From Phyllobates terribilis (taxonomy: Eukaryota): a stretch of DNA of 64,000 nt. Position 1 is the stretch's first letter, and every line of letters starts with the position of its first letter. Under the pieces are notes generated by a model. The model saw only the letters and a list, made by a program, of their open reading frames with translations, was not told where the DNA came from and did no database searches. This document shows positions 1-64,000 of this stretch, piece by piece. The stretch lies in NCBI RefSeq assembly GCF_046119375.1, contig NW_027362761.1, positions 396,304,001 through 396,368,000 on the forward strand. The letters are read 5' to 3'. The position numbers were made by a program, and so were the translations under genes.

Positions 1-510
1 AGATAAATGAAGAAAAAAATTATTTTTAATTTGCAACCTGATGGAGGTCAGTATAGATGGACTAATAGACCAAGTCCCACACACTGCTAGAAGCCCAAAT
101 ATTTTTTCAGAGCTAGATGCAGAAAAAAATTATTTTTAATTTGCAACCTGATGGAGGTCAGTATAGATGGACTAATAGACCAAGTCCCACACACCGCTAG
201 AAGCCCAAATATTTTTTCAGAGCTAGATGCAGAAAAAAATTATATTCAATTTGCAACCTGCTGGAGGTCAGTATAGAAGGACTAATAGAACAAGTCCCAC
301 ACACTGCTAGAAGCCCAAATATTTTTTCAGAGCTAAATGAAGAAAAAAATTATTTTTAATTTGCAACCTGATGGAGGTCAGTATAGATGGACTAATAGAC
401 CAAGTCCCACACACTGCTAGAAGCCCAAATATTTTTTCAGAGCTAGATGCAGAAAAAAATTATATTCAGTTTGCAACCTGATGGAGGTCAGTATAGATGG
501 ACTAATAGAA
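1..510. repeat. 110-bp tandem array (about 4.6 copies visible, runs off the window edge)
   Basis: TTGCAACCTG recurs at 31, 141, 251, 361 and 471. Confidence 0.95.
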
Positions 511-1426
511 TGATGCTATGCCCAAAAGATTTTACTTCACTAGGTGCAGTAAAAAAATTGGTATTCTATACACAGGTGGTATATCTTGCAACACAGATAG
601 GCTACTCCACTGACTAACACACTCTGCAATAGGGCAAAAAGGATTAGCTTTGCTAGATTCAGCCAAATGCTGTGAAAAAAACTTGCACAGCACTGGCACA
701 GACCTGCCTGGCAAAAACTGATAGGAACTGATGTAACCTAGTCCTGAAAAGGACTCCAATTACAATTAGTCTTTACTCCCACAATCTATCTATTTAAGAG
801 CACAGACCTGCCTGATAAAAGTCGTAGGAAATGCTGTAACCTAGTTCTTAAAAGGACTGCAATCACAACTATTCCCTACTCCCAAGCTATCTGTATATTT
901 GTGCGAAAATTGGCTTGAAATTAACAAGGTATAGCGCACACAGCAACAGCGGTGCCGTCTAACACGCAGCTGCAGCAGTGAGAAAATGGTGGCGACGGGG
1001 AAAATGGCTTGGTCTTATAGGGCAAGGACATGTGACATACACTGCCAATCACACATGCCCTTGCTTGTGTGAAAAAAAGCACTTCGCTCCGTGTGTGCGC
1101 TGCTGATAGGCTGACAGATTGCACCTCCCCACTGCAAATGCGGGAAAGAGAAAAAAAAATGGAGATCTTCATTGTTCCTGCAGAGATCCATCCCCTGCCC
1201 CTCCCCCCGCCCCGCTGTACACTCAAACTGCGTATTAACATTAATTTTCATCATTACTGAGAAAAAATCCAGTTATGATTTTGGTGCACGAACAGTTATC
1301 GAACATAACCTCGAACAGCCGAATTTTTCTCAAATTGTTCGTGTTCGCCGACCGGCTCGAACACCGCCCAAAACAGCTCGAATTTGAGATTGGCGAACAG
1401 TTCAAGTAGAACAACGCTCATCTCTA
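1..1426 (-). mobile_element. One end of a hAT-family element (remainder outside the window)
   Basis: Ends in GCTCATCTCTA at 1416-1426 (TIR TAGAGATGAGC on -). 1270-1426 is the reverse complement of the 44882-45030 terminus. TATA-like and GCCATTTT motifs on - at about 985-1025, followed by the 110-bp array. Confidence 0.75.
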
Positions 1427-2050
1427 GTTATGTTGCCTCTCGTTGTCCAAATTTTGGGTGACAGTCATTACTGGTTGGTAACACTTCTAGACCCATGCTA
1501 CAAGGAGAACTTTCTGTCTCTTATTCCCGTGCCGGACAGGTCTAATAAAATGGGGCCGCATGAGAAGGCCCTTGTTGCGTAATTATTAAAAAAATTCCCA
1601 TCTGAAAACTCTGGTGGCAGAGGTTACAGTTCGTTGGAGAGCCAAGGAGTTCAGGCGAGAGAGACACAAATGCAATACAGCAGAGGCAGGGGAACACTGT
1701 CAAAGTTCTGGGACACTTTTCTCAGACCCTCCCATCGCACAAGCCCTGAGGCGAGGGATACTCTCACAAGGAGGGAAAAGTTTCGGAAAATTCTGAGGGA
1801 GTACCTTGCCGACCATATCAATGTCCTCCTTGATTCCTCTGTGCCTTATAATTATTGGGTATCCAAGCAGGACATGTGGCATGAACTGGCTTTCTACGCC
1901 TTGGAGGTCCTGGTCTGCCCTGTCACTAGCGTTTTGTCAAAGTGGGTTTTTCAGTGCTGCTGGTGGAATTATAACCGAGAGGCGCATCCGCCCATCAACT
2001 GAAAATGCTGACAGACTGACTCAACACCACCGAATGATAGCAGCGTAATA
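1427..2050 (+). pseudogene. Degenerate hAT transposase C-terminal fragment
   Basis: Frames give YWLVTLLDPCYKENF, WHELAFYALEVLVCPVTSVLS and FSAAGGIITERRIRPSTENADRLT, homologous to the intact transposase at 31853; frameshifted. Confidence 0.9.
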
Positions 2051-2199
2051 TGAACTCAAATACAGTGTCTTTTTTTTGGGAGGTCTAACTCTATTCCCAT
2101 GCACCTCTGTCTTCACACCCAGACATGGGTATACACTTGTCCTCCTACTTCTCCTCATCCTCATCCTTCACTACAATATCGCCGCCATATCTGCCATAT

Positions 2200-3490
2200 C
2201 ACCATATCTATATCTCTTGCAAGGAGCATTGGATTTCCTCCAAATTTTTGGCAGCCGTTGCATTCACTGCATAAGAAAACAGTATGGGAGACCCACTTCC
2301 TAATAATGGAACATTGTTTTCAGGAGGCCCTCCGACTTCAACGTCTCTTGCAAGGGACATTGGAGTTCCTCCAAATTTTTGGCAGCCGTTGCATTCACTG
2401 TATAGGCAAACACTATGCGAGAACCACTTTCTAATAATGGGAACATTGTTTTCAGGAGGCCCTCCGACCTCAATGTCTCTTGCAAGGGGCATTGGACTTC
2501 CTCCAAATTTTTGGCAACCGTTGCATTTAATGCATAGGCAAACAGTTTGGGAGACCCACTTCCTAATAATGGGAACATTGTATTCAGGAGGCCCTCCGAC
2601 CTCTACATCTCTTGCAATGGTCATTGGAGTTCCTCCAAATTTTTGGCAGCAGTTGCATTCACTGCATAGGCAAACAGTATGAAAGATCCACATCCTAATA
2701 ATGGGAACATTGTTTTCAGGAGGCCCTCATACCTCTACATCTCTTGCAAGGGGCACTGGAGTTCCTCCAAATTTTTGGCAGCCGTTGCATTCACTGCATA
2801 GGCAAACAGTATGGGAGACACACTTCCTAATAATGGGAAAAAAAATTTCGGCAGGCCCTCCTCTATGTCTCATGCAATGGGCATTAGAGTGCCCCCAAAT
2901 TTTGGGCATCCGTTGAATTCACTACATACTCAAGAACAGTATGGGAGACCCGATCCTTTCTATTGGGATCATGTCGTTACTGTGGCGCAGCTCCATGTGT
3001 CTTTAAATTGGTATTGGGGTTTTTCCCAAAGTTTGGCAGCCATTGGACTCACTGCATACCCTATAAATGTATAGAAGACCCCCTCCTTTCTAGGAATATG
3101 TCATTACTGTGGCCCACCTCTATGTGTCTTTAAATTATTATTGGGGTTTTTCCTAAGTTTTTGCAGCCGTTGTACTCACTGAAATCCCTATAACTGTATA
3201 GCAGACCCGCTCCTTTCTAATGGGAACATGGCATTACTGTGGTCCAGCTCTATGTGTCTTTAAATTGTTATTGGGGTTTTTCCTAAATTTTGGCAGCCGT
3301 TGTACTCACTGAATACCTTATAACTGTATAGCAGACCCGCTCCCTTCTAATGGGAACATGGCATTACTGTGGCCCAGCTCTATGTGTCTTTAAATTGTTA
3401 TTGGGGTTTTTCCCAAATTTTGGGCAGCCCTTGCAGTCACTGCATACGCAATAACAGTATAGGAGACCCACTCTTTAATAATGGGAACAA
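2200..3490. repeat. Tandem array of 130-132-bp units (two subtypes) downstream of the dead hAT transposase
   Basis: CAAATTTTTGGC at 2241, 2372, 2504, 2636 and 2768; second subtype TGTGTCTTTAAATT with about 130-bp period from about 2995 to 3480. Confidence 0.9.
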
Positions 3491-4233
3491 CAAAGCATAG
3501 CTGACTGCTGGCCCTTTAAGAATAGTAAGGGCCACCTGATTGCCCTATAAAAATAGTCTTTGTGACTTTCAGAGTCCCTCCTTCATAAATGAAACAGGAT
3601 GTGTCTGATCATGTCTCATACATCACAAGGCAAGATAAGGTTGTAAAATGTTAAAATGACATTTCCCGGTGTATGTATTTTTCACCGTTGAAAGCAATGA
3701 AAAAGTGCAAAAACTCATGAAAAACACTACGTGTGAACATAGCGCGAAGTGTGGAGGAGCATTTTTGTTTTTGGCTATTTATTTTGCCTTATATACAAGC
3801 CATTACCCTGGAAAGGTTGTTCCTTATCATTTTTCCCAGGAAAATCCATTTTGTTTTAGTTTTTGTATGCTTCATTGTGAGTCCGTAAAAGTGACGTAAT
3901 ATTCTAAAGACATTATTGGCAGCAGTGACGTGGGAGTCAGAGATGCTTGCAAGGGTATTCTCCATGCTGTTCCTATGTCATTTGAGCACTGTCCCCATCG
4001 GTTTGGGCAATTTTAGGCCCTATGCAGACCGCCGTAGGGGGCCACCGGAAAAATGCTCGAGTTTCCCATATACTTACATTGCGCTCGTTACCCGGACCTA
4101 GCACTCGAGCATTCCAATTTGCTTGACCCTAGCAATGAGTACCCGAGCATTTTAGTGCTCGCTCATCCCTAGTAATTTGATCTACATGTGGTTGAATTGT
4201 TATTAATTAGAATTGTGTTGTCTAAACTATAGC

Positions 4234-4267
<34 letters not shown>

Positions 4268-4716
4268 CATTATTTATTTTTAGAGCACCATTTATTCCAT
4301 GGTGCTGTACATGAGAAGGGGTTACATATAAATACAAATAAACTACAATGAACATACTAACAATGACAGATGGGGTAATAGAGGGGAGGTGACCCTGCTA
4401 TTGTGGTCTTACAGTGTACAGGATAATGTGTAAGGAGACAGTAAGTTAGATTTGTGGCATCTCCGATGGTGGTCAGGAGGCAGCAGGGTCATTGCCTGCT
4501 GTATGTTTTCTTAAAGAGAGAGGTTTTCAAGTTCCATGTAAAAGTTCCAAAAGTAGGAGATAATTTGATGTGTTGGGGCAAAGAATTGCAGAAGATACTT
4601 GGGAGAAGTCGTGAAGGCAATTGAGTGAGGAACATACAGGTGTGTAAGAGAGTAGGTGATCTTGGGAGGACCGGAGATTATGTGTGAGCAGTTATCAGGA
4701 GATTAGTTCGGAGATA

Positions 4717-6308
4717 CAGTACAGATCAAAAGTTTGGACGCACCTTCTCATTTAAAGATTTTTCTGCATTTTCATGACTTTGAAAATTGTACATTCACAC
4801 TGAAGGCATCAAAACTATGAATTAACACATGTGGAATTATATACTTAAGAAAAAAGTGTGAAACAACTGAAAATATGTATTATATTCTAGGTTCTTCAAA
4901 GTAGCCACCTTTTGCTTTGATGACTGATTTGCATACTCTTGGCATTCTTTTGATGAGCTTCAAGAGGTAGTCACCGGAAATGGTCTTCCAACAATCTTGA
5001 AGGAGTTCCCAGAGATGCTTAGCACTTGTTGGCCCTTTTGCCTTCACTCTGCGGTCCAGCTCACCCCAAACCATCTCGATTTGGTTGAGGTCTGGTGACT
5101 GTGGAGGCCAGGTCATCTGGCGTAGCACCCCATCACTCTCCTTCTTGGTCAAATAGCCCTTGCACAGCCTAGAGGTGTGTTTGGGGTCATTGTCCTGTTG
5201 AAAAATAAATGATGGTCCAACTAAACGCAAACCGAATGGAATAGCATGCCACTGCAAGATGCTGTGGTAGCCATGCTGGTTCAGTATGCCTTCAATTTTG
5301 AATAAATCCCCAACAGTGTCACCAGCAAAGCACCCCCACACCATTACACCTCCTCCTCCATGCTTCACGGTGGGAACCAGGCATGTAGAGTTCATCCGTT
5401 CACCTTTTCTGCGTTGCACAAAGACAAGGTGGTTGGAACCAAAGATCTCAAATTTGGACTCATCAGATAAAAGCACAGATTTCCACTGGTCTAATGTCCA
5501 TTCCTTGTGTTCTTTAACCCAAACAAGTCTCTTCTGCTTGTTGCCTGTCCTTAGCAGTGGCTTCCTAGCAGCTATTTTACCATGAAGGCCTGCTGCACAA
5601 AGTCTCCTCTTAACAGTTGTTGAAGAGATGTGTCTGCTGCTAGAGCTCTGTGTTGCATTGACCTGGTCTCTAATCTGAGCTGCTGTTAACCTGCGATTTC
5701 TGAGGTTGGTGACTCGGATAAACTTATACTCAGAAGCAGAGGTGACCAGTTTCTTTGTAGCGCTTGATGGTTTTTGCATTTGCACTTGGGGACATATTCA
5801 TAGTTTGCCCAATTTTTCGGACTGACTGACCTTCATTTCTAAAAGTAATGATGACCGCTCGTTTTTCTTTACTTAGCTGCTTTTTTCTTGCCATAATACA
5901 AATTCTAACAGTCTATTCAGTAGGACTATCAGCTGTGTATCCACCTGACTTCTGCACAGCACAACTGATGGTCCAAACCCCATTTATAAGGCAAGAAATC
6001 CCACTTATTAAACCTGACAGGACACACCTGTGAAGTGAAAACCATTTCCGGTGACTACCTCTTGAAGCTCATCAAGAGAATGCCAAGAGTGTGCAAAGCA
6101 GTCATCAAAGCAAAAGGTGGCTACTTTGAAGAACCTAGAATATAAGACATATTTTCAGTTGTTTCACACTTTTTTGTTAAGTATATAATTCCACATGTGT
6201 TAATTCATAGTTTTGATGCCTTCAGTGTGAATGTACAATTTTCAAAGTCATGAAAATACAGAAAAATCTTTAAATGAGAAGGTGTGTCCAAAATTTTGGT
6301 CTGTACTG
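4717..6308 (-). mobile_element. Tc1/mariner transposon with about 270-bp TIRs and TA TSD
   Basis: TA|CAGTACAGATCAAAAGTTTGG ... TTTTGGTCTGTACTG|TA; long inverted terminal repeats. Confidence 0.95.
4880..5785 (-). pseudogene. Tc1 DD34E transposase, N-terminal DNA-binding region deleted
   Basis: SDESKF, QQDNDPKH, WPPQSPDLNQIEMVW; ORF begins abnormally after an apparent deletion. Confidence 0.85.
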
Positions 6309-8132
6309 TACATGGGGGAGAAAGATTATGGATGGCTTTGTAGGTTAATGATAATAGTTTAAACTGGATACATTGGGGAATTAGGAGCCAATAAAGGGTT
6401 TTGCAGAGGGGAGAAGCTGAGTAGTAGAAGGAGAGAGATGGTTTAGTTGGGTAGCAGAGTTAAGGATGGACTGGAGAAGTATGAGACTGTTAGCAGGGAG
6501 GCCACATTGCAGTAGTTGAGACTGGAGGTAATGAGGGCATGCACTAGCATTTTAGTCAATTCAGGGTTGAAGAAAGGATGTATTCTGGAGATATTTTAGA
6601 GTTGGAGGCGGCAGGACGTGGTGAGAGCTTGGATGTACAGTTTGAAGAATAGGACAGAGTTGAGGGTTAATCCAATGCAGTTGACTTCCAGTACTGGGGA
6701 AAGCATGAGGTAATTTATTGTGATATATAGATCAGGTAGTGGAGTTAGGTGAGATGGAGGAAATATGATGAATTCAGTTTTTATCACACTGAGCTTTATG
6801 AAAAGAGAGAAGAAAGATGATATGGCTGATAAACAATCTGGGATTCTGTACAGCAGATAGGTGATGTCTGGGCCAGATAGATAGATCTGAATTTCATCAA
6901 TGTATAGGTGTTAGTGAAAGTCATGGAACTTTATCAGTTCTCCCAGGCCAAAAATATAGATGGAGAAGAGTAGGGATTCAAAGACAGAGCCATAGGGGAC
7001 ACCAACAGAGAGAGAGCAGAATGAAGAAGTCACATGAGAATGTGAGACGCTAAATGTACAGTTTGTGATGTATGAGGAGATCCTGGAGAGTGAAAGGTCT
7101 TTGACACCAAAGTAAAAACAATGTTTAAAAGGAGGGATTGGTCGACAGTGTCAAAAGCAGAGAAGTCTGAAGGAAGAATATAGAGAATTGTCTGTTAGCT
7201 TTAGCGGTAAGTAAGTTGCTAGTAATTTTGGTTAGGGCAATTTCAGTAGAGTGGTGGGGACAGAAGCCAGATTCTAGGTTGTCAAAGAGTGAGTTAGATG
7301 AGAGGTGGGAGGAAGCTTTTGCATGAACATGCTGTTAGTGGAGTTTGGAGTCAAACTGGAGCAGCGATATACCGTAGGCCATTATTTGGATGTGGCATGT
7401 TTGAAGGCAGAAGGGAAGGTACCAGAAGTTAATGATAGGTTAAAGAGATGGGTTAGGGCTAGGATAAGCATGGTGGTGAGGTTGTGGAGGAGACAGGATG
7501 GGATAAGGTAAAGTGCACAAGTGGTGGGGTGTGATTTGGAAAGAAGATGAGTGAGCTCTCTTTCTTCCAATGATGGTGGGGATGAAAATTATGGTGGAAA
7601 GGCTGTGGTCTGTTACATGTAGGGGTTGTGGTGGTTGAGCATTAAAGACTTGCCTGATTTGGACGATATTGTTTTTGAAATGTGCGGCAAAGTCTTCTGC
7701 AGTGTACAGGGAGGTCGGAGGGGGCAGTGGTGACTGGAGGAGAGAGTTAAAAGTATTGAATAACTGTTTGGTGTTTTGGGATAAAGATGATATGAGGTTT
7801 GTGAAGTAGTCCAATTTTGTGAAATTGCTTGTTTGAATGTGATGAAGTCTTCCTATGAGTGTGTTCTCTTCCAGTGCCATTCAGAAACCCTTGACACTTG
7901 CCAAAACTTTTTGATGAGGTTGTTGTGCCAAGCTTGTCTATTGATTCATCGCACTGTGCCATCCATGAGATAGCAGTATAATAAGGTCAGAGAGTGTATG
8001 AATGTCTAGGTGTGTGAGGTCTATGCAGGGGTGCGCCAGTTGCTGGACATGGGGGGCGGGTGAGGGGGATGAGAAAGTGAGTAGATGGTGATCAGATAGG
8101 AAGAGAGCAGAGGTTGTGAGGTTAGATAGGAA

Positions 8133-8729
8133 TCAGAGGTTGGTGAAGATAAGGTCTAATGTATGTCTGTCTGTGTGGGACCACTGATTAAGACCAAAAA
8201 ATGAAGCAAGTGACATGAGGTTGGGGGCTGCCACTTGATAAGTGTCAGTCGGGATATTGAAGTCACCCATGATGATGGTGGGAATTTCAGTAGAGAGAAA
8301 GTGTAGAAGCCAGGTGGACAAGTAGTCAATAAAGGCAGTGTTTGGACCCGGGGGGTCGGTATATGATGGACACTTATAGTGTTGAGGGAGGGTGGATATG
8401 GACAGAGTGTGCTTCAAGGGAAGGGAGAATAAGGGAGGGTAGAGGGAGGGTAGAGGTGGAATTGGGTTGAAGGTGTAGAGGTTAGAAAGAAGAAGACCCA
8501 CTCCTCCTCCATTCCTATTGCTAGGGCAAGGAGTGTGGGTGAAGTGAAGGCCACCGTAACATAGCGCAGCAACAGAGGCTGTGAGGGAGGGTGTCAGCCA
8601 TGTTTCGGTGAGGCAGAAGAAGGATAGCCTGTGAGACGTTAAGTGGTTGAGAATGACATGGAGCTTATTGCTGATGGAACGGGCATTCCAAAGCACTTCA
8701 GAGAAAGGGAGTGGCAGAGTGAGGTTCAA
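8133..8729 (-). pseudogene. LINE apurinic endonuclease domain (ORF2 N-terminus)
   Basis: WNARS...TETWL...GGGVGLLL...GDFN...TLDL motif order. Confidence 0.85.
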
Positions 8730-9376
8730 ATGAATGTTTTATTTTGGAGAGATTGCGGTAGTTTCTAATACTGTAGGTGGGGGGTGATAAGAGGCAGGGA
8801 GTATCAGCTGTGGAGGTCCAGGATTGATAGATAAATTGCCAGCAGGGGGAGAAGCAAATCGAGAGCAAACAAGTGAGAGCAGACTATGTGGCTTGTTTTG
8901 TGCTTTAGTAGGAGTGATCGGAGGTTTAGGAGCAAGTCAGCAGATGAGGTCAGTTGGGGAGGTGAGAGGGAAGGTAATATAATTATTTGTTTGGAGATTG
9001 ATGGAGTTTTGTGATAATGAAGGAGAGTAAGGATTACTGGAGCAATAACTGTAAGGGCATATGTAAGCATGTTAAAAGAATAATTGTGGAAAAATGAAAA
9101 AGCCGGTACAGTTAGTAAACAGGTGTTGCTCTTACCTTCTGGTTATTACTGGTACGTTTCTGGTATATTTTTGAAATATTTATAATGTACACTTAATAAG
9201 CTACATGCATAGACAACGGTCAGCATATTCCTTTCCTTCCAAATTTATACACCTTTAATGAACATGAAAGATACCAGGTGTGGACAGAAGGGAGGAGCAT
9301 TAGATAGATAGGTTATAGAATCAAAGAGATGGGATGAATTAACTGAGACTAGCTAGTATGAACAGTTTGTTAGTTA

Positions 9377-10715
9377 GGCCCCTTCAAACGTCCATGTTTC
9401 AGGAAAGTGTGGCATCTGTTTTCACACATACTGGAGACACGTACACACGCACACCCATTATATTCTGTGGAGCTGCGCACATGTCCGTGTTTTTACATGG
9501 ACTGTGTATCTGTGTGACCCACATGTAGATATGTCCATTTTTTTAAAGCAGCACGGATGACAATACATACCACACATGCGCACACAGATGACATAACTGT
9601 GACATCCGTGTGCTGTCCATGTTACACATACCAGAATAGAAATTAAAGATTTTTAGGTGTAAAAGATGTGCAAAGATAGAGATACATAGTTATATATGAC
9701 GTAAGTAGATGATAGATATATATATATATATATTTTTTAGATCGATAGTAATAGACAAATAGATATCCGTGAGATATACCATTAGTGCCCTGTGTGCGTA
9801 TCTTACTGTACATGTATTAACCTAATAAATAAATAAAAAAATTACGTGGGGTCCCCCAGATTTTTTGTAACTAGCAGAGGTAAAACAGACAGCTGTGAGC
9901 TGATATTATCAGGCTGGCAAGGTCCCTAATTATTTGTCCCTTCCCAGCCTAAAAATAACCAGACCACAACAGCCCGAGAAGTGGAGCAGCACATGAGATG
10001 CTTCAATTCTGGCACTAAGCATTCGCTCATCTGGATATCCCTGTTGCATTGGAAATCGAGGTAATGGGGCTTGGGGCCGATATCAGCTGTGAATTGTCCA
10101 AAAACACAGCTGACATCAAGCCCTGATGTTAATAATGAAGACGTTTCTATCAGACACTCCCATTACTAACCTAGTACTGAAAAAGAAAAAAACACACAAA
10201 AATACTTTGTTTAAGGCCACGGCCCCACTATCAGTATTTGGTCAGTATTTGGTCAGTATTTTTTCTCAGGAGTGGAAGCCAAAACCAGGAGTGGGTGATA
10301 AATGCAGATTTGGTGCACTTGTTTCTATTATACCTTTTCTCTGATTGTTCTTCAACTGGTTTTGGCTCCCACTCCTGAGAAAAAATACTGACCGAATACT
10401 GACCAAATACTGATAGCGGGGCCGTGGCCTAAAATTAACATTCCTCGACTCTTTCTCTGGATCACCTATTTAATAAAATTTCTATCTAGCCCATATCTAT
10501 CTCTATCTTTGCACATCTTTAATGCCTAAAGATCGGTAATTTCTAGTTTGCATTCTATTTCGGTACGTGGCACACAGATGGTACATGAATAGTGCACACA
10601 TACAGACAGATGGTACATGCATCGTACACACGGACAGCCAACAGAAAACCACAAGGATAGTAAAAATGGACTATCTCACGTGTACGTTTTTATAAGCGAA
10701 AGTGTGAAGGGGGCC
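9377..10715. mobile_element. PIF/Harbinger-type non-autonomous element
   Basis: TTA|GGCCCCTTCA ... TGAAGGGGGCC|TTA, 3-bp TSD, degenerate internal inverted repeats. Confidence 0.75.
10215..10429. mobile_element. Harbinger-type MITE nested in the 9377 element
   Basis: TAA|GGCCACGGCCCC ... GGGGCCGTGGCC|TAA; long TIRs; second copy at 62277. Confidence 0.9.
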
Positions 10716-11731
10716 TTACACAGCAGGGGATGAAAACCCATACCAAGAATTGACAGCTTTGCTTCAAAGACTTTGATTGGGGTGTACTTCAAAGACTTTG
10801 ATTTTTGGGGGTTTGCAAAATATCAAATCTTGTTTGCAATCAAGGGCCCACATTTTTGTGAGTATTTTGTTGCATCGTGTCCCATAGAAAATGTTGATTC
10901 TGAAAGGAAACTAAAATTTTTCCGCCAAATCTGTTGGGGTGTACTATTTATGCTGAGTGCTGAATTTGTTATAAACAAAAAGAACGCTGAAGAGATTTTA
11001 CATCATTTGCACCAATTTTCTATGCTATTTGTTGTAATAATTTTTTAAACAAATGTAATGTAAGTAGAAACTATTAATTTTCACTATATTTAAACAACTT
11101 GAATTGACTTTACACATTACTTTACAACAACTGCTGAAAAGTATGATCGTCAAAGAATTTCCCTTTTCCTTAAAGTGAGCTTTTTGTAAATGTTTTATTT
11201 CAAAGAACTGTACATTTCATACCACATGTGGGCATTTCTTTTAATAGAAGTACAACTTCTCATTTGTTGTCCGTCCAATTATTCTCCATACCATATCACA
11301 ATAGGGATGCTACCAATTCTTGCACCTCTTTTTCTTCTCATATTATGTGATTGTGAATTTATTGAACTAGAGCTATAATTTTCATCATTCATTTCTACTG
11401 TGAAGAAAAACATAACAGGGTAGAAAAAGAAAGAAAAAAACTTATCGCAACACACAGTTAGACTAGAGAAAGTATTATAAAATCATTCTATTGTATGTTA
11501 CATAGTGCAACGGAAAATAACTGACCTGATGTATGCTGTTACATCTTTGTACTAATAAAGACATGCTGGAGGAATATCATGAACAAGAATAAACACTGAC
11601 TACTCTGCAAATGTTTGATGCTCAGGTAATAAAGGGCTGGGAATCTATATAATGGCCTAGTTTATGTGGAATGCATGCTAGAATCTCTGAGAGTGGGTCT
11701 CCCAACATGAACTTACAGCCTCATGGACATA

Positions 11732-11830
11732 CAGTGGATACGGAAAGTATTCAGACCCTTTTAAATTTTTCACTATTGTTTCATTGCAGCTATTTGGTAA
11801 ATTCTAAAAAGTTCATTTTTTGTCTCATTA
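11732..11830 (+). mobile_element. Tc1 terminal fragment truncated at a TTAA
   Basis: TA|CAGTGGATACGGAAAGTATTCAGACCC Tc1-like end; the sequence switches to TTAACCCC at about 11829. Confidence 0.55.
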
Positions 11831-14350
11831 ACCCCTTTTTGAAGTGTGACCTAAAAGTAAACATATTTTTAAAAAAATGAAAAAAATAATCCAAAAAAAA
11901 TAAAAATATATTGTACCCATAAATAAATAAATATTATTATGGAAAAAAAAAAAAAAAAACAATCAAAGTTCCCAAATATGGTATTGCCGCGTCAGGAACG
12001 AACTGTCCTATAAAACTGTCCAACTAGTTAACCCCTTTAGTGAACACGGTAACAAAAAAACAAAAAAAAACAAAGCAAAAAAACATGCTTTATCATCATA
12101 CTGCCAAACAAAGAATGCAATAAAACACGATCAAAAAGACGAATGCAAATAAAAATGGTACCACTAAAAACGTCATGTGGTTCTGCAAAAAACAAGCCGC
12201 CATACGGCTCCATCGGCAGAAAAATAAAAAAGTTATGGCTATCATAATAAAGCGATACAAAAAAAAATTTTTTCTATAAAATAGTTTTTATTGTGTAAAA
12301 GCGCCAAAACATTAAAAAAAATATAAATATGGTACCGCTGTAATCATACTGACCCGAAGAATAATGCTGCCTTATCAATTTTACCACACGCGGAACGGTA
12401 TAAAAAAAAAAAATTCCAGAATTGTTGGTTTTTGTTTATTCTCCCTCCCAAAAATTGGAATAGAAAGCGATCAAAAAATGTCACGTGCCCAAAAATGGTA
12501 CCAACTGGTATCAACTTGTCCCGCAAAAAACAAGCCGTCACATGACTCTGTCGGCCGAAATACGGAAAAATTATAGCTCTTAAAATATGGCAATGCAAAA
12601 ACTAGTCTTTGCAACAAAAAAAAGCGTCTTTTAGTGTGTGACAGCTGTCAATAATAAAAACCCGATATGAATCTGGTATCTCTGTAATCGCACCGACCCA
12701 AAGAATAAAGCGGTCTAATCACTTATACCGCATGAGGAACAGCGTAAAAAATAAACTCTAGGGTTAGGGTTGTGCTAGGGTTAGGATTGGGATTTTTTCA
12801 AAAATAAAGAAAAAAAATTACGACGATATGGCGACTAATGTGTAAATGTAAAGTGCTCGGTATTTGAGTTTGCATCGAGTGCTCGGGTATGCACCGAGTA
12901 TCGCGGGTGGTGGAGTGACATGCTTGAGTCTCCTTCCCATATGTTTTCCAGCTGTTATACAGCCAAAAATGGATACATGGTGCATACCTGAGTACCCAAT
13001 GCAAACTCAAGTAGCGAGCACTTGCGCTCAAGACTAATGACAAATTATTCAATATGATGACCTAATGTTATCAATTTCTATGTCGTACCTCTGGGTTCAA
13101 AATGTTCACTATACCCCTTGATAAAATCTGTGAGGGGGCTAGTTTTCAAAATGGGGTCACTTGTGGGGAGTTTCTACTGTTTATGCGCATCAGGAGCTCT
13201 CCAAAACCAACATGGCGTCCACTAATTATTCAAGCAAATTTTACATTCAAAAAGTCAAATGGTTAGCTCTCCCTTCTGAGCCCTGCCGTGTGCCCAAACA
13301 GTGGTTTTCCCCCACATATGGGGTATCGGTTTACTCAGGAGAAATTGCACAACAAACTGCATGGTGCAATTTCTCCTGTTACCCTTATGAAAATGCAAAA
13401 TTGGAGGCTGAAAAACATTTTTGTTGCAAAAATGTGAACATTTTATTTTTATGGCTCAATGTTCTAAACTTCTGTGAAGCACCTGGGGGTTCAAGGTGCT
13501 CACCTCACATCTAGATAAGGTCCCTGAGGGGTCTAGTTTCCAAAATGGTGTCACTTGTGGTGGGTTTCCACTGTTTAGGCACATCAGGGGCTCTCCAAAC
13601 GCAACATGGCGTCCGCTAATTATTCAAGCAAATTTTACATTCAAAAAGTCAAATGGCACTCCTTCCCTTCCGAGCCTTACCGTGTGCCCAAACAGTGGTT
13701 TCTCCCACATATCAGGTATTGAAGTGCTCAGGAGGAATTGCACAACAAATTGCATGATGCAATTTCTCATGTTACCCCTATAAAAAGGCAAAATTGGAGG
13801 CTGAAAAACATTTTTTTTGCAAAAATGTGAAAATTTGATTTTTATGGCTCAATGTTCTAAACTTCTGTGAAGCACCTTGGGGTTCAAGATGCTCACCACA
13901 CATCTAGATAAGTTCCCTGTGGGGTCTAGTTTCCAAAATTGTGTCACTTGTGGGGGGTTTCCATTGTTTATGCACATCAGGGGCTTTCCAAACACAACAT
14001 GGCGTTCGCCAATTATTAAAGCAAATTTTACATTCAAAAAGTCAAATGGCGCTCCTTCCCTTCCGAGCCATACCGTGCACCAAAACAGTGAGTTCCCCCC
14101 ACGTATGGGGCATCGGCGTGCTCAGGAGAAATTGCACAACAAATTTTGGGGTCAATTTTTTCCTGTTACCCTTGCAAAAATAAAATTGGGGTCTAAATTA
14201 ACATTTTTGTGAAAAAAGTTAAATGTTTATTTTTTTCTTCCACATTCCAAAAATTCCTGTGAAGCACCTGAAGGGTTAATAAACTTCTTGAATGTGGTTT
14301 TGAGCATCTTGACGGGTGCAGTTTTAGAAATCGCTGGTCAACTTTTAACC
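11829..14350. mobile_element. piggyBac-like non-autonomous fragment with about 393-bp internal tandem repeats
   Basis: TTAACCCC start; AGTTT(T/C)CAAAAT motif at about 13141, 13535 and 13928. No second end found. Confidence 0.5.
12835..13035. mobile_element. Small degenerate hAT-type MITE
   Basis: Inverted arms GTGCTCGGTATTTGAGTTTGCAT / ATGCAAACTCAAGTAGCGAGCAC; ends GCTCAAGACTA. Confidence 0.55.
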
Positions 14351-15104
14351 CTTATAGCTCACTATCAAAAAAAAATTTTGGTTCCAAAATTGTGACGATG
14401 TAAAGTGGGAAATGTTATGTATTAACTATTTTGTATAATAGCCCCCACATAGTCTTCCATACAGAATTATGGGCAACACATAGTACTCCATACAGAATAA
14501 TGGCCTCCACATTGTCCTCCATACAGAATAATGACCCCCACATAGTCTCCGTACAGGATAATGGGCCCCACATTAAAAATAAATAAATACTCCCCTCTGA
14601 TACATCTCCTGCTACTTCGGTCTCGGTGAGTGCTCTGAAGATCTGCACTGCTTGGCACAGCGGCCGCAAAATAGTGAAGTCATCATGCCCGTTGCTTTGA
14701 GGCATCAGACACATAAGAAGCATCAGATGCAGAGAGGCATCAAACACATAAGAAGCATCAGATGCAGAGGGAAAATAATGGTAGAGGGGCAGAAGGAGAT
14801 TTCTTCATTGATTTCAACTGTATCGGTATCCAGAGTACAATTGAAAATGCAATGCCTAGCGAGGGAATTGTGCCAAAAATAATCACCCTGTGGGCCAAAT
14901 TTGGCCCGTGGGCCAGAGTTTGACATGTATGATTTACACTGAGTGATGCATTGCATTATACAACCACTGAGAAGCAACATGTTTGCTCATTGGTGGTCAT
15001 TTAAAAGCCTTTTCACAAAAGTCATAAATTTGGGGTTTACCCTAATAGGTGAAACTTCTTTTAATTCATATGTTTACAATTTGAGTGCCTCCTAGGCACA
15101 CAAG

Positions 15105-15188
15105 AAAAATTCAACAAATAAATTGGCGAATATTTCAAATTCGGTGATCGTAATCCGAATTGAATATTGAAACATTCGCTCATCTCTA
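15105..15188. mobile_element. Isolated hAT-family terminus
   Basis: CGAAT/ATTCG-rich stretch ending GCTCATCTCTA. Confidence 0.6.
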
Positions 15189-18100
15189 CTCTATACAATC
15201 AACCTCCTACACCACCAAATCATCTAATCTTTTACATAGCAGCCTTTCAATTCAATCAATGACACATCTTTCTCTTTGGACTTTTAGTCCCTTAACTAAT
15301 ATCACTCTGTGGCTAAGGAAGATAATTCACAACAACAAATTCTTCCCTTTAATTTTTTGGATAAGATGGACTGGCAGCCATTGTACTTGGATGACTTGCA
15401 TGAAGAGATAGAGGACATTATTCAAATGCCTATCTGCAAGCCATGGTACTAGGGTTACTCTTCCAATGGTAGTGAAACTCTGAGTGAGGGCAAATCTAGA
15501 GCTGTGAATCAGGATTGGGGAAAGGTAGTTTAGGACATTTTCCACACTAAGACTACTGTAAGCTGAGCCAAGGAAAATCCTGCTGATGATGATTGGCAAC
15601 CAGTTCCGAGTCGAGTCAGCAAAGCCTATGTCCAGCCATTTTATGGAGGAAAATATTTTTTTTCTGCAGTAAGCTTGGAAGCAGCTGTAGTCACCACTGA
15701 TGTTGGTGTAGCAGACTCAACTGCACCTGAAAGTCCTGATGATGGTCATTCCTATTTGCGGATATCTCAGGTGTGAGAATTCTTCTCCACATTGCCAGAA
15801 GGCCAATCTATTGGAGTGTGTTGGCTCTGCTTTTGGGAAATAAGCCATGGACATATTGTCATATATCAACTAGAACTACGACTCTTTGTCTGCAAATGAA
15901 ACAGCATCACCTGATCAGCTTTCCTCCTTTTTCTCCTTATTATCCTTATCAGTCTCTTTTAGAAGAGAATCCTTATTCTCTGTTTCTCTTGGTCTGGAAA
16001 CTACGTTGCCCACAGAAAATACCATCCAAACTTGATATGACACTAAATCACAATGTTGTTTTCAAAAGAATGAATGACCAACATCAAGTCCAGGACCCTG
16101 TGTATCAATTATAAAATGAATGGTCAATCAGGTTTGGAGTAGAGCACATGCTAGGCAGGTGAATTCTGAATTTGCAACCATGCAGGAAATTTAATTTGTT
16201 GTTATGGACTTACAGGCAACAACAGAATGGCTAAAAGACTAAATGTTCATTTACATTAAACAATTAACGAAAAAAAATAAATGAATAAACTTGAACAAGC
16301 ATTCCTAGGAATGCTTACTTTGCATGACAATTTTACATTGTAAACAAGTTGCTGATCACTTGATGAATAAGCAAAGCACTTGTTTATCTGATGCAGTGAT
16401 CTTTTGTCCTGCGCAACATATAGAATACTAGGATGCAATCCTGCAGAACTCGGAGTGTTGTATCTTTTCTTAGCAATTAGAGAGTATAGAGATTCACTGC
16501 AAATCAATTCGTTACAAGTCAAATTTGTGGGGAAAAAAATTAATTGACCTTAATGAACTCAAAATTAAACAAATTTATCTATAATAAAATGTATTTTCTG
16601 CAACAGTTAAAAAGTAGTGTTATTCCTCATTGATTGCTTTGCACTTTTACGTTGGACAATTTACATTATGGACGATTGTAATCATTCAGGTCCTATTCAT
16701 AATTGCTATATGTTAATAGATCTTTAGTTACAGCTGTTTCCTGTCATATGAGTGAAAACATAATATTTTGGAAATAAGTGCAGTATATTGTAGTATGAAA
16801 TCTATATCCATAGGATCCCATAAAAGCAAAAACAGCAAACATACTTATGAGCAACACCTGCTTTGTGTCTCTATCAATTTGTGGCTTATGTGGGGGAGGG
16901 AGAACGGAATATTGAAGACATCTGCTACTGAGCTTTAAATATAAACACACAAAAGCAGAGTTAAGAAACAGATTAGAAAATACATTTTTAATTAATTTTA
17001 AAAATATCTATTTTGAAAAAGTTATATCACATTAAGAAGTATGTCTTAATAGTACACTATTTCTTCCTTATGCTGGTTCCTAAGGTTTTCATTCACTTGT
17101 GTTTTGTTGTAATCCTTACATCTCTATATATCTGTTACTAGATCAAATTTTGACCATAATGGAGAAGGATTAAGACATAAAGAAACAAAAAAACAAACAA
17201 GCGATAAATCAAAGCAGATTTAAAGACAACGTATAAAAGTTTTACATTCTTTTTAACGATTGATTAAATCATAGTCTCTCGTATATGTATCTAATATGAC
17301 TCTTATACATGATCCTCAACCGAGTATTGAAGTCCACGGCTAAACCCTCTCTTTTCATCTATAGCTCAGTCTTGATGTTAATCCATAATGCTTTTAGTGC
17401 TGGTCATGAACACAAGACTATGGAACTCATTAAAGTAAAAATGCTGAGGTTTTTGAAAACCTTATTTAAGCTACAAATTTTTTTTGCAACACGGGCTTCA
17501 AATTTTCTTTTAGAAAGTAAAAATTAGAAATAAATCTCAAAGATGTGAAAGGAAAAAAAAAGGGAAAAAAGTTTCCTTGTTCTCTTATTGACATTCACCA
17601 GATTGTGGCTTGTGCCTGTGGCTCACACTACATCAGGAGACAGTAAACCTCTAAGATCACACAACTATTTCATTTTTTCCATTCCCAAAATAACATGCTC
17701 CCATGATTAGATTTGGTTTCCACACATCTGCTTGCCCACTGCTCATGAAGGGTCGGTGCTAGAAGAGCAGCAGCTGCCTTCATCATACAGGAGCTGAGAG
17801 AAAGCAACCAGATTTCACACTTTGAAATGCTAGTTGAGCAATTAGCTAATGATTAGAGCTTTGTTTGAAATAATAGGCTCACTACTACAGTCACCTAAGT
17901 GCTCCCATATCACATAATAGCTTTTCCCATACCTCAGTGAGTGGTGATCTACTGATTTGGGATGTTGTAATAGAGGGATTTCCCCTGAGCTCTGCAGACT
18001 AAGTGAATGTTAAACTACCAAGCACATTTCATAAAAATGTAAAAAATAGATCTTTAAAAATAGAAGGGACTTTAACTACTTCTCAACAATGTTGTAATAT

Positions 18101-18639
18101 ATCACAGTTTTATTGCCAGAAAAGTAAACGTTATCATCATTAAGTTAGAGGAATCAATAATTAATTGATGCAGGTTCAGAGTAGGAAGCTGTGCAGTGTA
18201 TCGGGAGAATTTATAATAAATCGCAGTGTTACAAGGTGCTGATATTACATTAATATTTATTGTAATTTAATAAGTCGTATATACTATTTTTTTAGCATGA
18301 TCAAATTAATTTTAAATAGATATGTAGCTTGAATATCTGTGAATAAACAATGGCAATACACGTGACAATGGAAATTATTAATGTAAAGTGTGAATAAAAA
18401 TATGTTCCATTCCTTTTCTGGTTTAGAAAACCTATGTTCAAATACCCATGAGCACACAGTGCCCAACATAAAGGAGTACATCCCAACAGATTTGTCAGAA
18501 AACCTTTAGTTTCCTTTGAGAATCACCATTTTCTATGGGATGCCTTCTACAAAATGTTCCCAAAAAGTGGGCCATTGATTGCAAAAAAAGATCTGTTATT
18601 TTACACACCCAAAAAAATCTATTTTACTAACAAATTCAT

Positions 18640-19703
18640 TCAAGACCATGTTGCAAAAATGAGTACACCCAATAAAAGTCTCAGGAGCAAAGCTACAGTT
18701 TAGACAACAAAATTCTAATTAACAATAGTTTAACTACAGGTAAGTCTAATTATTCATTAAAGACGTGTCCACAAGACAGTTGACTATAAAAAGGCATTAC
18801 TTAATAAAAAGTAATGCTTTCATGCTGTCAGCAATAGCACCACATGGAAGAGAAATGTCACAAGGCCAGAGAAAGAATATTACTTCTTTACTCAAGAAAA
18901 GTGAAGGCTACAAGAAGATCAGCAAAGCTTTTCTTATCAGTCAGAATACTGTGGCAAAAGTGATGCAAAAATGTAACAAAGATAATACTGCAACCTTCTC
19001 ACAGAGACATTCAGACCAACCAAAGAAGTTAATACCTACACAGAAGCATCTTATAATGAGAAGGGTTGATAAAAATTGAATGCAAGTTCGCTGCAGTTAG
19101 CTAAAGAAGTAGAAAGCCAAACAGGGTGTGTTTCCTGTGACACAATACAGCGTACGTTGCAGAGGAATGGTATGCATGGGTGCTGTCCATGAAAGAAGCC
19201 TCTCCTAAAGCCAATGCACAAAAGCCCACCTACAATTTGCCAGGAAAACATGCTGCTGAATAATTCTGCATGACTTGACAAAGGGTGTTGATATTCTTAG
19301 ATCACACCCTTCCTCATTACACAAATACACATCACCTGGTATGCTTCAAACCAATATGCATTCAAGATTATACAGTTTGGAGTTTGAAAATTTGCATAAA
19401 ATTGATGATTTGATCAAAAGAGCATCCCCCTCAATTTAGCTTTCAGGTTCTAAAAGAGGTCGTTCTTGAAGAATGGAAAAAGTTAAATGTTGCAATATAT
19501 TGCCCACTTGTTTGTTCCATGCCTAGAATACTTGGTGCTGTAATGAAAGCTATATTACTTACCTTACTTTTTTGCTATGGGTTAAAAAAATGTTCTGTGA
19601 AAATCAGTCTGGTGAAAATCTTGAAAATTGATTTTGTGTTTAGTGAGATATTGATTAGAATCTTACTTTTCATAGTGGGTATACTCATTTATGCTGAATA
19701 CTG
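18640..19703 (+). mobile_element. Old internally deleted Tc1
   Basis: EGYKKISKAF, KKPLLKP and PRILGAV fragments; degenerate TIRs GAGTACACCC / GGGTATACTC. Confidence 0.7.
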
Positions 19704-20204
19704 TATGAGACCTAGCTAACACCAGAAGACTGAAGAGAAGACCAAAGAAAAGACCAAAGAAAAGACTGAACCAAAACAAGCAGAGGACTGGGTGGCAAGA
19801 AAGTAATGCGGCAGGCCCCTTTCCTACTCCATTTATTATGGTTTGAGAGAGATCAAGAAGCAAACATATCTGAGGGACCTTTCAACAAAAATATATTATC
19901 TAATAAAAACCTCAGTATGTTTTATTGCTTGAATTTATATTTTTTAATCCCAAAACTCATTAATGTATATCAAATATTTTCACTAGGTCTTGTTGATGAA
20001 CCTTTCTTAACAGATGCAGTATTGGATGGAGTTCTAGGCTTTATTAAAAGGAGTAGGACTCTAAAATGCTTAAGATGTCTTGAACAAGGGTAATCTAAAA
20101 TAAGTTAGCTCTATTTTTTAAGCTTAGATAGTGCCAACATATTTTGCAGCACGTTACAGACATAATCATCACTATCATTATTAGGGCTCACAATCCAAAT
20201 TCTT

Positions 20205-20325
20205 TATCATGGTTTTTGGAGTGTGAGAGCAAAGTGGATTACCCAGAAGAAACTCACACAAACATAGAGAGAACATACAAACATATTGTCCTTGGTGCAA
20301 TTTGAACCCAGGACCCTAGTACTGC
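20205..20325 (-). mobile_element. tRNA-derived SINE fragment
   Basis: Reverse B-box-like ATTTGAACCCAGG plus GAGAACATACAAAC core resembling amphibian/fish SINEs. Confidence 0.55.
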
Positions 20326-20896
20326 CCTTAAATAGTGCTTTAATGAAATGCTAGTGATATAGATTTCTTAAGAGCCATTATGCCTAATCTGAAAAACATT
20401 TTAGGAAGCAGTAATATTCTTCATTTAGATTTATTTTCATCACCATGATCAAGACATATTGTTAACATTGCAAATTGACATCAGTTTTAATTAATATTTA
20501 ATATTATTTATGATAAAGTCATTTTAAATCACTAGAAAATATAAAGATAAAATGAACATTTATGTTGTCAGTGCTTTATTCCTTTTTTTAAATAATAAAT
20601 GTTTTTGTCAGTTATGTCCTACAATGGTCAGACAGTGCAATCTGCCACACGCCTCCTAGACCTCCTTTATTTTCATGTCTGTCAGTTCACTTATCTCCTT
20701 TCCAATCTGTCCCATGCATCTGTCACTGTGTTCTGTCACAGTTGTAATCTTCTAACCTGCATTTCAATGCCATCCAATGCAACACTACAGGATCTGGCAT
20801 CAATTAATATATATATGAACCAACAATGGTTAAGAATAGAAAGAAAATTCACGTAGTAATGGTATATTACATATAATGATATATAATATATAAGAT

Positions 20897-20897
20897 C

Positions 20898-20929
<32 letters not shown>

Positions 20930-20930
20930 T
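20897..20930. repeat. (GATA)n microsatellite
   Basis: Direct reading. Confidence 0.9.
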
Positions 20931-21669
20931 TTTATACCTAAGACCATAAGCAGATATTTGTAATCGCATTGGGAAGATGCAAATAAATATCAAAGACACA
21001 TATCCCAATATGCCTCTAATTATATACGGTAGTTCTTTGAATATATGCAACTAATGATTTCATATGTGTATAAATCCTTAATATTCATCATTGCCAATAT
21101 TTAAATAGGAAGATTAACCACACAACATTTAACAAGATGTATAGTGTTCAGATGTATGTAAATTGCCCTTTATGTAATTTTTTATTTGCAATGAAGTTGA
21201 CGCAAGTCTGGAGTACAGAGGAGGAGATCGATCCATGGAGGATCAAGTTCAAGTCGAATTTCCTGAAATTCACTCAAATTTGAACCTTTTTTGATATTCA
21301 GTTTGCAGTTGTGAAAAAAAAATACCTGCCACCATTTCCCACACTGCTGAAGCATCAGAAAAGAGGCTAATGTCCTTTTGCGTTGCCATGTGGGCATCCC
21401 TATGTTGTCCTGCAGCTATGATATCTTCCGGATTATTATACCTTGTATGGTCAACAGGGTTCTTTCTCTCTCTCTCCTGTAGAGTGTTAGACTCTTATGA
21501 TCAGCAGTATCCTCTTATTCTCTCCTGCAGAGTATACACTCTTATGATCGGCTGTGTCACCTCTTTCTTTCCTGTAAAGTGTAAGCTCTTAAGGACAGCA
21601 ATGTTCTCTTCCTCTGTCTCCTCTTCCCCACATATATTTTCTGAGCATTTTCAAGCTTTCCAGTATTGA

Positions 21670-21760
21670 GATTCATGCAAATGTATTCGTCACAAATCAA
21701 ATTTGGGAGAAGTTTAGCAAAGTCGGCAAATTTGAGATTCAAAAGATTCGCTCATCTCTA
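21670..21760. mobile_element. Isolated hAT-family terminus
   Basis: ATTCG-type motifs ending GCTCATCTCTA at 21750-21760. Confidence 0.55.
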
Positions 21761-22085
21761 GTCTGGAATCCTGTTATTACACAAGGAATGAATGGTAAAT
21801 CATGTAATTGTGAACCAGACTAAGAAGTTAGCATGCTACTAATAGAACAAAAAAAATTATATATTAACTAAGAATAATGATTAATCCTTGTAATAATTAC
21901 CATCTATAATGATAATAATAAATATTCCTAACATCATGTGTCATATGATGGTATTTATTAAACTAATATTATGTATCTATGCTGAATTATTTGGTTTGTA
22001 ATAATACAGTCACTGCAGCTTGCACCTGTTTATCTGCACCATTTTTCTGTTAGGGGGTGCTAGTCAGTCTTTGTTTTTTGTACTA

Positions 22086-23532
22086 CCTTATTTTTAAGAC
22101 TATAAGACGCAAAATTTTGGAGGAAAATGCGGGGTGCGTCTTACTATAGTTCAAATATTGGGTGGGTATAAATATATACTGTGTGGGGTGTGGGGGAAGC
22201 AGTAGAAGCAGAGAAGCGGGGCACAGGAGGCAGCAGCTGTCTGCTGCAGCCTATACTATCCCCGCTGCTAAAGATAATGAATATTCACTGCTCCCCACAC
22301 CCATGGATGTGGGGAGCAGTGAATATTCATTGTCCTTAATAGCCAGCACACAGTGTAGCCGCAGCGCTGCTCCTGCTGCTGCCGGGCGATCGTGTGTGCC
22401 CGCTATTAAAGGGTATGAATATTCACCCCCTCTCCACGCCCATGGAAGTGGAGAGGGGTGAATATTCATGCCCTTTAATAACGGCTACACGCGATCGCCC
22501 GGCAGCAGCAGGAGAGGCCCTGAGGCTTCGCTGTGTGCCGGTTATTAAGGAGCATGAAGTCACTGCTCACCATGCGTACAGTCCCGGCGTAGGAAGCAGT
22601 GACTTTTCCAGCAGTGATGCCATGCGCGGCTAACATGGCAAGATCAGTGCGGGCAGACAGAACGCAGCGCTGGAGGAGAGAGAAGGAAGGTGAGTAGGAG
22701 TATTTATTTTTTTTATGTGCAGCGTGATAGGGATTAGGGGGGCCATACATACCAGAATAAGGCTGAGGGGGCCATTCATACCAGAATAAGGATGAGGGGG
22801 CATGCATACCAGGATAAGGATGAGGGGACCATGTATACCAGGATAAGGATGAGGGGACCATGCATACCAGGATAATGATGAGGGGGCCATGCATACCAGG
22901 ATAAGGATGAGGGGGCCGTGCATACCAGGATAAGGATGAGGGGTGCCATGCATACCAGGATAGGGATGAGGGGTGCCATGAATACCAGGATAGGGATGAG
23001 GGGTGTCATGCATACCAGGATGGGGATTGCTGTGCCATTCATACCAAGATGGGTATTGCTATGCCATGCATACCAGGATAAGGATGAGGGGTGCCATGCA
23101 TACTTGGATAAGGATGAGGGTTGCCATGCATACCAGGATAGGGATGAGGGGTGCCATGCATACCAGGATGGGGTTTGCTGTGCCATGCATACCAGGATAG
23201 GGATGAGGGGTGCCATGCATACAAGGATGGAGGGGTGCCATGCATATCAGTATGGAGGGGCGCCACGCATGTCAGGATGGAGGGGTGCCATGCACACCAG
23301 GATGGGGATGGGCCAACGTATAATAGGAAGGGGGGTATATATACCAGGATGGGGGATATTAACAGAATTTGAGGATATTACCCTTATACCAGTGTCAGCA
23401 GCAGACCCACTCCCCTTTAACAGTGCATTGTGATCACATTTTTTGCTTCTTTTTTGCTTTTTTTCTATTTTCCTCCTCTAAAACCTAGGTGCGTCTTATG
23501 GTCCAGTGCGTCTTATAGTCCGAAAAAAAAGG
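22086..23532. mobile_element. pogo/Tigger-like non-autonomous element with internal about 30-bp minisatellite (22740-23350)
   Basis: GACTATAAGACGC ... GCGTCTTATAGTC termini flanked by TA; unit CCATGCATACCAGGATAAGGATGAGGGG. Confidence 0.75.
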
Positions 23533-24123
23533 TATATATCGGAGGTGGTAACTGCATCCAAATTTGACTGTGCACCCCTCCTATCAGTCGAAGGCTGTTT
23601 TCAATTAATGCTAGATCCTACGTCCCCTGTAAATTTGTAAGCTTTTAGCCAAGGAAAGGTTTATTTGATAAATATCAGGTCAGGGTCCCATCAGAGAAAT
23701 GTATCCCTTGTCGTGGCTGTTGGCCACACATGAAAGGGTCAATTTGAGAACTAAGTACCTTCATTTTATAAGTATATTTATATAACAATAATTCAGATTA
23801 TATTTCACTATTTTTGAAAAGATGCTGGTCAGTCTTAGGTTGTTTTTTTTTTATCTATCTATAGAAACAAAAAACTGATCAGTATGAATTGGCTAATTTG
23901 TGCACTATGTACCTTCACTTTATAAGTACAGTATATTCTATATACTTTAGTTGCTGTACTCTTTAGTTTATATGTAATACAGTCGCGGCAGCTTCCAACT
24001 GTTCATAATTCTCTTATTCTGTAAGAAGGTGCTGGTCAGTTTTCTGTTTTTTTGTAGATTACATTTGGAGGTGATGACTGCCTACTTAGTTGGTTTAGCT
24101 ACTGAGAGGCATATCTGATACAA

Positions 24124-24412
24124 ATCCAAACTATAGTAAAAAAAAAAGCAGCACTCACCATTTCCAAAAGTTAAAGTATTTTATTGTAGTAATAGAGACA
24201 TGCTGGTGGCATGCAGGAAGTGCGGGGGAATTACGACGACAGCCATTTCACTTCTACTTTGACTCCGGAAGCGTCAGAGTAGACTCGAAACGACCGTCGT
24301 CCTAATTCCTCAGCATTCCCTGCACACCACCAGCATGTCTCGATTACCACAATAAAGGACTTTTACTTTTGGAAATGGGGAGTGCTACTTTTTATCTTAC
24401 TATAGTTTGGAT
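24124..24412. repeat. 289-bp foldback (palindromic) element
   Basis: ATCCAAACTATAGTAA ... TTACTATAGTTTGGAT, with arms continuing to the centre. Confidence 0.85.
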
Positions 24413-25164
24413 GGACTACAATCTACTTTAGTTTTGCACCACCTTATTCCACTTTTTTGACATGGCAAATTGTTCATATAAGGGAGATTTTTTATAAAGC
24501 AACGGTTTGATGCCGCAGACTGTCTCTATTGTGCATATCTCATAGAAATGTTTAGGGTTCATCCAGAGAAAAACTGCTTTGTTGTGACTGGTGGGCACAC
24601 ATGAATTGGCCAATTTGTTTGCTATTTAACTTCATTTTATAAATATATTCTATATAGCAGTAATGCGGTTTAAATTTCATACATTCCAAATTTGCATATA
24701 TCTTAGTGTATAAAGAGTGCTACTGTATTCTTTGGCTTGCATCTATCTAGCTACAAAAAATCAAGTAACTAACCAACACCTCCAGAAAAAAGCAAGTGTG
24801 AGCAGGCACAAGCTGCTATGACTGCATAATATACAAACAAACGAATACAGCAGCCTTTTATAAGTGCTAAGATGTATGTAATAATTGAATATATGAAATT
24901 TGGGCTACATTACTGCTATATAGTATTTACTTATAAAATGAAGGTACTAAGTCCACAAATTGTCCAATTCTTGTCCAAGGTACGACTTGTGACAGCTGGT
25001 AAGCTCTCAAGGTTTTTCCAATTAATGCTCTAAGTACCTTAATTTTATATGTATATTCTATATAGCAGTAATGCAGTAAAAATTTCATATATTAAATGTT
25101 TGCATACATCTTAGTGCTTACAAAGCCTGCTGTATTCTTTTGCGTCTATCTATATGTCTATCTA

Positions 25165-26799
25165 CAGTTATATGAAAAAGTTTGGGCACCCCTATTAATC
25201 TTAAGCTTAATGTTTTATAAAAATTGGTGTTTTTGCAACAGCTCTTTCAGTTTGATATATGTAATAACTGTTGGACACAGTAATGTTTCTGCCTTGAAAT
25301 GAGGTTTATTGTACTAACAGAAAATGTGCAATCTGCATTCAAACAAAATTTGACAGGTGCATAAGTATGGGCACCTCACCAGAAAAGTGACATTAATATT
25401 TAGTAGATCCTCCATTTGCAAAAATAACAGCCTCTAGTTGCTTCTTGTAGCTTTTAATGATTTCCTGGATCCTGGATGAAGGTAGTTTTGACCATTCCTC
25501 TTTACAAAACAATTCCAGTTTAGTTAAGTTTGATGGTCGCCGAGCATGGACAGCCCTCTTCAAATGATCCCACAGATGTTCAATGATATTCAGGTCTGGG
25601 GACTGGGATGGCCATTCCAGAACATTGTAATTGTTCCTCTGCATGAATGCCTGAGTAGATTTGGAGCGGTGTTTTGGATCATTGTCTTGCTGAAGGATCC
25701 ATCCCCTACGTAACTTCAACTTTGTCACTGATTCTTGAACATTATTGTCAAGAATCTGCTGATACTGAGTGGAATCCATGCGTCCCTCAACTTTAAAAAG
25801 ATTCCGGTGCCGGCATTGGCCACACAGCCCCAAAGCATGATGGAACCTCCACCAAATTTTATTGTGGGTAGCAAGTGTTTTTCTTGGAATGCTGTGTTTT
25901 TTTGCCGCCATGCATAACGCCTTTTTGTATGACCAAACAACTCAATCTTGGTTTCATCAGTCCACAGGACCTTCTTCCAAAAAGAAATTGGCTTCTCCAA
26001 ATGTGCTTTTGCATACCTCAGCCGACTCTGTTTGTGGCGTGCTTGCAGAAACGGCTTCTTTCGCATCACTCTCCCATACAGCTTTTCCTTGTGCAAAGTG
26101 CGTTGTATAGTTGACCGATGCACAGTGACACCATCTGCAGCAAGTTAATGCTGCAGCTCTCTGGAGGTGGTCTGAGGATTGTCCTTGACTGATCTCACCA
26201 TTCTTCTTCTCTGCCTTTCTGATGTTTTTCTTAGCCTGCCACTTCTGGCCTTAACAAGAACTGTCACTGTGTTCTTCCATTTCCTTACTATGTTCCTCAC
26301 AGGTTAAATCTCTGAGACAGCTTTTTGTATCCTTCCCCTGAACAACTATGTTGAATAATCTTTGTTTTCAGATCATTTCACAGTTGTTTTGAGGAGCCCA
26401 TGATGCCACTCTTAAGAGGAGATTCAAACAGGAGAACAACTTGCAAGTGGCCACTTTAAGTAGCTTTTCTCATGATTGCATACACCTGGCTATGAAGTTC
26501 AAAGCTCAATGAGGTTACAAAACAAAAAAAGTGCTTTAGTAAGTCAGTAAAAAGTAGGTTGGAGTATTTAAAACAAGAAAATGATAAGGGTGGCCATACT
26601 TATGCACCTGACAAATTTTGTTTGAATGCAGATTGCACATTTTCTGTTAGTACAATAAACCTCATTTCAAGGCAGAAACATTACTGTGTCCAACAGTTAT
26701 TACATATATCAAACTGAAATAGCTGTTGCAAAAACACCAATTTTTATAAAACATTAAGCTTAAGATTAATAGGGGTGCCCAAACTTTTTCATATAACTG
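25165..26799 (-). mobile_element. Tc1/mariner transposon, about 215-bp near-identical TIRs, TA TSD
   Basis: TA|CAGTTATATGAAAAAGTTTGGGCACCCC ... GGGGTGCCCAAACTTTTTCATATAACTG|TA. Confidence 0.95.
25393..26401 (-). pseudogene. Tc1 DD34E transposase with stops and a frameshift
   Basis: GEGYKKLS, WTDETKIELF, QQDNDPKH and WPSQSPDLNIIEHLW across split ORFs. Confidence 0.9.
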
Positions 26800-27119
26800 T
26801 ATCTGTCTATATATCTATCTATCTCTCTACTGATAAAGAGATTTTATTGTCTGTTGTGTCACACTTGGTCTTGGTCATCCTGACAACCATTCATAAAAAA
26901 AAATGATGTTTAACACACAAAGATGTGCTGCATTACGGAACGTTAGCCAAATATTAATCAGCATGTGGCTTAAGTTTATTGGGATCAAAGGTCATTAGTT
27001 CTTGTTCATGATTCTCCAAGGACAGTTCTAACATTTTTCATACATGCATTCAGTAGTCCTACTAGAACCAAAAAGTATCCCCTCTAACCAACCATCTGCA
27101 GTCCTGTACGACTCCTCAA

Positions 27120-29850
27120 TAGCGATGGGGAACCCCTGGATGCTCGGGTACGGAGAGTTCGGCCGAACAGCAATTAAAAGTTAAGGTTTCGGGTACCAGA
27201 ACAGAACCCAAACCTGCATTCTTCTGAATGGGGGACTAGAACATCCAAACAGGGGTTTTGATTGACGGTAGCATAGTTAAAATAGGTCAGAGTGCTGCGA
27301 GAGTGCTGTCAGGTGTCAGTGTGATCCTGCAGCTGTCACTGTGACCAGCAGTAAAAAGCTTACCGTGGGTCACAGGTGCCAGCTGATGAGACTACTACTC
27401 CCGTCAGCTGATGCCTGCTGTCACTGATAACAGCGAGAGCAGGCGCCACTGGATGGGAGAAATAGTCACTCATCAGCTGGCACCTGTGCTCAAAGTAAAA
27501 AAAAAGATGTTAAAATTATTAAATTATTTTTTAACTAAAACAAAAAAACACATTATACTCACCTACACCTAATCTCGATGCCCTTTTTTACCCCTGTAAA
27601 AAATAAAAAAGACCATATACTCACCTTAACGCCTTATCCACGATGCCCATGTCACCTGTAAAAAAATCAAAAATAAACTACCATATCCCTCACCTGTTTG
27701 CCGTAATTCCAGTAATCCAGATTGGATCATTTACAGAACAGTCACATTGGGAGATGTGACTTTGCTATCCGGTAGCCCGCGATACACTGACAAGAGAATA
27801 ATGACTCCTGCAGTGTATAGCACTAATCTGTCATGAAATAGGTCACACAAGTTCATCAGCTGATGAACTTCTATGACCTCACTTACGGCACCACCGCTGC
27901 ATGAGAAAATTCTCACGCAGCGGTGATGCAGTAAGTGAGATCACTTGAGCTCATCAGCTGCTGTACTCATGTGACCTCTCTCTTTGCAGCTCAGCACTAA
28001 GCACTGACTATGCGATTACACTCCTGTGTCAATGTCAGACTGCTGTCATGTAGATCAGTCACATCAGTGACTGCTGATGTAACTGCTCTACATTTGATCC
28101 AATCGCCGTGGGATACTCTGGTTTATTTAATCACGTCGGACAGGTGAGGGATATGGTTGTTTTTATTTTTGTTTTTTTACCAGGGACAATGGATTCAAAT
28201 GGATTATGTTTTAGTTGAGTATAAGGTTAATTTTTATATTTTCTGTTTTTACAGGGGACAATAGTTTCAGGGGATTAGGCGTTAGGTGAGTATACTGTGT
28301 TTTTTATTTTCAAATAAATGATAAAAACCGTATGGACTTTCATTTCAAATAAAGGATTTTTTTTCAGGCCGTGTGTTTATTTTCAAACTTGTACTATGGG
28401 GTTAGCAATGGGGGCGTCTTACAGATGCCTCTCCATCACTAACCTGGGCTTCATGTCAGCTGCCAATACAAACCTGACAGGAACCCCATCCCTGTTACCC
28501 CACTTGCCCCCCCATCAGGGCAAGTGGGAAGAGCGAGGCTAAGTGCCAGATATGGCGCATCTTATTGATGCACCATTTCTGGGGCAGTGGAGAGCGGATG
28601 TTATTAGCCTTGAAGGGGGCCAGTATCTATGGCCCCTTCCCTGGCTATTAAAATCAGACAGCAGCTGTCTGGTTAGCCTTCGCTGTTTAGATTTTTAGGG
28701 GGACCCTGAGTCAAAATTTTTCTGGGGTTCCCCTGTAATCTAGCCAGTAAGCGCTAAGCAAACTGCTTTGGGCTGTTATTAATAGCCTGGGAACATCTAT
28801 AGCTAATGGCCCCTTTCCATGGCTAGTAAAATCAGCCCACAGTGGTTGGCTTTCCCTCTGCTGGTTATGAAAATTATACAATAGGCCACGCCATTTTTTT
28901 CATTTATTTTTTTATTTATTACAGTATAATAGTATAATACACACCCAAGGTAACCTTAGTTCCAGGTGTTCCAGCTGCTGGAAAGTCCAGTGAACCTTAA
29001 ATGTCCCCTAAAGTTTCCCATGAGTTTTCAGGGCTTTGCAGCTGCCGGGAGACCAAGTGACTTTGAATTCGAGTGGCTTTGAACTTTATCTGATGAGCTC
29101 CGGTGATCTCACTCACTGCACCATCGCTGCGTGAGAATTTTCTCACCAAGCGGTGGTAGCAAACGTGAGGTCACAGGAGTTCCTCAGCTAATGAACTTGT
29201 GTGACCTCTCTCACAGCAGCTCAGCACTATATACTGTGGGAGCGATTACGCTCCTGTCAGTGTATCACTGGCTGCCAGATAGAGCAGTAATATCTCCCGA
29301 TTTGACTGTTTTGTAAATGATCCGATCACCGAGTGACAATCTAGATTACCGGGATTATGGCAGACAGGTGATAGATATGGTGGTTTATTATTTTTGTTTT
29401 TTTACAGGTGACATGGCCATCGGGGATAAGGCGTTAAGATGAGTATATGGCCTTTTTTTACAGGGGACAAAGGCATCGAGGATTAGTTGTAGGTGAGTAG
29501 AATGTGTTTTTAATTTTTATTTCAATAATTATTTATTAATTTTAACTTTTTTTTTTTACTTTGAGCACAGGTGCCGGCTAATGAGAGACTACTTCTCCCA
29601 TCCAGCGGCGCCTGCTCTCTCTGTTAACAGTGTCAGCAGGTGTCAGCTGATGGGAGTAGAAGTAAGCTTTTTACCACAGGTCACAGTGACAGCAGGGGGA
29701 TTACTCTGATATCTGATAACGTGATCCTGCAGCACTCTGACCTGCGGTAACTATGTGACCGTCGATCAGAGACCCTGTTTCCTGCACTGTCAGGCAGATG
29801 ACAGCTCAGAAAACACCCGAACTCGAACAGTAACACGGACTTCCTGAGTC
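27120..29850. mobile_element. Older foldback non-autonomous element (hAT-like subtermini)
   Basis: 27290-28000 is a degenerate inverted repeat of 29100-29760; CGAAC motifs near the ends; no intact TIR or TSD. Confidence 0.6.
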
Positions 29851-30189
29851 AATTGATTTCTTCATTTTTCGTTTTTCACTTGAAATATAAATTATTATAT
29901 ATTAGCTATCTCTTTTCTACTCTCATCATTTATATTTTCTAAGCATTATTTAGCTTTCAGACTTGCATTGAAACTTATCATTGAATCTTTGAACATAAGT
30001 TTCACCTGCTCTTCATAATTTCTTTATAGTTTTAAGGTTGTAAGTAGTGTTGAGCATTCCGATACTGAAATATCGGGTATCGGCCGATATTCGCGGTATC
30101 GGAATTCCGATACTTAATTCCGATACTATTGCAATATCGTATACCGGAATCGGAAGTTCCCATAATGCAATGAGACATTTTCATTTTAT

Positions 30190-30320
30190 TCAGCCAATGA
30201 GGATCCTAAGAAGTGTGGGCACATCCTGCTAGGCATGTAGGCATCTTAACTAATGGCATGGCTGTGATTGGCTGCTGAAATGATGTCATGATGCACTATA
30301 AAAGCCACCGCCGCCATTTT
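30190..30320 (+). promoter_or_regulatory. Putative Pol II promoter of the transposase
   Basis: CCAAT 30194-30198, ATTGG 30267-30271, TATAAAAG 30297-30304, YY1-type GCCGCCATTTT 30310-30320. Confidence 0.6.
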
Positions 30321-30419
30321 GAGCTCACTCTGCTGTGAATTCAGTTAGGGATAGGACGCTGTTGTTCTGAGGGACAGTTTTAGCTACCTATTTGCTCTAT
30401 ACTGCTTTACCCAAGCTAC

Positions 30420-31497
30420 TTTCTAAATCACTGTGCCTTGCAGTGCTAGTGCACAGTTCCCTGTGCTGTTCACCGCTATCTGCAAGGTCTGTGTGTGTGA
30501 GTGCAGCTCACCCTGTAGTGTGTGCTTCAGCCAAGTCTGGTTGTAGTGCACTCAGTGTGTGTCACTGCCTCATACATTGTCCTTTTTTGCCAATTCATAA
30601 TTTTTCCTGATATCTCCTATTAGTGTGGTGGTTCCATCTGTATTCAGCTAAATTGGTTCCAAACACACTATATAGGAGTAGATAGAGAAATTTTTTTCCG
30701 TCTTGCAGCACTAGTGCACAGTGCTCTGCATCTGTACTGTTCACCGCTGTCTGCAAGGTCTGGTGTGTGAGTGCAGCTCACCCTGTAGTGTGTGCTTCAA
30801 CCCCGTCTGGTTGTAGTGCACTCAGTGTGTGTCACTGCCTCATACATTGTCCTTTATTGCCAATTCATAATTTTTCCTGATATCTCCTATTAGTGTGGTG
30901 GTTCCATCTGTATTCAGCTAAATTGGTTCCAAACACACTATATAGGAGTAGATAGAGAAATTTTTTTCCGTCTTGCAGCACTAGTGCACAGTGCTCTGCA
31001 TCTGTACTGTTCACCGCTGTCTGCAAGGTCTGGTGTGTGAGTGCAGCTCACCCTGTAGTGTGTGCTTCAACCCCGTCTGGTTGTAGTGCACTCAGTGTGT
31101 GTCACTGCCTCATACATTGTCCTTTATTGCCAATTCATAATTTTTCCTGATATCTCCTATTAGTGTGGTGGTTCCATCTGTATTCAGCTAAATTGGTTCC
31201 AAACACACTATATAGGAGTAGATAGAGAATTTTTTTTCCGTCTTGCAGCACTAGTGCACAGTGCTCTGCATCTGTACTGTTCACCGCTGTCTGCAAGGTC
31301 TGGTGTGTGAGTGCAGCTCACCCTGTAGTGTGTGCTTCAACCCCGTCTGGTTGTAGTGCACTCAGTGTGTGTCACTGCCTCATACATTGTCCTTTATTGC
31401 CAATTCATAATTTTTCCTGATATCTCCTATTAGTGTGGTGGTTCCATCCATATTCAGCTAAATTGATTCCAAACACACTATATAGGAGTAGATAGAG
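30420..31497. repeat. 4 x 270-bp tandem repeat between promoter and ATG
   Basis: GTGCAGCTCA at 30501, 30771, 31041 and 31311. Confidence 0.95.
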
Positions 31498-31852
31498 GAG
31501 CCTTTCTGCAGCATTGGGCCCTGCAGCCCCAGCCAGATTAGTATTAGCCTATTTTTTGCAGCCTCATCTATTGCATTGTATGTTACCTTCCTACATTGTA
31601 ATAGCTACAAAAAGTTTGTGATACTATCGTTATTACATCTTTAGGCACATCCAGTGTCTTTTTGTGACAAAAAAAACCTAAATAAAGTTCACCAAACACT
31701 CCACTTTACAGTTGTGTAGGCCACATTAGCTCATATTAAAGTCTAGTCCACACTTTATAAAATTAGTGTTTCTTATACCTGTTAGCAGCTGTTCAGGAAT
31801 AAGCACACTAAGCCCTTAGTACTTTTCTGCCTATCTTTATCAGTCTACCAAG

Positions 31853-34800
31853 ATGAAGAAGGCAGGGAGTAAGGCATGTGGTCGTGGTCGTGGGCGTGGG
31901 CGTGGAGTTTCTGCAGGGAGAGGACGTGAGGATTCTGTGCCTGCAGGGAGAGGACGTGGGGATTCTGTGCCTGCTGCGGGCACCAGTGACTCAGCATCCC
32001 CCAGTTTTACCAGGGAACAGTCCTTTATGCGCAGCTTTGTAGGAGCTAGCCGTACCCCACTGCTGCGCGAGGACCAAATTGAAGCCGTTGTCGGATGGAT
32101 GGCAGCTAACGCATCGACTTCAATTAGTTCCAGATCCTCTCAGGTCCTGAGCACTGAAGAGCACCCATCTGTCTCTTCACCACCTGCCAAATTGCCCAGG
32201 CAGTCAGAGAGCCCTGGACAGGAGCCATCTCTACTTCTGTTCTCTGAATCTCTTGGCTTGGAAAGAGGGGGCCAGCCAAGCAGAATTCGAGAATTTGAAG
32301 AAGAGGTAGTATGCAGTGATGCGCAACCGTTTTGTCTCTCTGAATCTGAAGAGGCGGGTGGGCCAGTGCCTATGGTCAGCAGCACACCTCAGTACGCATC
32401 TGATGATGAGACTCAGGTGCCACTTTCTGGTGCGTACTGTGCTGTCGAGACTACCCAGGAGAAGCAGTTGTTTGAAGAGGGTGGTGTAGATGATGAGGTC
32501 CTTGACCCATCATGGCGTGAGGGACAGGAAGGTGGTGGGAGCAGCTCTGAGGAAGAGATTCCCCGAACGGCCCAAAAAGGAGGGAGAGGGAGGGGGCAGA
32601 CTTGGTTGCCTGTAGCCTCCACTTCGGCACCCATTAGGAGCATGGCTCTTCCAAAATCCAAAGCGGGCGCTCCCAAGACTTGCAGTGCCTGGTCCTTTTT
32701 TGACACAGTTGCAGATGACATTTGCTTTGTCAAATGCAAGCTGTGTAATCAGAAGGTGAAAAGAGGGAAAAGTGTCAGCAACCTCAATACCACAAATATG
32801 TGGAAACATGTGCGGACCAAGCACGTGGTGGAGTTACACAAACACACTGAAGACCTAGGCCAACCTACAGCGCCACCTACCACCTCTTCAGCTCGTGTTG
32901 TAGCCTCTTCCTCCAGCTCACACACAGCTGGTTCGGCTTCCTCACAGGATCGCCATGGAAGAATCTCTGGCACTGTTGTACAGAGACACAGTGTAATTCC
33001 ACCCACAGCACCACTTTCCCAGTCATCCTCACACTCCCAGGCCAGTCTACAGCCATCGTTAGCACAGGCATGGGAGAAAAGGCGCCCATACTCGGCAAAC
33101 CACCCCCGAGCACAGGCTCTGAATGCTGGCATTGCTAAACTACTGGCCCTTGAAATGCTATCATTCAGGCTGGTGGAGACTGACACATTCCGTAACTTTA
33201 TGGCATTGGCAGTCCCACAATACAACGTGCCCAGCCGCTTTTATTTCAGCAGGCAAGCCGTCCCTGCCCTGCAACATCATGTGGAGGGAAAAATTAAACA
33301 TGCGCTACAAAACGCCGTCAGTAGCAAGGTCCACCTGACCACTGATGCGTGGACCAGTAAGCATGGACAGGGACGATACCTTTCCCTCACTGCCCATTGG
33401 GTAAATGTTGTGGAGCCGGGTACAGATCTTGAGAGTGGCGCTGTACGTGTTCTGCCAACTCCAAGGATTGCAGGAATCCAGTCTGTACACATTGACTCCT
33501 CCTCATACTCCAGTTCCTCTGAATCAGCGCTGCAGGAGCCGTCACGGTCTACCTCCACATCGACCCGTGAACGGTTACCTGTTATGATGACCGATATGAG
33601 CACAGCCGTGGCCAAACGTCAACAGGCCGTATTAAAATTAATTTCTTTGGGGAATCGAAGCCACACAGCGCAGGAGCTCTGGAATGCCATCAAGCAGCAG
33701 AGTGACGTGTGGTTTGTGCCAGCGAATCTCCAGCCAGGCATGGTAGTGTGTGACAATGGCCGAAATCTGGTGGCAGCTCTGGGCCTAGGCAACCTCACTC
33801 ACATCCCATGTCTGGCACATGTGCTCAACTTGGTCGTGCAGAGTTTTTTGAGGGACTATCCGGATCTTGATGCACTGCTTCACAAGGTCCGCATAGAGTG
33901 CGCTCACTTGCGGCGTTCCAGCAATGCAAGATCACGCATTGCAGCTCTGCAGCGCCGATTATGTCTTCCGGAACATCGCATCATATGTGACCTACCCACC
34001 AGGTGGAATTCAACGTTACATATGTTGGAGAGGTTGTGTGAGCAGCAGGCAGCAGTAATGGAGTACCAGCTGCAGCAGGCGCAAACAAGTCGCAGTGCGC
34101 GCCGTTCACACTTCACCACCACTGAGTGGGCCTCTATGAAGGACATTTGCCACGTTTTGCGTGCCTTCGATTATTCCACGCGGATGGCGAGTGCAGATGA
34201 TGCACTAGTCAGCATGACTATCCCCCTTATCTGCCTGCTTGAAAAAACACTGCAAGCACTAAGGGACGAGGTTTTGGAAGAGGTGGAGGATGAGGAGTCA
34301 CAAATGCCATCTGCTTCTCTACAGTCTGCGCAACGTGGTTCCTCACAAAGGCCTAGGCAGGGGACACTTTGTGAGGAGGATGAGGAGGAGTCAATGGATG
34401 AGGAAGACATCTGTCCAGAGCAGGGAGGTACACAATGCTCTAGTAGTCAGTATCTAGAGCGAGGGTGGGGTGATGCAGAGCAGGCAGAGATCACGCCTCA
34501 AGCAGGGGACAGCGTTTCTTGGCCAGTTGGCAGTCTGCAGCACATGGTTGATTTCATGCTGCAGTGCCTCAGAAACGACCGCCGCATCGCCCACATTCTC
34601 AACACGGCTGATTATTGGGTGTCCACCCTCCTAGATCCTCGCTACCGGGACAACTTACAAAGCCTCATAACACCATTGAACCGGGAGCGTAAAATGCGGG
34701 AGTACCAAGACGCACTGGTGCATTCCATCATGTTCTCCATTCCAACCGAGAGCAGTGCTGCTAGTGCTTTACAAAGCAGCTCAGTGCGTCGAGGCAGTGG

Positions 34801-35245
34801 AGGAAGCTCTGCACAAAGAGGGAGCAGAAGCAGCGCCTCAGCACAAGGCAAGACCAGCATGGCCGAAATGTGGCAAAGTTTTGTGTCCCCACCGCCACAA
34901 ATGTCTACACCATCACAGACAGCTCCAGTCAGCAGGAGGCAACGTTTCCGTCAGATGGTGACAGACTACATGTCTTGCCCTCTTAGTGTACTCCCAGACG
35001 GCTCTTCTCCCTTCAAGTTTTGGGTCTGTAAGCTGGATACATGGCCAGAGTTTAGTCAGTATGCACTGGAGGTGCTAGCTTGCCCTGCTGCTAGTGTATT
35101 ATCGGAACGCGTCTTTAGTGCCGCAGGTGGTGTACTAACAGACCGTCGCATGCGACTATCCTCCGATAACGTTGACCGGCTTACTTTTCTCAAAATGAAC
35201 AAGGCCTGGATCTCTCATGAATTTGCCAGTCCTCTTCCAGAATAA
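31853..35245 (+). CDS. hAT transposase, 1130 aa (BED zinc finger, DDE, C-terminal dimerisation domain)
   Basis: RG-rich N-terminus; AWSFF..CKLC..KHVRTKH; HLTTDAW; VCDNG; PCLAH; TRWNST; SVLSERVFSAAG..RLSSDNVDRLTFLKMN; AATAAA overlaps the stop (35241-35246). Confidence 0.97.
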   Translation: MKKAGSKACGRGRGRGRGVSAGRGREDSVPAGRGRGDSVPAAGTSDSASPSFTREQSFMRSFVGASRTPLLREDQIEAVVGWMAANASTSISSRSSQVLSTEEHPSVSSPPAKLPRQSESPGQEPSLLLFSESLGLERGGQPSRIREFEEEVVCSDAQPFCLSESEEAGGPVPMVSSTPQYASDDETQVPLSGAYCAVETTQEKQLFEEGGVDDEVLDPSWREGQEGGGSSSEEEIPRTAQKGGRGRGQTWLPVASTSAPIRSMALPKSKAGAPKTCSAWSFFDTVADDICFVKCKLCNQKVKRGKSVSNLNTTNMWKHVRTKHVVELHKHTEDLGQPTAPPTTSSARVVASSSSSHTAGSASSQDRHGRISGTVVQRHSVIPPTAPLSQSSSHSQASLQPSLAQAWEKRRPYSANHPRAQALNAGIAKLLALEMLSFRLVETDTFRNFMALAVPQYNVPSRFYFSRQAVPALQHHVEGKIKHALQNAVSSKVHLTTDAWTSKHGQGRYLSLTAHWVNVVEPGTDLESGAVRVLPTPRIAGIQSVHIDSSSYSSSSESALQEPSRSTSTSTRERLPVMMTDMSTAVAKRQQAVLKLISLGNRSHTAQELWNAIKQQSDVWFVPANLQPGMVVCDNGRNLVAALGLGNLTHIPCLAHVLNLVVQSFLRDYPDLDALLHKVRIECAHLRRSSNARSRIAALQRRLCLPEHRIICDLPTRWNSTLHMLERLCEQQAAVMEYQLQQAQTSRSARRSHFTTTEWASMKDICHVLRAFDYSTRMASADDALVSMTIPLICLLEKTLQALRDEVLEEVEDEESQMPSASLQSAQRGSSQRPRQGTLCEEDEEESMDEEDICPEQGGTQCSSSQYLERGWGDAEQAEITPQAGDSVSWPVGSLQHMVDFMLQCLRNDRRIAHILNTADYWVSTLLDPRYRDNLQSLITPLNRERKMREYQDALVHSIMFSIPTESSAASALQSSSVRRGSGGSSAQRGSRSSASAQGKTSMAEMWQSFVSPPPQMSTPSQTAPVSRRQRFRQMVTDYMSCPLSVLPDGSSPFKFWVCKLDTWPEFSQYALEVLACPAASVLSERVFSAAGGVLTDRRMRLSSDNVDRLTFLKMNKAWISHEFASPLPE

Positions 35246-35309
35246 ATAATTGGTTGACAACAGTATCCAGGTCTCCTGTTCTGTTCATGTTTCTACCACC
35301 TGAACTGTA

Positions 35310-38300
35310 ATCCCTGAGCTCCAACACCGCCAGTTGGCGCTCGGAAGTGCCGTCTGCACAGTCAACACTTGCTGCCGTGTTATTGGGGTTCAGTAACGTC
35401 AGCTGTTCTCCTGCTGTGCGGACGGCAATTTCTCCTGATTTGTCCACATCCACTGTACTACACATTTTAAAGTTGCTCCAATTACTCCTCTGGCTCCTCT
35501 GTTTTCATTCTTATCCCTGGGCTCCAGCACCGCCAGTTGGCGCTCGGAAGTGCTGTCTGCACAGTCAACACTTGCTACCATGTTATTGGGGTTCAGTAAC
35601 GTCAGCTGTTCCCCTGCTGTGCGGACGGCAATTTCTCCTGCTCTGTCCACATTCTCACTACTACAGATTTTAAAGTTGCTCCAATTACACCTCTGGCTCC
35701 TCTGTTTTCATTCTTATCCCTGGGCTCCAGCACCGCCAGTTGGCGCTCGGAAGTGCCGTCTGCACAGTCAACACTTGCTGCGGTGTTATTGGGGTTCGGT
35801 AACGTCAGCTGTTCCCCTGCTGTGTTCACGGCAATTTCTCCTGCTCTGTCCATATTCACTGTGCTACTTATTTAAAACTTGCTCCAATTACACCTCTGGC
35901 TCCTCCGTTTTTAGTATTTACCCTGGGCTCCAACACCGCCAGTTGGCGCTCGGAAGTGCTGTCTGCACAGTCAACACTTGCTGCCGTGTTATTGGGGTTC
36001 AGTAACGTCAGCTGTTCTCCTGCTGTGCGGACGGCAATTTCTCCTGCTTTGTCCACATCCACTGTACTACACATTTTAAAGTTGCTCGAATTACACCTCT
36101 GGCTCCTCTGTTTTCATTCTTATCCCTGGGCTCCAGCACCGCCAGTTGGCGCTCGGAAGTGCCGTCTGCACAGTCAACACTTGCTGCCGTGTTATTGGGG
36201 TTCAGTAACGTCAGCTGTTCTCCTGCTGTGCGGACGGCAATTTCTCCTGCTTTGTCCACATCCACTGTACTACACATTTTAAAGTTGCTCGAATTACACC
36301 TCTGGCTCCTCTGTTTTCATTCTTATCCCTGGGCTCCAGCACCACCAGTTGGCGCTCGGAAGTGCCGTCTGCACAGTCAACACTTGCTACCATGTTATTG
36401 GGGTTCAGTAACGTCAGCTGTTCCCCTGCTGTGTTCACGGCAATTTCTCCTGCTCTGTCCATATTCACTGTGCTACTTATTTAAAACTTGCTCCAATTAC
36501 ACCTCTGGCTCCTCCGTTTTTAGTATTTACCCTGGGCTCCAACACCGCCAGTTGGCGCTCGGAAGTGCTGTCTGCACAGTCAACACTTGCTGCCGTGTTA
36601 TTGGGGTTCAGTAACGTCAGCTGTTCCCCTGCTGTGCGGACGGCAATTTCTCCTGCTCTGTCCACATTCTCACTACTACAGATTTTAAAGTTGCTCCAAT
36701 TACACCTCTGGCTCCTCTGTTTTCATTCTTATCCCTGGGCTCCAGCACCGCCAGTTGGCGCTCGGAAGTGCCGTCTGCACAGTCAACACTTGCTGCCGTG
36801 TTATTGGGGTTCAGTAACGTCAGCTGTTCTCCTGCTGTGCGGACGGCAATTTCTCCTGATTTGTCCACATCCACTGTACTACACATTTTAAAGTTGCTCC
36901 AATTACTCCTCTGGCTCCTCTGTTTTCATTCTTATCCCTGGGCTCCAGCACCGCCAGTTGGCGCTCGGAAGTGCTGTCTGCACAGTCAACACTTGCTACC
37001 ATGTTATTGGGGTTCAGTAACGTCAGCTGTTCCCCTGCTGTGCGGACGGCAATTTCTCCTGCTCTGTCCACATTCTCACTACTACAGATTTTAAAGTTGC
37101 TCCAATTACACCTCTGGCTCCTCTGTTTTCATTCTTATCCCTGGGCTCCAGCACCGCCAGTTGGCGCTCGGAAGTGCCGTCTGCACAGTCAACACTTGCT
37201 GCGGTGTTATTGGGGTTCGGTAACGTCAGCTGTTCCCCTGCTGTGTTCACGGCAATTTCTCCTGCTCTGTCCATATTCACTGTGCTACTTATTTAAAACT
37301 TGCTCCAATTACACCTCTGGCTCCTCCGTTTTTAGTATTTACCCTGGGCTCCAACACCGCCAGTTGGCGCTCGGAAGTGCTGTCTGCACAGTCAACACTT
37401 GCTGCCGTGTTATTGGGGTTCAGTAACGTCAGCTGTTCTCCTGCTGTGCGGACGGCAATTTCTCCTGCTTTGTCCACATCCACTGTACTACACATTTTAA
37501 AGTTGCTCGAATTACACCTCTGGCTCCTCTGTTTTCATTCTTATCCCTGGGCTCCAGCACCGCCAGTTGGCGCTCGGAAGTGCCGTCTGCACAGTCAACA
37601 CTTGCTGCCGTGTTATTGGGGTTCAGTAACGTCAGCTGTTCTCCTGCTGTGCGGACGGCAATTTCTCCTGCTTTGTCCACATCCACTGTACTACACATTT
37701 TAAAGTTGCTCGAATTACACCTCTGGCTCCTCTGTTTTCATTCTTATCCCTGGGCTCCAGCACCGCCAGTTGGCGCTCGGAAGTGCCGTCTGCACAGTCA
37801 ACACTTGCTACCATGTTATTGGGGTTCAGTAACGTCAGCTGTTCCCCTGCTGTGTTCACGGCAATTTCTCCTGCTCTGTCCATATTCACTGTGCTACTTA
37901 TTTAAAACTTGCTCCAATTACACCTCTGGCTCCTCCGTTTTTAGTATTTACCCTGGGCTCCAACACCGCCAGTTGGCGCTCGGAAGTGCTGTCTGCACAG
38001 TCAACACTTGCTGCCGTGTTATTGGGGTTCAGTAACGTCAGCTGTTCCCCTGCTGTGCGGACGGCAATTTCTCCTGCTCTGTCCACATTCTCACTACTAC
38101 AGATTTTAAAGTTGCTCCAATTACACCTCTGGCTCCTCTGTTTTCATTCTTATCCCTGGGCTCCAGCACCGCCAGTTGGCGCTCGGAAGTGCTGTCTGCA
38201 CAGTCAACACTTGCTACCATGTTATTGGGGTTCAGTAACGTCAGCTGTTCCCCTGCTGTGCGGACGGCAATTTCTCCTGCTCTGTCCACATTCTCACTAC

Positions 38301-38760
38301 TACAGATTTTAAAGTTGCTCCAATTACACCTCTGGCTCCTCTGTTTTCATTCTTATCCCTGGGCTCCAGCACCGCCAGTTGGCGCTCGGAAGTGCCGTCT
38401 GCACAGTCAACACTTGCTGCGGTGTTATTGGGGTTCGGTAACGTCAGCTGTTCCCCTGCTGTGTTCACGGCAATTTCTCCTGCTCTGTCCATATTCACTG
38501 TGCTACTTATTTAAAACTTGCTCCAATTACACCTCTGGCTCCTCCGTTTTTAGTATTTACCCTGGGCTCCAATACCGCTAGTTGCTGCTCAGAAGTGCCG
38601 TCTGCACAGTCAACGCTTGCTCCAGTGTTATTGGGATTCAGTAACGTCAGCTGATCCCCAGCTGTGTGTCCGGCAAATTCTCCTGCTTTGTCCACATCCA
38701 CTGTAGTACGGATTTAAAACCTCCTCCAAATACACCTCTGGCTCTTCTGTTTTTAGTATT
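35310..38760. repeat. 203-bp satellite, about 17 monomers, with a 1421-bp (7-mer) higher-order repeat
   Basis: Identical ORF-track peptides at offsets of 1421 (35347/36768, 35550/36971, 35956/37377). Confidence 0.97.
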
Positions 38761-41700
38761 TACCCTGGGCTCCAGCACCGCCAGCTGGTTCTCGGCAGTT
38801 CCATTGGCTCTTGTACCTTCTGCTACCCATCCGGGTTCCAGTACCGTCAGCTGGTTCTCGGCAGTGTCTTTGGCACGGGTACTCCCTCCTGCCCAGCCTG
38901 GTTCCCGCACGCCAACTGTTTCCGGGTAGTGTCAACGTCACTTTGCCTCCAATGCGTTGTCCTGTCGTGTTGCGGTCGGGTTAGCCGACTCTATGGTGCC
39001 TGCAGTTTAGGTGACTCCTATGTGGGCTGCGGGATCTGGCAATGAAGGCTGGTTCCATAGTGCCAATAGGACAAGCACCCTCTGTAGGACTGTGGGTTTT
39101 GGTAACTGCGGCCGGCTCGCGGCCTTGAACTTTTTTTTTACATGGGTACCTTCTGCTACCCATCCGGGTTCCAGTACCGTCAGCTGGTTCTCGGCAGTGC
39201 CTTTGGATTAGGTGCCTCCTTCTCGGTATCCAAGTTCCACCAACGTCTGCTGGTCCTTGGTAGTGCTTTCTGGCACAGGTACCTCCTGCTTAGTAACCGA
39301 GTTCCAGTAACATCAGCTGGTCCTCGGTAGTTCCATTGGCTCTTGTACCTTCTGCTACCCATCCGGGTTCCAGTACCGTCAGCTGGTCCTCGGTAGTTCC
39401 ATTTGCTCTTGTATCTTCTGCTACCCATCCGGGTTCCAGTACCGTCAGCTGGTCCTCGGTAGTTCCATTTGCTCTTGTATCTTCTGCTACCCATCCGGGT
39501 TCCAGTACCGTCAGCTGGTTCTCGGCAGTGCCTTTGGATTAGGTGCCTCCTTCTCGGTATCCAAGTTCCACCAACGTCTGCTGGTCCTTGGTAGTGCTTT
39601 CTGGCACAGGAACCTCCTGCTTAGTAACCGAGTTCCAGTAACATCAGCTGGTCCTCGGTAGTTCCATTGGCTCTTGTACCTTCTGCTACTCATCCGGGTT
39701 CCAGTACCGTCAGCTGGTCCTCGGTAGTTCCATTTGCTCTTGTATCTTCTGCTACCCATCCGGGTTCCAGTACCGTCAGCTGGTTCTCGGCAGTGTCTTT
39801 GGCACGGGTACTCCCTCCTGCCCAGCCTGGTTCCAGCACGCCAGCTGTTTCCGGGTAGTGTCAACGTCACTTTGCCTCCAATGCGTTGTCCTGTCGTGTT
39901 GCGGTCGGGTTAGCCGACTCTATGGTGCCTGCAGTTTAGGTGACTCCTATGTGGGCTGCGGGATCTGGCAATGAAGGCTGGTTCCATAGTGCCAATAGGA
40001 CAAGCACCCTCTGTAGGACTGTGGGTTTTGGTAACTGCGGCCGGCTCGCGGCCTTGAACTTTTTTTTTACATGGGTACCTTCTGCTACCCATCCGGGTTC
40101 CAGTACCGTCAGCTGGTTCTCGGCAGTGCCTTTGGATTAGGTGCCTCCTTCTCGGTATCCAAGTTCCACCAACGTCTGCTGGTCCTTGGTAGTGCTTTCT
40201 GGCACAGGTACCTCCTGCTTAGTAACCGAGTTCCAGTAACATCAGCTGGTCCTCGGTAGTTCCATTGGCTCTTGTACCTTCTGCTACCCATCCGGGTTCC
40301 AGTACCGTCAGCTGGTCCTCGGTAGTTCCATTTGCTCTTGTATCTTCTGCTACCCATCCGGGTTCCAGTACCGTCAGCTGGTTCTCGGCAGTGTCTTTGG
40401 CACGGGTACTCCCTCCTGCCCAGCCTGGTTCCAGCACGCCAGCTGTTTCCGGGTAGTGTCAACGTCACTTTGCCTCCAATGCGTTGTCCTGTCGTGTTGC
40501 GGTCGGGTTAGCCGACTCTATGGTGCCTGCAGTTTAGGTGACTCCTATGTGGGCTGCGGGATCTGGCAATGAAGGCTGGTTCCATAGTGCCAATAGGACA
40601 AGCACCCTCTGTAGGACTGTGGATTTTGGTAACTGCGGCCGGCTCGCGGCCTTGAACTTTTTTTTTACATGGGTACCTTCTGCTACCCATCCGGGTTCCA
40701 GTACCGTCAGCTGGTTCTCGGCAGTGCCTTTGGATTAGGTGCCTCCTTCTCGGTATCCAAGTTCCACCAACGTCTGCTGGTCCTTGGTAGTGCTTTCTGG
40801 CACAGGTACCTCCTGCTTAGTAACCGAGTTCCAGTAACATCAGCTGGTCCTCGGTAGTTCCATTGGCTCTTGTACCTTCTGCTACCCATCCGGGTTCCAG
40901 TACCGTCAGCTGGTCCTCGGTAGTTCCATTTGCTCTTGTATCTTCTGCTACCCATCCGGGTTCCAGTACCGTCAGCTGGTCCTCGGTAGTTCCATTTGCT
41001 CTTGTATCTTCTGCTACCCATCCGGGTTCCAGTACCGTCAGCTGGTTCTCGGCAGTGCCTTTGGATTAGGTGCCTCCTTCTCGGTATCCAAGTTCCACCA
41101 ACGTCTGCTGGTCCTTGGTAGTGCTTTCTGGCACAGGTACCTCCTGCTTAGTAACCGAGTTCCAGTAACATCAGCTGGTCCTCGGTAGTTCCATTGGCTC
41201 TTGTACCTTCTGCTACCCATCCGGGTTCCAGTACCGTCAGCTGGTCCTCGGTAGTTCCATTTGCTCTTGTATCTTCTGCTACCCATCCGGGTTCCAGTAC
41301 CGTCAGCTGGTTCTCGACAGTGTCTTTGGCACGGGTACTCCCTCCTGCCCAGCCTGGTTCCAGCACGCCAGCTGTTTCCGGGTAGTGTCAACGTCACTTT
41401 GCCTCCAATGCGTTGTCCTGTCGTGTTGCGGTCGGGTTAGCCGACTCTATGGTGCCTGCAGTTTAGGTGACTCCTATGTGGGCTGCGGGATCTGGCAATG
41501 AAGGCTGGTTCCATAGTGCCAATAGGACAAGCACCCTCTGTAGGACTGTGGGTTTTGGTAACTGCGGCCGGCTCGCGGCCTTGAACTTTTTTTTTACATG
41601 GGTACCTTCTGCTACCCATCCGGGTTCCAGTACCGTCAGCTGGTTCTCGGCAGTGCCTTTGGATTAGGTGCCTCCTTCTCGGTATCCAAGTTCCACCAAC

Positions 41701-43070
41701 GTCTGCTGGTCCTTGGTAGTGCTTTCTGGCACAGGAACCTCCTGCTTAGTAACCGAGTTCCAGTAACATCAGCTGGTCCTCGGTAGTTCCATTGGCTCTT
41801 GTACCTTCTGCTACCCATCCGGGTTCCAGTACCGTCAGCTGGTCCTCGGTAGTTCCATTTGCTCTTGTATCTTCTGCTACCCATCCGGGTTCCAGTACCG
41901 TCAGCTGGTCCTCGGTAGTTCCATTTGCTCTTGTATCTTCTGCTACCCATCCGGGTTCCAGTACCGTCAGCTGGTTCTCGGCAGTGCCTTTGGATTAGGT
42001 GCCTCCTTCTCGGTATCCAAGTTCCACCAACGTCTGCTGGTCCTTGGTAGTGCTTTCTGGCACAGGTACCTCCTGCTTAGTAACCGAGTTCCAGTAACAT
42101 CAGCTGGTCCTCGGTAGTTCCATTGGCTCTTGTACCTTCTGCTACCCATCCGGGTTCCAGTACCGTCAGCTGGTCCTCGGTAGTTCCATTTGCTCTTGTA
42201 TCTTCTGCTACCCATCCGGGTTCCAGTAGCGTCAGCTGGTTCTCGGCAGTGTCTTTGGCACGGGTACTCCCTCCTGCCCAGCCTGGTTCCAGCACGCCAG
42301 CTGTTTCCGGGTAGTGTCAACGTCACTTTGCCTCCAATGCGTTGTCCTGTCGTGTTGCGGTCGGGTTAGCCGACTCTATGGTGCCTGCAGTTTAGGTGAC
42401 TCCTATGTGGGCTGCGGGATCTGGCAATGAAGGCTGGTTCCATAGTGCCAATAGGACAAGCACCCTCTGTAGGACTGTGGGTTTTGGTAACTGCGGCCGG
42501 CTCGCGGCCTTGAACTTTTTTTTTACATGGGTACCTTCTGCTACCCATCCGGGTTCCAGTACCGTCAGCTGGTTCTCGGCAGTGCCTTTGGATTAGGTGC
42601 CTCCTTCTCGGTATCCAAGTTCCACCAACGTCTGCTGGTCCTTGGTAGTGCTTTCTGGCACAGGTACCTCCTGCTTAGTAACCGAGTTCCAGTAACATCA
42701 GCTGGTCCTCGGTAGTTCCATTGGCTCTTGTACCTTCTGCTACCCATCCGGGTTCCAGTAACATCAGCTGGTCCTCGGTAGTTCCATTGGCTCTTGTACC
42801 TTCTGCTACCCATCCGGGTTCCAGTACCGTCAGCTGGTTCTCGGCAGTGCCTTTGGATTAGGTGCCTCCTTCTCGGTATCCAAGTTCCACCAACGTCTGC
42901 TGGTCCTTGGTAGTGCTTTCTGGCACAGGTACCTCCTGCTTAGTAACCGAGTTCCAGTAACATCAGCTGGTCCTCGGTAGTTCCATTGGCTCTTGTACCT
43001 TCTGCTATCCATCCGGGTTCCAGTACCGTCAGCTGGTCCTCGGTAGTTCCTCAGCTTTCTTGTACCTTCT
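38760..43070. repeat. Composite satellite: 63-bp subunits inside about 270-330-bp blocks inside 929/598-bp units
   Basis: Unique block recurs with offsets 929, 598, 929, 929 (ORF track 38981, 39910, 40508, 41437, 42366). Confidence 0.95.
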
Positions 43071-43124
43071 GCTACATTTCCAAGTTCAAGCTTTTTGAAA
43101 TGGTTCTTGGTAATCACTCTGGAT

Positions 43125-43960
43125 CTCCCTGACGAGGACCCTGAAGACGAGGACCCTGAAGACCAACCCTAAGAAGACGAGGACCCCGAAGACAATGACG
43201 CTGAAGATGAGGACCCTGAAGACCACCCCGAAGAAGACGAGGACCCTGAAGACCACCCCGAAGAAGACGAGGACCCTGAAGACCACCCCGAAGAAGACGA
43301 GGACCCCGAAGACGAGGACCCAGAAGACCAACCCGAAGAAGACGAGGACCCCGAAGACGAGGACCCCCGAAGACGACGACCCTGAAGACCACCCCGAAGA
43401 AGACCAAGAAGATGACCCTGAAGAAGTTGACCAAGAAGACAAAGAAGAGAAGACAAGCACCAAGATACAGAAAAACAAGAGACAGAAAACCAAGAAGCAG
43501 AAATACAAGAAGCTGCAGAACAAAAAGCGGAAGAACATTAAGCATAAGACTAAAAATCAGAGCAAAAGATAATATCTAAATTATAAGCAGAAGATGACTA
43601 AGCAGTGTATGGGGGTGAGTCCGTTCCTCCTCGTGGTGCCCCTGGAAAAGACCTGCTGCTGCAGGCCAAACTGAACGCGGACAAATCCTGTTGTAAATCT
43701 TTTGTGACGGGCAGAACGAAAGGTGTAATGTCCAACCTTTTATAGATAACAACTACAGGAATGCCTGTCACAAATAAGAATATGATGAAGAAGAAGAATA
43801 TGAAGAAGATGAAGAAGTAGAATATGAAGAATGTAAAAAAAAGAATAATACGAAGAAGGTGAAGAAGAAGAAGGTGAAGAAGAAGTGGATGAAAAAGATG
43901 CTGAGGATGATGAAGGAGAAAGTGTGGGAGAAGTAAAAAAGAAGGTGAAGAGCATGGAAG
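43125..43960 (+). repeat. GAAGAC/GAA-rich low-complexity region
   Basis: About 30-bp unit GAAGAAGACGAGGACCCTGAAGACCACCCC, then GAA-rich tracts. Confidence 0.85.
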
Positions 43961-44881
43961 TAGTGAAACATAAATATCTGACAAAATATAAAAATACTTA
44001 ACATAGTTAATATTTCCGTAACTCAGAACATAATAAAAAAATATTAATTCCTGCTATTCCATTTGACTGGGCTAAACCTCTATGCCTTTATTGTCTCCCC
44101 CACCTCCCCCAATACATTCTACATTATTCTTAGTTGTTTTCCTTCATGTAGAAATAACCTACAAGGAAAGAAAGGGTTTATTTTAATTCCGATATTTATG
44201 TCCCATTGACTTGCATTGGTTTCCGGTATCGGAATCGGCGATATCCGATACTTTTTCGGTATCGGTCCGATCCAATCCGATCCGATATTTCCCGATATCG
44301 GAAGGTATCGCTCAACACTAGTTGTAAGGTTAAATCCATTGAGTTCAACCTAATGCCTAATATTTTCAATCAAAGGATGTCACTTATCAACTACCAATGA
44401 CAGTGCAGGCTCCAGTTTCTATGCTGCATAATATAATCCGGCACCTCACCACCTGATGTTGCCACAAACATATGTTCCAACATATGCAATGGTAAATTCG
44501 ATCACATTTCAATTTTTCATCAGCCTGAGGCTCAGTCATACTGCTCCATCATAAATCCTGGTGGTCATTTTTCACCATTATAGAAACATTGCTCTTCTGG
44601 CAATGATCACAACTTTGTCTCAGGTGAAATATATGTTTTAAATAATATTGCAGGATCAAATTGAGAGTGTGTATCATGCAGTGAGCATGTGCTACTTTTC
44701 ATGGCAGCCATAATGTTTCCAGCGTTGTTATTTACCTGCTTGTGTTTGATTAGAAACCATCCTGTGAGACATTTGATACAATATTGTACTCTATTTTTGG
44801 TGAAAACAAGGAGATGTGCATTTTGGAGGTTATGGAGAAAGTTTATAAACATCACCTGCTGTGGATGTATTATCTCATCAC

Positions 44882-47800
44882 TAGAGATGAGCGGTGTTCG
44901 ACTAGAACTGTTCGCCAATCTCAAATTCGAGCTGTTTTGGGCGGTGTTCGAGTTGTTCGACGAACCCGAACGATTTGCAAAAAATTCGGCTGTTCGAGGT
45001 TATGTTCGATAACTGTTCGTACACCAAAAGCGTGTCCTGCATGGATTGTCTGCCACTCACTGTAATGCCACAGCCATGGTGGTTGTGGCATTACAGTGAT
45101 TGCCCAAATCGATGGGAACAGTGCCAACAGTGAAACATGAAAAGCCGGCAATTCAGCAGCGGCATACACCGGTACCCGACAATTTAGAACCGAAAGAATA
45201 GAGCATCACACATAGATTAGATAGATAGAAACATGTCAGCCACATATATACGAAGTACAGTGAAAGTGCTGGTTACTGTACTTGTCATTTAGCGTAAAGG
45301 ATTTATCAAAAAAAATAATAGTGTTTTCATGCACCGTCTCTTTAAAAAAGCCGGCCGGCAATTCAGCAGCGGTACCCGACAATTTATAACAGACAGAATA
45401 GAGCTTCACACATAGATTAGATAGATAGAAACATGTCAGTCACATATATATGAAGTACAGTGATAGTGTTGGTTACTGTACTTGTCATTTAGTATTAAAA
45501 TAAAGGATTTATTATTAAAAAAATTGGCGTGGGGTTCCCCTTAATTTTAGGCTCTAGCGGAGGTTAAGCAGACGGCTGGGGCAGATGTTTGAAGCCTGGG
45601 AAGGGGGTAATACCCACGGAGCTTCCCAGGCTACTAATATCAGCCCCCAGCTGAATACATAGCCTTTACTAGCTATTAAAATGGGGGACCCCCCAAAAAA
45701 AATGACGTGGGGTCCCCCCTAATTTAATAGCTAGCAAAGGCTAGGCAGACAGCTGGGGGCTGATATTAATAGCCCAGGAAGGGAGCCATGAATATTGGCC
45801 CCCTCCCAGGCTAGAAACACCAGCCGTCAGCCGCCCCAGAAATGGCGCATTCATAGGATGCGCCAATTCTGGCACTTAGCCTCGCTCTTCCACGCTGCCC
45901 TGGTGCGGTGGCAGGGGGTAATAGGGTTGGGGTTGATGTCAGCTTATAATGCCAGCTGACATCAAGCCCAGGTTAGTAATGGAGAGGCGTCTATAAGACA
46001 CCCCCATTACTAACCCCATAGTCAAAGTTAAAAAAAACACAAACACCCAGAATAAAGTCCTTTAATTGAAATAAAGACACAGTCCTTTATTGTTCTAAAT
46101 TAAACCATACTTACCGTCACGCCCATTCCAGCTGAAGCCAACGATCTCCTGCAATAAAAGAAAAATAATAAAGCAACCTCATCCTTACCTTTCCATGGTT
46201 CCCACGACAGCTTCAGCTCTGCTACATCGAGATGACAGGCTGGACCGCAGCAGAACGCTGCCATCCAGCCTCTCATCCCGCAGACACTGAGAAGCGCAGG
46301 CTTGCTTGCGCTGCTCAGCGTCTCTCTGTGACGACATCCAGATGAGCCGAGTTCATGTCCAATGAACTCGGCTCACCTCATGCACGTCACTGACAGCGTG
46401 GGAAAATTCTCAAGCTGAAGCGCTGAGTGCAGGAGAATTTTCCCACGCTGTCAGTGACGTGCATAAGGTGAGCTCATGTCCAATGAACTCAGCTCACCTC
46501 CTGCACGTCACTGACAGCGTGGGAGAATTCTCCTGCACTCAGCGCTTCAGTGTGAGAATTCTCCCACGCTGAAGCGCTGAGTGCAGGAGAATTTTCCCAC
46601 GCTGTCAGTGACGTGCATGAGGTGAGACGAGTTCATTGGACATTAACTCGGCTCATCTGGATGCCCTCACAGAGAGACACTGTGGAGCGCAAGCAAGCCT
46701 GCGCTTCTCAGTGTCTGCGGGATGACAGACTGGATGGCAGCGTTCTGCTGCGGTCCAGCCTGTCATCTCGATGTAGCAGAGCTGAAGCTGTCATGGGAAC
46801 CATGGAAAGGTAAGGATGATGTTGCTTTATTATTTTTCTTTTATTTCAGGAGATCGTTGGCTTCAGCTGGAATGGGCGTGATGGTAAGTATGGTTTAATT
46901 TAGAACAATAAAGAATTGTGTGTTTATTTCAATTAAAGGACTTTTTTCTGGGTGTTGTGTTTTTTTTAAATTCTTTACTAGAAATTCATGGTGGTCATGT
47001 CTAATATTGGCGTGACCCCATGAATTTCGGGCTTAGGGCCAGCTGATAATGCCAAGCTGGCCCTAACCCCTTTATTACCCAGTGAGCCACCGCATCAGGG
47101 CCCTGGATGAGTTGGGTACAGCGCCAGAAGATGGCGCTTCTATGAACGCGCCATTTTCCGGGGTGGCTGCGGACTGCAATTTGCAGCGGGGGTGGCCCAG
47201 AAAGCTTGGGCCTCCCTGCGCTGCGGATTCCAGCCCCCAGCTGCCTAGTTGTACCTGGCTGGACACAAAAACAGGGCGAAGCCCCACGTCAATTTTCTTT
47301 AAATTATTTCATGAAATAATTAAGAAAAAAGGGCTTCCCTATATTGCTGTGTCCGGCCAGGTACAAATAGGCAGCTGGTGGTTGGGGGCAGCCCGTTCCT
47401 GCCTGCTGTACCTGGCTGGACACAAATATAGTGCGAAGCCCCACGTCAATTTTTTTTAAATTATTTCATGAATTTCCTGAAATAATTTAAAAAAATTGAA
47501 GTGGGGCTTCGCACTATATTTGTGTCCAGCCAGGTACAGCAGGCAGGAACGGGCTGCCCCCATCCACCAGCTGCCTATTTGTACCTGGCCGGACACAACA
47601 ATATAGGGAAGCCCTTTTTTTCTTAATTATTTCATGAATTTCATGAAATAATTAAAAAAAAAGTACGTGGGGCTTCGCCCTATTTTTGTGTCCAGCCAGG
47701 TACAACTAGGCAGCTGGGGGCTGGAATCTGCAGCGCAGGGAGGCCCAAGCTTTCTGGGCCCCCCCCCGCTACAAATTGCAGTCCGCAGCCACCCCGGAAA

Positions 47801-50204
47801 ATGGCGCGTTCATAGAAGCGCCATCTTCTGGCGCTGTACCCAACTCATCCAGGGCCCTGGTGCGGTGGCTCACTGGGTAATAAAGGGGTTAGGGCCAGCT
47901 TGGTATTATCAGCTGGCCCCAAGCCCAAAATTCATGGGGTCACGCCAGAATTAGACATGACCGCCATGAATTTCTAGTAAAGTATTTAAAAAAAACACAA
48001 CACCCAGAATAAAGTCCTTTAATTGAAATAAAGACACAATTCTTTATTGTTCTAAATTAAACCATACTTACCATCACACCCATTCCAGCTGAAGCCAACG
48101 ATCTCCTGCAATAAAAGAAAAATAATAAACCAACCTCATCCTTACCTTTCCATGGTTCCCACGACAGCTTCAGCTCTGCTACATCGAGAAGACAGGCTGG
48201 ACCGCAGCAGAACGCTGCCATCCAGTCTGTCATCCCGCAGACACTGAGAAGCGCAGGCATGCTTGCGCTCCTCACTGTCTCGCTGTGACGGCATCCAGAT
48301 GAGCCGAGGTCATGTCCAATGAACTCGGCTCACCTCATGCACGTCACTGACAGCGTGGGAAAATTCTCACGCTGAAGTGCTGAGTGCAGGAGAATTCTCC
48401 CACGCTGTCAGTGATGTGCATGAGGTGAGCTCATGTCCAATGAACTCAGCTCACCTCCTGCACGTCACTGACAGCGTGGGAAAATTCTCCTGCAATCAGC
48501 GCTTCAGCGTGAGAATTTTCCCACGCTGTCAGTGACGTGAATGAGGTGAGCCGAGTTCATTGGACATGAACTCGGCTCATCTGGATGTCGTCACAGAGAG
48601 ACGCTGAGCAGCGCAAGCAAGCCTGCGCTTCTCAGTGTCTGCGGGATGACAGGCTGGATGGCAGCGTTCTGCTGCGGTCCAGCCTGTCATCTCGATGTAG
48701 CAGAGCTGAAGCTGTCGTGGGAACCATGGAAAGGTAAGGATGAGGTTGCTTTATTATTTTTCTTTTATTGCAGGAGATCGTTGGCTTCAGCTGGAATGGG
48801 CGTGATGGTAAGTATGGTTTAATTTAGAACAATAAAGGACTGTGTCTTTATTTCAATTAAAGGACTTTATTCTGGGTGTTTGTGTTTTTTTTAACTTTGA
48901 CTATGGGGTTAGTAATGGGGGTGTCTTATAGACGCCTCTCCATTACTAACCTGGGCTTGATGTCAGCTGGCATTATAAGCTGACATCAACCCCAACCCTA
49001 TTACCCCCTGCCACCGCACCAGGGCAGCGTGGAAGAGCGAGGCTAAGTGCCAGAATTGGCGCATCCTATGAATGCGCCATTTCTGGGGCGGCTGACGGCT
49101 GGTGTTTCTAGCCTGGGAGGGGGCCAATATTCATGGCTCCCTTCCTGGGCTATTAATATCAGCCCCCAGCTGTCTGCCTAGCCTTTGCTAGCTATTAAAT
49201 TAGGGGGGACCCCACGTCATTTTTTTTGGGGGGTCCCCCATTTTAATAGCTAGTAAAGGCTATGTATTCAGCTGGGGGCTGATATTAGTAGCCTGGGAAG
49301 CTCCGTGGGTATTACCCCCTTCCCAGGCTTCAAACATCTGCCCCAGCCGTCTGCTTAACCTCCGCTAGAGCCTAAAATTAAGGGGAACCCCACGCCAATT
49401 TTTTTAATAATAAATCCTTTATTTTAATACTAAATGACAAGTACAGTAACCAACACTATCACTGTACTTCATATATATGTGACTGACATGTTTCTATCTA
49501 TCTAATCTATGTGTGATGCTCTATCTTTCTGTTCTAAATTGTCGGGTACCGCTGCTGAATTGCCGGCCGGCTTTTTTAAAGAGACAGTGCATGAAAACAC
49601 TATTATTTTTTTAAATAAATCCTTTACACTAAATGACAAGTACAGTAAGCAACACTGTCACTGTACTTATTATATATGTGACTGACATGTTTCTATCTAT
49701 CTAATCTATGTGTGAAGCTCTATTCTTTCTGTTCTAAATTGTCGGGTACAGATGCTGAATTGCCGGCCGGCTTTTTTAAAGAGACGGTGCATGAAAACAC
49801 TAATATTTTTTTTAATAAATCCTTTACACTAAATGACAAGTGCAGTAACCAACACTGTCACTGTGCTTCTTATATGTGTGACTGACATGTTTCTATCTAT
49901 CTAATCTATGTGTGATGCTCTATTCCTTCTTGTCTAAATTGTCGGGTACCGGTATATGCCGCTGCTGAATTTGCCGGCCGGCTTTTTTAAAGAGAGTGTC
50001 TTCTGAGCAGTTTGTCAGCTTTTGGACACCTTTGCAGGTGTTTTCTATGTGTTTCTATGTGTTTTTGTTTGCCTGCCATTGGTTTTAACGGTGTTCGACG
50101 GTGTTCTAAGGTGTTCGACGAACAGTTCGACGAACAGTTCCTCGAACATCCCGGTGTTCGACGAACCGAACCGAACCCGAACACTATGGGGTGGCTCAAC
50201 ACTA
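44882..50204. mobile_element. 5,323-bp non-autonomous hAT-type foldback element
   Basis: TAGAGATGAGC ... GCTCAACACTA; TSD CTCATCAC at 44874-44881 and 50205-50212; interior is a palindrome centred at about 47473; no transposase. Confidence 0.95.
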
Positions 50205-50414
50205 CTCATCACCAGTAAAAAAAATAAGCCAACTTTCAGTCTTGCATTACCATCACATAAAATATTGACTCAATGGGCCATGTAAAATCATAGCCACATC
50301 TGCTGCTGTCAACAATGGAGTGCAACTTGGAGCATGACGTCAATTCCATGGATTGGACCACCATGTGAAAGTATAAAGCAGAGATGGTTTTATTCAATAA
50401 ATTGTGGTGACTAG

Positions 50415-51303
50415 TGTAATGCAGCGACTTGCTGGCATTACGGTAATGGTCTAGGATGTGTTTTACCTGACCATATACCTTCCACCTCAGGTGACTGGTC
50501 ACGTGACTGTGACATCGCACAGGTCCTGTATGCACAGTAAAGGTCTGTACATATGACTGGGACAGCACACAGGACCTATACACACAGCTGACTGATCACA
50601 TGACTGTGACATCAGCAAGGTCCTGTCAGTATGTGTGTGTGTGTGCACAGGATATATAAACCCTGGTAATTTGAGACAGGTGTGTCCGGTGTGAGGCGTG
50701 AGGCCTGTGCTCCGTGTGTGTGGGACACCGTTTGTGAGAGGCCCAGGGAGACCGAGAGTGAAGCCTGGCTGCCTGAAAGGCCGAGCCTGGATCCTGTGCG
50801 TGGATGTCAGTGGCCTTTGAAGGAGAGCCGGCTTGGTGAAGAACCCTGAAAGGCGCAGGCTGGATGTCAAGTGTGGAAGACATACCAGTAGCCTACGAGG
50901 GGACGACGGCTAGAGACCCCCACCTGGGAAAGCCGCAAAGCCACAGTGGTGACGGAATAAACGGACTGTAGCAGCCAAAACCCGCTAAAGGTAAAACGCT
51001 GCGTTATATGGACATTTATGTTGTTGCCTAGCCGAGGGCTATAACGGGAGTCAAGTGGACGTATCTGTCGCTGGAAAGGCTCCCGAATTGTGATGTGTGT
51101 AATATGCCGGTCTGCCACTTGAGAAGCTCCCGGAGGTGATAGGTGTAAACATGCCGGGCGTATACTAAGATGGACTGTGTGATTAGCGGTTTATGACGAA
51201 ATAATAAACTGCATTGTGAAATATCGGAAGGACATTGCTTATGTGCCTTAATTGACCCGGTGCAGCGAGTATCCCCCATTATGATGTCTAGCGCTGCCTT
51301 ACA
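50415..51303 (+). mobile_element. Solo LTR (889 bp)
   Basis: TGTAATGCAGCG ... CGCTGCCTTACA; TSD CTAG; TATATAAA 50653-50660; AATAAA 51203-51208. Confidence 0.9.
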
Positions 51304-52592
51304 CTAGATATTCTCCATTGAGGCTGAGCGCACATGATTCTTTTGCAAAATGTAGTGCAATCCAGTATGTTTGGCATAATTTATGGTGAATTTGGACAAG
51401 TGTGAGTTCTGTTTCCAACACACAAACAGCTAACTCAACGCATGCTTGTTAGACACACAAAAGGCTAACTCTATGATGCAATGGATAGAGAGGAGGAAGA
51501 GTACAGAATGCATTGGGTGAAGATGATGATGGGGATATGGGCAATGACTAGGCACTACTTGTGGATGCAGACTGGCTACCACAAAAACAATTACAAGGTG
51601 AAGAAGAATAGCTTACTGTAGCATCGGCGTCTCTGCCCCTTGCTAGGCAGAGACGCCGTCCCTCTAACCTCCCCGCTCCTGGCGCGGCGTCCTCTAGCGC
51701 TTCTCTCCCCGCTGCTTCCGGTACGCGCTCCTTCCCCGGCTGTGTGCTTAGGGCGCGCACGCTCCTCCTCTCTTAAAGGGACCACGCGCGCTGTCATAAG
51801 GAGTCCCCCGGCCAATTGCCGGAGGACCTCCCATATGTAAGGCACCTCCTCCAAAATGGAGGTGCCCGAGCAAAGTTGTTTGCACTGTGTCTGATCTGTG
51901 CTTCAGCACTCAGGTCCTGCTGCTAGTCTGACTTCTCGTCCCGCCTGCCAGCCTATTATCTGCCCGTTACCTGCCAGCCTGCTTACCTGGAGCGCTCACC
52001 TGTTACCTGCCGGTTACCTGCCTTGGCTATCCGTCCGCTCACCTGGGAGCATCCGCCTGCCTTGTCTGTCAGACCGCTCAGCTGGGAGCGCCCACCAGTT
52101 ACCTGCCAGTTACCTGCCTTGTCTGTCTGCCCGCTCACCTGGGATCGCCCACCTGTTACCTGCCAATTACCTGCCTCGTCTGTCTGTCCGCTCACCTGGG
52201 ATCCCCTGCCTGTTTCCTGCCAGCCTGCCTGGAGACCCTGCCGTCACTTGCTGTGACCATCTTCCTGGTAAAACTAAAGACTGCTACTTGCCCTGCTTTC
52301 TCGAACTGTGACCATCTGTCTGCTACCAGAGACTTCTGCCTGCTTGCCGTGTCCATCCTCCATACCGGTCAGTCCCAGCTATCTGACCCGTGGGAGCCAC
52401 CTGCTCTCTTACAAGGTCGTCCTCAGAGTAGAACCTGGTCCCTCAGCCCGGATCCTCCCTGGTCACGGTGTCGTTTGCTGCCGTACGTCCAGGGTCGGTT
52501 CGGGTGGATACTTTGTCACGCCCCTCTGGGTCCCTCCTTGCACCTCGGCACAGAGGTTCCACCACCCGGACCCGTAACAGTTTGCTCGGGCC

Positions 52593-53543
52593 GTGGAGCC
52601 CGGTGGCACCCAAGCTCCCTCGCTCTCTGACCTATACCAGGAAGTCTCCCGTCAGAGATCCCAGCAGGAGTCCATCCTGAACCACCTGCGGAATGTCAAC
52701 TCCCGCCTGGACACACTGACTGCTCCACCTGCAACCACCGCAAGTCGCACGACTCACACCCTGGCAGCGCCGCTGCCCACCAAAACCATGGCATCCTGCC
52801 CCGGACCCCGGCTTTCTGCACCTCCTCGTTTTGGAGGCGACCCCGCTCAAGCTCGGGGCTTCATAAACTAGTGCACCCTGCACTTTGAACTCTTGGCTCA
52901 CCAGTTTATCTCCGACCGGGCCAAAGTGGCATTCATCATGTCCCATCTCACTGGGGAGGCACTGGCATGGCTTAACCCCCTGTGGGAGAGAGGGGACCCC
53001 CTGGTGTCCGACCTGTCGTCTTTCCTCGCTGCTTTCCAGAGGGTCTTCGATGAACTGGGACTAAAGACCTCATCTGCCTCCTCTCTGCTACGTCTCCGCC
53101 AAGGGAGTCTCACCGTGGGCCAATATGCCATACGGTTCCGCACCCTCGCTTCTGAGCTTGCCTGGGATAACGAGGCCCTGGTGTCCGTCTTCTGGGAGGG
53201 TCTTTCCGGTCGGATTAAAGATGAGCTCGCCGGTCGGGACATTCCTACCACCCTGGATGACCTGGTGTCGCTGACTACCCGGATTGACATCCGGTTTCAA
53301 GAACGCACCAAAGAGACCACCCGTGAGAGAAGGTTTCCCCGCCTAGCTCCTACTTTCCAGAGACCTGTCTCCTCTTCTGTCACTCCCCGGGCGCACTCAC
53401 CCGAGCCCATGCTGATCGACCAGACCAAGATGGTCAAATCTCACCAAGACTCACGCCGAGCCGAGGGGAGCTGTTTCTATTGTGGCAGTGAGGAGCACCT
53501 GATTCTTTACTGCCCGGAGAGGCCGGGAAACTCCAGTGTCTAG
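52593..53543 (+). pseudogene. gag with CCHC knuckle; premature TAG at 52869-52871
   Basis: [41 protein letters not shown]. Confidence 0.9.
53525..53531 (+). promoter_or_regulatory. -1 ribosomal frameshift heptamer G GGA AAC
   Basis: In the gag frame 10 nt before the gag stop codon; the -1 frame is open into the protease (LDSGS). Confidence 0.75.
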
Positions 53544-53596
53544 GACCGCTCGGAGAGGTCGCCCTAGACAAAAGTAAGTCCTCTCCAACCCTGACT

Positions 53597-56500
53597 TTGT
53601 CTGTATCTATCTCCTGGGGAGAGAACCGTCACTTTGAACTCGCCTACCTGGATTCTGGATCCGCTGGAAACCTCATCTCCCAATTCCTGGTTGAGAAATA
53701 CCGTATTCCCACCAAGTCTCTGGCTGAACCTTTGTCAGTCGCCTCCGTGGATGGAAGACTCCTTCCGGTGACCATCCTGCTCGTCACGGAAAACATAACC
53801 CTGCAGGTGGGAATGCTGCACTCTGAGGTAATCTCCTTCCATGTGTTGCCCGGACTCTCCCACTCCCTATTGCTAGGTCTACCATGGCTCCAGACACATG
53901 AACCCGTGTTGAACTGGCATTCTGGTGAAGTACTCCGGTGGGGGCCGCTCTGCCATAAGACCTGCCTGGTTCCGGTTCGTCCGGTTCGTCCTCCACCTAC
54001 CCCAGCTAATTTACCCGGTCTTCCGGCTCCTTACTGGCCCTATGCTGACGTCTTCGGTAAAAAGGAAGCAGAGACATTGCCACCTCATAGGCCATATGAT
54101 TGCCCGATCGACCTGGTACCTGGCACCGCTCCACCCCGTGGGCGTATTTATCCGTTGTCTGCGGCTGAAACCCGGGCCATGTCTGAGTACATAGCAGAGA
54201 ATCTGGCCAGGGGATTCATCTGGAAGTCTACTTCCCCGGCGGGAGCCGGATTCTTCTTTGTCAAAAAAAAGGATGGCTCGCTACGCCCCTGTATTGACTA
54301 TAGAGGACTCAATCAGATCACCGTTAAAAATAAATACCCCCTTCCGCTCATCTCTGAGTTATTTGATCGCCTTAAAGGCGCCAGGATCTTTTCCAGGCTG
54401 GATCTACGTGGAGCGTATAACCTGGTCCGTATCCGTCAAGGAGATGAGTGGAAAACGCCATTTAATACCCGGGACGGACACTATGAGTACCGTGTGATGG
54501 CCTTCAGCCTCTGCAATGCTCCCGCCGTCTTCCAAGAACTGGTCAACGACATCTTCCGTGACCTTCTTTACTCCTGCGTGGTGGTATACCTGGACGACAT
54601 CTAGATCTTCTCACCGGATCTTACCTCACACCGGAGGGATGTTCGTCAGGTCCTGCTTAGGCTCAGGCAGAACCACCTCTATACTAAATACGAGAAGTGC
54701 CTTTTTGAGCAGACCTCTCTTCCATTTCTAGGCTATGTTATCTCCCAGACAGGCTTGCGAATGGATCCCGAAAAGCTCTCTGCTGTCCTAAAGTGGCCCC
54801 ATCCGGAGGGCTTGAAGGCGATACAGCGATTCCTGGGCTTCGCTAATTACTATCGCCTCTTCATTCCTCACTTCTCGTCTCGGTCTGCTCCCATATCTGT
54901 GCTCACCCGTAAGGGAGAGAATCCCAAGGTATGGCCACCCGAAGCTGAGGAGGCCTTCCTTTCCCTGAAGCAAGCCTTCTCCTCTGCCCCTGTGCTGCAC
55001 CATCCGGACTGCAACAATCAGTTCTACCTGGAGGTTGATGCTTCCTCCTCTGGAGCCGGAGCGGTGCTCACCCAAAAGTCTTCATCCGGGAGAATGGTAA
55101 CCTGCGGCTTTTTCTCCAAAATCTTCTCCTCCTCTGAGCGCAATTACTCCATAGGAGACCGAGAACTGCTGGCCGTCAAATTGGCGCTGGAAGAGTGGCG
55201 CTATCTGCTTGAAGGGGCTCTATACCCGGTTATCATCTACACGGATCACAAAAACCTGGCATATCTCCTAAATGCCCAGAGACTTAATCCACGTCAGGCC
55301 CGGTGGTCTTTGTTTTATGCCCGCTTCGATTTCATCCTTCATTTCCGCCCGGCGGACAAGAATGTCAAAGCTGATGCCTTGTCCCGATCCTTCCTGTCCT
55401 CCGACCAAGAGGAGGAGCCTATGCACATTATCGACCCCTCCAAGGTGATGAATGTGGCCCCCTTGGATTTGACTCGTCTACCACCCGGCAAGACATTCGT
55501 GGCCGCTCCTGACCGTGAGAAGGTTCGTCTCTGCCTGTTCATCTTGTGGCCGCAACAAAGTTCCCAGACTCTTACCAGCTGGTCATCTCGTGCCGCTTCC
55601 CATACCTGTTGCCCCGTGGCAACACATCGCTATGGACTTCATTACCTATCTCCCTGTTTCTGCTGGGTGTACTGTCATTTGGGTTGTCGCGGACCGCTTT
55701 TCTAAAATGGCCCACTTCATTCCCCTGCCTGGTCTCCCATCTGCACCTGAGCTGGCTAAGGACTTTATCCGCCATATTTTCCGTCTCCATGGCCTACCCC
55801 TCCACATCGTGTCGGATCGAGGGGTTCAGTTCACCTCACACTTCTGGAGAGCCACATGTAAACTGCTGGACGTCACCCTGGATTTCTCCTCCGCTTACCA
55901 CCCTCAGTCCAATGGTCAAGTGGAGCGGATCAATCAGATCCTTACCAGCTATCTCCGGCACTTTGTTAATGCCCACCATTCTGATTGGGTGGACCTCCTT
56001 CCTTGGGCCGAATTCTCTTCCAAGTCCCCGTTCTTTATTGTCTATGGAGAGCACCCCCGGATTCCGTTTCCCGTCTCCGCCTCTGTGGACAACCCTGCCG
56101 CGCAGTCCCTTGTCACCGAGTTTTCTACTATTTGGGAGAACACTAGGTCCACACTTCTTCTGTCCTCCGAGCGGATGAAGAGATATGCTGTTAAGAGACG
56201 TCTGGATCCGCCTCAATTCTGTCCGGGAAACAAGGTTTGGCTCTCCTCCAAACATGTACAGCTCAAGATACCCTCCTACAAGTTAGGTCCTTGCTTCATC
56301 GGCCCTTTCGAAATACTCAGGCAAATTAATCCAGTGGCCTACAAATTAAAACTCCCGGCTACCTTACGGATTCCCAACTCCTTCCACGTATCTCTCCTCA
56401 AACCCGTTGTCTTTAACTCTTTTTCCAACAATCCAGGTACCCCCCCTGCTCCGGTTTCCGCTGAAGACGTCTTTGAGGTAGAGAGTATTCTGGCCACCAA

Positions 56501-56650
56501 GAGGGTAAGAGGAAAGACCTTTTTTCTGGTAGATTGGAAAGGGTTTGGTCCTGAGGAAAGAACTTTGGAACCCAGGGAGAACATAAACGCCCCGCTTCTT
56601 CTTGAAAAATGTCTTTCTGGCCTAAAAAAGAGGGGGCCTAAAGGGGGGGG
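53597..56650 (+). pseudogene. pol (PR, RT, RNase H, integrase, chromodomain) with stop and deletion
   Basis: YLDSGS; YLDDI* (TAG 54602-54604); EVDASS, YTDHKNL; MDFI..SDRG..GQVER; FEVESIL..FLVDWKGFGPEE. Integrase HH region missing near 55520. Confidence 0.92.
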
Positions 56651-59153
56651 TACTGTAGCATCGGCGTCTCTGCCCCTTGCTAGTCAGAGACGCTGTCCCT
56701 CTAACCTCCCCGCTCCTGGCACGGCGTCCTCTAGCGCTTCTCTCCCCGCTGCTTCCAGCACGCGCTCCTTCCCTGGCTGTGTGCTTAGTGCGCGCGCGCT
56801 CCCCCTCTCTTAAAGGGACCGCACGCGCCGTCCTAAGGAGTCCCCCGGCCAATTGCCGGAGGACCTCCCATATATAAGGCACCTCCTCCAAAATGGAGGT
56901 GCCCGAGCAAAGTTGTTTGCACTGTGTCTGATCTGTGCTTCAGCCCTCAGGTCCCGCTGCTAGCCTGACTTCTCGTCGAGCCTGCCAGCCTATTATCTGC
57001 CCGTTACCTGCCAGCCTGCTCACCTGGAGCACTCACCTGTTACCTGCCGGTTACCTGCCTTGGCTATCCGTCCGCTCACCTGGGAGCATCCGCCTGCCTT
57101 GTCTGTCAGACCGCTCAGCTGGGAGCGCCCACCAGTTACCTGCCAGTTACCTGCCTTGTCTGTCTGCCCGCTCACCTGGGAGCGCCCACCTGTTACCTGC
57201 CAATTACCTGCCTCGTCTGTCTGGCCGCTCACCTGGGAGCGCCCACCTGTTACCTGCCTGTTACCTGCCTCGTCTGTCTGCCGGCTCACCTGGGAGCACC
57301 CACCAGTTAACTGCAAGTTACCCACCTCGTCTGTCTGCCCGCTCACCTGGGAGCACCTGCCTGTTTCCTGCCAGCCTGCCTGGAGACCCTGCCGTCACTT
57401 GCTGTGACCACCTTCCTGGTAAAACTAAAGACTGCTACTTGCCCTGCTTTCTCGAACTGTGACCACCTGTCTGCTACCAGAGACTTCTGCCTGCTTGCCG
57501 TGTCCATCCGCCATACCGGTCAGTCCCAGCTATCTGAGTCGTGGGAGCCACCTGCTCTCTTACAAGGTCGTCCCCAGAGTAGTACCTGGTCCCTCAGCCC
57601 GGATCCTCCCTGGTCACGGTGTCGTTTGCTGCTGTACGACCAGGGTCGGTTCGGGTGGATACTTAGTCACGCCCCTCTGGGTCCCTCCTTGCACCTCGGC
57701 ACAGAGGTTCCACCACCCGGACCCGTAACAGTTACTCATCTTGCTGGTCAGTTTGCTTTCCCCTTGTGAGCAGTTGATGACATCATATGTGTGCAAGGAT
57801 GTGCATAGCTTATTTTAAAACAATAGAACCTGCATGCTTCAATTGTTCCTCCAGCAATGTGGAAAATAAATCCCCATTCCATTACGCTCTTGGCTTTCTT
57901 CACATCAATTCACTTACCATAAGCAAAGTAGAGCAATCGTGAACTGCGTTTGGTACCACTACTGCTGGTCCATTGCCAGTGACACGAACAGAAAGGAAGA
58001 CGCAGCACCTGCCCACAGATTTATCCTGGTGTTACATGCACGCCGCTAGGTTCAGACAGGGCTAGACGGGATTCATGAATTCTTTGGAATCCTGGGGGAA
58101 CCGTTACTCTGGGTAACCATAGACTGCAGCTTCTCTCAGGCCCACAATAGATTCAATTGCTGACCAGACACATCTGACAAGAGTCTTTTTCAACAGTTTA
58201 ACAGTGGAATTTAATCTGATGCATGGCCAGTGCAATTCAGGGATGTTACAGCAAAATCGTCATTAAAGTACAGTCTGAGTATCTTGAGCAACAGGTTCCA
58301 GTAACAATACAGTAGTTTCTTCACAAGGCACAGTATTACAGTCTTTTCAGTAGCATGATTCAGCATAGATTAGATCTCTTAGCACCACACTTCTATGCAT
58401 ACACAACCACAGGCCTTTTCCTTCACAAGGATTCAATAGTACACAGCATTCTTTATCCTGCATGGAGATGGAGGGGGGAGGGTTTGATGAGGGAGATGAT
58501 CCCTGTGACACAACACCTTTCTCTTCAGCTTCAGCCAGACTACAATAGCAAGTTCCCTACAATCCCCCTGGGGCTCTGCAAATGTCTCCTGTGACTGTGT
58601 TAACCCCTCTAGGTGCTGGATGCTTCTGAAGCACAACACTTTCTGTCTTCTGTGCTTGTGATATTTGTAACAGTTGCTGGATGCTTTGGAAGCAACAGCA
58701 CTACTTCTGCATGTCACACTTTTCTCTCCTTTTTGAATGTCGTCCTCGACATTCGTCTTAATTGGTCAATCGACCAATTCTGAGACAGTGGTTAAAGCTT
58801 AGTAACTAAATATATAAATTTGTCATTGTCAAATTGGTATAACATTTATAAACATTTATAACAACCTATTCTTATGACCTTTTTCTTGCACCGATTAGGC
58901 TGATGAAGCTATCTTTACCTACCGAGGAATCCTCCTCCCAGGAGTACATCGTTTGACCTCCGCACTGGGTATTAAGAAACTGATGCCCCATCTCTCTTGC
59001 AGCTGTTGCAGGTGGGAACACAATTGTGGATAGTACTAACGCAGCCGTTTTACCTCATGCATCATTCTGGGGTTTGGTGAGATTTGAATTTGCTTCTGGG
59101 GCCTCCACCGTGTCGCGGTTACCAGTCGCCCCGCACTGGCAATCTTCTGTCTT

Positions 59154-60329
59154 TTAACCCAAACGATTGTGATTGTGACCATTGGCATAATGTCCTTCCT
59201 CACCACATCTTAGACAGTGGACACACACTGTACTCTGATTTGATGAATGGCACGCTTCACAAGCCGGGTATCTTCTGTTGTGGAACCCACTCCTTGGTCT
59301 GAGGGATACAGGTTCTAGTCTGGAGCGAATCAACTTTTTCTCCTCAATCAACTCGGCTTGCAGTTCTCCTATTACTTCCTCCGAGTCAGCGCTGGCTGTC
59401 CTCTCTTTTGTTGATGATTTAAGGTTCCCTCTCAAAGGTGGCACTGGATGGTCTCCATGATGATCTTTGGACTGGCCACTGGGGGTCTCCAACTTCATTT
59501 TGGTGATTTTAGGAGCAGAGCCTTTATTTAACTTCTGTTCATTCTCTGACTCCAAACTAGCTGCCTCATTATTTTTTTCAGTTAGGACTTCATCCAGAAT
59601 GCCAGGATCTTCTAGGTACTGTTTCAGCTGCAACTTGATGTCTTTTCTGATTAACCTCATTCCCAATGATCTCAAGAACTTCTTCTGGACTAGTCCAGCA
59701 TCAAACTTCTCCGATTCTATATCTCTGGATGCAAACAACAGTCTATCCTTCAGTTCAATTGCTCTGAGTAAGAAACTTTGGGGTGATTCATTATTTTTCT
59801 GTGAGAGGTTAATGAGTCGGTGGAATAATTCTGAAGTACTCTCTTCTATATAGTGCCCTTTTAAAATCATTTTCAGCTGTTGTAAGGTCAATTGACTCTT
59901 CATTTCTAGCATACTATGGAGGTTCAGTCCTGGGATGATCGCTTTCACCACCCCCTCGACAATTTCATCTGGCTGGTAGCCTTTCTGTAAGCCTGCATCA
60001 ATCTGTCCCAGGATCTTGGATTCTTTCCTTATGGTGATTTGTGGTGTTAGAAAGGACTCTCTTCCTGATTTATCTAACTCAAGCAGGGTAAAGGTTCTGT
60101 CTGAGTCTCTCACCCGTTCAGAGGTTTTGGTCGATTCCTGCAGGGCTGTTGTTAGGGCTTTGAATTGTTCTTTCAATTCCTGTAGTTCTGTCTGTGGACG
60201 GAGATTCCCGCTTTTGGTAATTGGTGCTGCTCCTCCATCCTCCAACTTCAACCTGGTTAGAAACTGTGTTAGCTTCTGGAGGAACGTCCCCATGACGTCT
60301 TTAGCTTCTTTCTCCCCCAGCTCATCCAT
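59154..60329 (-). CDS. Open 391-aa Gag-like ORF (PNMA-like capsid region, C-terminal Cys/His knuckles)
   Basis: KGY..EIVEGVVKAIIPGL..MLE..LTL..LKGHY.E..ELF..L...Q...ESPQSFLLRA; CEAC..CVHCLRCGEEGH. Confidence 0.75.
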   Translation of the reverse strand: MDELGEKEAKDVMGTFLQKLTQFLTRLKLEDGGAAPITKSGNLRPQTELQELKEQFKALTTALQESTKTSERVRDSDRTFTLLELDKSGRESFLTPQITIRKESKILGQIDAGLQKGYQPDEIVEGVVKAIIPGLNLHSMLEMKSQLTLQQLKMILKGHYIEESTSELFHRLINLSQKNNESPQSFLLRAIELKDRLLFASRDIESEKFDAGLVQKKFLRSLGMRLIRKDIKLQLKQYLEDPGILDEVLTEKNNEAASLESENEQKLNKGSAPKITKMKLETPSGQSKDHHGDHPVPPLRGNLKSSTKERTASADSEEVIGELQAELIEEKKLIRSRLEPVSLRPRSGFHNRRYPACEACHSSNQSTVCVHCLRCGEEGHYANGHNHNRLG

Positions 60330-60602
60330 TTTTGCAATAATGGCAGTTGTGTGCTTTAGAAATCTGTTCTTCTCACATCTTTATATGTTCTGCTACTGTT
60401 CTCAATTCTTCACAGGTTAACTGAAGAAGTAGCTCACTAATCTTGTCCATTTGTATTTCCACATCCATTGCTGCTAGTGAGTTTTCTTTAGGGCTGGTCC
60501 CCTTTAACTGGTGTAGCAGAGTTGAATTGAGGTGCTCTGCTGCTGTGCTTTTCCAGACACTTTTCCTCTTCTCCCTCTACACTCTAATTCCCGCTCATGA
60601 TT

Positions 60603-60619
60603 CCCCATACGGGCCACCA
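60603..60619 (-). promoter_or_regulatory. Primer-binding site complementary to the tRNA-Ile(AAU) 3' end
   Basis: + strand CCCCATACGGGCCACCA versus vertebrate tRNA-Ile end CCCCGTACGGGCCACCA (recalled; 1 mismatch); 1 nt from the LTR. Confidence 0.8.
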
Positions 60620-62276
60620 ATGTTACACGCACGCCGCTAGGTTCAGAGAGGACGAGAAGGGTTTCATGAATTCTTTGGAATCCTGGGGGAACTGTTACTC
60701 AGGGCGACCATAGGCTGCAGCTTGTCTCAGGCACACGATAGATTCAATTGCTGACCAGACACATCTGACAAGAGTCTTTTTCAACAGTTTAACAGTGGAG
60801 TTTAATCTGAAGCACTGTCAGTGCAATTCAGGGATATTACAGCAGCAATCTTCATTACAGTACAGTCTGAGTTTCTTGAGCAACCAGCTCCAGTAACAAT
60901 ACAGTAGTTTCTTCACAAGGCACAGTATTACAGTCCCTTCAGTATCATAATTCAGCATAGATTAGATCTCTTAGCAGCACACTTGTATGCATACAAAACC
61001 ACAGGCTTTTCCTTCACAAGGACACAATAGTACACAGCATTCTTTATCCTGCAAGGATATGGGGGGGGGGGGTTGACGAGGGAGATGATCCCTGTGATTC
61101 AATTCCTTCCAGTCCTTATTTTCCTGCCCGATAACACTCTGCACTGTTAGTTCAGGGAGTTTATCTGACCTGTGTTTAGTTTCTCTCCTGATTTGAATCC
61201 TGTTCAGTTGCTTTCTGTCCGATCCAGATAGCACACCACCTTTCTCTTCGGCTTCAGCCAGACTACAATAACAAGTTCCCCACAATCCCCCTGGGGCTCT
61301 GCAAAAACTCTCCCTGTCTTCTATGACTGTGTTAACCCCTCTAGTTGCTGGATACTTCTGAAGCACAACACTTCCTGTCTCCTGTGTTATTTGTAACAGT
61401 TGCTGGATGCTTTGGAAGCAACAGCACGACTTCTGCATGTCACACTGGGGTGTACAGCTTCTCATTTAGACTAGTAAAATAAGTATGCAAAGTTAAAATT
61501 AGCTTTTAAGGATTTAACAGAAATGCAAATATTGCATATGCTTCTCTGTCTCACAAGCCAGGGCGCACGTTCTCTCAGAATAACAAGCTTTTGCTTCAGA
61601 ATTTTATCTTCAGTAGAAAAATTAGGACTGAGTGTACTTAAGCTGCCTTTATTGTGTATAATGTTTTAAGATTGAACAAATTGACAAATTTCTTCTTGTT
61701 AAGGTGCCGTATTGCAATATGGCATGGATCTGTCAATTCACAGTCCAGTCACACAGACTCTGTAGGTCACAGACTGAGATTATGACTCCAATTTCCTATG
61801 TTTACGACACTTTGGTTTAGGCCTTCATATCCCTATCTGTAATCATGAACGGAGCACGCTGAACCTCCTATACTTAGGCAGTAAACCCTAAAATGGTAAC
61901 TGCTTTCCTTGCCCTCATCATTTATACTGCCTGTGAGTCCCCTGATTGAATGCTTTACATCATGTGATGTGATAGCTGCAAGTTATGTAAAAGCCAGCGC
62001 AGCCATGCCTGACGTAATTTGAGCAGGCTCTATGGTTAATACCATCTTCAGCAATGTGTGAAATTGTGCTTTTGTTTACAATTCGGACAAATTTAATCAC
62101 AAACTGTTGTTATTTGCTGGGACTTCCAAATTTCATGTCATCTCAAGTAACAAATTATTTTTCTCCCTCCATAGAAGTAAAATATCTATTTGATCAATTT
62201 GAGCAGAAACATTATTAATAATTTTGTTTACAACCACTTTTCAAAAGAACTTGTTACTATGCATTTTTTTCTCAAA

Positions 62277-62491
62277 GGCCACGGTCCTACTAGCAGTATT
62301 TGGTCAGTATTTGGTCAGTTTTTTTTCTCAGGAGTGGGATCCAAAACCAGGCGAGGAACAATCAGAGAAAAGGTATAATAGAAACAAGTGCACCATTTCT
62401 GCATTTATCACACACTCCTGGTTTTGGCTCCCACTCCTAAGAAAAAATACTGACCGAATACTGACCAAATACTGATAGTGGGGCCGTGGCC
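62277..62491. mobile_element. Harbinger-type MITE (same family as 10215-10429, opposite orientation)
   Basis: GGCCACGG ... CCGTGGCC|TAA; interior is the reverse complement of the first copy. Confidence 0.9.
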
Positions 62492-62494
62492 TAA

Positions 62495-63355
62495 GGCTGT
62501 GTGCCCATGATGCATTTTTTAAGCGTTTCCGCAGCGGCAAAAACACTGCAGAAACGATTAAAAAACTCATGGTAGAAGGCCTGCCATGTTCCCCAATGAT
62601 AATCCGCATGTGCTGTGCACATGCTGCGGAAATTTCTGCTGCGTATTATCATTGCGGAAGAAAACGCAGTGCTACCAATTATTTTGTGGAAGTGCTGCGT
62701 TTTCGCCGCCATCGACTTGCATTAGAACGTGTGCATTCCGCCTCACTAGATAAGGACTTGCGGAATGCACGCGTTCTAATGTGCGGATGGTACCCAGGTC
62801 TAGAGGAGAGGAGACTCTCCTCCGGATCTGGGTACCATAGAAAACTGTGAAAAAAAAATAAAGATTATATTTACCTTCTGGCGACCCCCGGTCTCCTTGT
62901 CTTCACTTGCTGGCAGCTAGCGATGGACTGAAGGACCTGCGCTGACGTCATAGTCATGTGACGGGTCACGCGACGCTGACGTCGGCAGGTCCTTCAGTGT
63001 ACCGCTGCCGGCAAGGGAGAACGGAGGGAATCAAGACACCGGGGGCCATCAGAGGGTAAGTATATATTTATTTTTTTATTTTTTACCATTCTTTCGGTCA
63101 CAGTATGTAAATCCATGCCGTTTGCATGGACTATTATAGTGTGACCAAGTTGACAAGCACTTTCCAAGTGATGCTAAAATCGCTTGGAAAGCGCTTGTCA
63201 ACCATCATGCGGAAATGAAAGTGAAGAACGCTTCACATCTGCATGTCCCTGGCAGGAAAACGCATGTTCAATCTGCATGCATTTTTTTCTGCCAGGGAGA
63301 TGCAGAAACGCTCAGGAAAAAATCCTGAGCATTTCTGCATCGTGGGCACATATCC
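62495..63355. mobile_element. Harbinger-type foldback MITE
   Basis: TAA|GGCTGTGTGCCCATGATGC ... GCATCGTGGGCACATATCC|TTA. Confidence 0.75.
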
Positions 63356-63358
63356 TTA

Positions 63359-63610
63359 GGCTGGGTTCAAATATAACAGATGGTGTGACTTTGTTTCCAA
63401 CTGGCGTTTAACAAAATTGCTGAAAGGATACAGACGAAGGGAACTGATACTGTTGTTTGCAAAAGGATCATTCCCACCCACCTTATTTTAGTAATAAATG
63501 GTGAAAAAGCCTGATGGCAACTGATCCATTAATTTTTGACATCAGTTATGATCCATTGAGATGCATCAGGCTCCAAAAGCCCGATGCAATGGACATATGT
63601 GAACCCAGCC
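63359..63610. mobile_element. Harbinger-type MITE
   Basis: TTA|GGCTGGGTTCA ... TGAACCCAGCC|TTA. Confidence 0.8.
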
Positions 63611-64000
63611 TTATTCCTTTTTATTTTTTATGTAAAAATATCCTGACCTGCTTTTTTGTGGCCCGTCAAAGTTTCAAAATCTGTCTTGAATATATTACAG
63701 TCACTAGATCTGTATAAGCAGCTGTTAATCTATTCAGCATGTTTTCTAATGCAATTGTAGTCAATACAGTCAGAAAAAAGTGTAGCAGATGAATAAAGTT
63801 TAATTTCAAAGTTTATTGGGAATGTTTGGAGGGAGTTACTCTTGTTATTTTAAATCCTATAAATATACTACATGCTGTTCTCCAAGGTGACAAGTCCTCT
63901 ACAAACTTTGTGTCACTGAGACTATAAATACATATAAGACTAAGAGTTTGGGAGTTAATACTATTTTTCTCTTAGAATACTGTTGTTCTAATGCAGCTGT

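Follow-up and report, generated by a model that had tools for sequence, protein, structure and literature searches.

The window (the whole 64-kb stretch of DNA that was analysed) contains a hAT element of 14,276 bp at 30045-44320, and it is probable that this is a full-length copy, able to transpose, of an autonomous dendrobatid hAT family that is young and very abundant; the long internal arrays are best read as passenger DNA. The family has an Ac-like target pattern and a ZBED-type transposase. A preliminary description had reported an intact hAT element consisting of about 65% arrays, and our analysis verified the ends, the open reading frame (ORF) and ~9.4 kb of tandem arrays, which amount to 66% of the element and all lie within the unit bounded by the target-site duplications (TSDs) and terminal inverted repeats (TIRs), from 30437 to 43951 (Table 1). 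Elsewhere in the window, no further copy of the element is present.

Table 1. Features of the hAT element; positions are those of the window.
Feature	Position	Strand	Remarks
Left TSD, GTTGTAAG	30037-30044	.	same 8-mer recurs at 44321-44328
Left TIR, TAGTGTTGAGC	30045-30055	+	11 bp, perfect
Left subterminal region	30056-30140	.	7 CCGATA/TATCGG motifs; may be bound by the BED domain
Promoter-like stretch	30190-30310	+	CCAAT 30194, ATTGG 30267, TATAAAAG 30297-30304; read from the sequence
5' leader array, ~270 bp	30437-31497	+	3.8-3.9 units, 92-97% alike
Transposase ORF, 1130 aa	31853-35245	+	1130 codons, uninterrupted
AATAAA	35241-35246	+	overlaps the stop; candidate poly(A) signal
203-bp array	35310-38802	+	17.2 units
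66-bp array	38767-43075	+	~65 units
Low-complexity tail	43137-43951	+	30/15-bp GAAGAC-type and AAG-rich runs
Right subterminal region	44185-44309	.	7 CCGATA/TATCGG motifs
Right TIR	44310-44320	-	exact reverse complement of TAGTGTTGAGC
Right TSD, GTTGTAAG	44321-44328	.	matches left 8-mer

Both ends are those of the hAT superfamily, with an 8-bp TSD directly adjoining the element on either side and a short, perfect TIR, as had been described before. The TSD agrees with nTnnnnAn, the target pattern reported for Hermes (PMC10368747). The CCGATA motif occurs seven times in the left 100 bp, seven times in the right 130 bp and three times in the intervening 14 kb, with ~6 expected over the whole element; such clusters of subterminal repeats at both ends are a further hAT character. 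Read depth rises from ~0 to ~24,000 at position 30045, the first base of the TIR, and the depth of the left end equals that of the ORF. The flank has a depth of 0 in X1 and of 0.06% of the element depth in X3, where the flank itself is somewhat repeated, and loose contig ends with unrelated flanks occur at 30041/30045. The depth step and the foreign flanks thus support the left boundary independently. The loose-end sequences at 30168 and 33781 are absent from the window.

The transposase ORF is open throughout, as the earlier reading had it, and its product matches two Pfam families above the curated cut-offs: zf-BED (PF02892, E = 2e-8; residues 279-324) and the hAT dimerisation domain Dimer_Tnp_hAT (PF05699, E = 4.5e-13; residues 1038-1114). 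Alignment to Hermes chains with phmmer placed the catalytic residues at D498, D634, C653/H656, W718 and E1085, the D, D, E, CxxH and RW set of the hAT superfamily. Every Hermes catalytic motif is kept (TTDAWT, VCDNGRN, CLAHVL, PTRWNST and SERVFS), with none missing. The closest proteins are frog ZBED4/6-like models, with 85-87% identity in Ranitomeya variabilis, and a relative with 48% identity (P0003) keeps the full ORF length. Dendrobates tinctorius also has a relative. No database record of an identical protein was found, and the metagenome scan returned no relative. Upstream, the promoter-like stretch may act as a promoter, judging by its motifs; it does not fix the transcription start, since an RNA contig already begins at 30179. 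RNA also continues past the AATAAA to 35338.

The 3' arrays have a higher-order structure. The 203-bp array contains two copies of a 7-unit (1421-bp) block, which agree at 1418/1421 positions; after them come two units that match units 2-3 exactly and one degenerate unit. The 66-bp array is made up of four copies of a 929-bp (14-unit) block and one 598-bp version, and most of its 120-bp windows are present in three to four perfect copies. Given the identity of 99.8-100% between blocks, the higher-order blocks were amplified very recently, and at least ~5 kb of the element is very young. In the tail, the 30/15-bp and AAG-type repeats are found at 43137-43537 and 43776-43951. Among the unit lengths listed previously, 270, 203 and ~30 bp hold, while the unit given as 63 bp measures 66 bp. 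The 203- and 66-bp units, previously listed as different, are also related, as the 203-bp unit holds two diverged copies of the 66-bp core. The shared core of ~40 nt recurs ~100 times in the 3' arrays. Within the 203-bp unit, the first half, where the core lies, is about half as variable as the second half. The arrays had no Rfam match at E <= 0.1, none of the six ORFs in the arrays and tail matched a Pfam family above the cut-off, and the reading frames of the arrays are interrupted every 80-150 codons.

The element exists in many copies, and the arrays are part of the family. Contigs contained 0.89-0.97 of the ORF words in DNA runs (at least three samples) and ~0.9 in RNA runs, with a range of 0.84-0.97 when two further species are taken together with the DNA and RNA runs. 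The 3' words were present at 0.84-0.91 in DNA, including the 203/66 transition and the tail, in runs in which the single-copy flank was not assembled, and at ~0.6 in RNA and the two other species. The junction between the ORF and the 203-bp array is crossed unbranched by an RNA contig at 31476-35338 (3,863 nt), which spans the whole ORF, and by a contig at 34922-35338 from another species (organism F). The shared ORF and 3' words, the foreign flanks at 30045 and the shared junction together assign the arrays to the family, in support of the earlier claim of an element that carries arrays. In the 5' leader array of other copies, contig joints omit 270 or 812 bp. In the DNA of this species (organism A), we obtained ~6-9 units of 203 bp per ORF, against 17.2 in this copy, and ~2-3 units of ~270 bp, against 3.8-3.9; these figures are ratios of depths summed over contigs, and depths are not copy numbers. 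The array lengths of other copies rest on such sums because no second full copy was read end to end; unit number varies among copies, as far as a rough depth-based estimate goes, and by the same estimate the arrays of this copy are longer than the family average. It had also been proposed that the element seeds satellite arrays. The depth ratio of 6-9 in organism A lies below the 17 units of this copy and leaves no excess over in-element copies, and so lends that proposal no support; the corresponding ratio of summed contig depths in organism F is ~30.

Several lines of evidence indirectly support the earlier view of a recently or still active element: the intact catalytic motifs, the perfect TSD and TIR, near-identical copies in many individuals and two other species, the RNA contig over the full ORF and a synonymous bias. 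Compared with the family majority, 10 of the 13 listed ORF variants, which are the best-supported subset only, are synonymous (28% expected; binomial p = 3.5e-4), which indicates that selection kept the transposase of this lineage working. With synonymous changes in the majority, the divergence marks a separate selected sublineage and not neutral decay, and an estimate of insertion age from it was dropped. Judging from these sequence features, the element may be mobile at present.

By likeness to the subterminal repeats of Hermes (PMC10368747) and to the hAT family in general, the BED finger would bind the CCGATA repeats, the DDE domain would cut the element out at its 11-bp TIRs, and the excised element would be joined into a staggered 8-bp target. 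The standard family layout comprises a ~270-bp array in the 5' leader and 203- and 66-bp arrays with one core in the 3' non-coding region. The arrays, probably neutral, may owe their origin and their changes in length to slippage during replication, to unequal sister exchange or to template switching in gap repair, and they would be copied along at each move, since the internal length of a hAT element has little effect on its transposition. In this copy, very recent duplication of entire 1.4-kb and 0.93-kb blocks makes up the excess over the average and places it among the longest in the range.

Autonomous hAT elements of the Ac/Hermes/Tol2 type share with the frog element an 8-bp TSD fitting nTnnnnAn, a short TIR starting TAGNG, subterminal short repeats, a BED finger, a DDE core with CxxH and RW, and a C-terminal hAT dimerisation domain (PMC10368747). 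The frog element differs in being about three times longer (14.3 kb versus 3-5 kb), in consisting of tandem arrays to two thirds, and in its 1130-aa transposase, which has a ~270-aa N-terminal extension conserved in frog relatives. DNA transposons bearing tandem repeats include FEDoR of Rana temporaria (PMC12054243), the DTC84/pearl MITEs of bivalves (PMC3879986) and Tetris of Drosophila virilis (PMC4079207); a review covers the central repeats of Helentron/DINE-1 and Xenopus MITE-derived satellites, and states that non-autonomous elements prevail (PMC9659126). Like these examples, the frog element is bounded by TSDs and TIRs and has internal repeats of variable number that transposition disperses. 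Those elements are mostly non-autonomous or belong to other superfamilies, whereas here an autonomous hAT is the carrier, and its three separate arrays show higher-order structure. Frog DNA elements of comparable build are '1723' and Tx1 of Xenopus laevis, described in the 1980s, which have inverted termini and target duplications and contain tandem repeats whose number varies. Autonomous elements with variable untranslated arrays are also known in mouse L1 (monomers in the 5' UTR, with demonstrated promoter function) and plant Ogre (tandem repeats in the 3' UTR); these are retrotransposons, in contrast to the frog hAT DNA transposon.

The preliminary description had suggested that the arrays serve the element, and we regard it as unlikely that selection maintains them as cis-acting parts from which the element benefits. 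On the 5' side, the 270-bp units would then be promoter or enhancer monomers comparable to those of mouse L1; on the 3' side, the 203/66-bp arrays would form a boundary in chromatin, offer proteins a platform to bind, or act on small RNAs as a source or sponge that eases silencing. This would fit the family-wide presence of the arrays in several species, the lower variation in the core-bearing half of the 203-bp unit, and the core of the 203- and 66-bp units, which may resemble a CTCF-type motif. A relative with 53% identity independently has a tandem repeat of its own (307 bp) directly upstream of its ORF. Array RNA is also enriched ~10 times over ORF RNA relative to DNA (93 versus 6-9 units per ORF), but the RNA library may include DNA or intronic read-through. 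Against a selected function, the arrays are without Rfam or coding signal and are not conserved: unit number varies among copies and blocks are turned over by wholesale duplication, as for unconstrained repeats. A role as extra transposase binding sites is ruled out, as the arrays contain none of the subterminal motifs (zero CCGATA). Moreover, hAT elements tolerate cargo of 10-11 kb or more: Tol2, itself a hAT, transposes 10-11 kb as efficiently as shorter DNA (PMC8151067). A load of this size thus costs such elements little, and its retention needs no benefit. It is improbable that this is a currently active vertebrate hAT whose 3' arrays are a selected cis-module, for instance one that sets a boundary, binds proteins or yields small RNAs. 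If true, the very high copy number of an autonomous element of such unusual length, and its near-identity across several poison-frog species, would be owed in part to that module.

Very unlikely is a one-off local expansion, in which the family normally has no arrays or single units and growth followed the landing of this insertion. It could account for the 99.8-100% identical blocks and for the 203-bp units being ~2-3 times more numerous here than the genome-wide mean per ORF, but as regards array presence it is largely refuted by the ORF-array junction in the RNA contig and in another species, by the 3' words recovered where the single-copy flank was not assembled, and by the mean unit numbers per ORF, which at 6-9 (203 bp) and 2-3 (270 bp) are far above zero. 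That the assembler over-expanded or mis-joined near-identical blocks and the true element is shorter is highly improbable: assembly is difficult where blocks of 0.9-1.4 kb share 99.8-100% identity, but the arrays of 3.5 and 4.3 kb are below typical long-read length, block variants (the 598-bp version and three single-base differences) provide anchors, and the window sequence is without any N or break.

Read as a mobile element carrying passenger arrays, this copy is a clear example of a known route by which transposons spread repeat DNA, and does not stand for a novel type of element; the carriage and spread of tandem repeats by transposons is an established principle. It illustrates how dispersed 'satellite-like' DNA is made inside a mobile element. 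With an intact, expressed vertebrate hAT transposase and defined ends, it is a candidate for a transposition assay and possibly a genetic tool. Poison-frog genomes measure several Gb and are rich in transposons. The hAT share of the Dendrobates tinctorius assembly is 3.9% (PMC11152451), and in Oophaga pumilio hAT elements occupy 255 Mb (PMC6278860). If each copy of an abundant autonomous hAT brings ~4-9 kb of arrays, repeat DNA would accumulate much faster than through an element of 3-5 kb, and this faster gain would help explain genome growth.

By each sequence criterion tested, the 14,276-bp element at 30045-44320 is a member of the hAT superfamily. Its 11-bp TIRs are perfect and are bordered by an exact 8-bp direct duplication, GTTGTAAG, which matches the nTnnnnAn target preference given for Hermes (PMC10368747). 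The motif CCGATA and its complement occur seven times in the first 100 bp and seven times in the last 130 bp, with just three occurrences in the 14 kb between the two ends; shuffling gives an expectation of about 6 across the entire element. hAT ends have clustered subterminal repeats, which in Hermes serve as the binding sites of the BED domain (PMC10368747), and the CCGATA clusters show the same pattern.

Features of the studied element and its downstream neighbour (window positions; arrays mapped with Tandem Repeats Finder and self-BLAST, ends by direct reading)
Feature	Position	Description
Left end	30037-30055	GTTGTAAG (8-bp duplication) then TAGTGTTGAGC (11-bp TIR)
About 270 bp x 3.8-3.9	30437-31497	leader, upstream of ORF
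Transposase ORF	31853-35245	1130 codons, no interruption
203 bp x 17.2	35310-38802	begins 64 bp past stop codon
66 bp x about 65	38767-43075	
Transition between 203-bp and 66-bp arrays	38767-39145	
Low-complexity 30/15-bp and AAG-type repeats	43137-43951	
Right end	44310-44328	GCTCAACACTA (11-bp TIR) then GTTGTAAG (8-bp duplication)
Next element downstream, different hAT type	44882-50204	TSD CTCATCAC on both sides; TIRs TAGAGATGAGC and TAGTGTTGAGC, 2 mismatches

The ORF product matched the zf-BED and hAT dimerisation domains, both over the Pfam cut-offs. Comparison with Hermes transposase structures by phmmer aligned five query stretches (TTDAWT, VCDNGRN, CLAHVL, PTRWNST and SERVFS) with the Hermes D, D, CxxH, W and E stretches, giving catalytic residues D498, D634, C653/H656, W718 and E1085. 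The long N-terminal part is genuine rather than a by-product of ORF prediction, since a 1135-aa relative, 48% identical, aligns with the transposase end to end. The closest proteins were frog 'ZBED4/6-like' gene models, with the best match in Ranitomeya variabilis (85-87% identical) and other dendrobatids next at about 50%, which places the window in a poison-frog genome. The closest annotated relative, R. variabilis gene model P0001 (85% identical across 1094 aa), is modelled as a 1296-aa KRAB-transposase fusion inside a KRAB zinc-finger gene cluster, and may be either an annotation chimera or a KZFP gene that captured a transposase.

Some 66% of the element, about 9.4 kb, is array sequence; with perfect ends and an open ORF, the preliminary description of an intact hAT made up of roughly 65% arrays stands. 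Its separation of the 203-bp unit from the 66-bp one (given there as 63 bp) needs amending, as the 203-bp unit holds the 66-bp core twice, in diverged form, and both large arrays therefore have a common origin. The 203-bp array contains a 7-unit block of 1421 bp in two copies that differ at 3 of 1421 positions, and two more units identical to units 2-3, while monomers inside one block are just about 89-98% alike. The 66-bp array consists of a 929-bp block repeated four times and one 598-bp version, and almost all of its 120-bp windows are matched perfectly at 3-4 other places in it. Based on these near-identical higher-order blocks, about 5 kb of the element derives from very recent block duplication or homogenisation. 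Analysis of the arrays revealed no CCGATA motifs, no Rfam match and no credible coding potential. Positions 1-100 of the 203-bp unit (35310-35410 in the first unit) hold the shared core CCGCCAGTTGGCGCT, which shows a putative resemblance, at 13 of 15 positions, to a CTCF-type consensus.

Evidence on the rest of the family came from contigs of public DNA and RNA runs. DNA-run contigs from several samples and studies of P. terribilis contained 0.89-0.97 of the ORF words and 0.84-0.91 of the words from the 3' part (38800-44320); RNA runs contained about 0.9 of the ORF words, and about 0.6 of the 3' words were found in RNA runs and runs of two other species. When contigs from four runs were placed on 29600-35599, flank depth was 0 for X1 and for X3 came to 0.06% of that over the element (both P. 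terribilis DNA), depth rose at bin 30000-30199, where the TIR sits, and in the DNA runs depth at the left end equalled that at the ORF. Contigs bearing unrelated sequence meet the element at 30041/30045, which indicates other insertion sites. A 3,863-nt RNA-run contig covers 31476-35338 with 15 differences, including the whole ORF and 28 nt of the first 203-bp unit, and an other-species contig covers 34922-35338. Both run unbranched from the ORF into the array, so in the copies dominating those data the 203-bp array is joined to the ORF, which bears out the claim that the element carries its arrays.

Several side observations concern related sequences. The downstream neighbour shares its outer TIR with the studied element, yet belongs to another family, with subterminal repeats GTTCGA(C) rather than CCGATA. 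An other-species contig (run X27) holds a copy of the studied element broken at 32388 by a sequence ending in GGTGGCTCAACACTA, the terminus of the neighbour-type family, so that one hAT family is nested within another. Many contigs in each of the four runs match the left-end 124 bp (30045-30168) and from 30168 continue into a single unrelated sequence, absent from the window. The left terminus is therefore common to a further abundant element or to a deletion derivative, whose depth in the RNA run is about 14 times that of the ORF. A 58-bp ORF piece (33724-33781) has 4-7 times the depth of the adjoining sequence in the RNA run and the other species, is bordered there by unrelated sequence (loose contig ends), and seems to be embedded in another abundant repeat or transcript.

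Among the variants listed, 13 positions at which other copies differ from the studied copy lie in the ORF, and 10 of these are synonymous (binomial p = 3.5e-4 against 28% expected). This bias argues that the differences arose in lineages with the transposase under purifying selection, and decay of a dead copy was rejected on the same count. Other-species contigs are nearly identical to the element (3 differences in 1,408 nt), and the full ORF is present in one RNA library, a type of library that can contain DNA. Because the motifs are intact and the TSD and TIRs perfect, and given this near-identity across species, the ORF in the RNA library and the synonymous bias, recent activity is likely on sequence grounds. 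The earlier proposal of a recently or still active element thus has indirect support, and ongoing activity is possible.

Binned depths were recalculated as 270-bp and 203-bp units per ORF, rough figures, since depth summed over contigs does not equal copy number: 2.9 and 9.1 in X1, 2.2 and 6.1 in X3, 4.1 and about 30 in X27, and 2.6 and about 93 in RNA run X11, against 3.9 and 17.2 units in the studied copy. At this rough level, P. terribilis DNA showed no unit excess pointing to large free-standing satellites, and gave no support to the suggestion that the element seeds satellite arrays.

The best-supported reading is an ordinary cut-and-paste hAT element whose non-coding regions would be prone to tandem amplification, with the arrays as passengers, since hAT elements pay little for added internal length; Tol2 moved 10-11 kb with no efficiency loss and, less efficiently, much larger loads (PMC8151067). 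On an unrelated contig (ENA, L001:1-640), a relative at 53% identity has a 307-bp tandem repeat immediately upstream of its 1135-aa ORF; its two copies are 97% alike, it is truncated where the contig ends, and it has no homology to the 270-bp unit. This suggests that arrays form repeatedly in this clade of frog hAT elements. Alternatively, the arrays may have a function, whether as promoter monomers, as boundary elements or as small-RNA modules: the array-to-ORF ratio is about 10 times higher in RNA than in DNA, and across the seven block units the core-bearing first half of the 203-bp unit shows about half the variability of the second, neither of which is a test of function. A one-off expansion confined to this locus is refuted as an account of array presence; the rough depth figures support the arrays as a permanent component of the family. 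For array length this account is partly right, as the 203-bp array here is about twice the average, in line with a freshly duplicated block. An assembly artefact is a possible, though unlikely, alternative; typical long reads exceed the arrays in length.

Carriage and dispersal of tandem repeats by transposons is already well documented, in FEDoR of Rana temporaria (PMC12054243), DTC84 (PMC3879986) and Tetris (PMC4079207), and in the Helentron/DINE and Xenopus MITE cases reviewed in PMC9659126, a review in which non-autonomous elements prevail among the carriers. In contrast to these, the carrier in P. terribilis is an autonomous, apparently live hAT, with three arrays of higher-order structure and with two thirds of its length taken up by arrays.

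What the first reader, a model, noticed from the sequence alone, without database searches (positions are those of the whole stretch)
44882..50204. Palindrome within palindrome within palindrome in a 5.3-kb mobile element
Seen: arms of about 2.3-2.5 kb (about 45140-47468 and 47478-49985) around a spacer of 9 bp or less. Each arm holds its own palindrome of about 900 bp (46040-46965; 47990-48895) whose centre is made of repeated short hairpins (ACAGCGTGGGAAAATT..AATTTTCCCACGCTGT; GAGCCGAGTTCAT..ATGAACTCGGCTC). The arms differ in copy number of a repeat of about 190 bp (2 versus 3). The perfect TSD shows it moved as a unit. Spacerless multi-kb palindromes are normally unstable; this one could extrude branched cruciforms, yield long dsRNA, or grow by iterative fold-back replication.
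Basis: seen in the sequence. Interest (0 to 1): 0.75.

Follow-up and report, generated by a model that had tools for sequence, protein, structure and literature searches.

The report
Frog hAT transposon carrying nested palindrome
A 5.3-kb protein-less cut-and-paste (hAT-type) transposon in a poison-frog genome whose whole cargo is a palindrome built of smaller palindromes; it is real and recently inserted (an allele without it still exists), and it is a striking variant of a known kind of element, not a new kind.

Summary
Window 44882-50204 (5,323 bp) is flanked by a perfect 8-bp duplication (CTCATCAC). It has short imperfect hAT-type terminal repeats and GTTCGA subterminal repeats, and no coding capacity.

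Between asymmetric ends of 248 and 212 bp lies a 4.86-kb quasi-palindrome. Its arms are 2,343 and 2,519 bp and 97% alike. The axis is a short hairpin motif carrying a 9-bp insert. Each arm is itself a 1.6-kb palindrome centred on a hairpin array.

New here:
- A 971-nt contig from a public DNA run joins 44873 directly to 50205. That is the exact empty site, so the insertion is a presence/absence polymorphism.
- About 66 of the 70 arm-to-arm mismatches appear shared by the high-copy family, so the palindrome was inherited, not grown at this locus.
- A 976-bp tract is 99.8% alike between arms, against 93-95% on either side, which indicates arm-to-arm copying.
- Small hairpins persist through two-sided changes in 20-30% diverged paralogues.
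- An older relative with the same design lies at 27122-29840.

How the palindromes formed (snap-back at short hairpins) is inferred. RNA output is untested.

This scan has already noted the same family on other DNA of this genome. Verdict: a new variant of a known kind.

The parts
44874..44881 (.). Left copy of the 8-bp target-site duplication CTCATCAC
   Evidence: It fits the nTnnnnAn target pattern of Ac-type hAT elements (own knowledge).
44882..45129 (+). Left hAT end, not part of the palindrome. It holds the terminal repeat TAGAGATGAGCGG, five GTTCGA subterminal repeats at 44896-45004, and a small private hairpin at 45054-45102.
   Evidence: 44882-45029 is 92% alike to another element end at window 1426-1279. 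Contigs of other subfamilies diverge at 45029 and 45043 (table 7).
45130..47472 (+). Left arm of the large (level-1) palindrome, 2,343 bp
45144..45515 (+). Tandem repeat of about 200 bp, two copies (left arm)
   Evidence: (D6)
45406..46381 (+). Left half of the 976-bp tract that is 99.8% alike to its mirror at 48541-49516 (arm-to-arm copying tract)
   Evidence: 2 mismatches in 976 columns against 68 in about 1,365 elsewhere; Fisher p = 4e-14
45695..47299 (.). Level-2 palindrome inside the left arm, centre near 46497. The outer M modules are 78% alike and the inner 46028-46970 part is 95.6% alike.
   Evidence: (I4)
46322..46676 (.). Hairpin array at the centre of the left level-2 palindrome: a 121-bp unit of alternating 13-bp and 18-41-bp stems
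   Evidence: (D4, D5, I12, I13, I23)
47230..47720 (.). Central array of alternately inverted units of about 80 bp. The level-1 symmetry axis at about 47473 lies on the middle one of three equivalent short palindromes (47303, 47460, 47626).
   Evidence: (D9, D12, I7, I9, I18, I19, I22)
47474..49992 (-). Right arm of the level-1 palindrome, 2,519 bp
47652..49227 (.). Level-2 palindrome inside the right arm, centre near 48440. The inner 47985-48894 part is 95.7% alike and the outer part is 80% alike.
   Evidence: (I3)
48541..49516 (-). Right half of the 99.8% tract
49325..49992 (-). Tandem repeat of about 200 bp, three copies (right arm). The extra copy is 49750-49949.
   Evidence: (D1)
49993..50204 (-). 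Right hAT end, not part of the palindrome. It holds the terminal repeat TAGTGTTGAGCCA (read on the - strand; 9 of 13 positions match the left one), four GTTCGA repeats and seven CGAAC repeats.
   Evidence: Contigs of other subfamilies diverge at 49996 (table 7).
50205..50212 (.). Right copy of the target-site duplication CTCATCAC
   Evidence: In run X1 a 971-nt contig runs from 44873 straight into 50205 (table 8).
1279..1426 (-). Left end of a second element of the same hAT family (92% alike) with a different interior. It is cut by the window start and may be the autonomous or a gene-carrying form.
   Evidence: The loose-end consensus at 45029 in three runs matches its interior.
27122..29840 (+). 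Older relative with the same design. It has a hAT-like end (TAGCGATGGGGAAC with GTTCGG/CGAAC motifs), arms 27247-27957 and 29090-29780 that are about 80% alike, an M-like module at 28213-28917, and no recognisable right end.

Best explanation
This is a young copy of a very abundant, non-coding (non-autonomous) hAT-superfamily DNA transposon of a poison frog. It is still polymorphic for presence or absence.

How it moves. Only its two asymmetric ends of about 250 and 210 bp serve transposition. They carry short imperfect terminal repeats and GTTCGA-type subterminal repeats, which are the expected binding sites for a transposase supplied in trans. The 8-bp duplication and the exact empty site show that the whole 5.3 kb was cut and pasted as one piece.

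What it carries. Everything between the ends is cargo: a 4.86-kb quasi-palindrome that was already present, with nearly all of its arm-to-arm differences, in the source lineage.

How the cargo was built. It arose in several episodes:
1. An old inverted duplication of a hairpin-rich module (M1 against M2, now 78-80% alike).
2. A later burst that made both the 0.9-kb inner palindromes and the whole-arm palindrome at about the same time. The four copies of the inner unit are all about 95-96% alike, in a star pattern.
3. Tandem gain or loss of repeat units.
4. A recent copying of about 1 kb from one arm to the other (99.8% alike).

Inferred steps. The inverted duplications most likely arose by snap-back or template switching at short hairpins during break repair or replication, because each symmetry axis lies on a pre-existing short palindrome. 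The imperfect arms, the 9-bp insert at the axis and the indels are what let a vertebrate genome tolerate it.

Shown versus inferred. Shown: the anatomy, the hAT hallmarks, the empty allele, the lack of coding capacity, the uneven arm identity and the compensated hairpins. Inferred: mobilisation in trans, the snap-back origin and arm-to-arm conversion as the process.
For: Anatomy and significance.

hAT hallmarks:
- The 8-bp duplication and the terminal repeats.
- GTGTTCGAC occurs 4 times against 0.22 expected, all in the ends.
- All nine + strand GTTCGA of the 64-kb window lie in the two ends.
- TAGNGNTGAGC occurs 10 times in the window against 0.55 expected, marking many hAT ends there, including the intact neighbour at 30045-44320.
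- hAT elements have 8-bp duplications and 10-25-bp terminal repeats (PMC3942097).
- Hermes needs about 220 bp of each end and binds subterminal repeats through its BED domains (PMC10368747).

Empty site: record 1 of run X1 (971 nt, depth 12, the same as the flank) lies on 44600-44873 and 50205-50396 without a gap and with no mismatch (table 8).

Family-wide structure:
- Summed word depth is 0.6-2.1 million across every module of the element, against 5-12 in the flank, in three DNA runs from at least three samples and two studies. The spread is only 3.4-fold.
- Only 12 substitution sites are flagged as differing in at least 10% of laid contigs.
- Four of them (45272, 46627, 47663, 47949) are arm mismatches where most family contigs carry the letter that restores symmetry. 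So this copy has about four private changes, and the other roughly 66 mismatches appear family-wide.

No coding: the longest ORF is 125 aa, Pfam finds nothing for 8 ORFs, there is no tRNA, and Rfam gives only sub-threshold generic hairpin matches.

Lineage: an older relative with the same design lies in the same window.

Axes on short palindromes.

Snap-back at short inverted repeats next to a break is an established way to make large palindromes in yeast and CHO cells (PMC7999016).
Against: - No transposase-bearing partner with these ends could be identified. The only other family end in the window is cut off at the window start.
- No read or contig was shown to bridge the level-1 axis. All runs were served as short assembled contigs, and k-mer contigs stop at palindrome centres.
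- The tool warned that some differences were not counted, so the figure of '66 of 70 shared' is approximate.
- Family structure on other chromosomes rests on unverified earlier notes of this scan.
- Arm-to-arm mismatches are 26 transitions to 44 transversions. That is unlike ordinary vertebrate point mutation and is unexplained.
- The filled-site junctions were not individually confirmed in the public runs.
Confidence: 0.8

Rival explanations
1. Assembly or sequencing artefact: a fold-back chimeric long read was assembled into a false palindrome.
For: Palindromic chimeras are a known long-read artefact. No contig was shown to cross the axis.
Against: The arms differ by 70 substitutions and 12 indels, including 200, 33 and 9 bp. 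The arm-specific letters are carried by contigs of three other DNA runs. The palindrome sits inside distinct left and right hAT ends with a perfect 8-bp duplication and a matching empty site. An older relative with the same layout lies 15 kb away.
Confidence: 0.02
2. The large palindrome arose from two element copies joined tail-to-tail. This would be a double insertion into one target, or a composite insertion made by alternative transposition with re-replication, as for maize Ac/Ds. The inner ends were then lost.
For: Alternative transposition of Ac/Ds makes composite insertions with inverted duplications of transposon sequence (bioRxiv 10.1101/2020.01.07.897926). Earlier notes of this scan report tail-to-tail hAT dimers in this genome (s1-224807, s1-238356; unverified).
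Against: A dimer would have two like ends outside. Here the left and right ends are unlike beyond the terminal repeat, and the palindrome stops 248 and 212 bp short of them. No terminal-repeat pattern or GTTCGA cluster is left inside. The axis lies on a short palindrome of an internal repeat array, not on a target duplication.
Confidence: 0.08
3. The palindrome grew at this locus after insertion (in-situ fold-back growth).
For: The arms differ in repeat copy number, so some change after the duplication is certain.
Against: The insertion is young enough for the empty allele to persist. This copy has only about four private substitutions, yet the arms differ by 3-7% outside one tract. Nearly all of those differences, and even depth over all modules, are seen in family contigs of other animals.
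Confidence: 0.03
4. The cargo is kept because it does something. As a transcript it would give a long hairpin RNA feeding small-RNA silencing, like Mu killer or the Ac composite insertions. As DNA it would fold the two ends together, so that a 5-kb element transposes like a miniature one.
For: The predicted hairpins are extremely stable. A run guessed to be RNA holds family contigs with a profile unlike DNA: a 61-fold spread against 3.4-fold, high over the 200-bp repeats and inner units and lowest at the centre. Hairpins are kept by two-sided changes across 20-30% diverged paralogues: 22 pairs, against 13.6 +/- 2.2 in shuffles and at most 9 when partners are slid. The design recurs in an older relative. 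Precedents are PMC3440606.
Against: No listed holder is on record as RNA, and the RNA label of X10 is a guess. The cargo shares nothing detectable with the interior of the other family member, so a hairpin RNA would target only itself. Compensated hairpins can also come from templated correction of quasi-palindromes without any selection.
Confidence: 0.1
5. An independent Foldback-type transposon sits nested inside a short hAT shell.
For: Cargo modules occur elsewhere in the window outside this element, at 9751-10200 and 28213-28917, 61-75% alike.
Against: There is no target duplication or terminal structure at the palindrome's outer borders (45130, 49992). The right border coincides, within 4 bp, with the point where other hAT subfamilies diverge. 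The 28-kb copy is itself inside hAT-like ends.
Confidence: 0.05

Closest known systems
Non-autonomous hAT elements (maize Ds, Drosophila hAT MITEs such as Mar and the BuT2 MITEs)
   Same: An 8-bp target duplication, short imperfect terminal repeats, subterminal repeat clusters, no transposase, an interior replaced by other DNA, and mobilisation in trans (PMC3942097, PMC3517528, PMC10368747).
   Different: It is 5.3 kb rather than a few hundred bp. The whole interior is a nearly spacer-free 4.9-kb palindrome nested to at least four levels. It is high-copy and still polymorphic in a vertebrate.
Foldback (FB) elements and Galileo (P superfamily) of Drosophila
   Same: Elements that are mostly two long inverted arms with internal tandem repeats and dynamic arm structure. 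Galileo arms reach 1.6 kb at 97.5% identity (PMC4168063).
   Different: In those elements the long inverted repeats are the termini themselves. Here the ends are asymmetric hAT ends and the palindrome is internal cargo. The duplication is 8 bp, against 7 bp (Galileo) or 9 bp (FB, own knowledge). A different transposase superfamily is implied.
Ac/Ds composite insertions and Mu killer (maize)
   Same: Inverted duplications of transposon sequence several kb long that can give hairpin RNA (PMC3440606).
   Different: Those are single immobile loci that contain transposase sequence and silence the family. This is a mobile, amplified element whose arms hold no transposase sequence. No RNA evidence was obtained here.
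Palindromes made by snap-back at short inverted repeats (yeast, CHO cells, Tetrahymena rDNA)
   Same: A large inverted duplication whose axis lies on a short pre-existing inverted repeat with a spacer of a few bases (PMC7999016).
   Different: Those are chromosome-scale or amplicon events in experiments or tumours. Here the product sits inside a transposon, was repeated at several scales and was then spread through a germ line.
Sex-chromosome palindromes with arm-to-arm gene conversion (own knowledge)
   Same: Arms kept alike by intrachromosomal copying; here a 976-bp tract at 99.8% inside arms that are 93-95% alike.
   Different: The scale is kb, not tens to hundreds of kb. There are no genes. 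The spacer is 9 bp rather than kilobases.

Membership tests
hAT superfamily (non-autonomous member) | 8-bp target-site duplication | tested here: met
   CTCATCAC at 44874-44881 and 50205-50212. The empty-site contig holds one copy.
hAT superfamily (non-autonomous member) | Short (10-25 bp) imperfect terminal inverted repeats | tested here: met
   TAGAGATGAGCGG against TAGTGTTGAGCCA, 9 of 13. The intact neighbouring hAT has TAGTGTTGAGC at both ends. The pattern occurs 10 times in the window against 0.55 expected.
hAT superfamily (non-autonomous member) | Clusters of short subterminal repeats in about 200 bp of each end, arranged asymmetrically | tested here: met
   GTTCGA occurs 5 times in the left end and 4 times in the right end, and nowhere else on the + strand of the window. 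GTGTTCGAC occurs 4 times against 0.22 expected.
hAT superfamily (non-autonomous member) | Target preference nTnnnnAn (Ac-type; own knowledge) | tested here: met
   CTCATCAC has T at position 2 and A at position 7. This is one site only, so it is weak evidence.
hAT superfamily (non-autonomous member) | A related autonomous element that encodes a BED/DDE/hAT-dimerisation transposase between the same ends | not testable with these tools
   The only other end of this family (1426-1279) is cut by the window start, and no transposase ORF lies in 1-1426.
hAT superfamily (non-autonomous member) | Cut-and-paste insertion shown by an exact empty site | tested here: met
   Record 1 of run X1 joins 44873 to 50205 with no extra letters (table 8).
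Foldback (FB) / Galileo-type elements | The long inverted repeats reach the very ends of the element and are its termini | tested here: not met
   The palindrome stops 248 bp and 212 bp inside. The ends are unlike each other beyond 13 bp.
Foldback (FB) / Galileo-type elements | 7-bp (Galileo) or 9-bp (FB) target duplication | tested here: not met
   The duplication is 8 bp. Galileo makes 7-8 bp with the consensus GTATTAC (PMC4168063).
MITE | Small size (under about 800 bp), non-coding, high copy | tested here: not met
   It is non-coding and high-copy but 5,323 bp long.
Hairpin-RNA silencing locus (Mu killer type) | An inverted duplication that includes transposase or autonomous-element sequence and is transcribed into dsRNA and siRNA | tested here: inconclusive
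   No similarity to the interior of the other family member. No run on record as RNA holds it, and one run guessed to be RNA has a non-DNA-like profile.

The most novel reading that the evidence does not exclude
The palindromic design is not a passive accident. It is a heritable, actively maintained trait of a hAT lineage. Arms and hairpins would be kept symmetric at every scale, from 12-bp stems with compensated changes, through the 1-kb arm-to-arm tract, to the same layout in an older, about 25-30% diverged relative. The reason would be that self-pairing brings the two ends together, so a 5-kb element transposes like a miniature one, or that it supplies a hairpin RNA. On this reading the family would be thousands of dated, natural, nearly spacer-free 5-kb palindromes tolerated in a vertebrate germ line.
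Probability: 0.15. Interest if true: 0.7.

Novelty: new variant of a known kind. Interest (0 to 1): 0.45.

Why it matters
Long, nearly spacer-free palindromes are regarded as fragile in eukaryotes (PMC7999016). Here a vertebrate germ line carries a 4.9-kb one in very many copies, and at least this copy is recent enough to be polymorphic. That makes the family a ready-made natural series for several questions:
- How are long palindromes tolerated?
- How do they decay, through changes at the centre, indels and arm divergence?
- How are they repaired, through arm-to-arm copying?
- Does a self-pairing cargo help or hinder cut-and-paste transposition or small-RNA silencing?

For annotation, such elements can confound assemblers, repeat-masking and short-read mapping in giant amphibian genomes.

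Tried and rejected
- Two scans of metagenome contigs. The hairpin motif gave nothing. The terminal-repeat pattern gave two GC-rich bacterial contigs that are chance matches.
- The search of earlier findings by sequence was blank.
- Rfam gave only sub-threshold matches to assorted miRNA hairpin models on both strands, as any perfect hairpin gives. No family membership follows.
- Pfam on the 8 longest ORFs and a tRNA scan found nothing.
- A literature search for the terminal-repeat strings returned only unrelated primer matches. The poison-frog genome papers report hAT abundance but no palindromic hAT.
- The tail-to-tail dimer origin, in-situ growth, a nested Foldback element and an artefact were considered and judged unlikely (see the rival explanations).
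- I looked for splicing of the intron-like GT..AG stretches in the inner unit. No such joint is listed for the possible RNA run, but most joints were not shown.
- The reads tools served only assembled contigs, so the axis could not be bridged and starts, ends and strand of any RNA could not be seen.


Full report
**1. What is there**

Window 44882-50204 (5,323 bp) is bounded by a perfect 8-bp direct repeat, CTCATCAC, at 44874-44881 and 50205-50212.

The ends have hAT hallmarks:
- The element starts TAGAGATGAGCGG and, read from the other end, TAGTGTTGAGCCA. These match at 9 of 13 positions.
- The intact 14.3-kb hAT next door (30045-44320) has TAGTGTTGAGC at both ends and an 8-bp duplication.
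- The pattern TAGNGNTGAGC occurs 10 times in the window against 0.55 expected.
- Both ends carry clusters of GTTCGA-type subterminal repeats. All nine + strand GTTCGA of the 64-kb window lie within about 125 bp of the two ends.
- GTGTTCGAC occurs 4 times against 0.22 expected.

These are the defining cis features of hAT elements. The family has 8-bp duplications and 10-25-bp terminal repeats (PMC3942097). The subterminal repeats are bound by the transposase BED domain, and Hermes needs about 220 bp of each end (PMC10368747).

There is no coding capacity. The longest ORF is 125 aa. Eight ORFs have no Pfam match. There is no tRNA. Rfam gives only sub-threshold generic hairpin matches.

**2. The palindromes**

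Level 1:
- Between a 248-bp left end and a 212-bp right end, which are unlike each other, lie arms 45130-47472 and 47474-49992.
- They align with 70 mismatches and 12 indels, about 97% identity.
- The largest indels are one extra 200-bp repeat copy at 49750-49949, 33 bp in the left hairpin array, and 9 bp.

Level 2:
- Each arm is itself a palindrome. In the left arm 45695-47299 aligns to its own reverse complement at 78% over 1,663 columns.
- Within it, the inner 0.9 kb is 95.6% alike and the outer M modules are 78% alike.
- The right arm mirrors this.

Level 3 and below:
- The level-2 centres are 121-bp arrays of alternating short hairpins.
- Further sub-palindromes lie at 45573-45833, 47230-47385 and 47308-47472, and there are many 10-15-bp stems.

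Folding energies are far beyond shuffles, with z = -72.6 and -79.

The level-1 axis is not a true spacer. It is a short palindrome (AATTATTTCA|TGAAATAATT) carrying a 9-bp insert. Equivalent motifs at 47303 and 47626 are mirror partners of each other.

**3. It moved as one piece, recently**

The run search listed 20 runs that hold part or all of the stretch, from 6 studies of one organism. All were served as assembled contigs.

When four runs were laid on 44600-50500, record 1 of run X1 was the key result (table 8):
- It is 971 nt long with depth 12, the same as the flank.
- It lies on 44600-44873 and then, without a gap, on 50205-50396.
- It shows no mismatch.

That is the exact empty site with one copy of CTCATCAC. 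An 8-bp overlap cannot create a false join in a 31-mer graph, so molecules without the insertion exist. Either the assembled animal is heterozygous or the site is polymorphic among animals. hAT excision usually leaves a footprint (own knowledge), so this is most simply the allele from before the insertion.

This is compatible with the same allele but not shown.

**4. The palindrome is a family trait**

Three DNA runs, from at least three samples and two studies, show summed word depth of 0.6-2.1 million over every module, against 5-12 in the flank. The spread along the element is only 3.4-fold. The tool warns that this is no copy number. It does show that all parts are about equally and very highly repeated.

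Only 12 substitution sites were flagged where at least 10% of laid contigs carry another letter:
- Four of them (45272, 46627, 47663, 47949) are arm-to-arm mismatches at which most family contigs carry the letter that restores symmetry.
- So this copy has about four private changes (under 0.1%), which fits a recent insertion.
- The other roughly 66 arm differences appear shared by the family. The count is approximate, because the tool says some differences were not counted.

Loose-end consensus sequences show where other subfamilies branch off:
- They share only 44882-45029 or 44882-45043 on the left, and 49996-50204 on the right.
- The consensus at 45029 matches the interior of a second family end at window 1426-1279.

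So the cargo is 45044-49995, carried between ends that are shared with other elements.

**5. History read from divergence**

Arm-to-arm identity is very uneven:

| Zone | Coordinates | Identity |
|---|---|---|
| 200-bp repeats | 45130-45405 | 93.4% |
| Middle tract | 45406-46381 against 48541-49516 | 99.8% (2 mismatches in 976) |
| Inner part | 46382-47472 | 95.4% |

The middle tract differs from the rest with Fisher p = 4e-14.

The four copies of the inner unit form a star. A1 and its level-1 partner are 99.4% alike, and every other pair is 95.2-96.2% alike. The outer parts of level 2 (M1 against M2) are only 78-80% alike.

The simplest history has five steps:
1. An old inverted duplication of the M module.
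2. A burst that made the inner palindromes and the whole-arm palindrome at about the same time.
3. Changes in repeat copy number.
4. A copying of about 1 kb from one arm to the other.
5. Amplification of the family, and then this insertion.

My read-based check suggests the tract is inherited, which agrees with that note.

One oddity is unexplained. The 70 mismatches are 26 transitions and 44 transversions.

**6. Small hairpins are kept through divergence**

I aligned M1, the two M2 copies and two old paralogues elsewhere in the window (9835-10200 and 28360-28730). Mean column identity is 72%.
- 22 of 97 predicted pairs show changes on both sides that keep the pair.
- The shuffled control gives 13.6 +/- 2.2, and 0 of 500 shuffles reach 22.
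- The control with slid partners gives 3-9.
- One 12-bp stem differs at four pairs between M1 and M2, all compensated.

There are only about four independent sequences, so this is suggestive rather than proof. Either the hairpins are selected, or they are renewed by templated correction of quasi-palindromes.

**7. An older relative**

At 27122-29840 there is a hAT-like end (TAGCGATGGGGAAC with GTTCGG/CGAAC motifs). It is followed by arms of about 700 bp that are about 80% alike (27247-27957 and 29090-29780). The arms surround a hairpin-rich core with an M-like module at 28213-28917, 72% alike to the young element. The right end is not recognisable. The design therefore predates the young family.

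**8. Mechanism**

Shown:
- It is a non-autonomous hAT-type insertion with a palindromic cargo that was inherited.

Inferred:
- Mobilisation in trans by a transposase that recognises the GTTCGA repeats.
- Formation of each inverted duplication by snap-back or template switching at a short hairpin next to a break or stalled fork. This route is established experimentally (PMC7999016), and it fits axes that lie on pre-existing short palindromes.
- Arm-to-arm copying by gene conversion.

Alternative transposition with re-replication, which makes inverted duplications of Ac, is a hAT-specific alternative for the large palindrome. It is disfavoured because no inner ends or internal target duplication remain.

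Whether the cargo helps transposition by bringing the ends together, or feeds small-RNA pathways, is open. No listed holder is on record as RNA. One run guessed to be RNA (X10) holds family contigs with a 61-fold uneven profile, high on the 200-bp repeats and the inner units and lowest at the centre. The DNA runs show a 3.4-fold spread.

**9. Comparison and novelty**

- It works like a Ds-type passenger element and passes every testable hAT feature.
- It resembles Foldback and Galileo elements in being mostly two long arms (PMC4168063). It fails their defining features, because the arms are not the termini and the duplication is 8 bp.
- Poison-frog genome papers report hAT abundance: 3.9% of the Dendrobates tinctorius assembly (PMC11152451) and 255 Mb in Oophaga pumilio (PMC6278860). 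They describe no palindromic hAT.
- This scan has already noted the same family on other DNA of this genome (s1-193827, s1-204928, s1-204908, s1-220972, s1-220981, s1-217963).
- New in this report are the empty allele, the family-wide nature of the arm differences, the three-zone identity pattern with the star of inner units, the compensated hairpins and the older relative.
- Verdict: a new variant of a known kind.

**10. Limits**

- The single read-laying run gave contigs only.
- No frog genome collection was searchable, so copy counts, the autonomous partner and direct bridging of the axis remain to be done.

Noticed in passing
window 1-1426 (- strand): A second element of the same hAT family: its left end is 92% alike over 148 bp. 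Its interior is different and looks like a promoter (CCAAT-like and TATAAG-like boxes near 1040-990). A tandem repeat of about 120 nt follows near 300-560. The element is cut by the window start and may be the autonomous or a gene-carrying form.
   Followed up: partly
window 27122-29840: An older, partly truncated relative with hAT-like GTTCG-type ends, arms about 80% alike, and the same hairpin core, intron-like stretch and M-module layout.
   Followed up: partly
window 46700-46970, 48620-48895; also 28100-28340, 29340-29500: The inner unit holds stretches that look like mini-exons of about 30 nt separated by GT..AG intervals of about 40 nt, followed by AATAAA motifs. The same pattern with different sequence is in the older relative. 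In the possible RNA run, these bins are among the relatively richest. No spliced joint was listed.
   Followed up: partly
window 45130-49992: Arm-to-arm mismatches are 26 transitions against 44 transversions, close to unbiased and unlike ordinary vertebrate point mutation. This is unexplained. It could reflect error-prone repair synthesis or templated changes.
   Followed up: no
window 4171, 15188, 21760 (- strand): Three more TAGRGATGAGCG-type hAT ends with different subterminal sequences. With the others, that makes 10 matches to TAGNGNTGAGC in 64 kb against 0.55 expected, so several hAT families are packed into this window.
   Followed up: no
window 25163-26801: 213-nt inverted repeats, 99% alike, 1,213 bp apart, giving an element of about 1.64 kb. 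The size and long terminal repeats suggest a young Tc1/mariner-type transposon.
   Followed up: no
window 24124-24412 and 22264-22343: Two further small palindromes. One has 140-nt arms, 84% alike, 9 nt apart. The other is a spacer-free pair of 40-nt arms, 88% alike.
   Followed up: no
window 9751-10200: Another diverged copy (61-71% alike) of the hairpin-rich M module. It lies in a region of strong GC skew (6-10 kb), outside any recognised hAT ends.
   Followed up: no
window 50313-50626: The right flank becomes repetitive about 100 bp beyond the insertion. Summed depth is 25,000-67,000 against 5-12 in the left flank, and there are 42-nt repeats at 50488-50626. The element therefore landed beside another repeat.
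   Followed up: no
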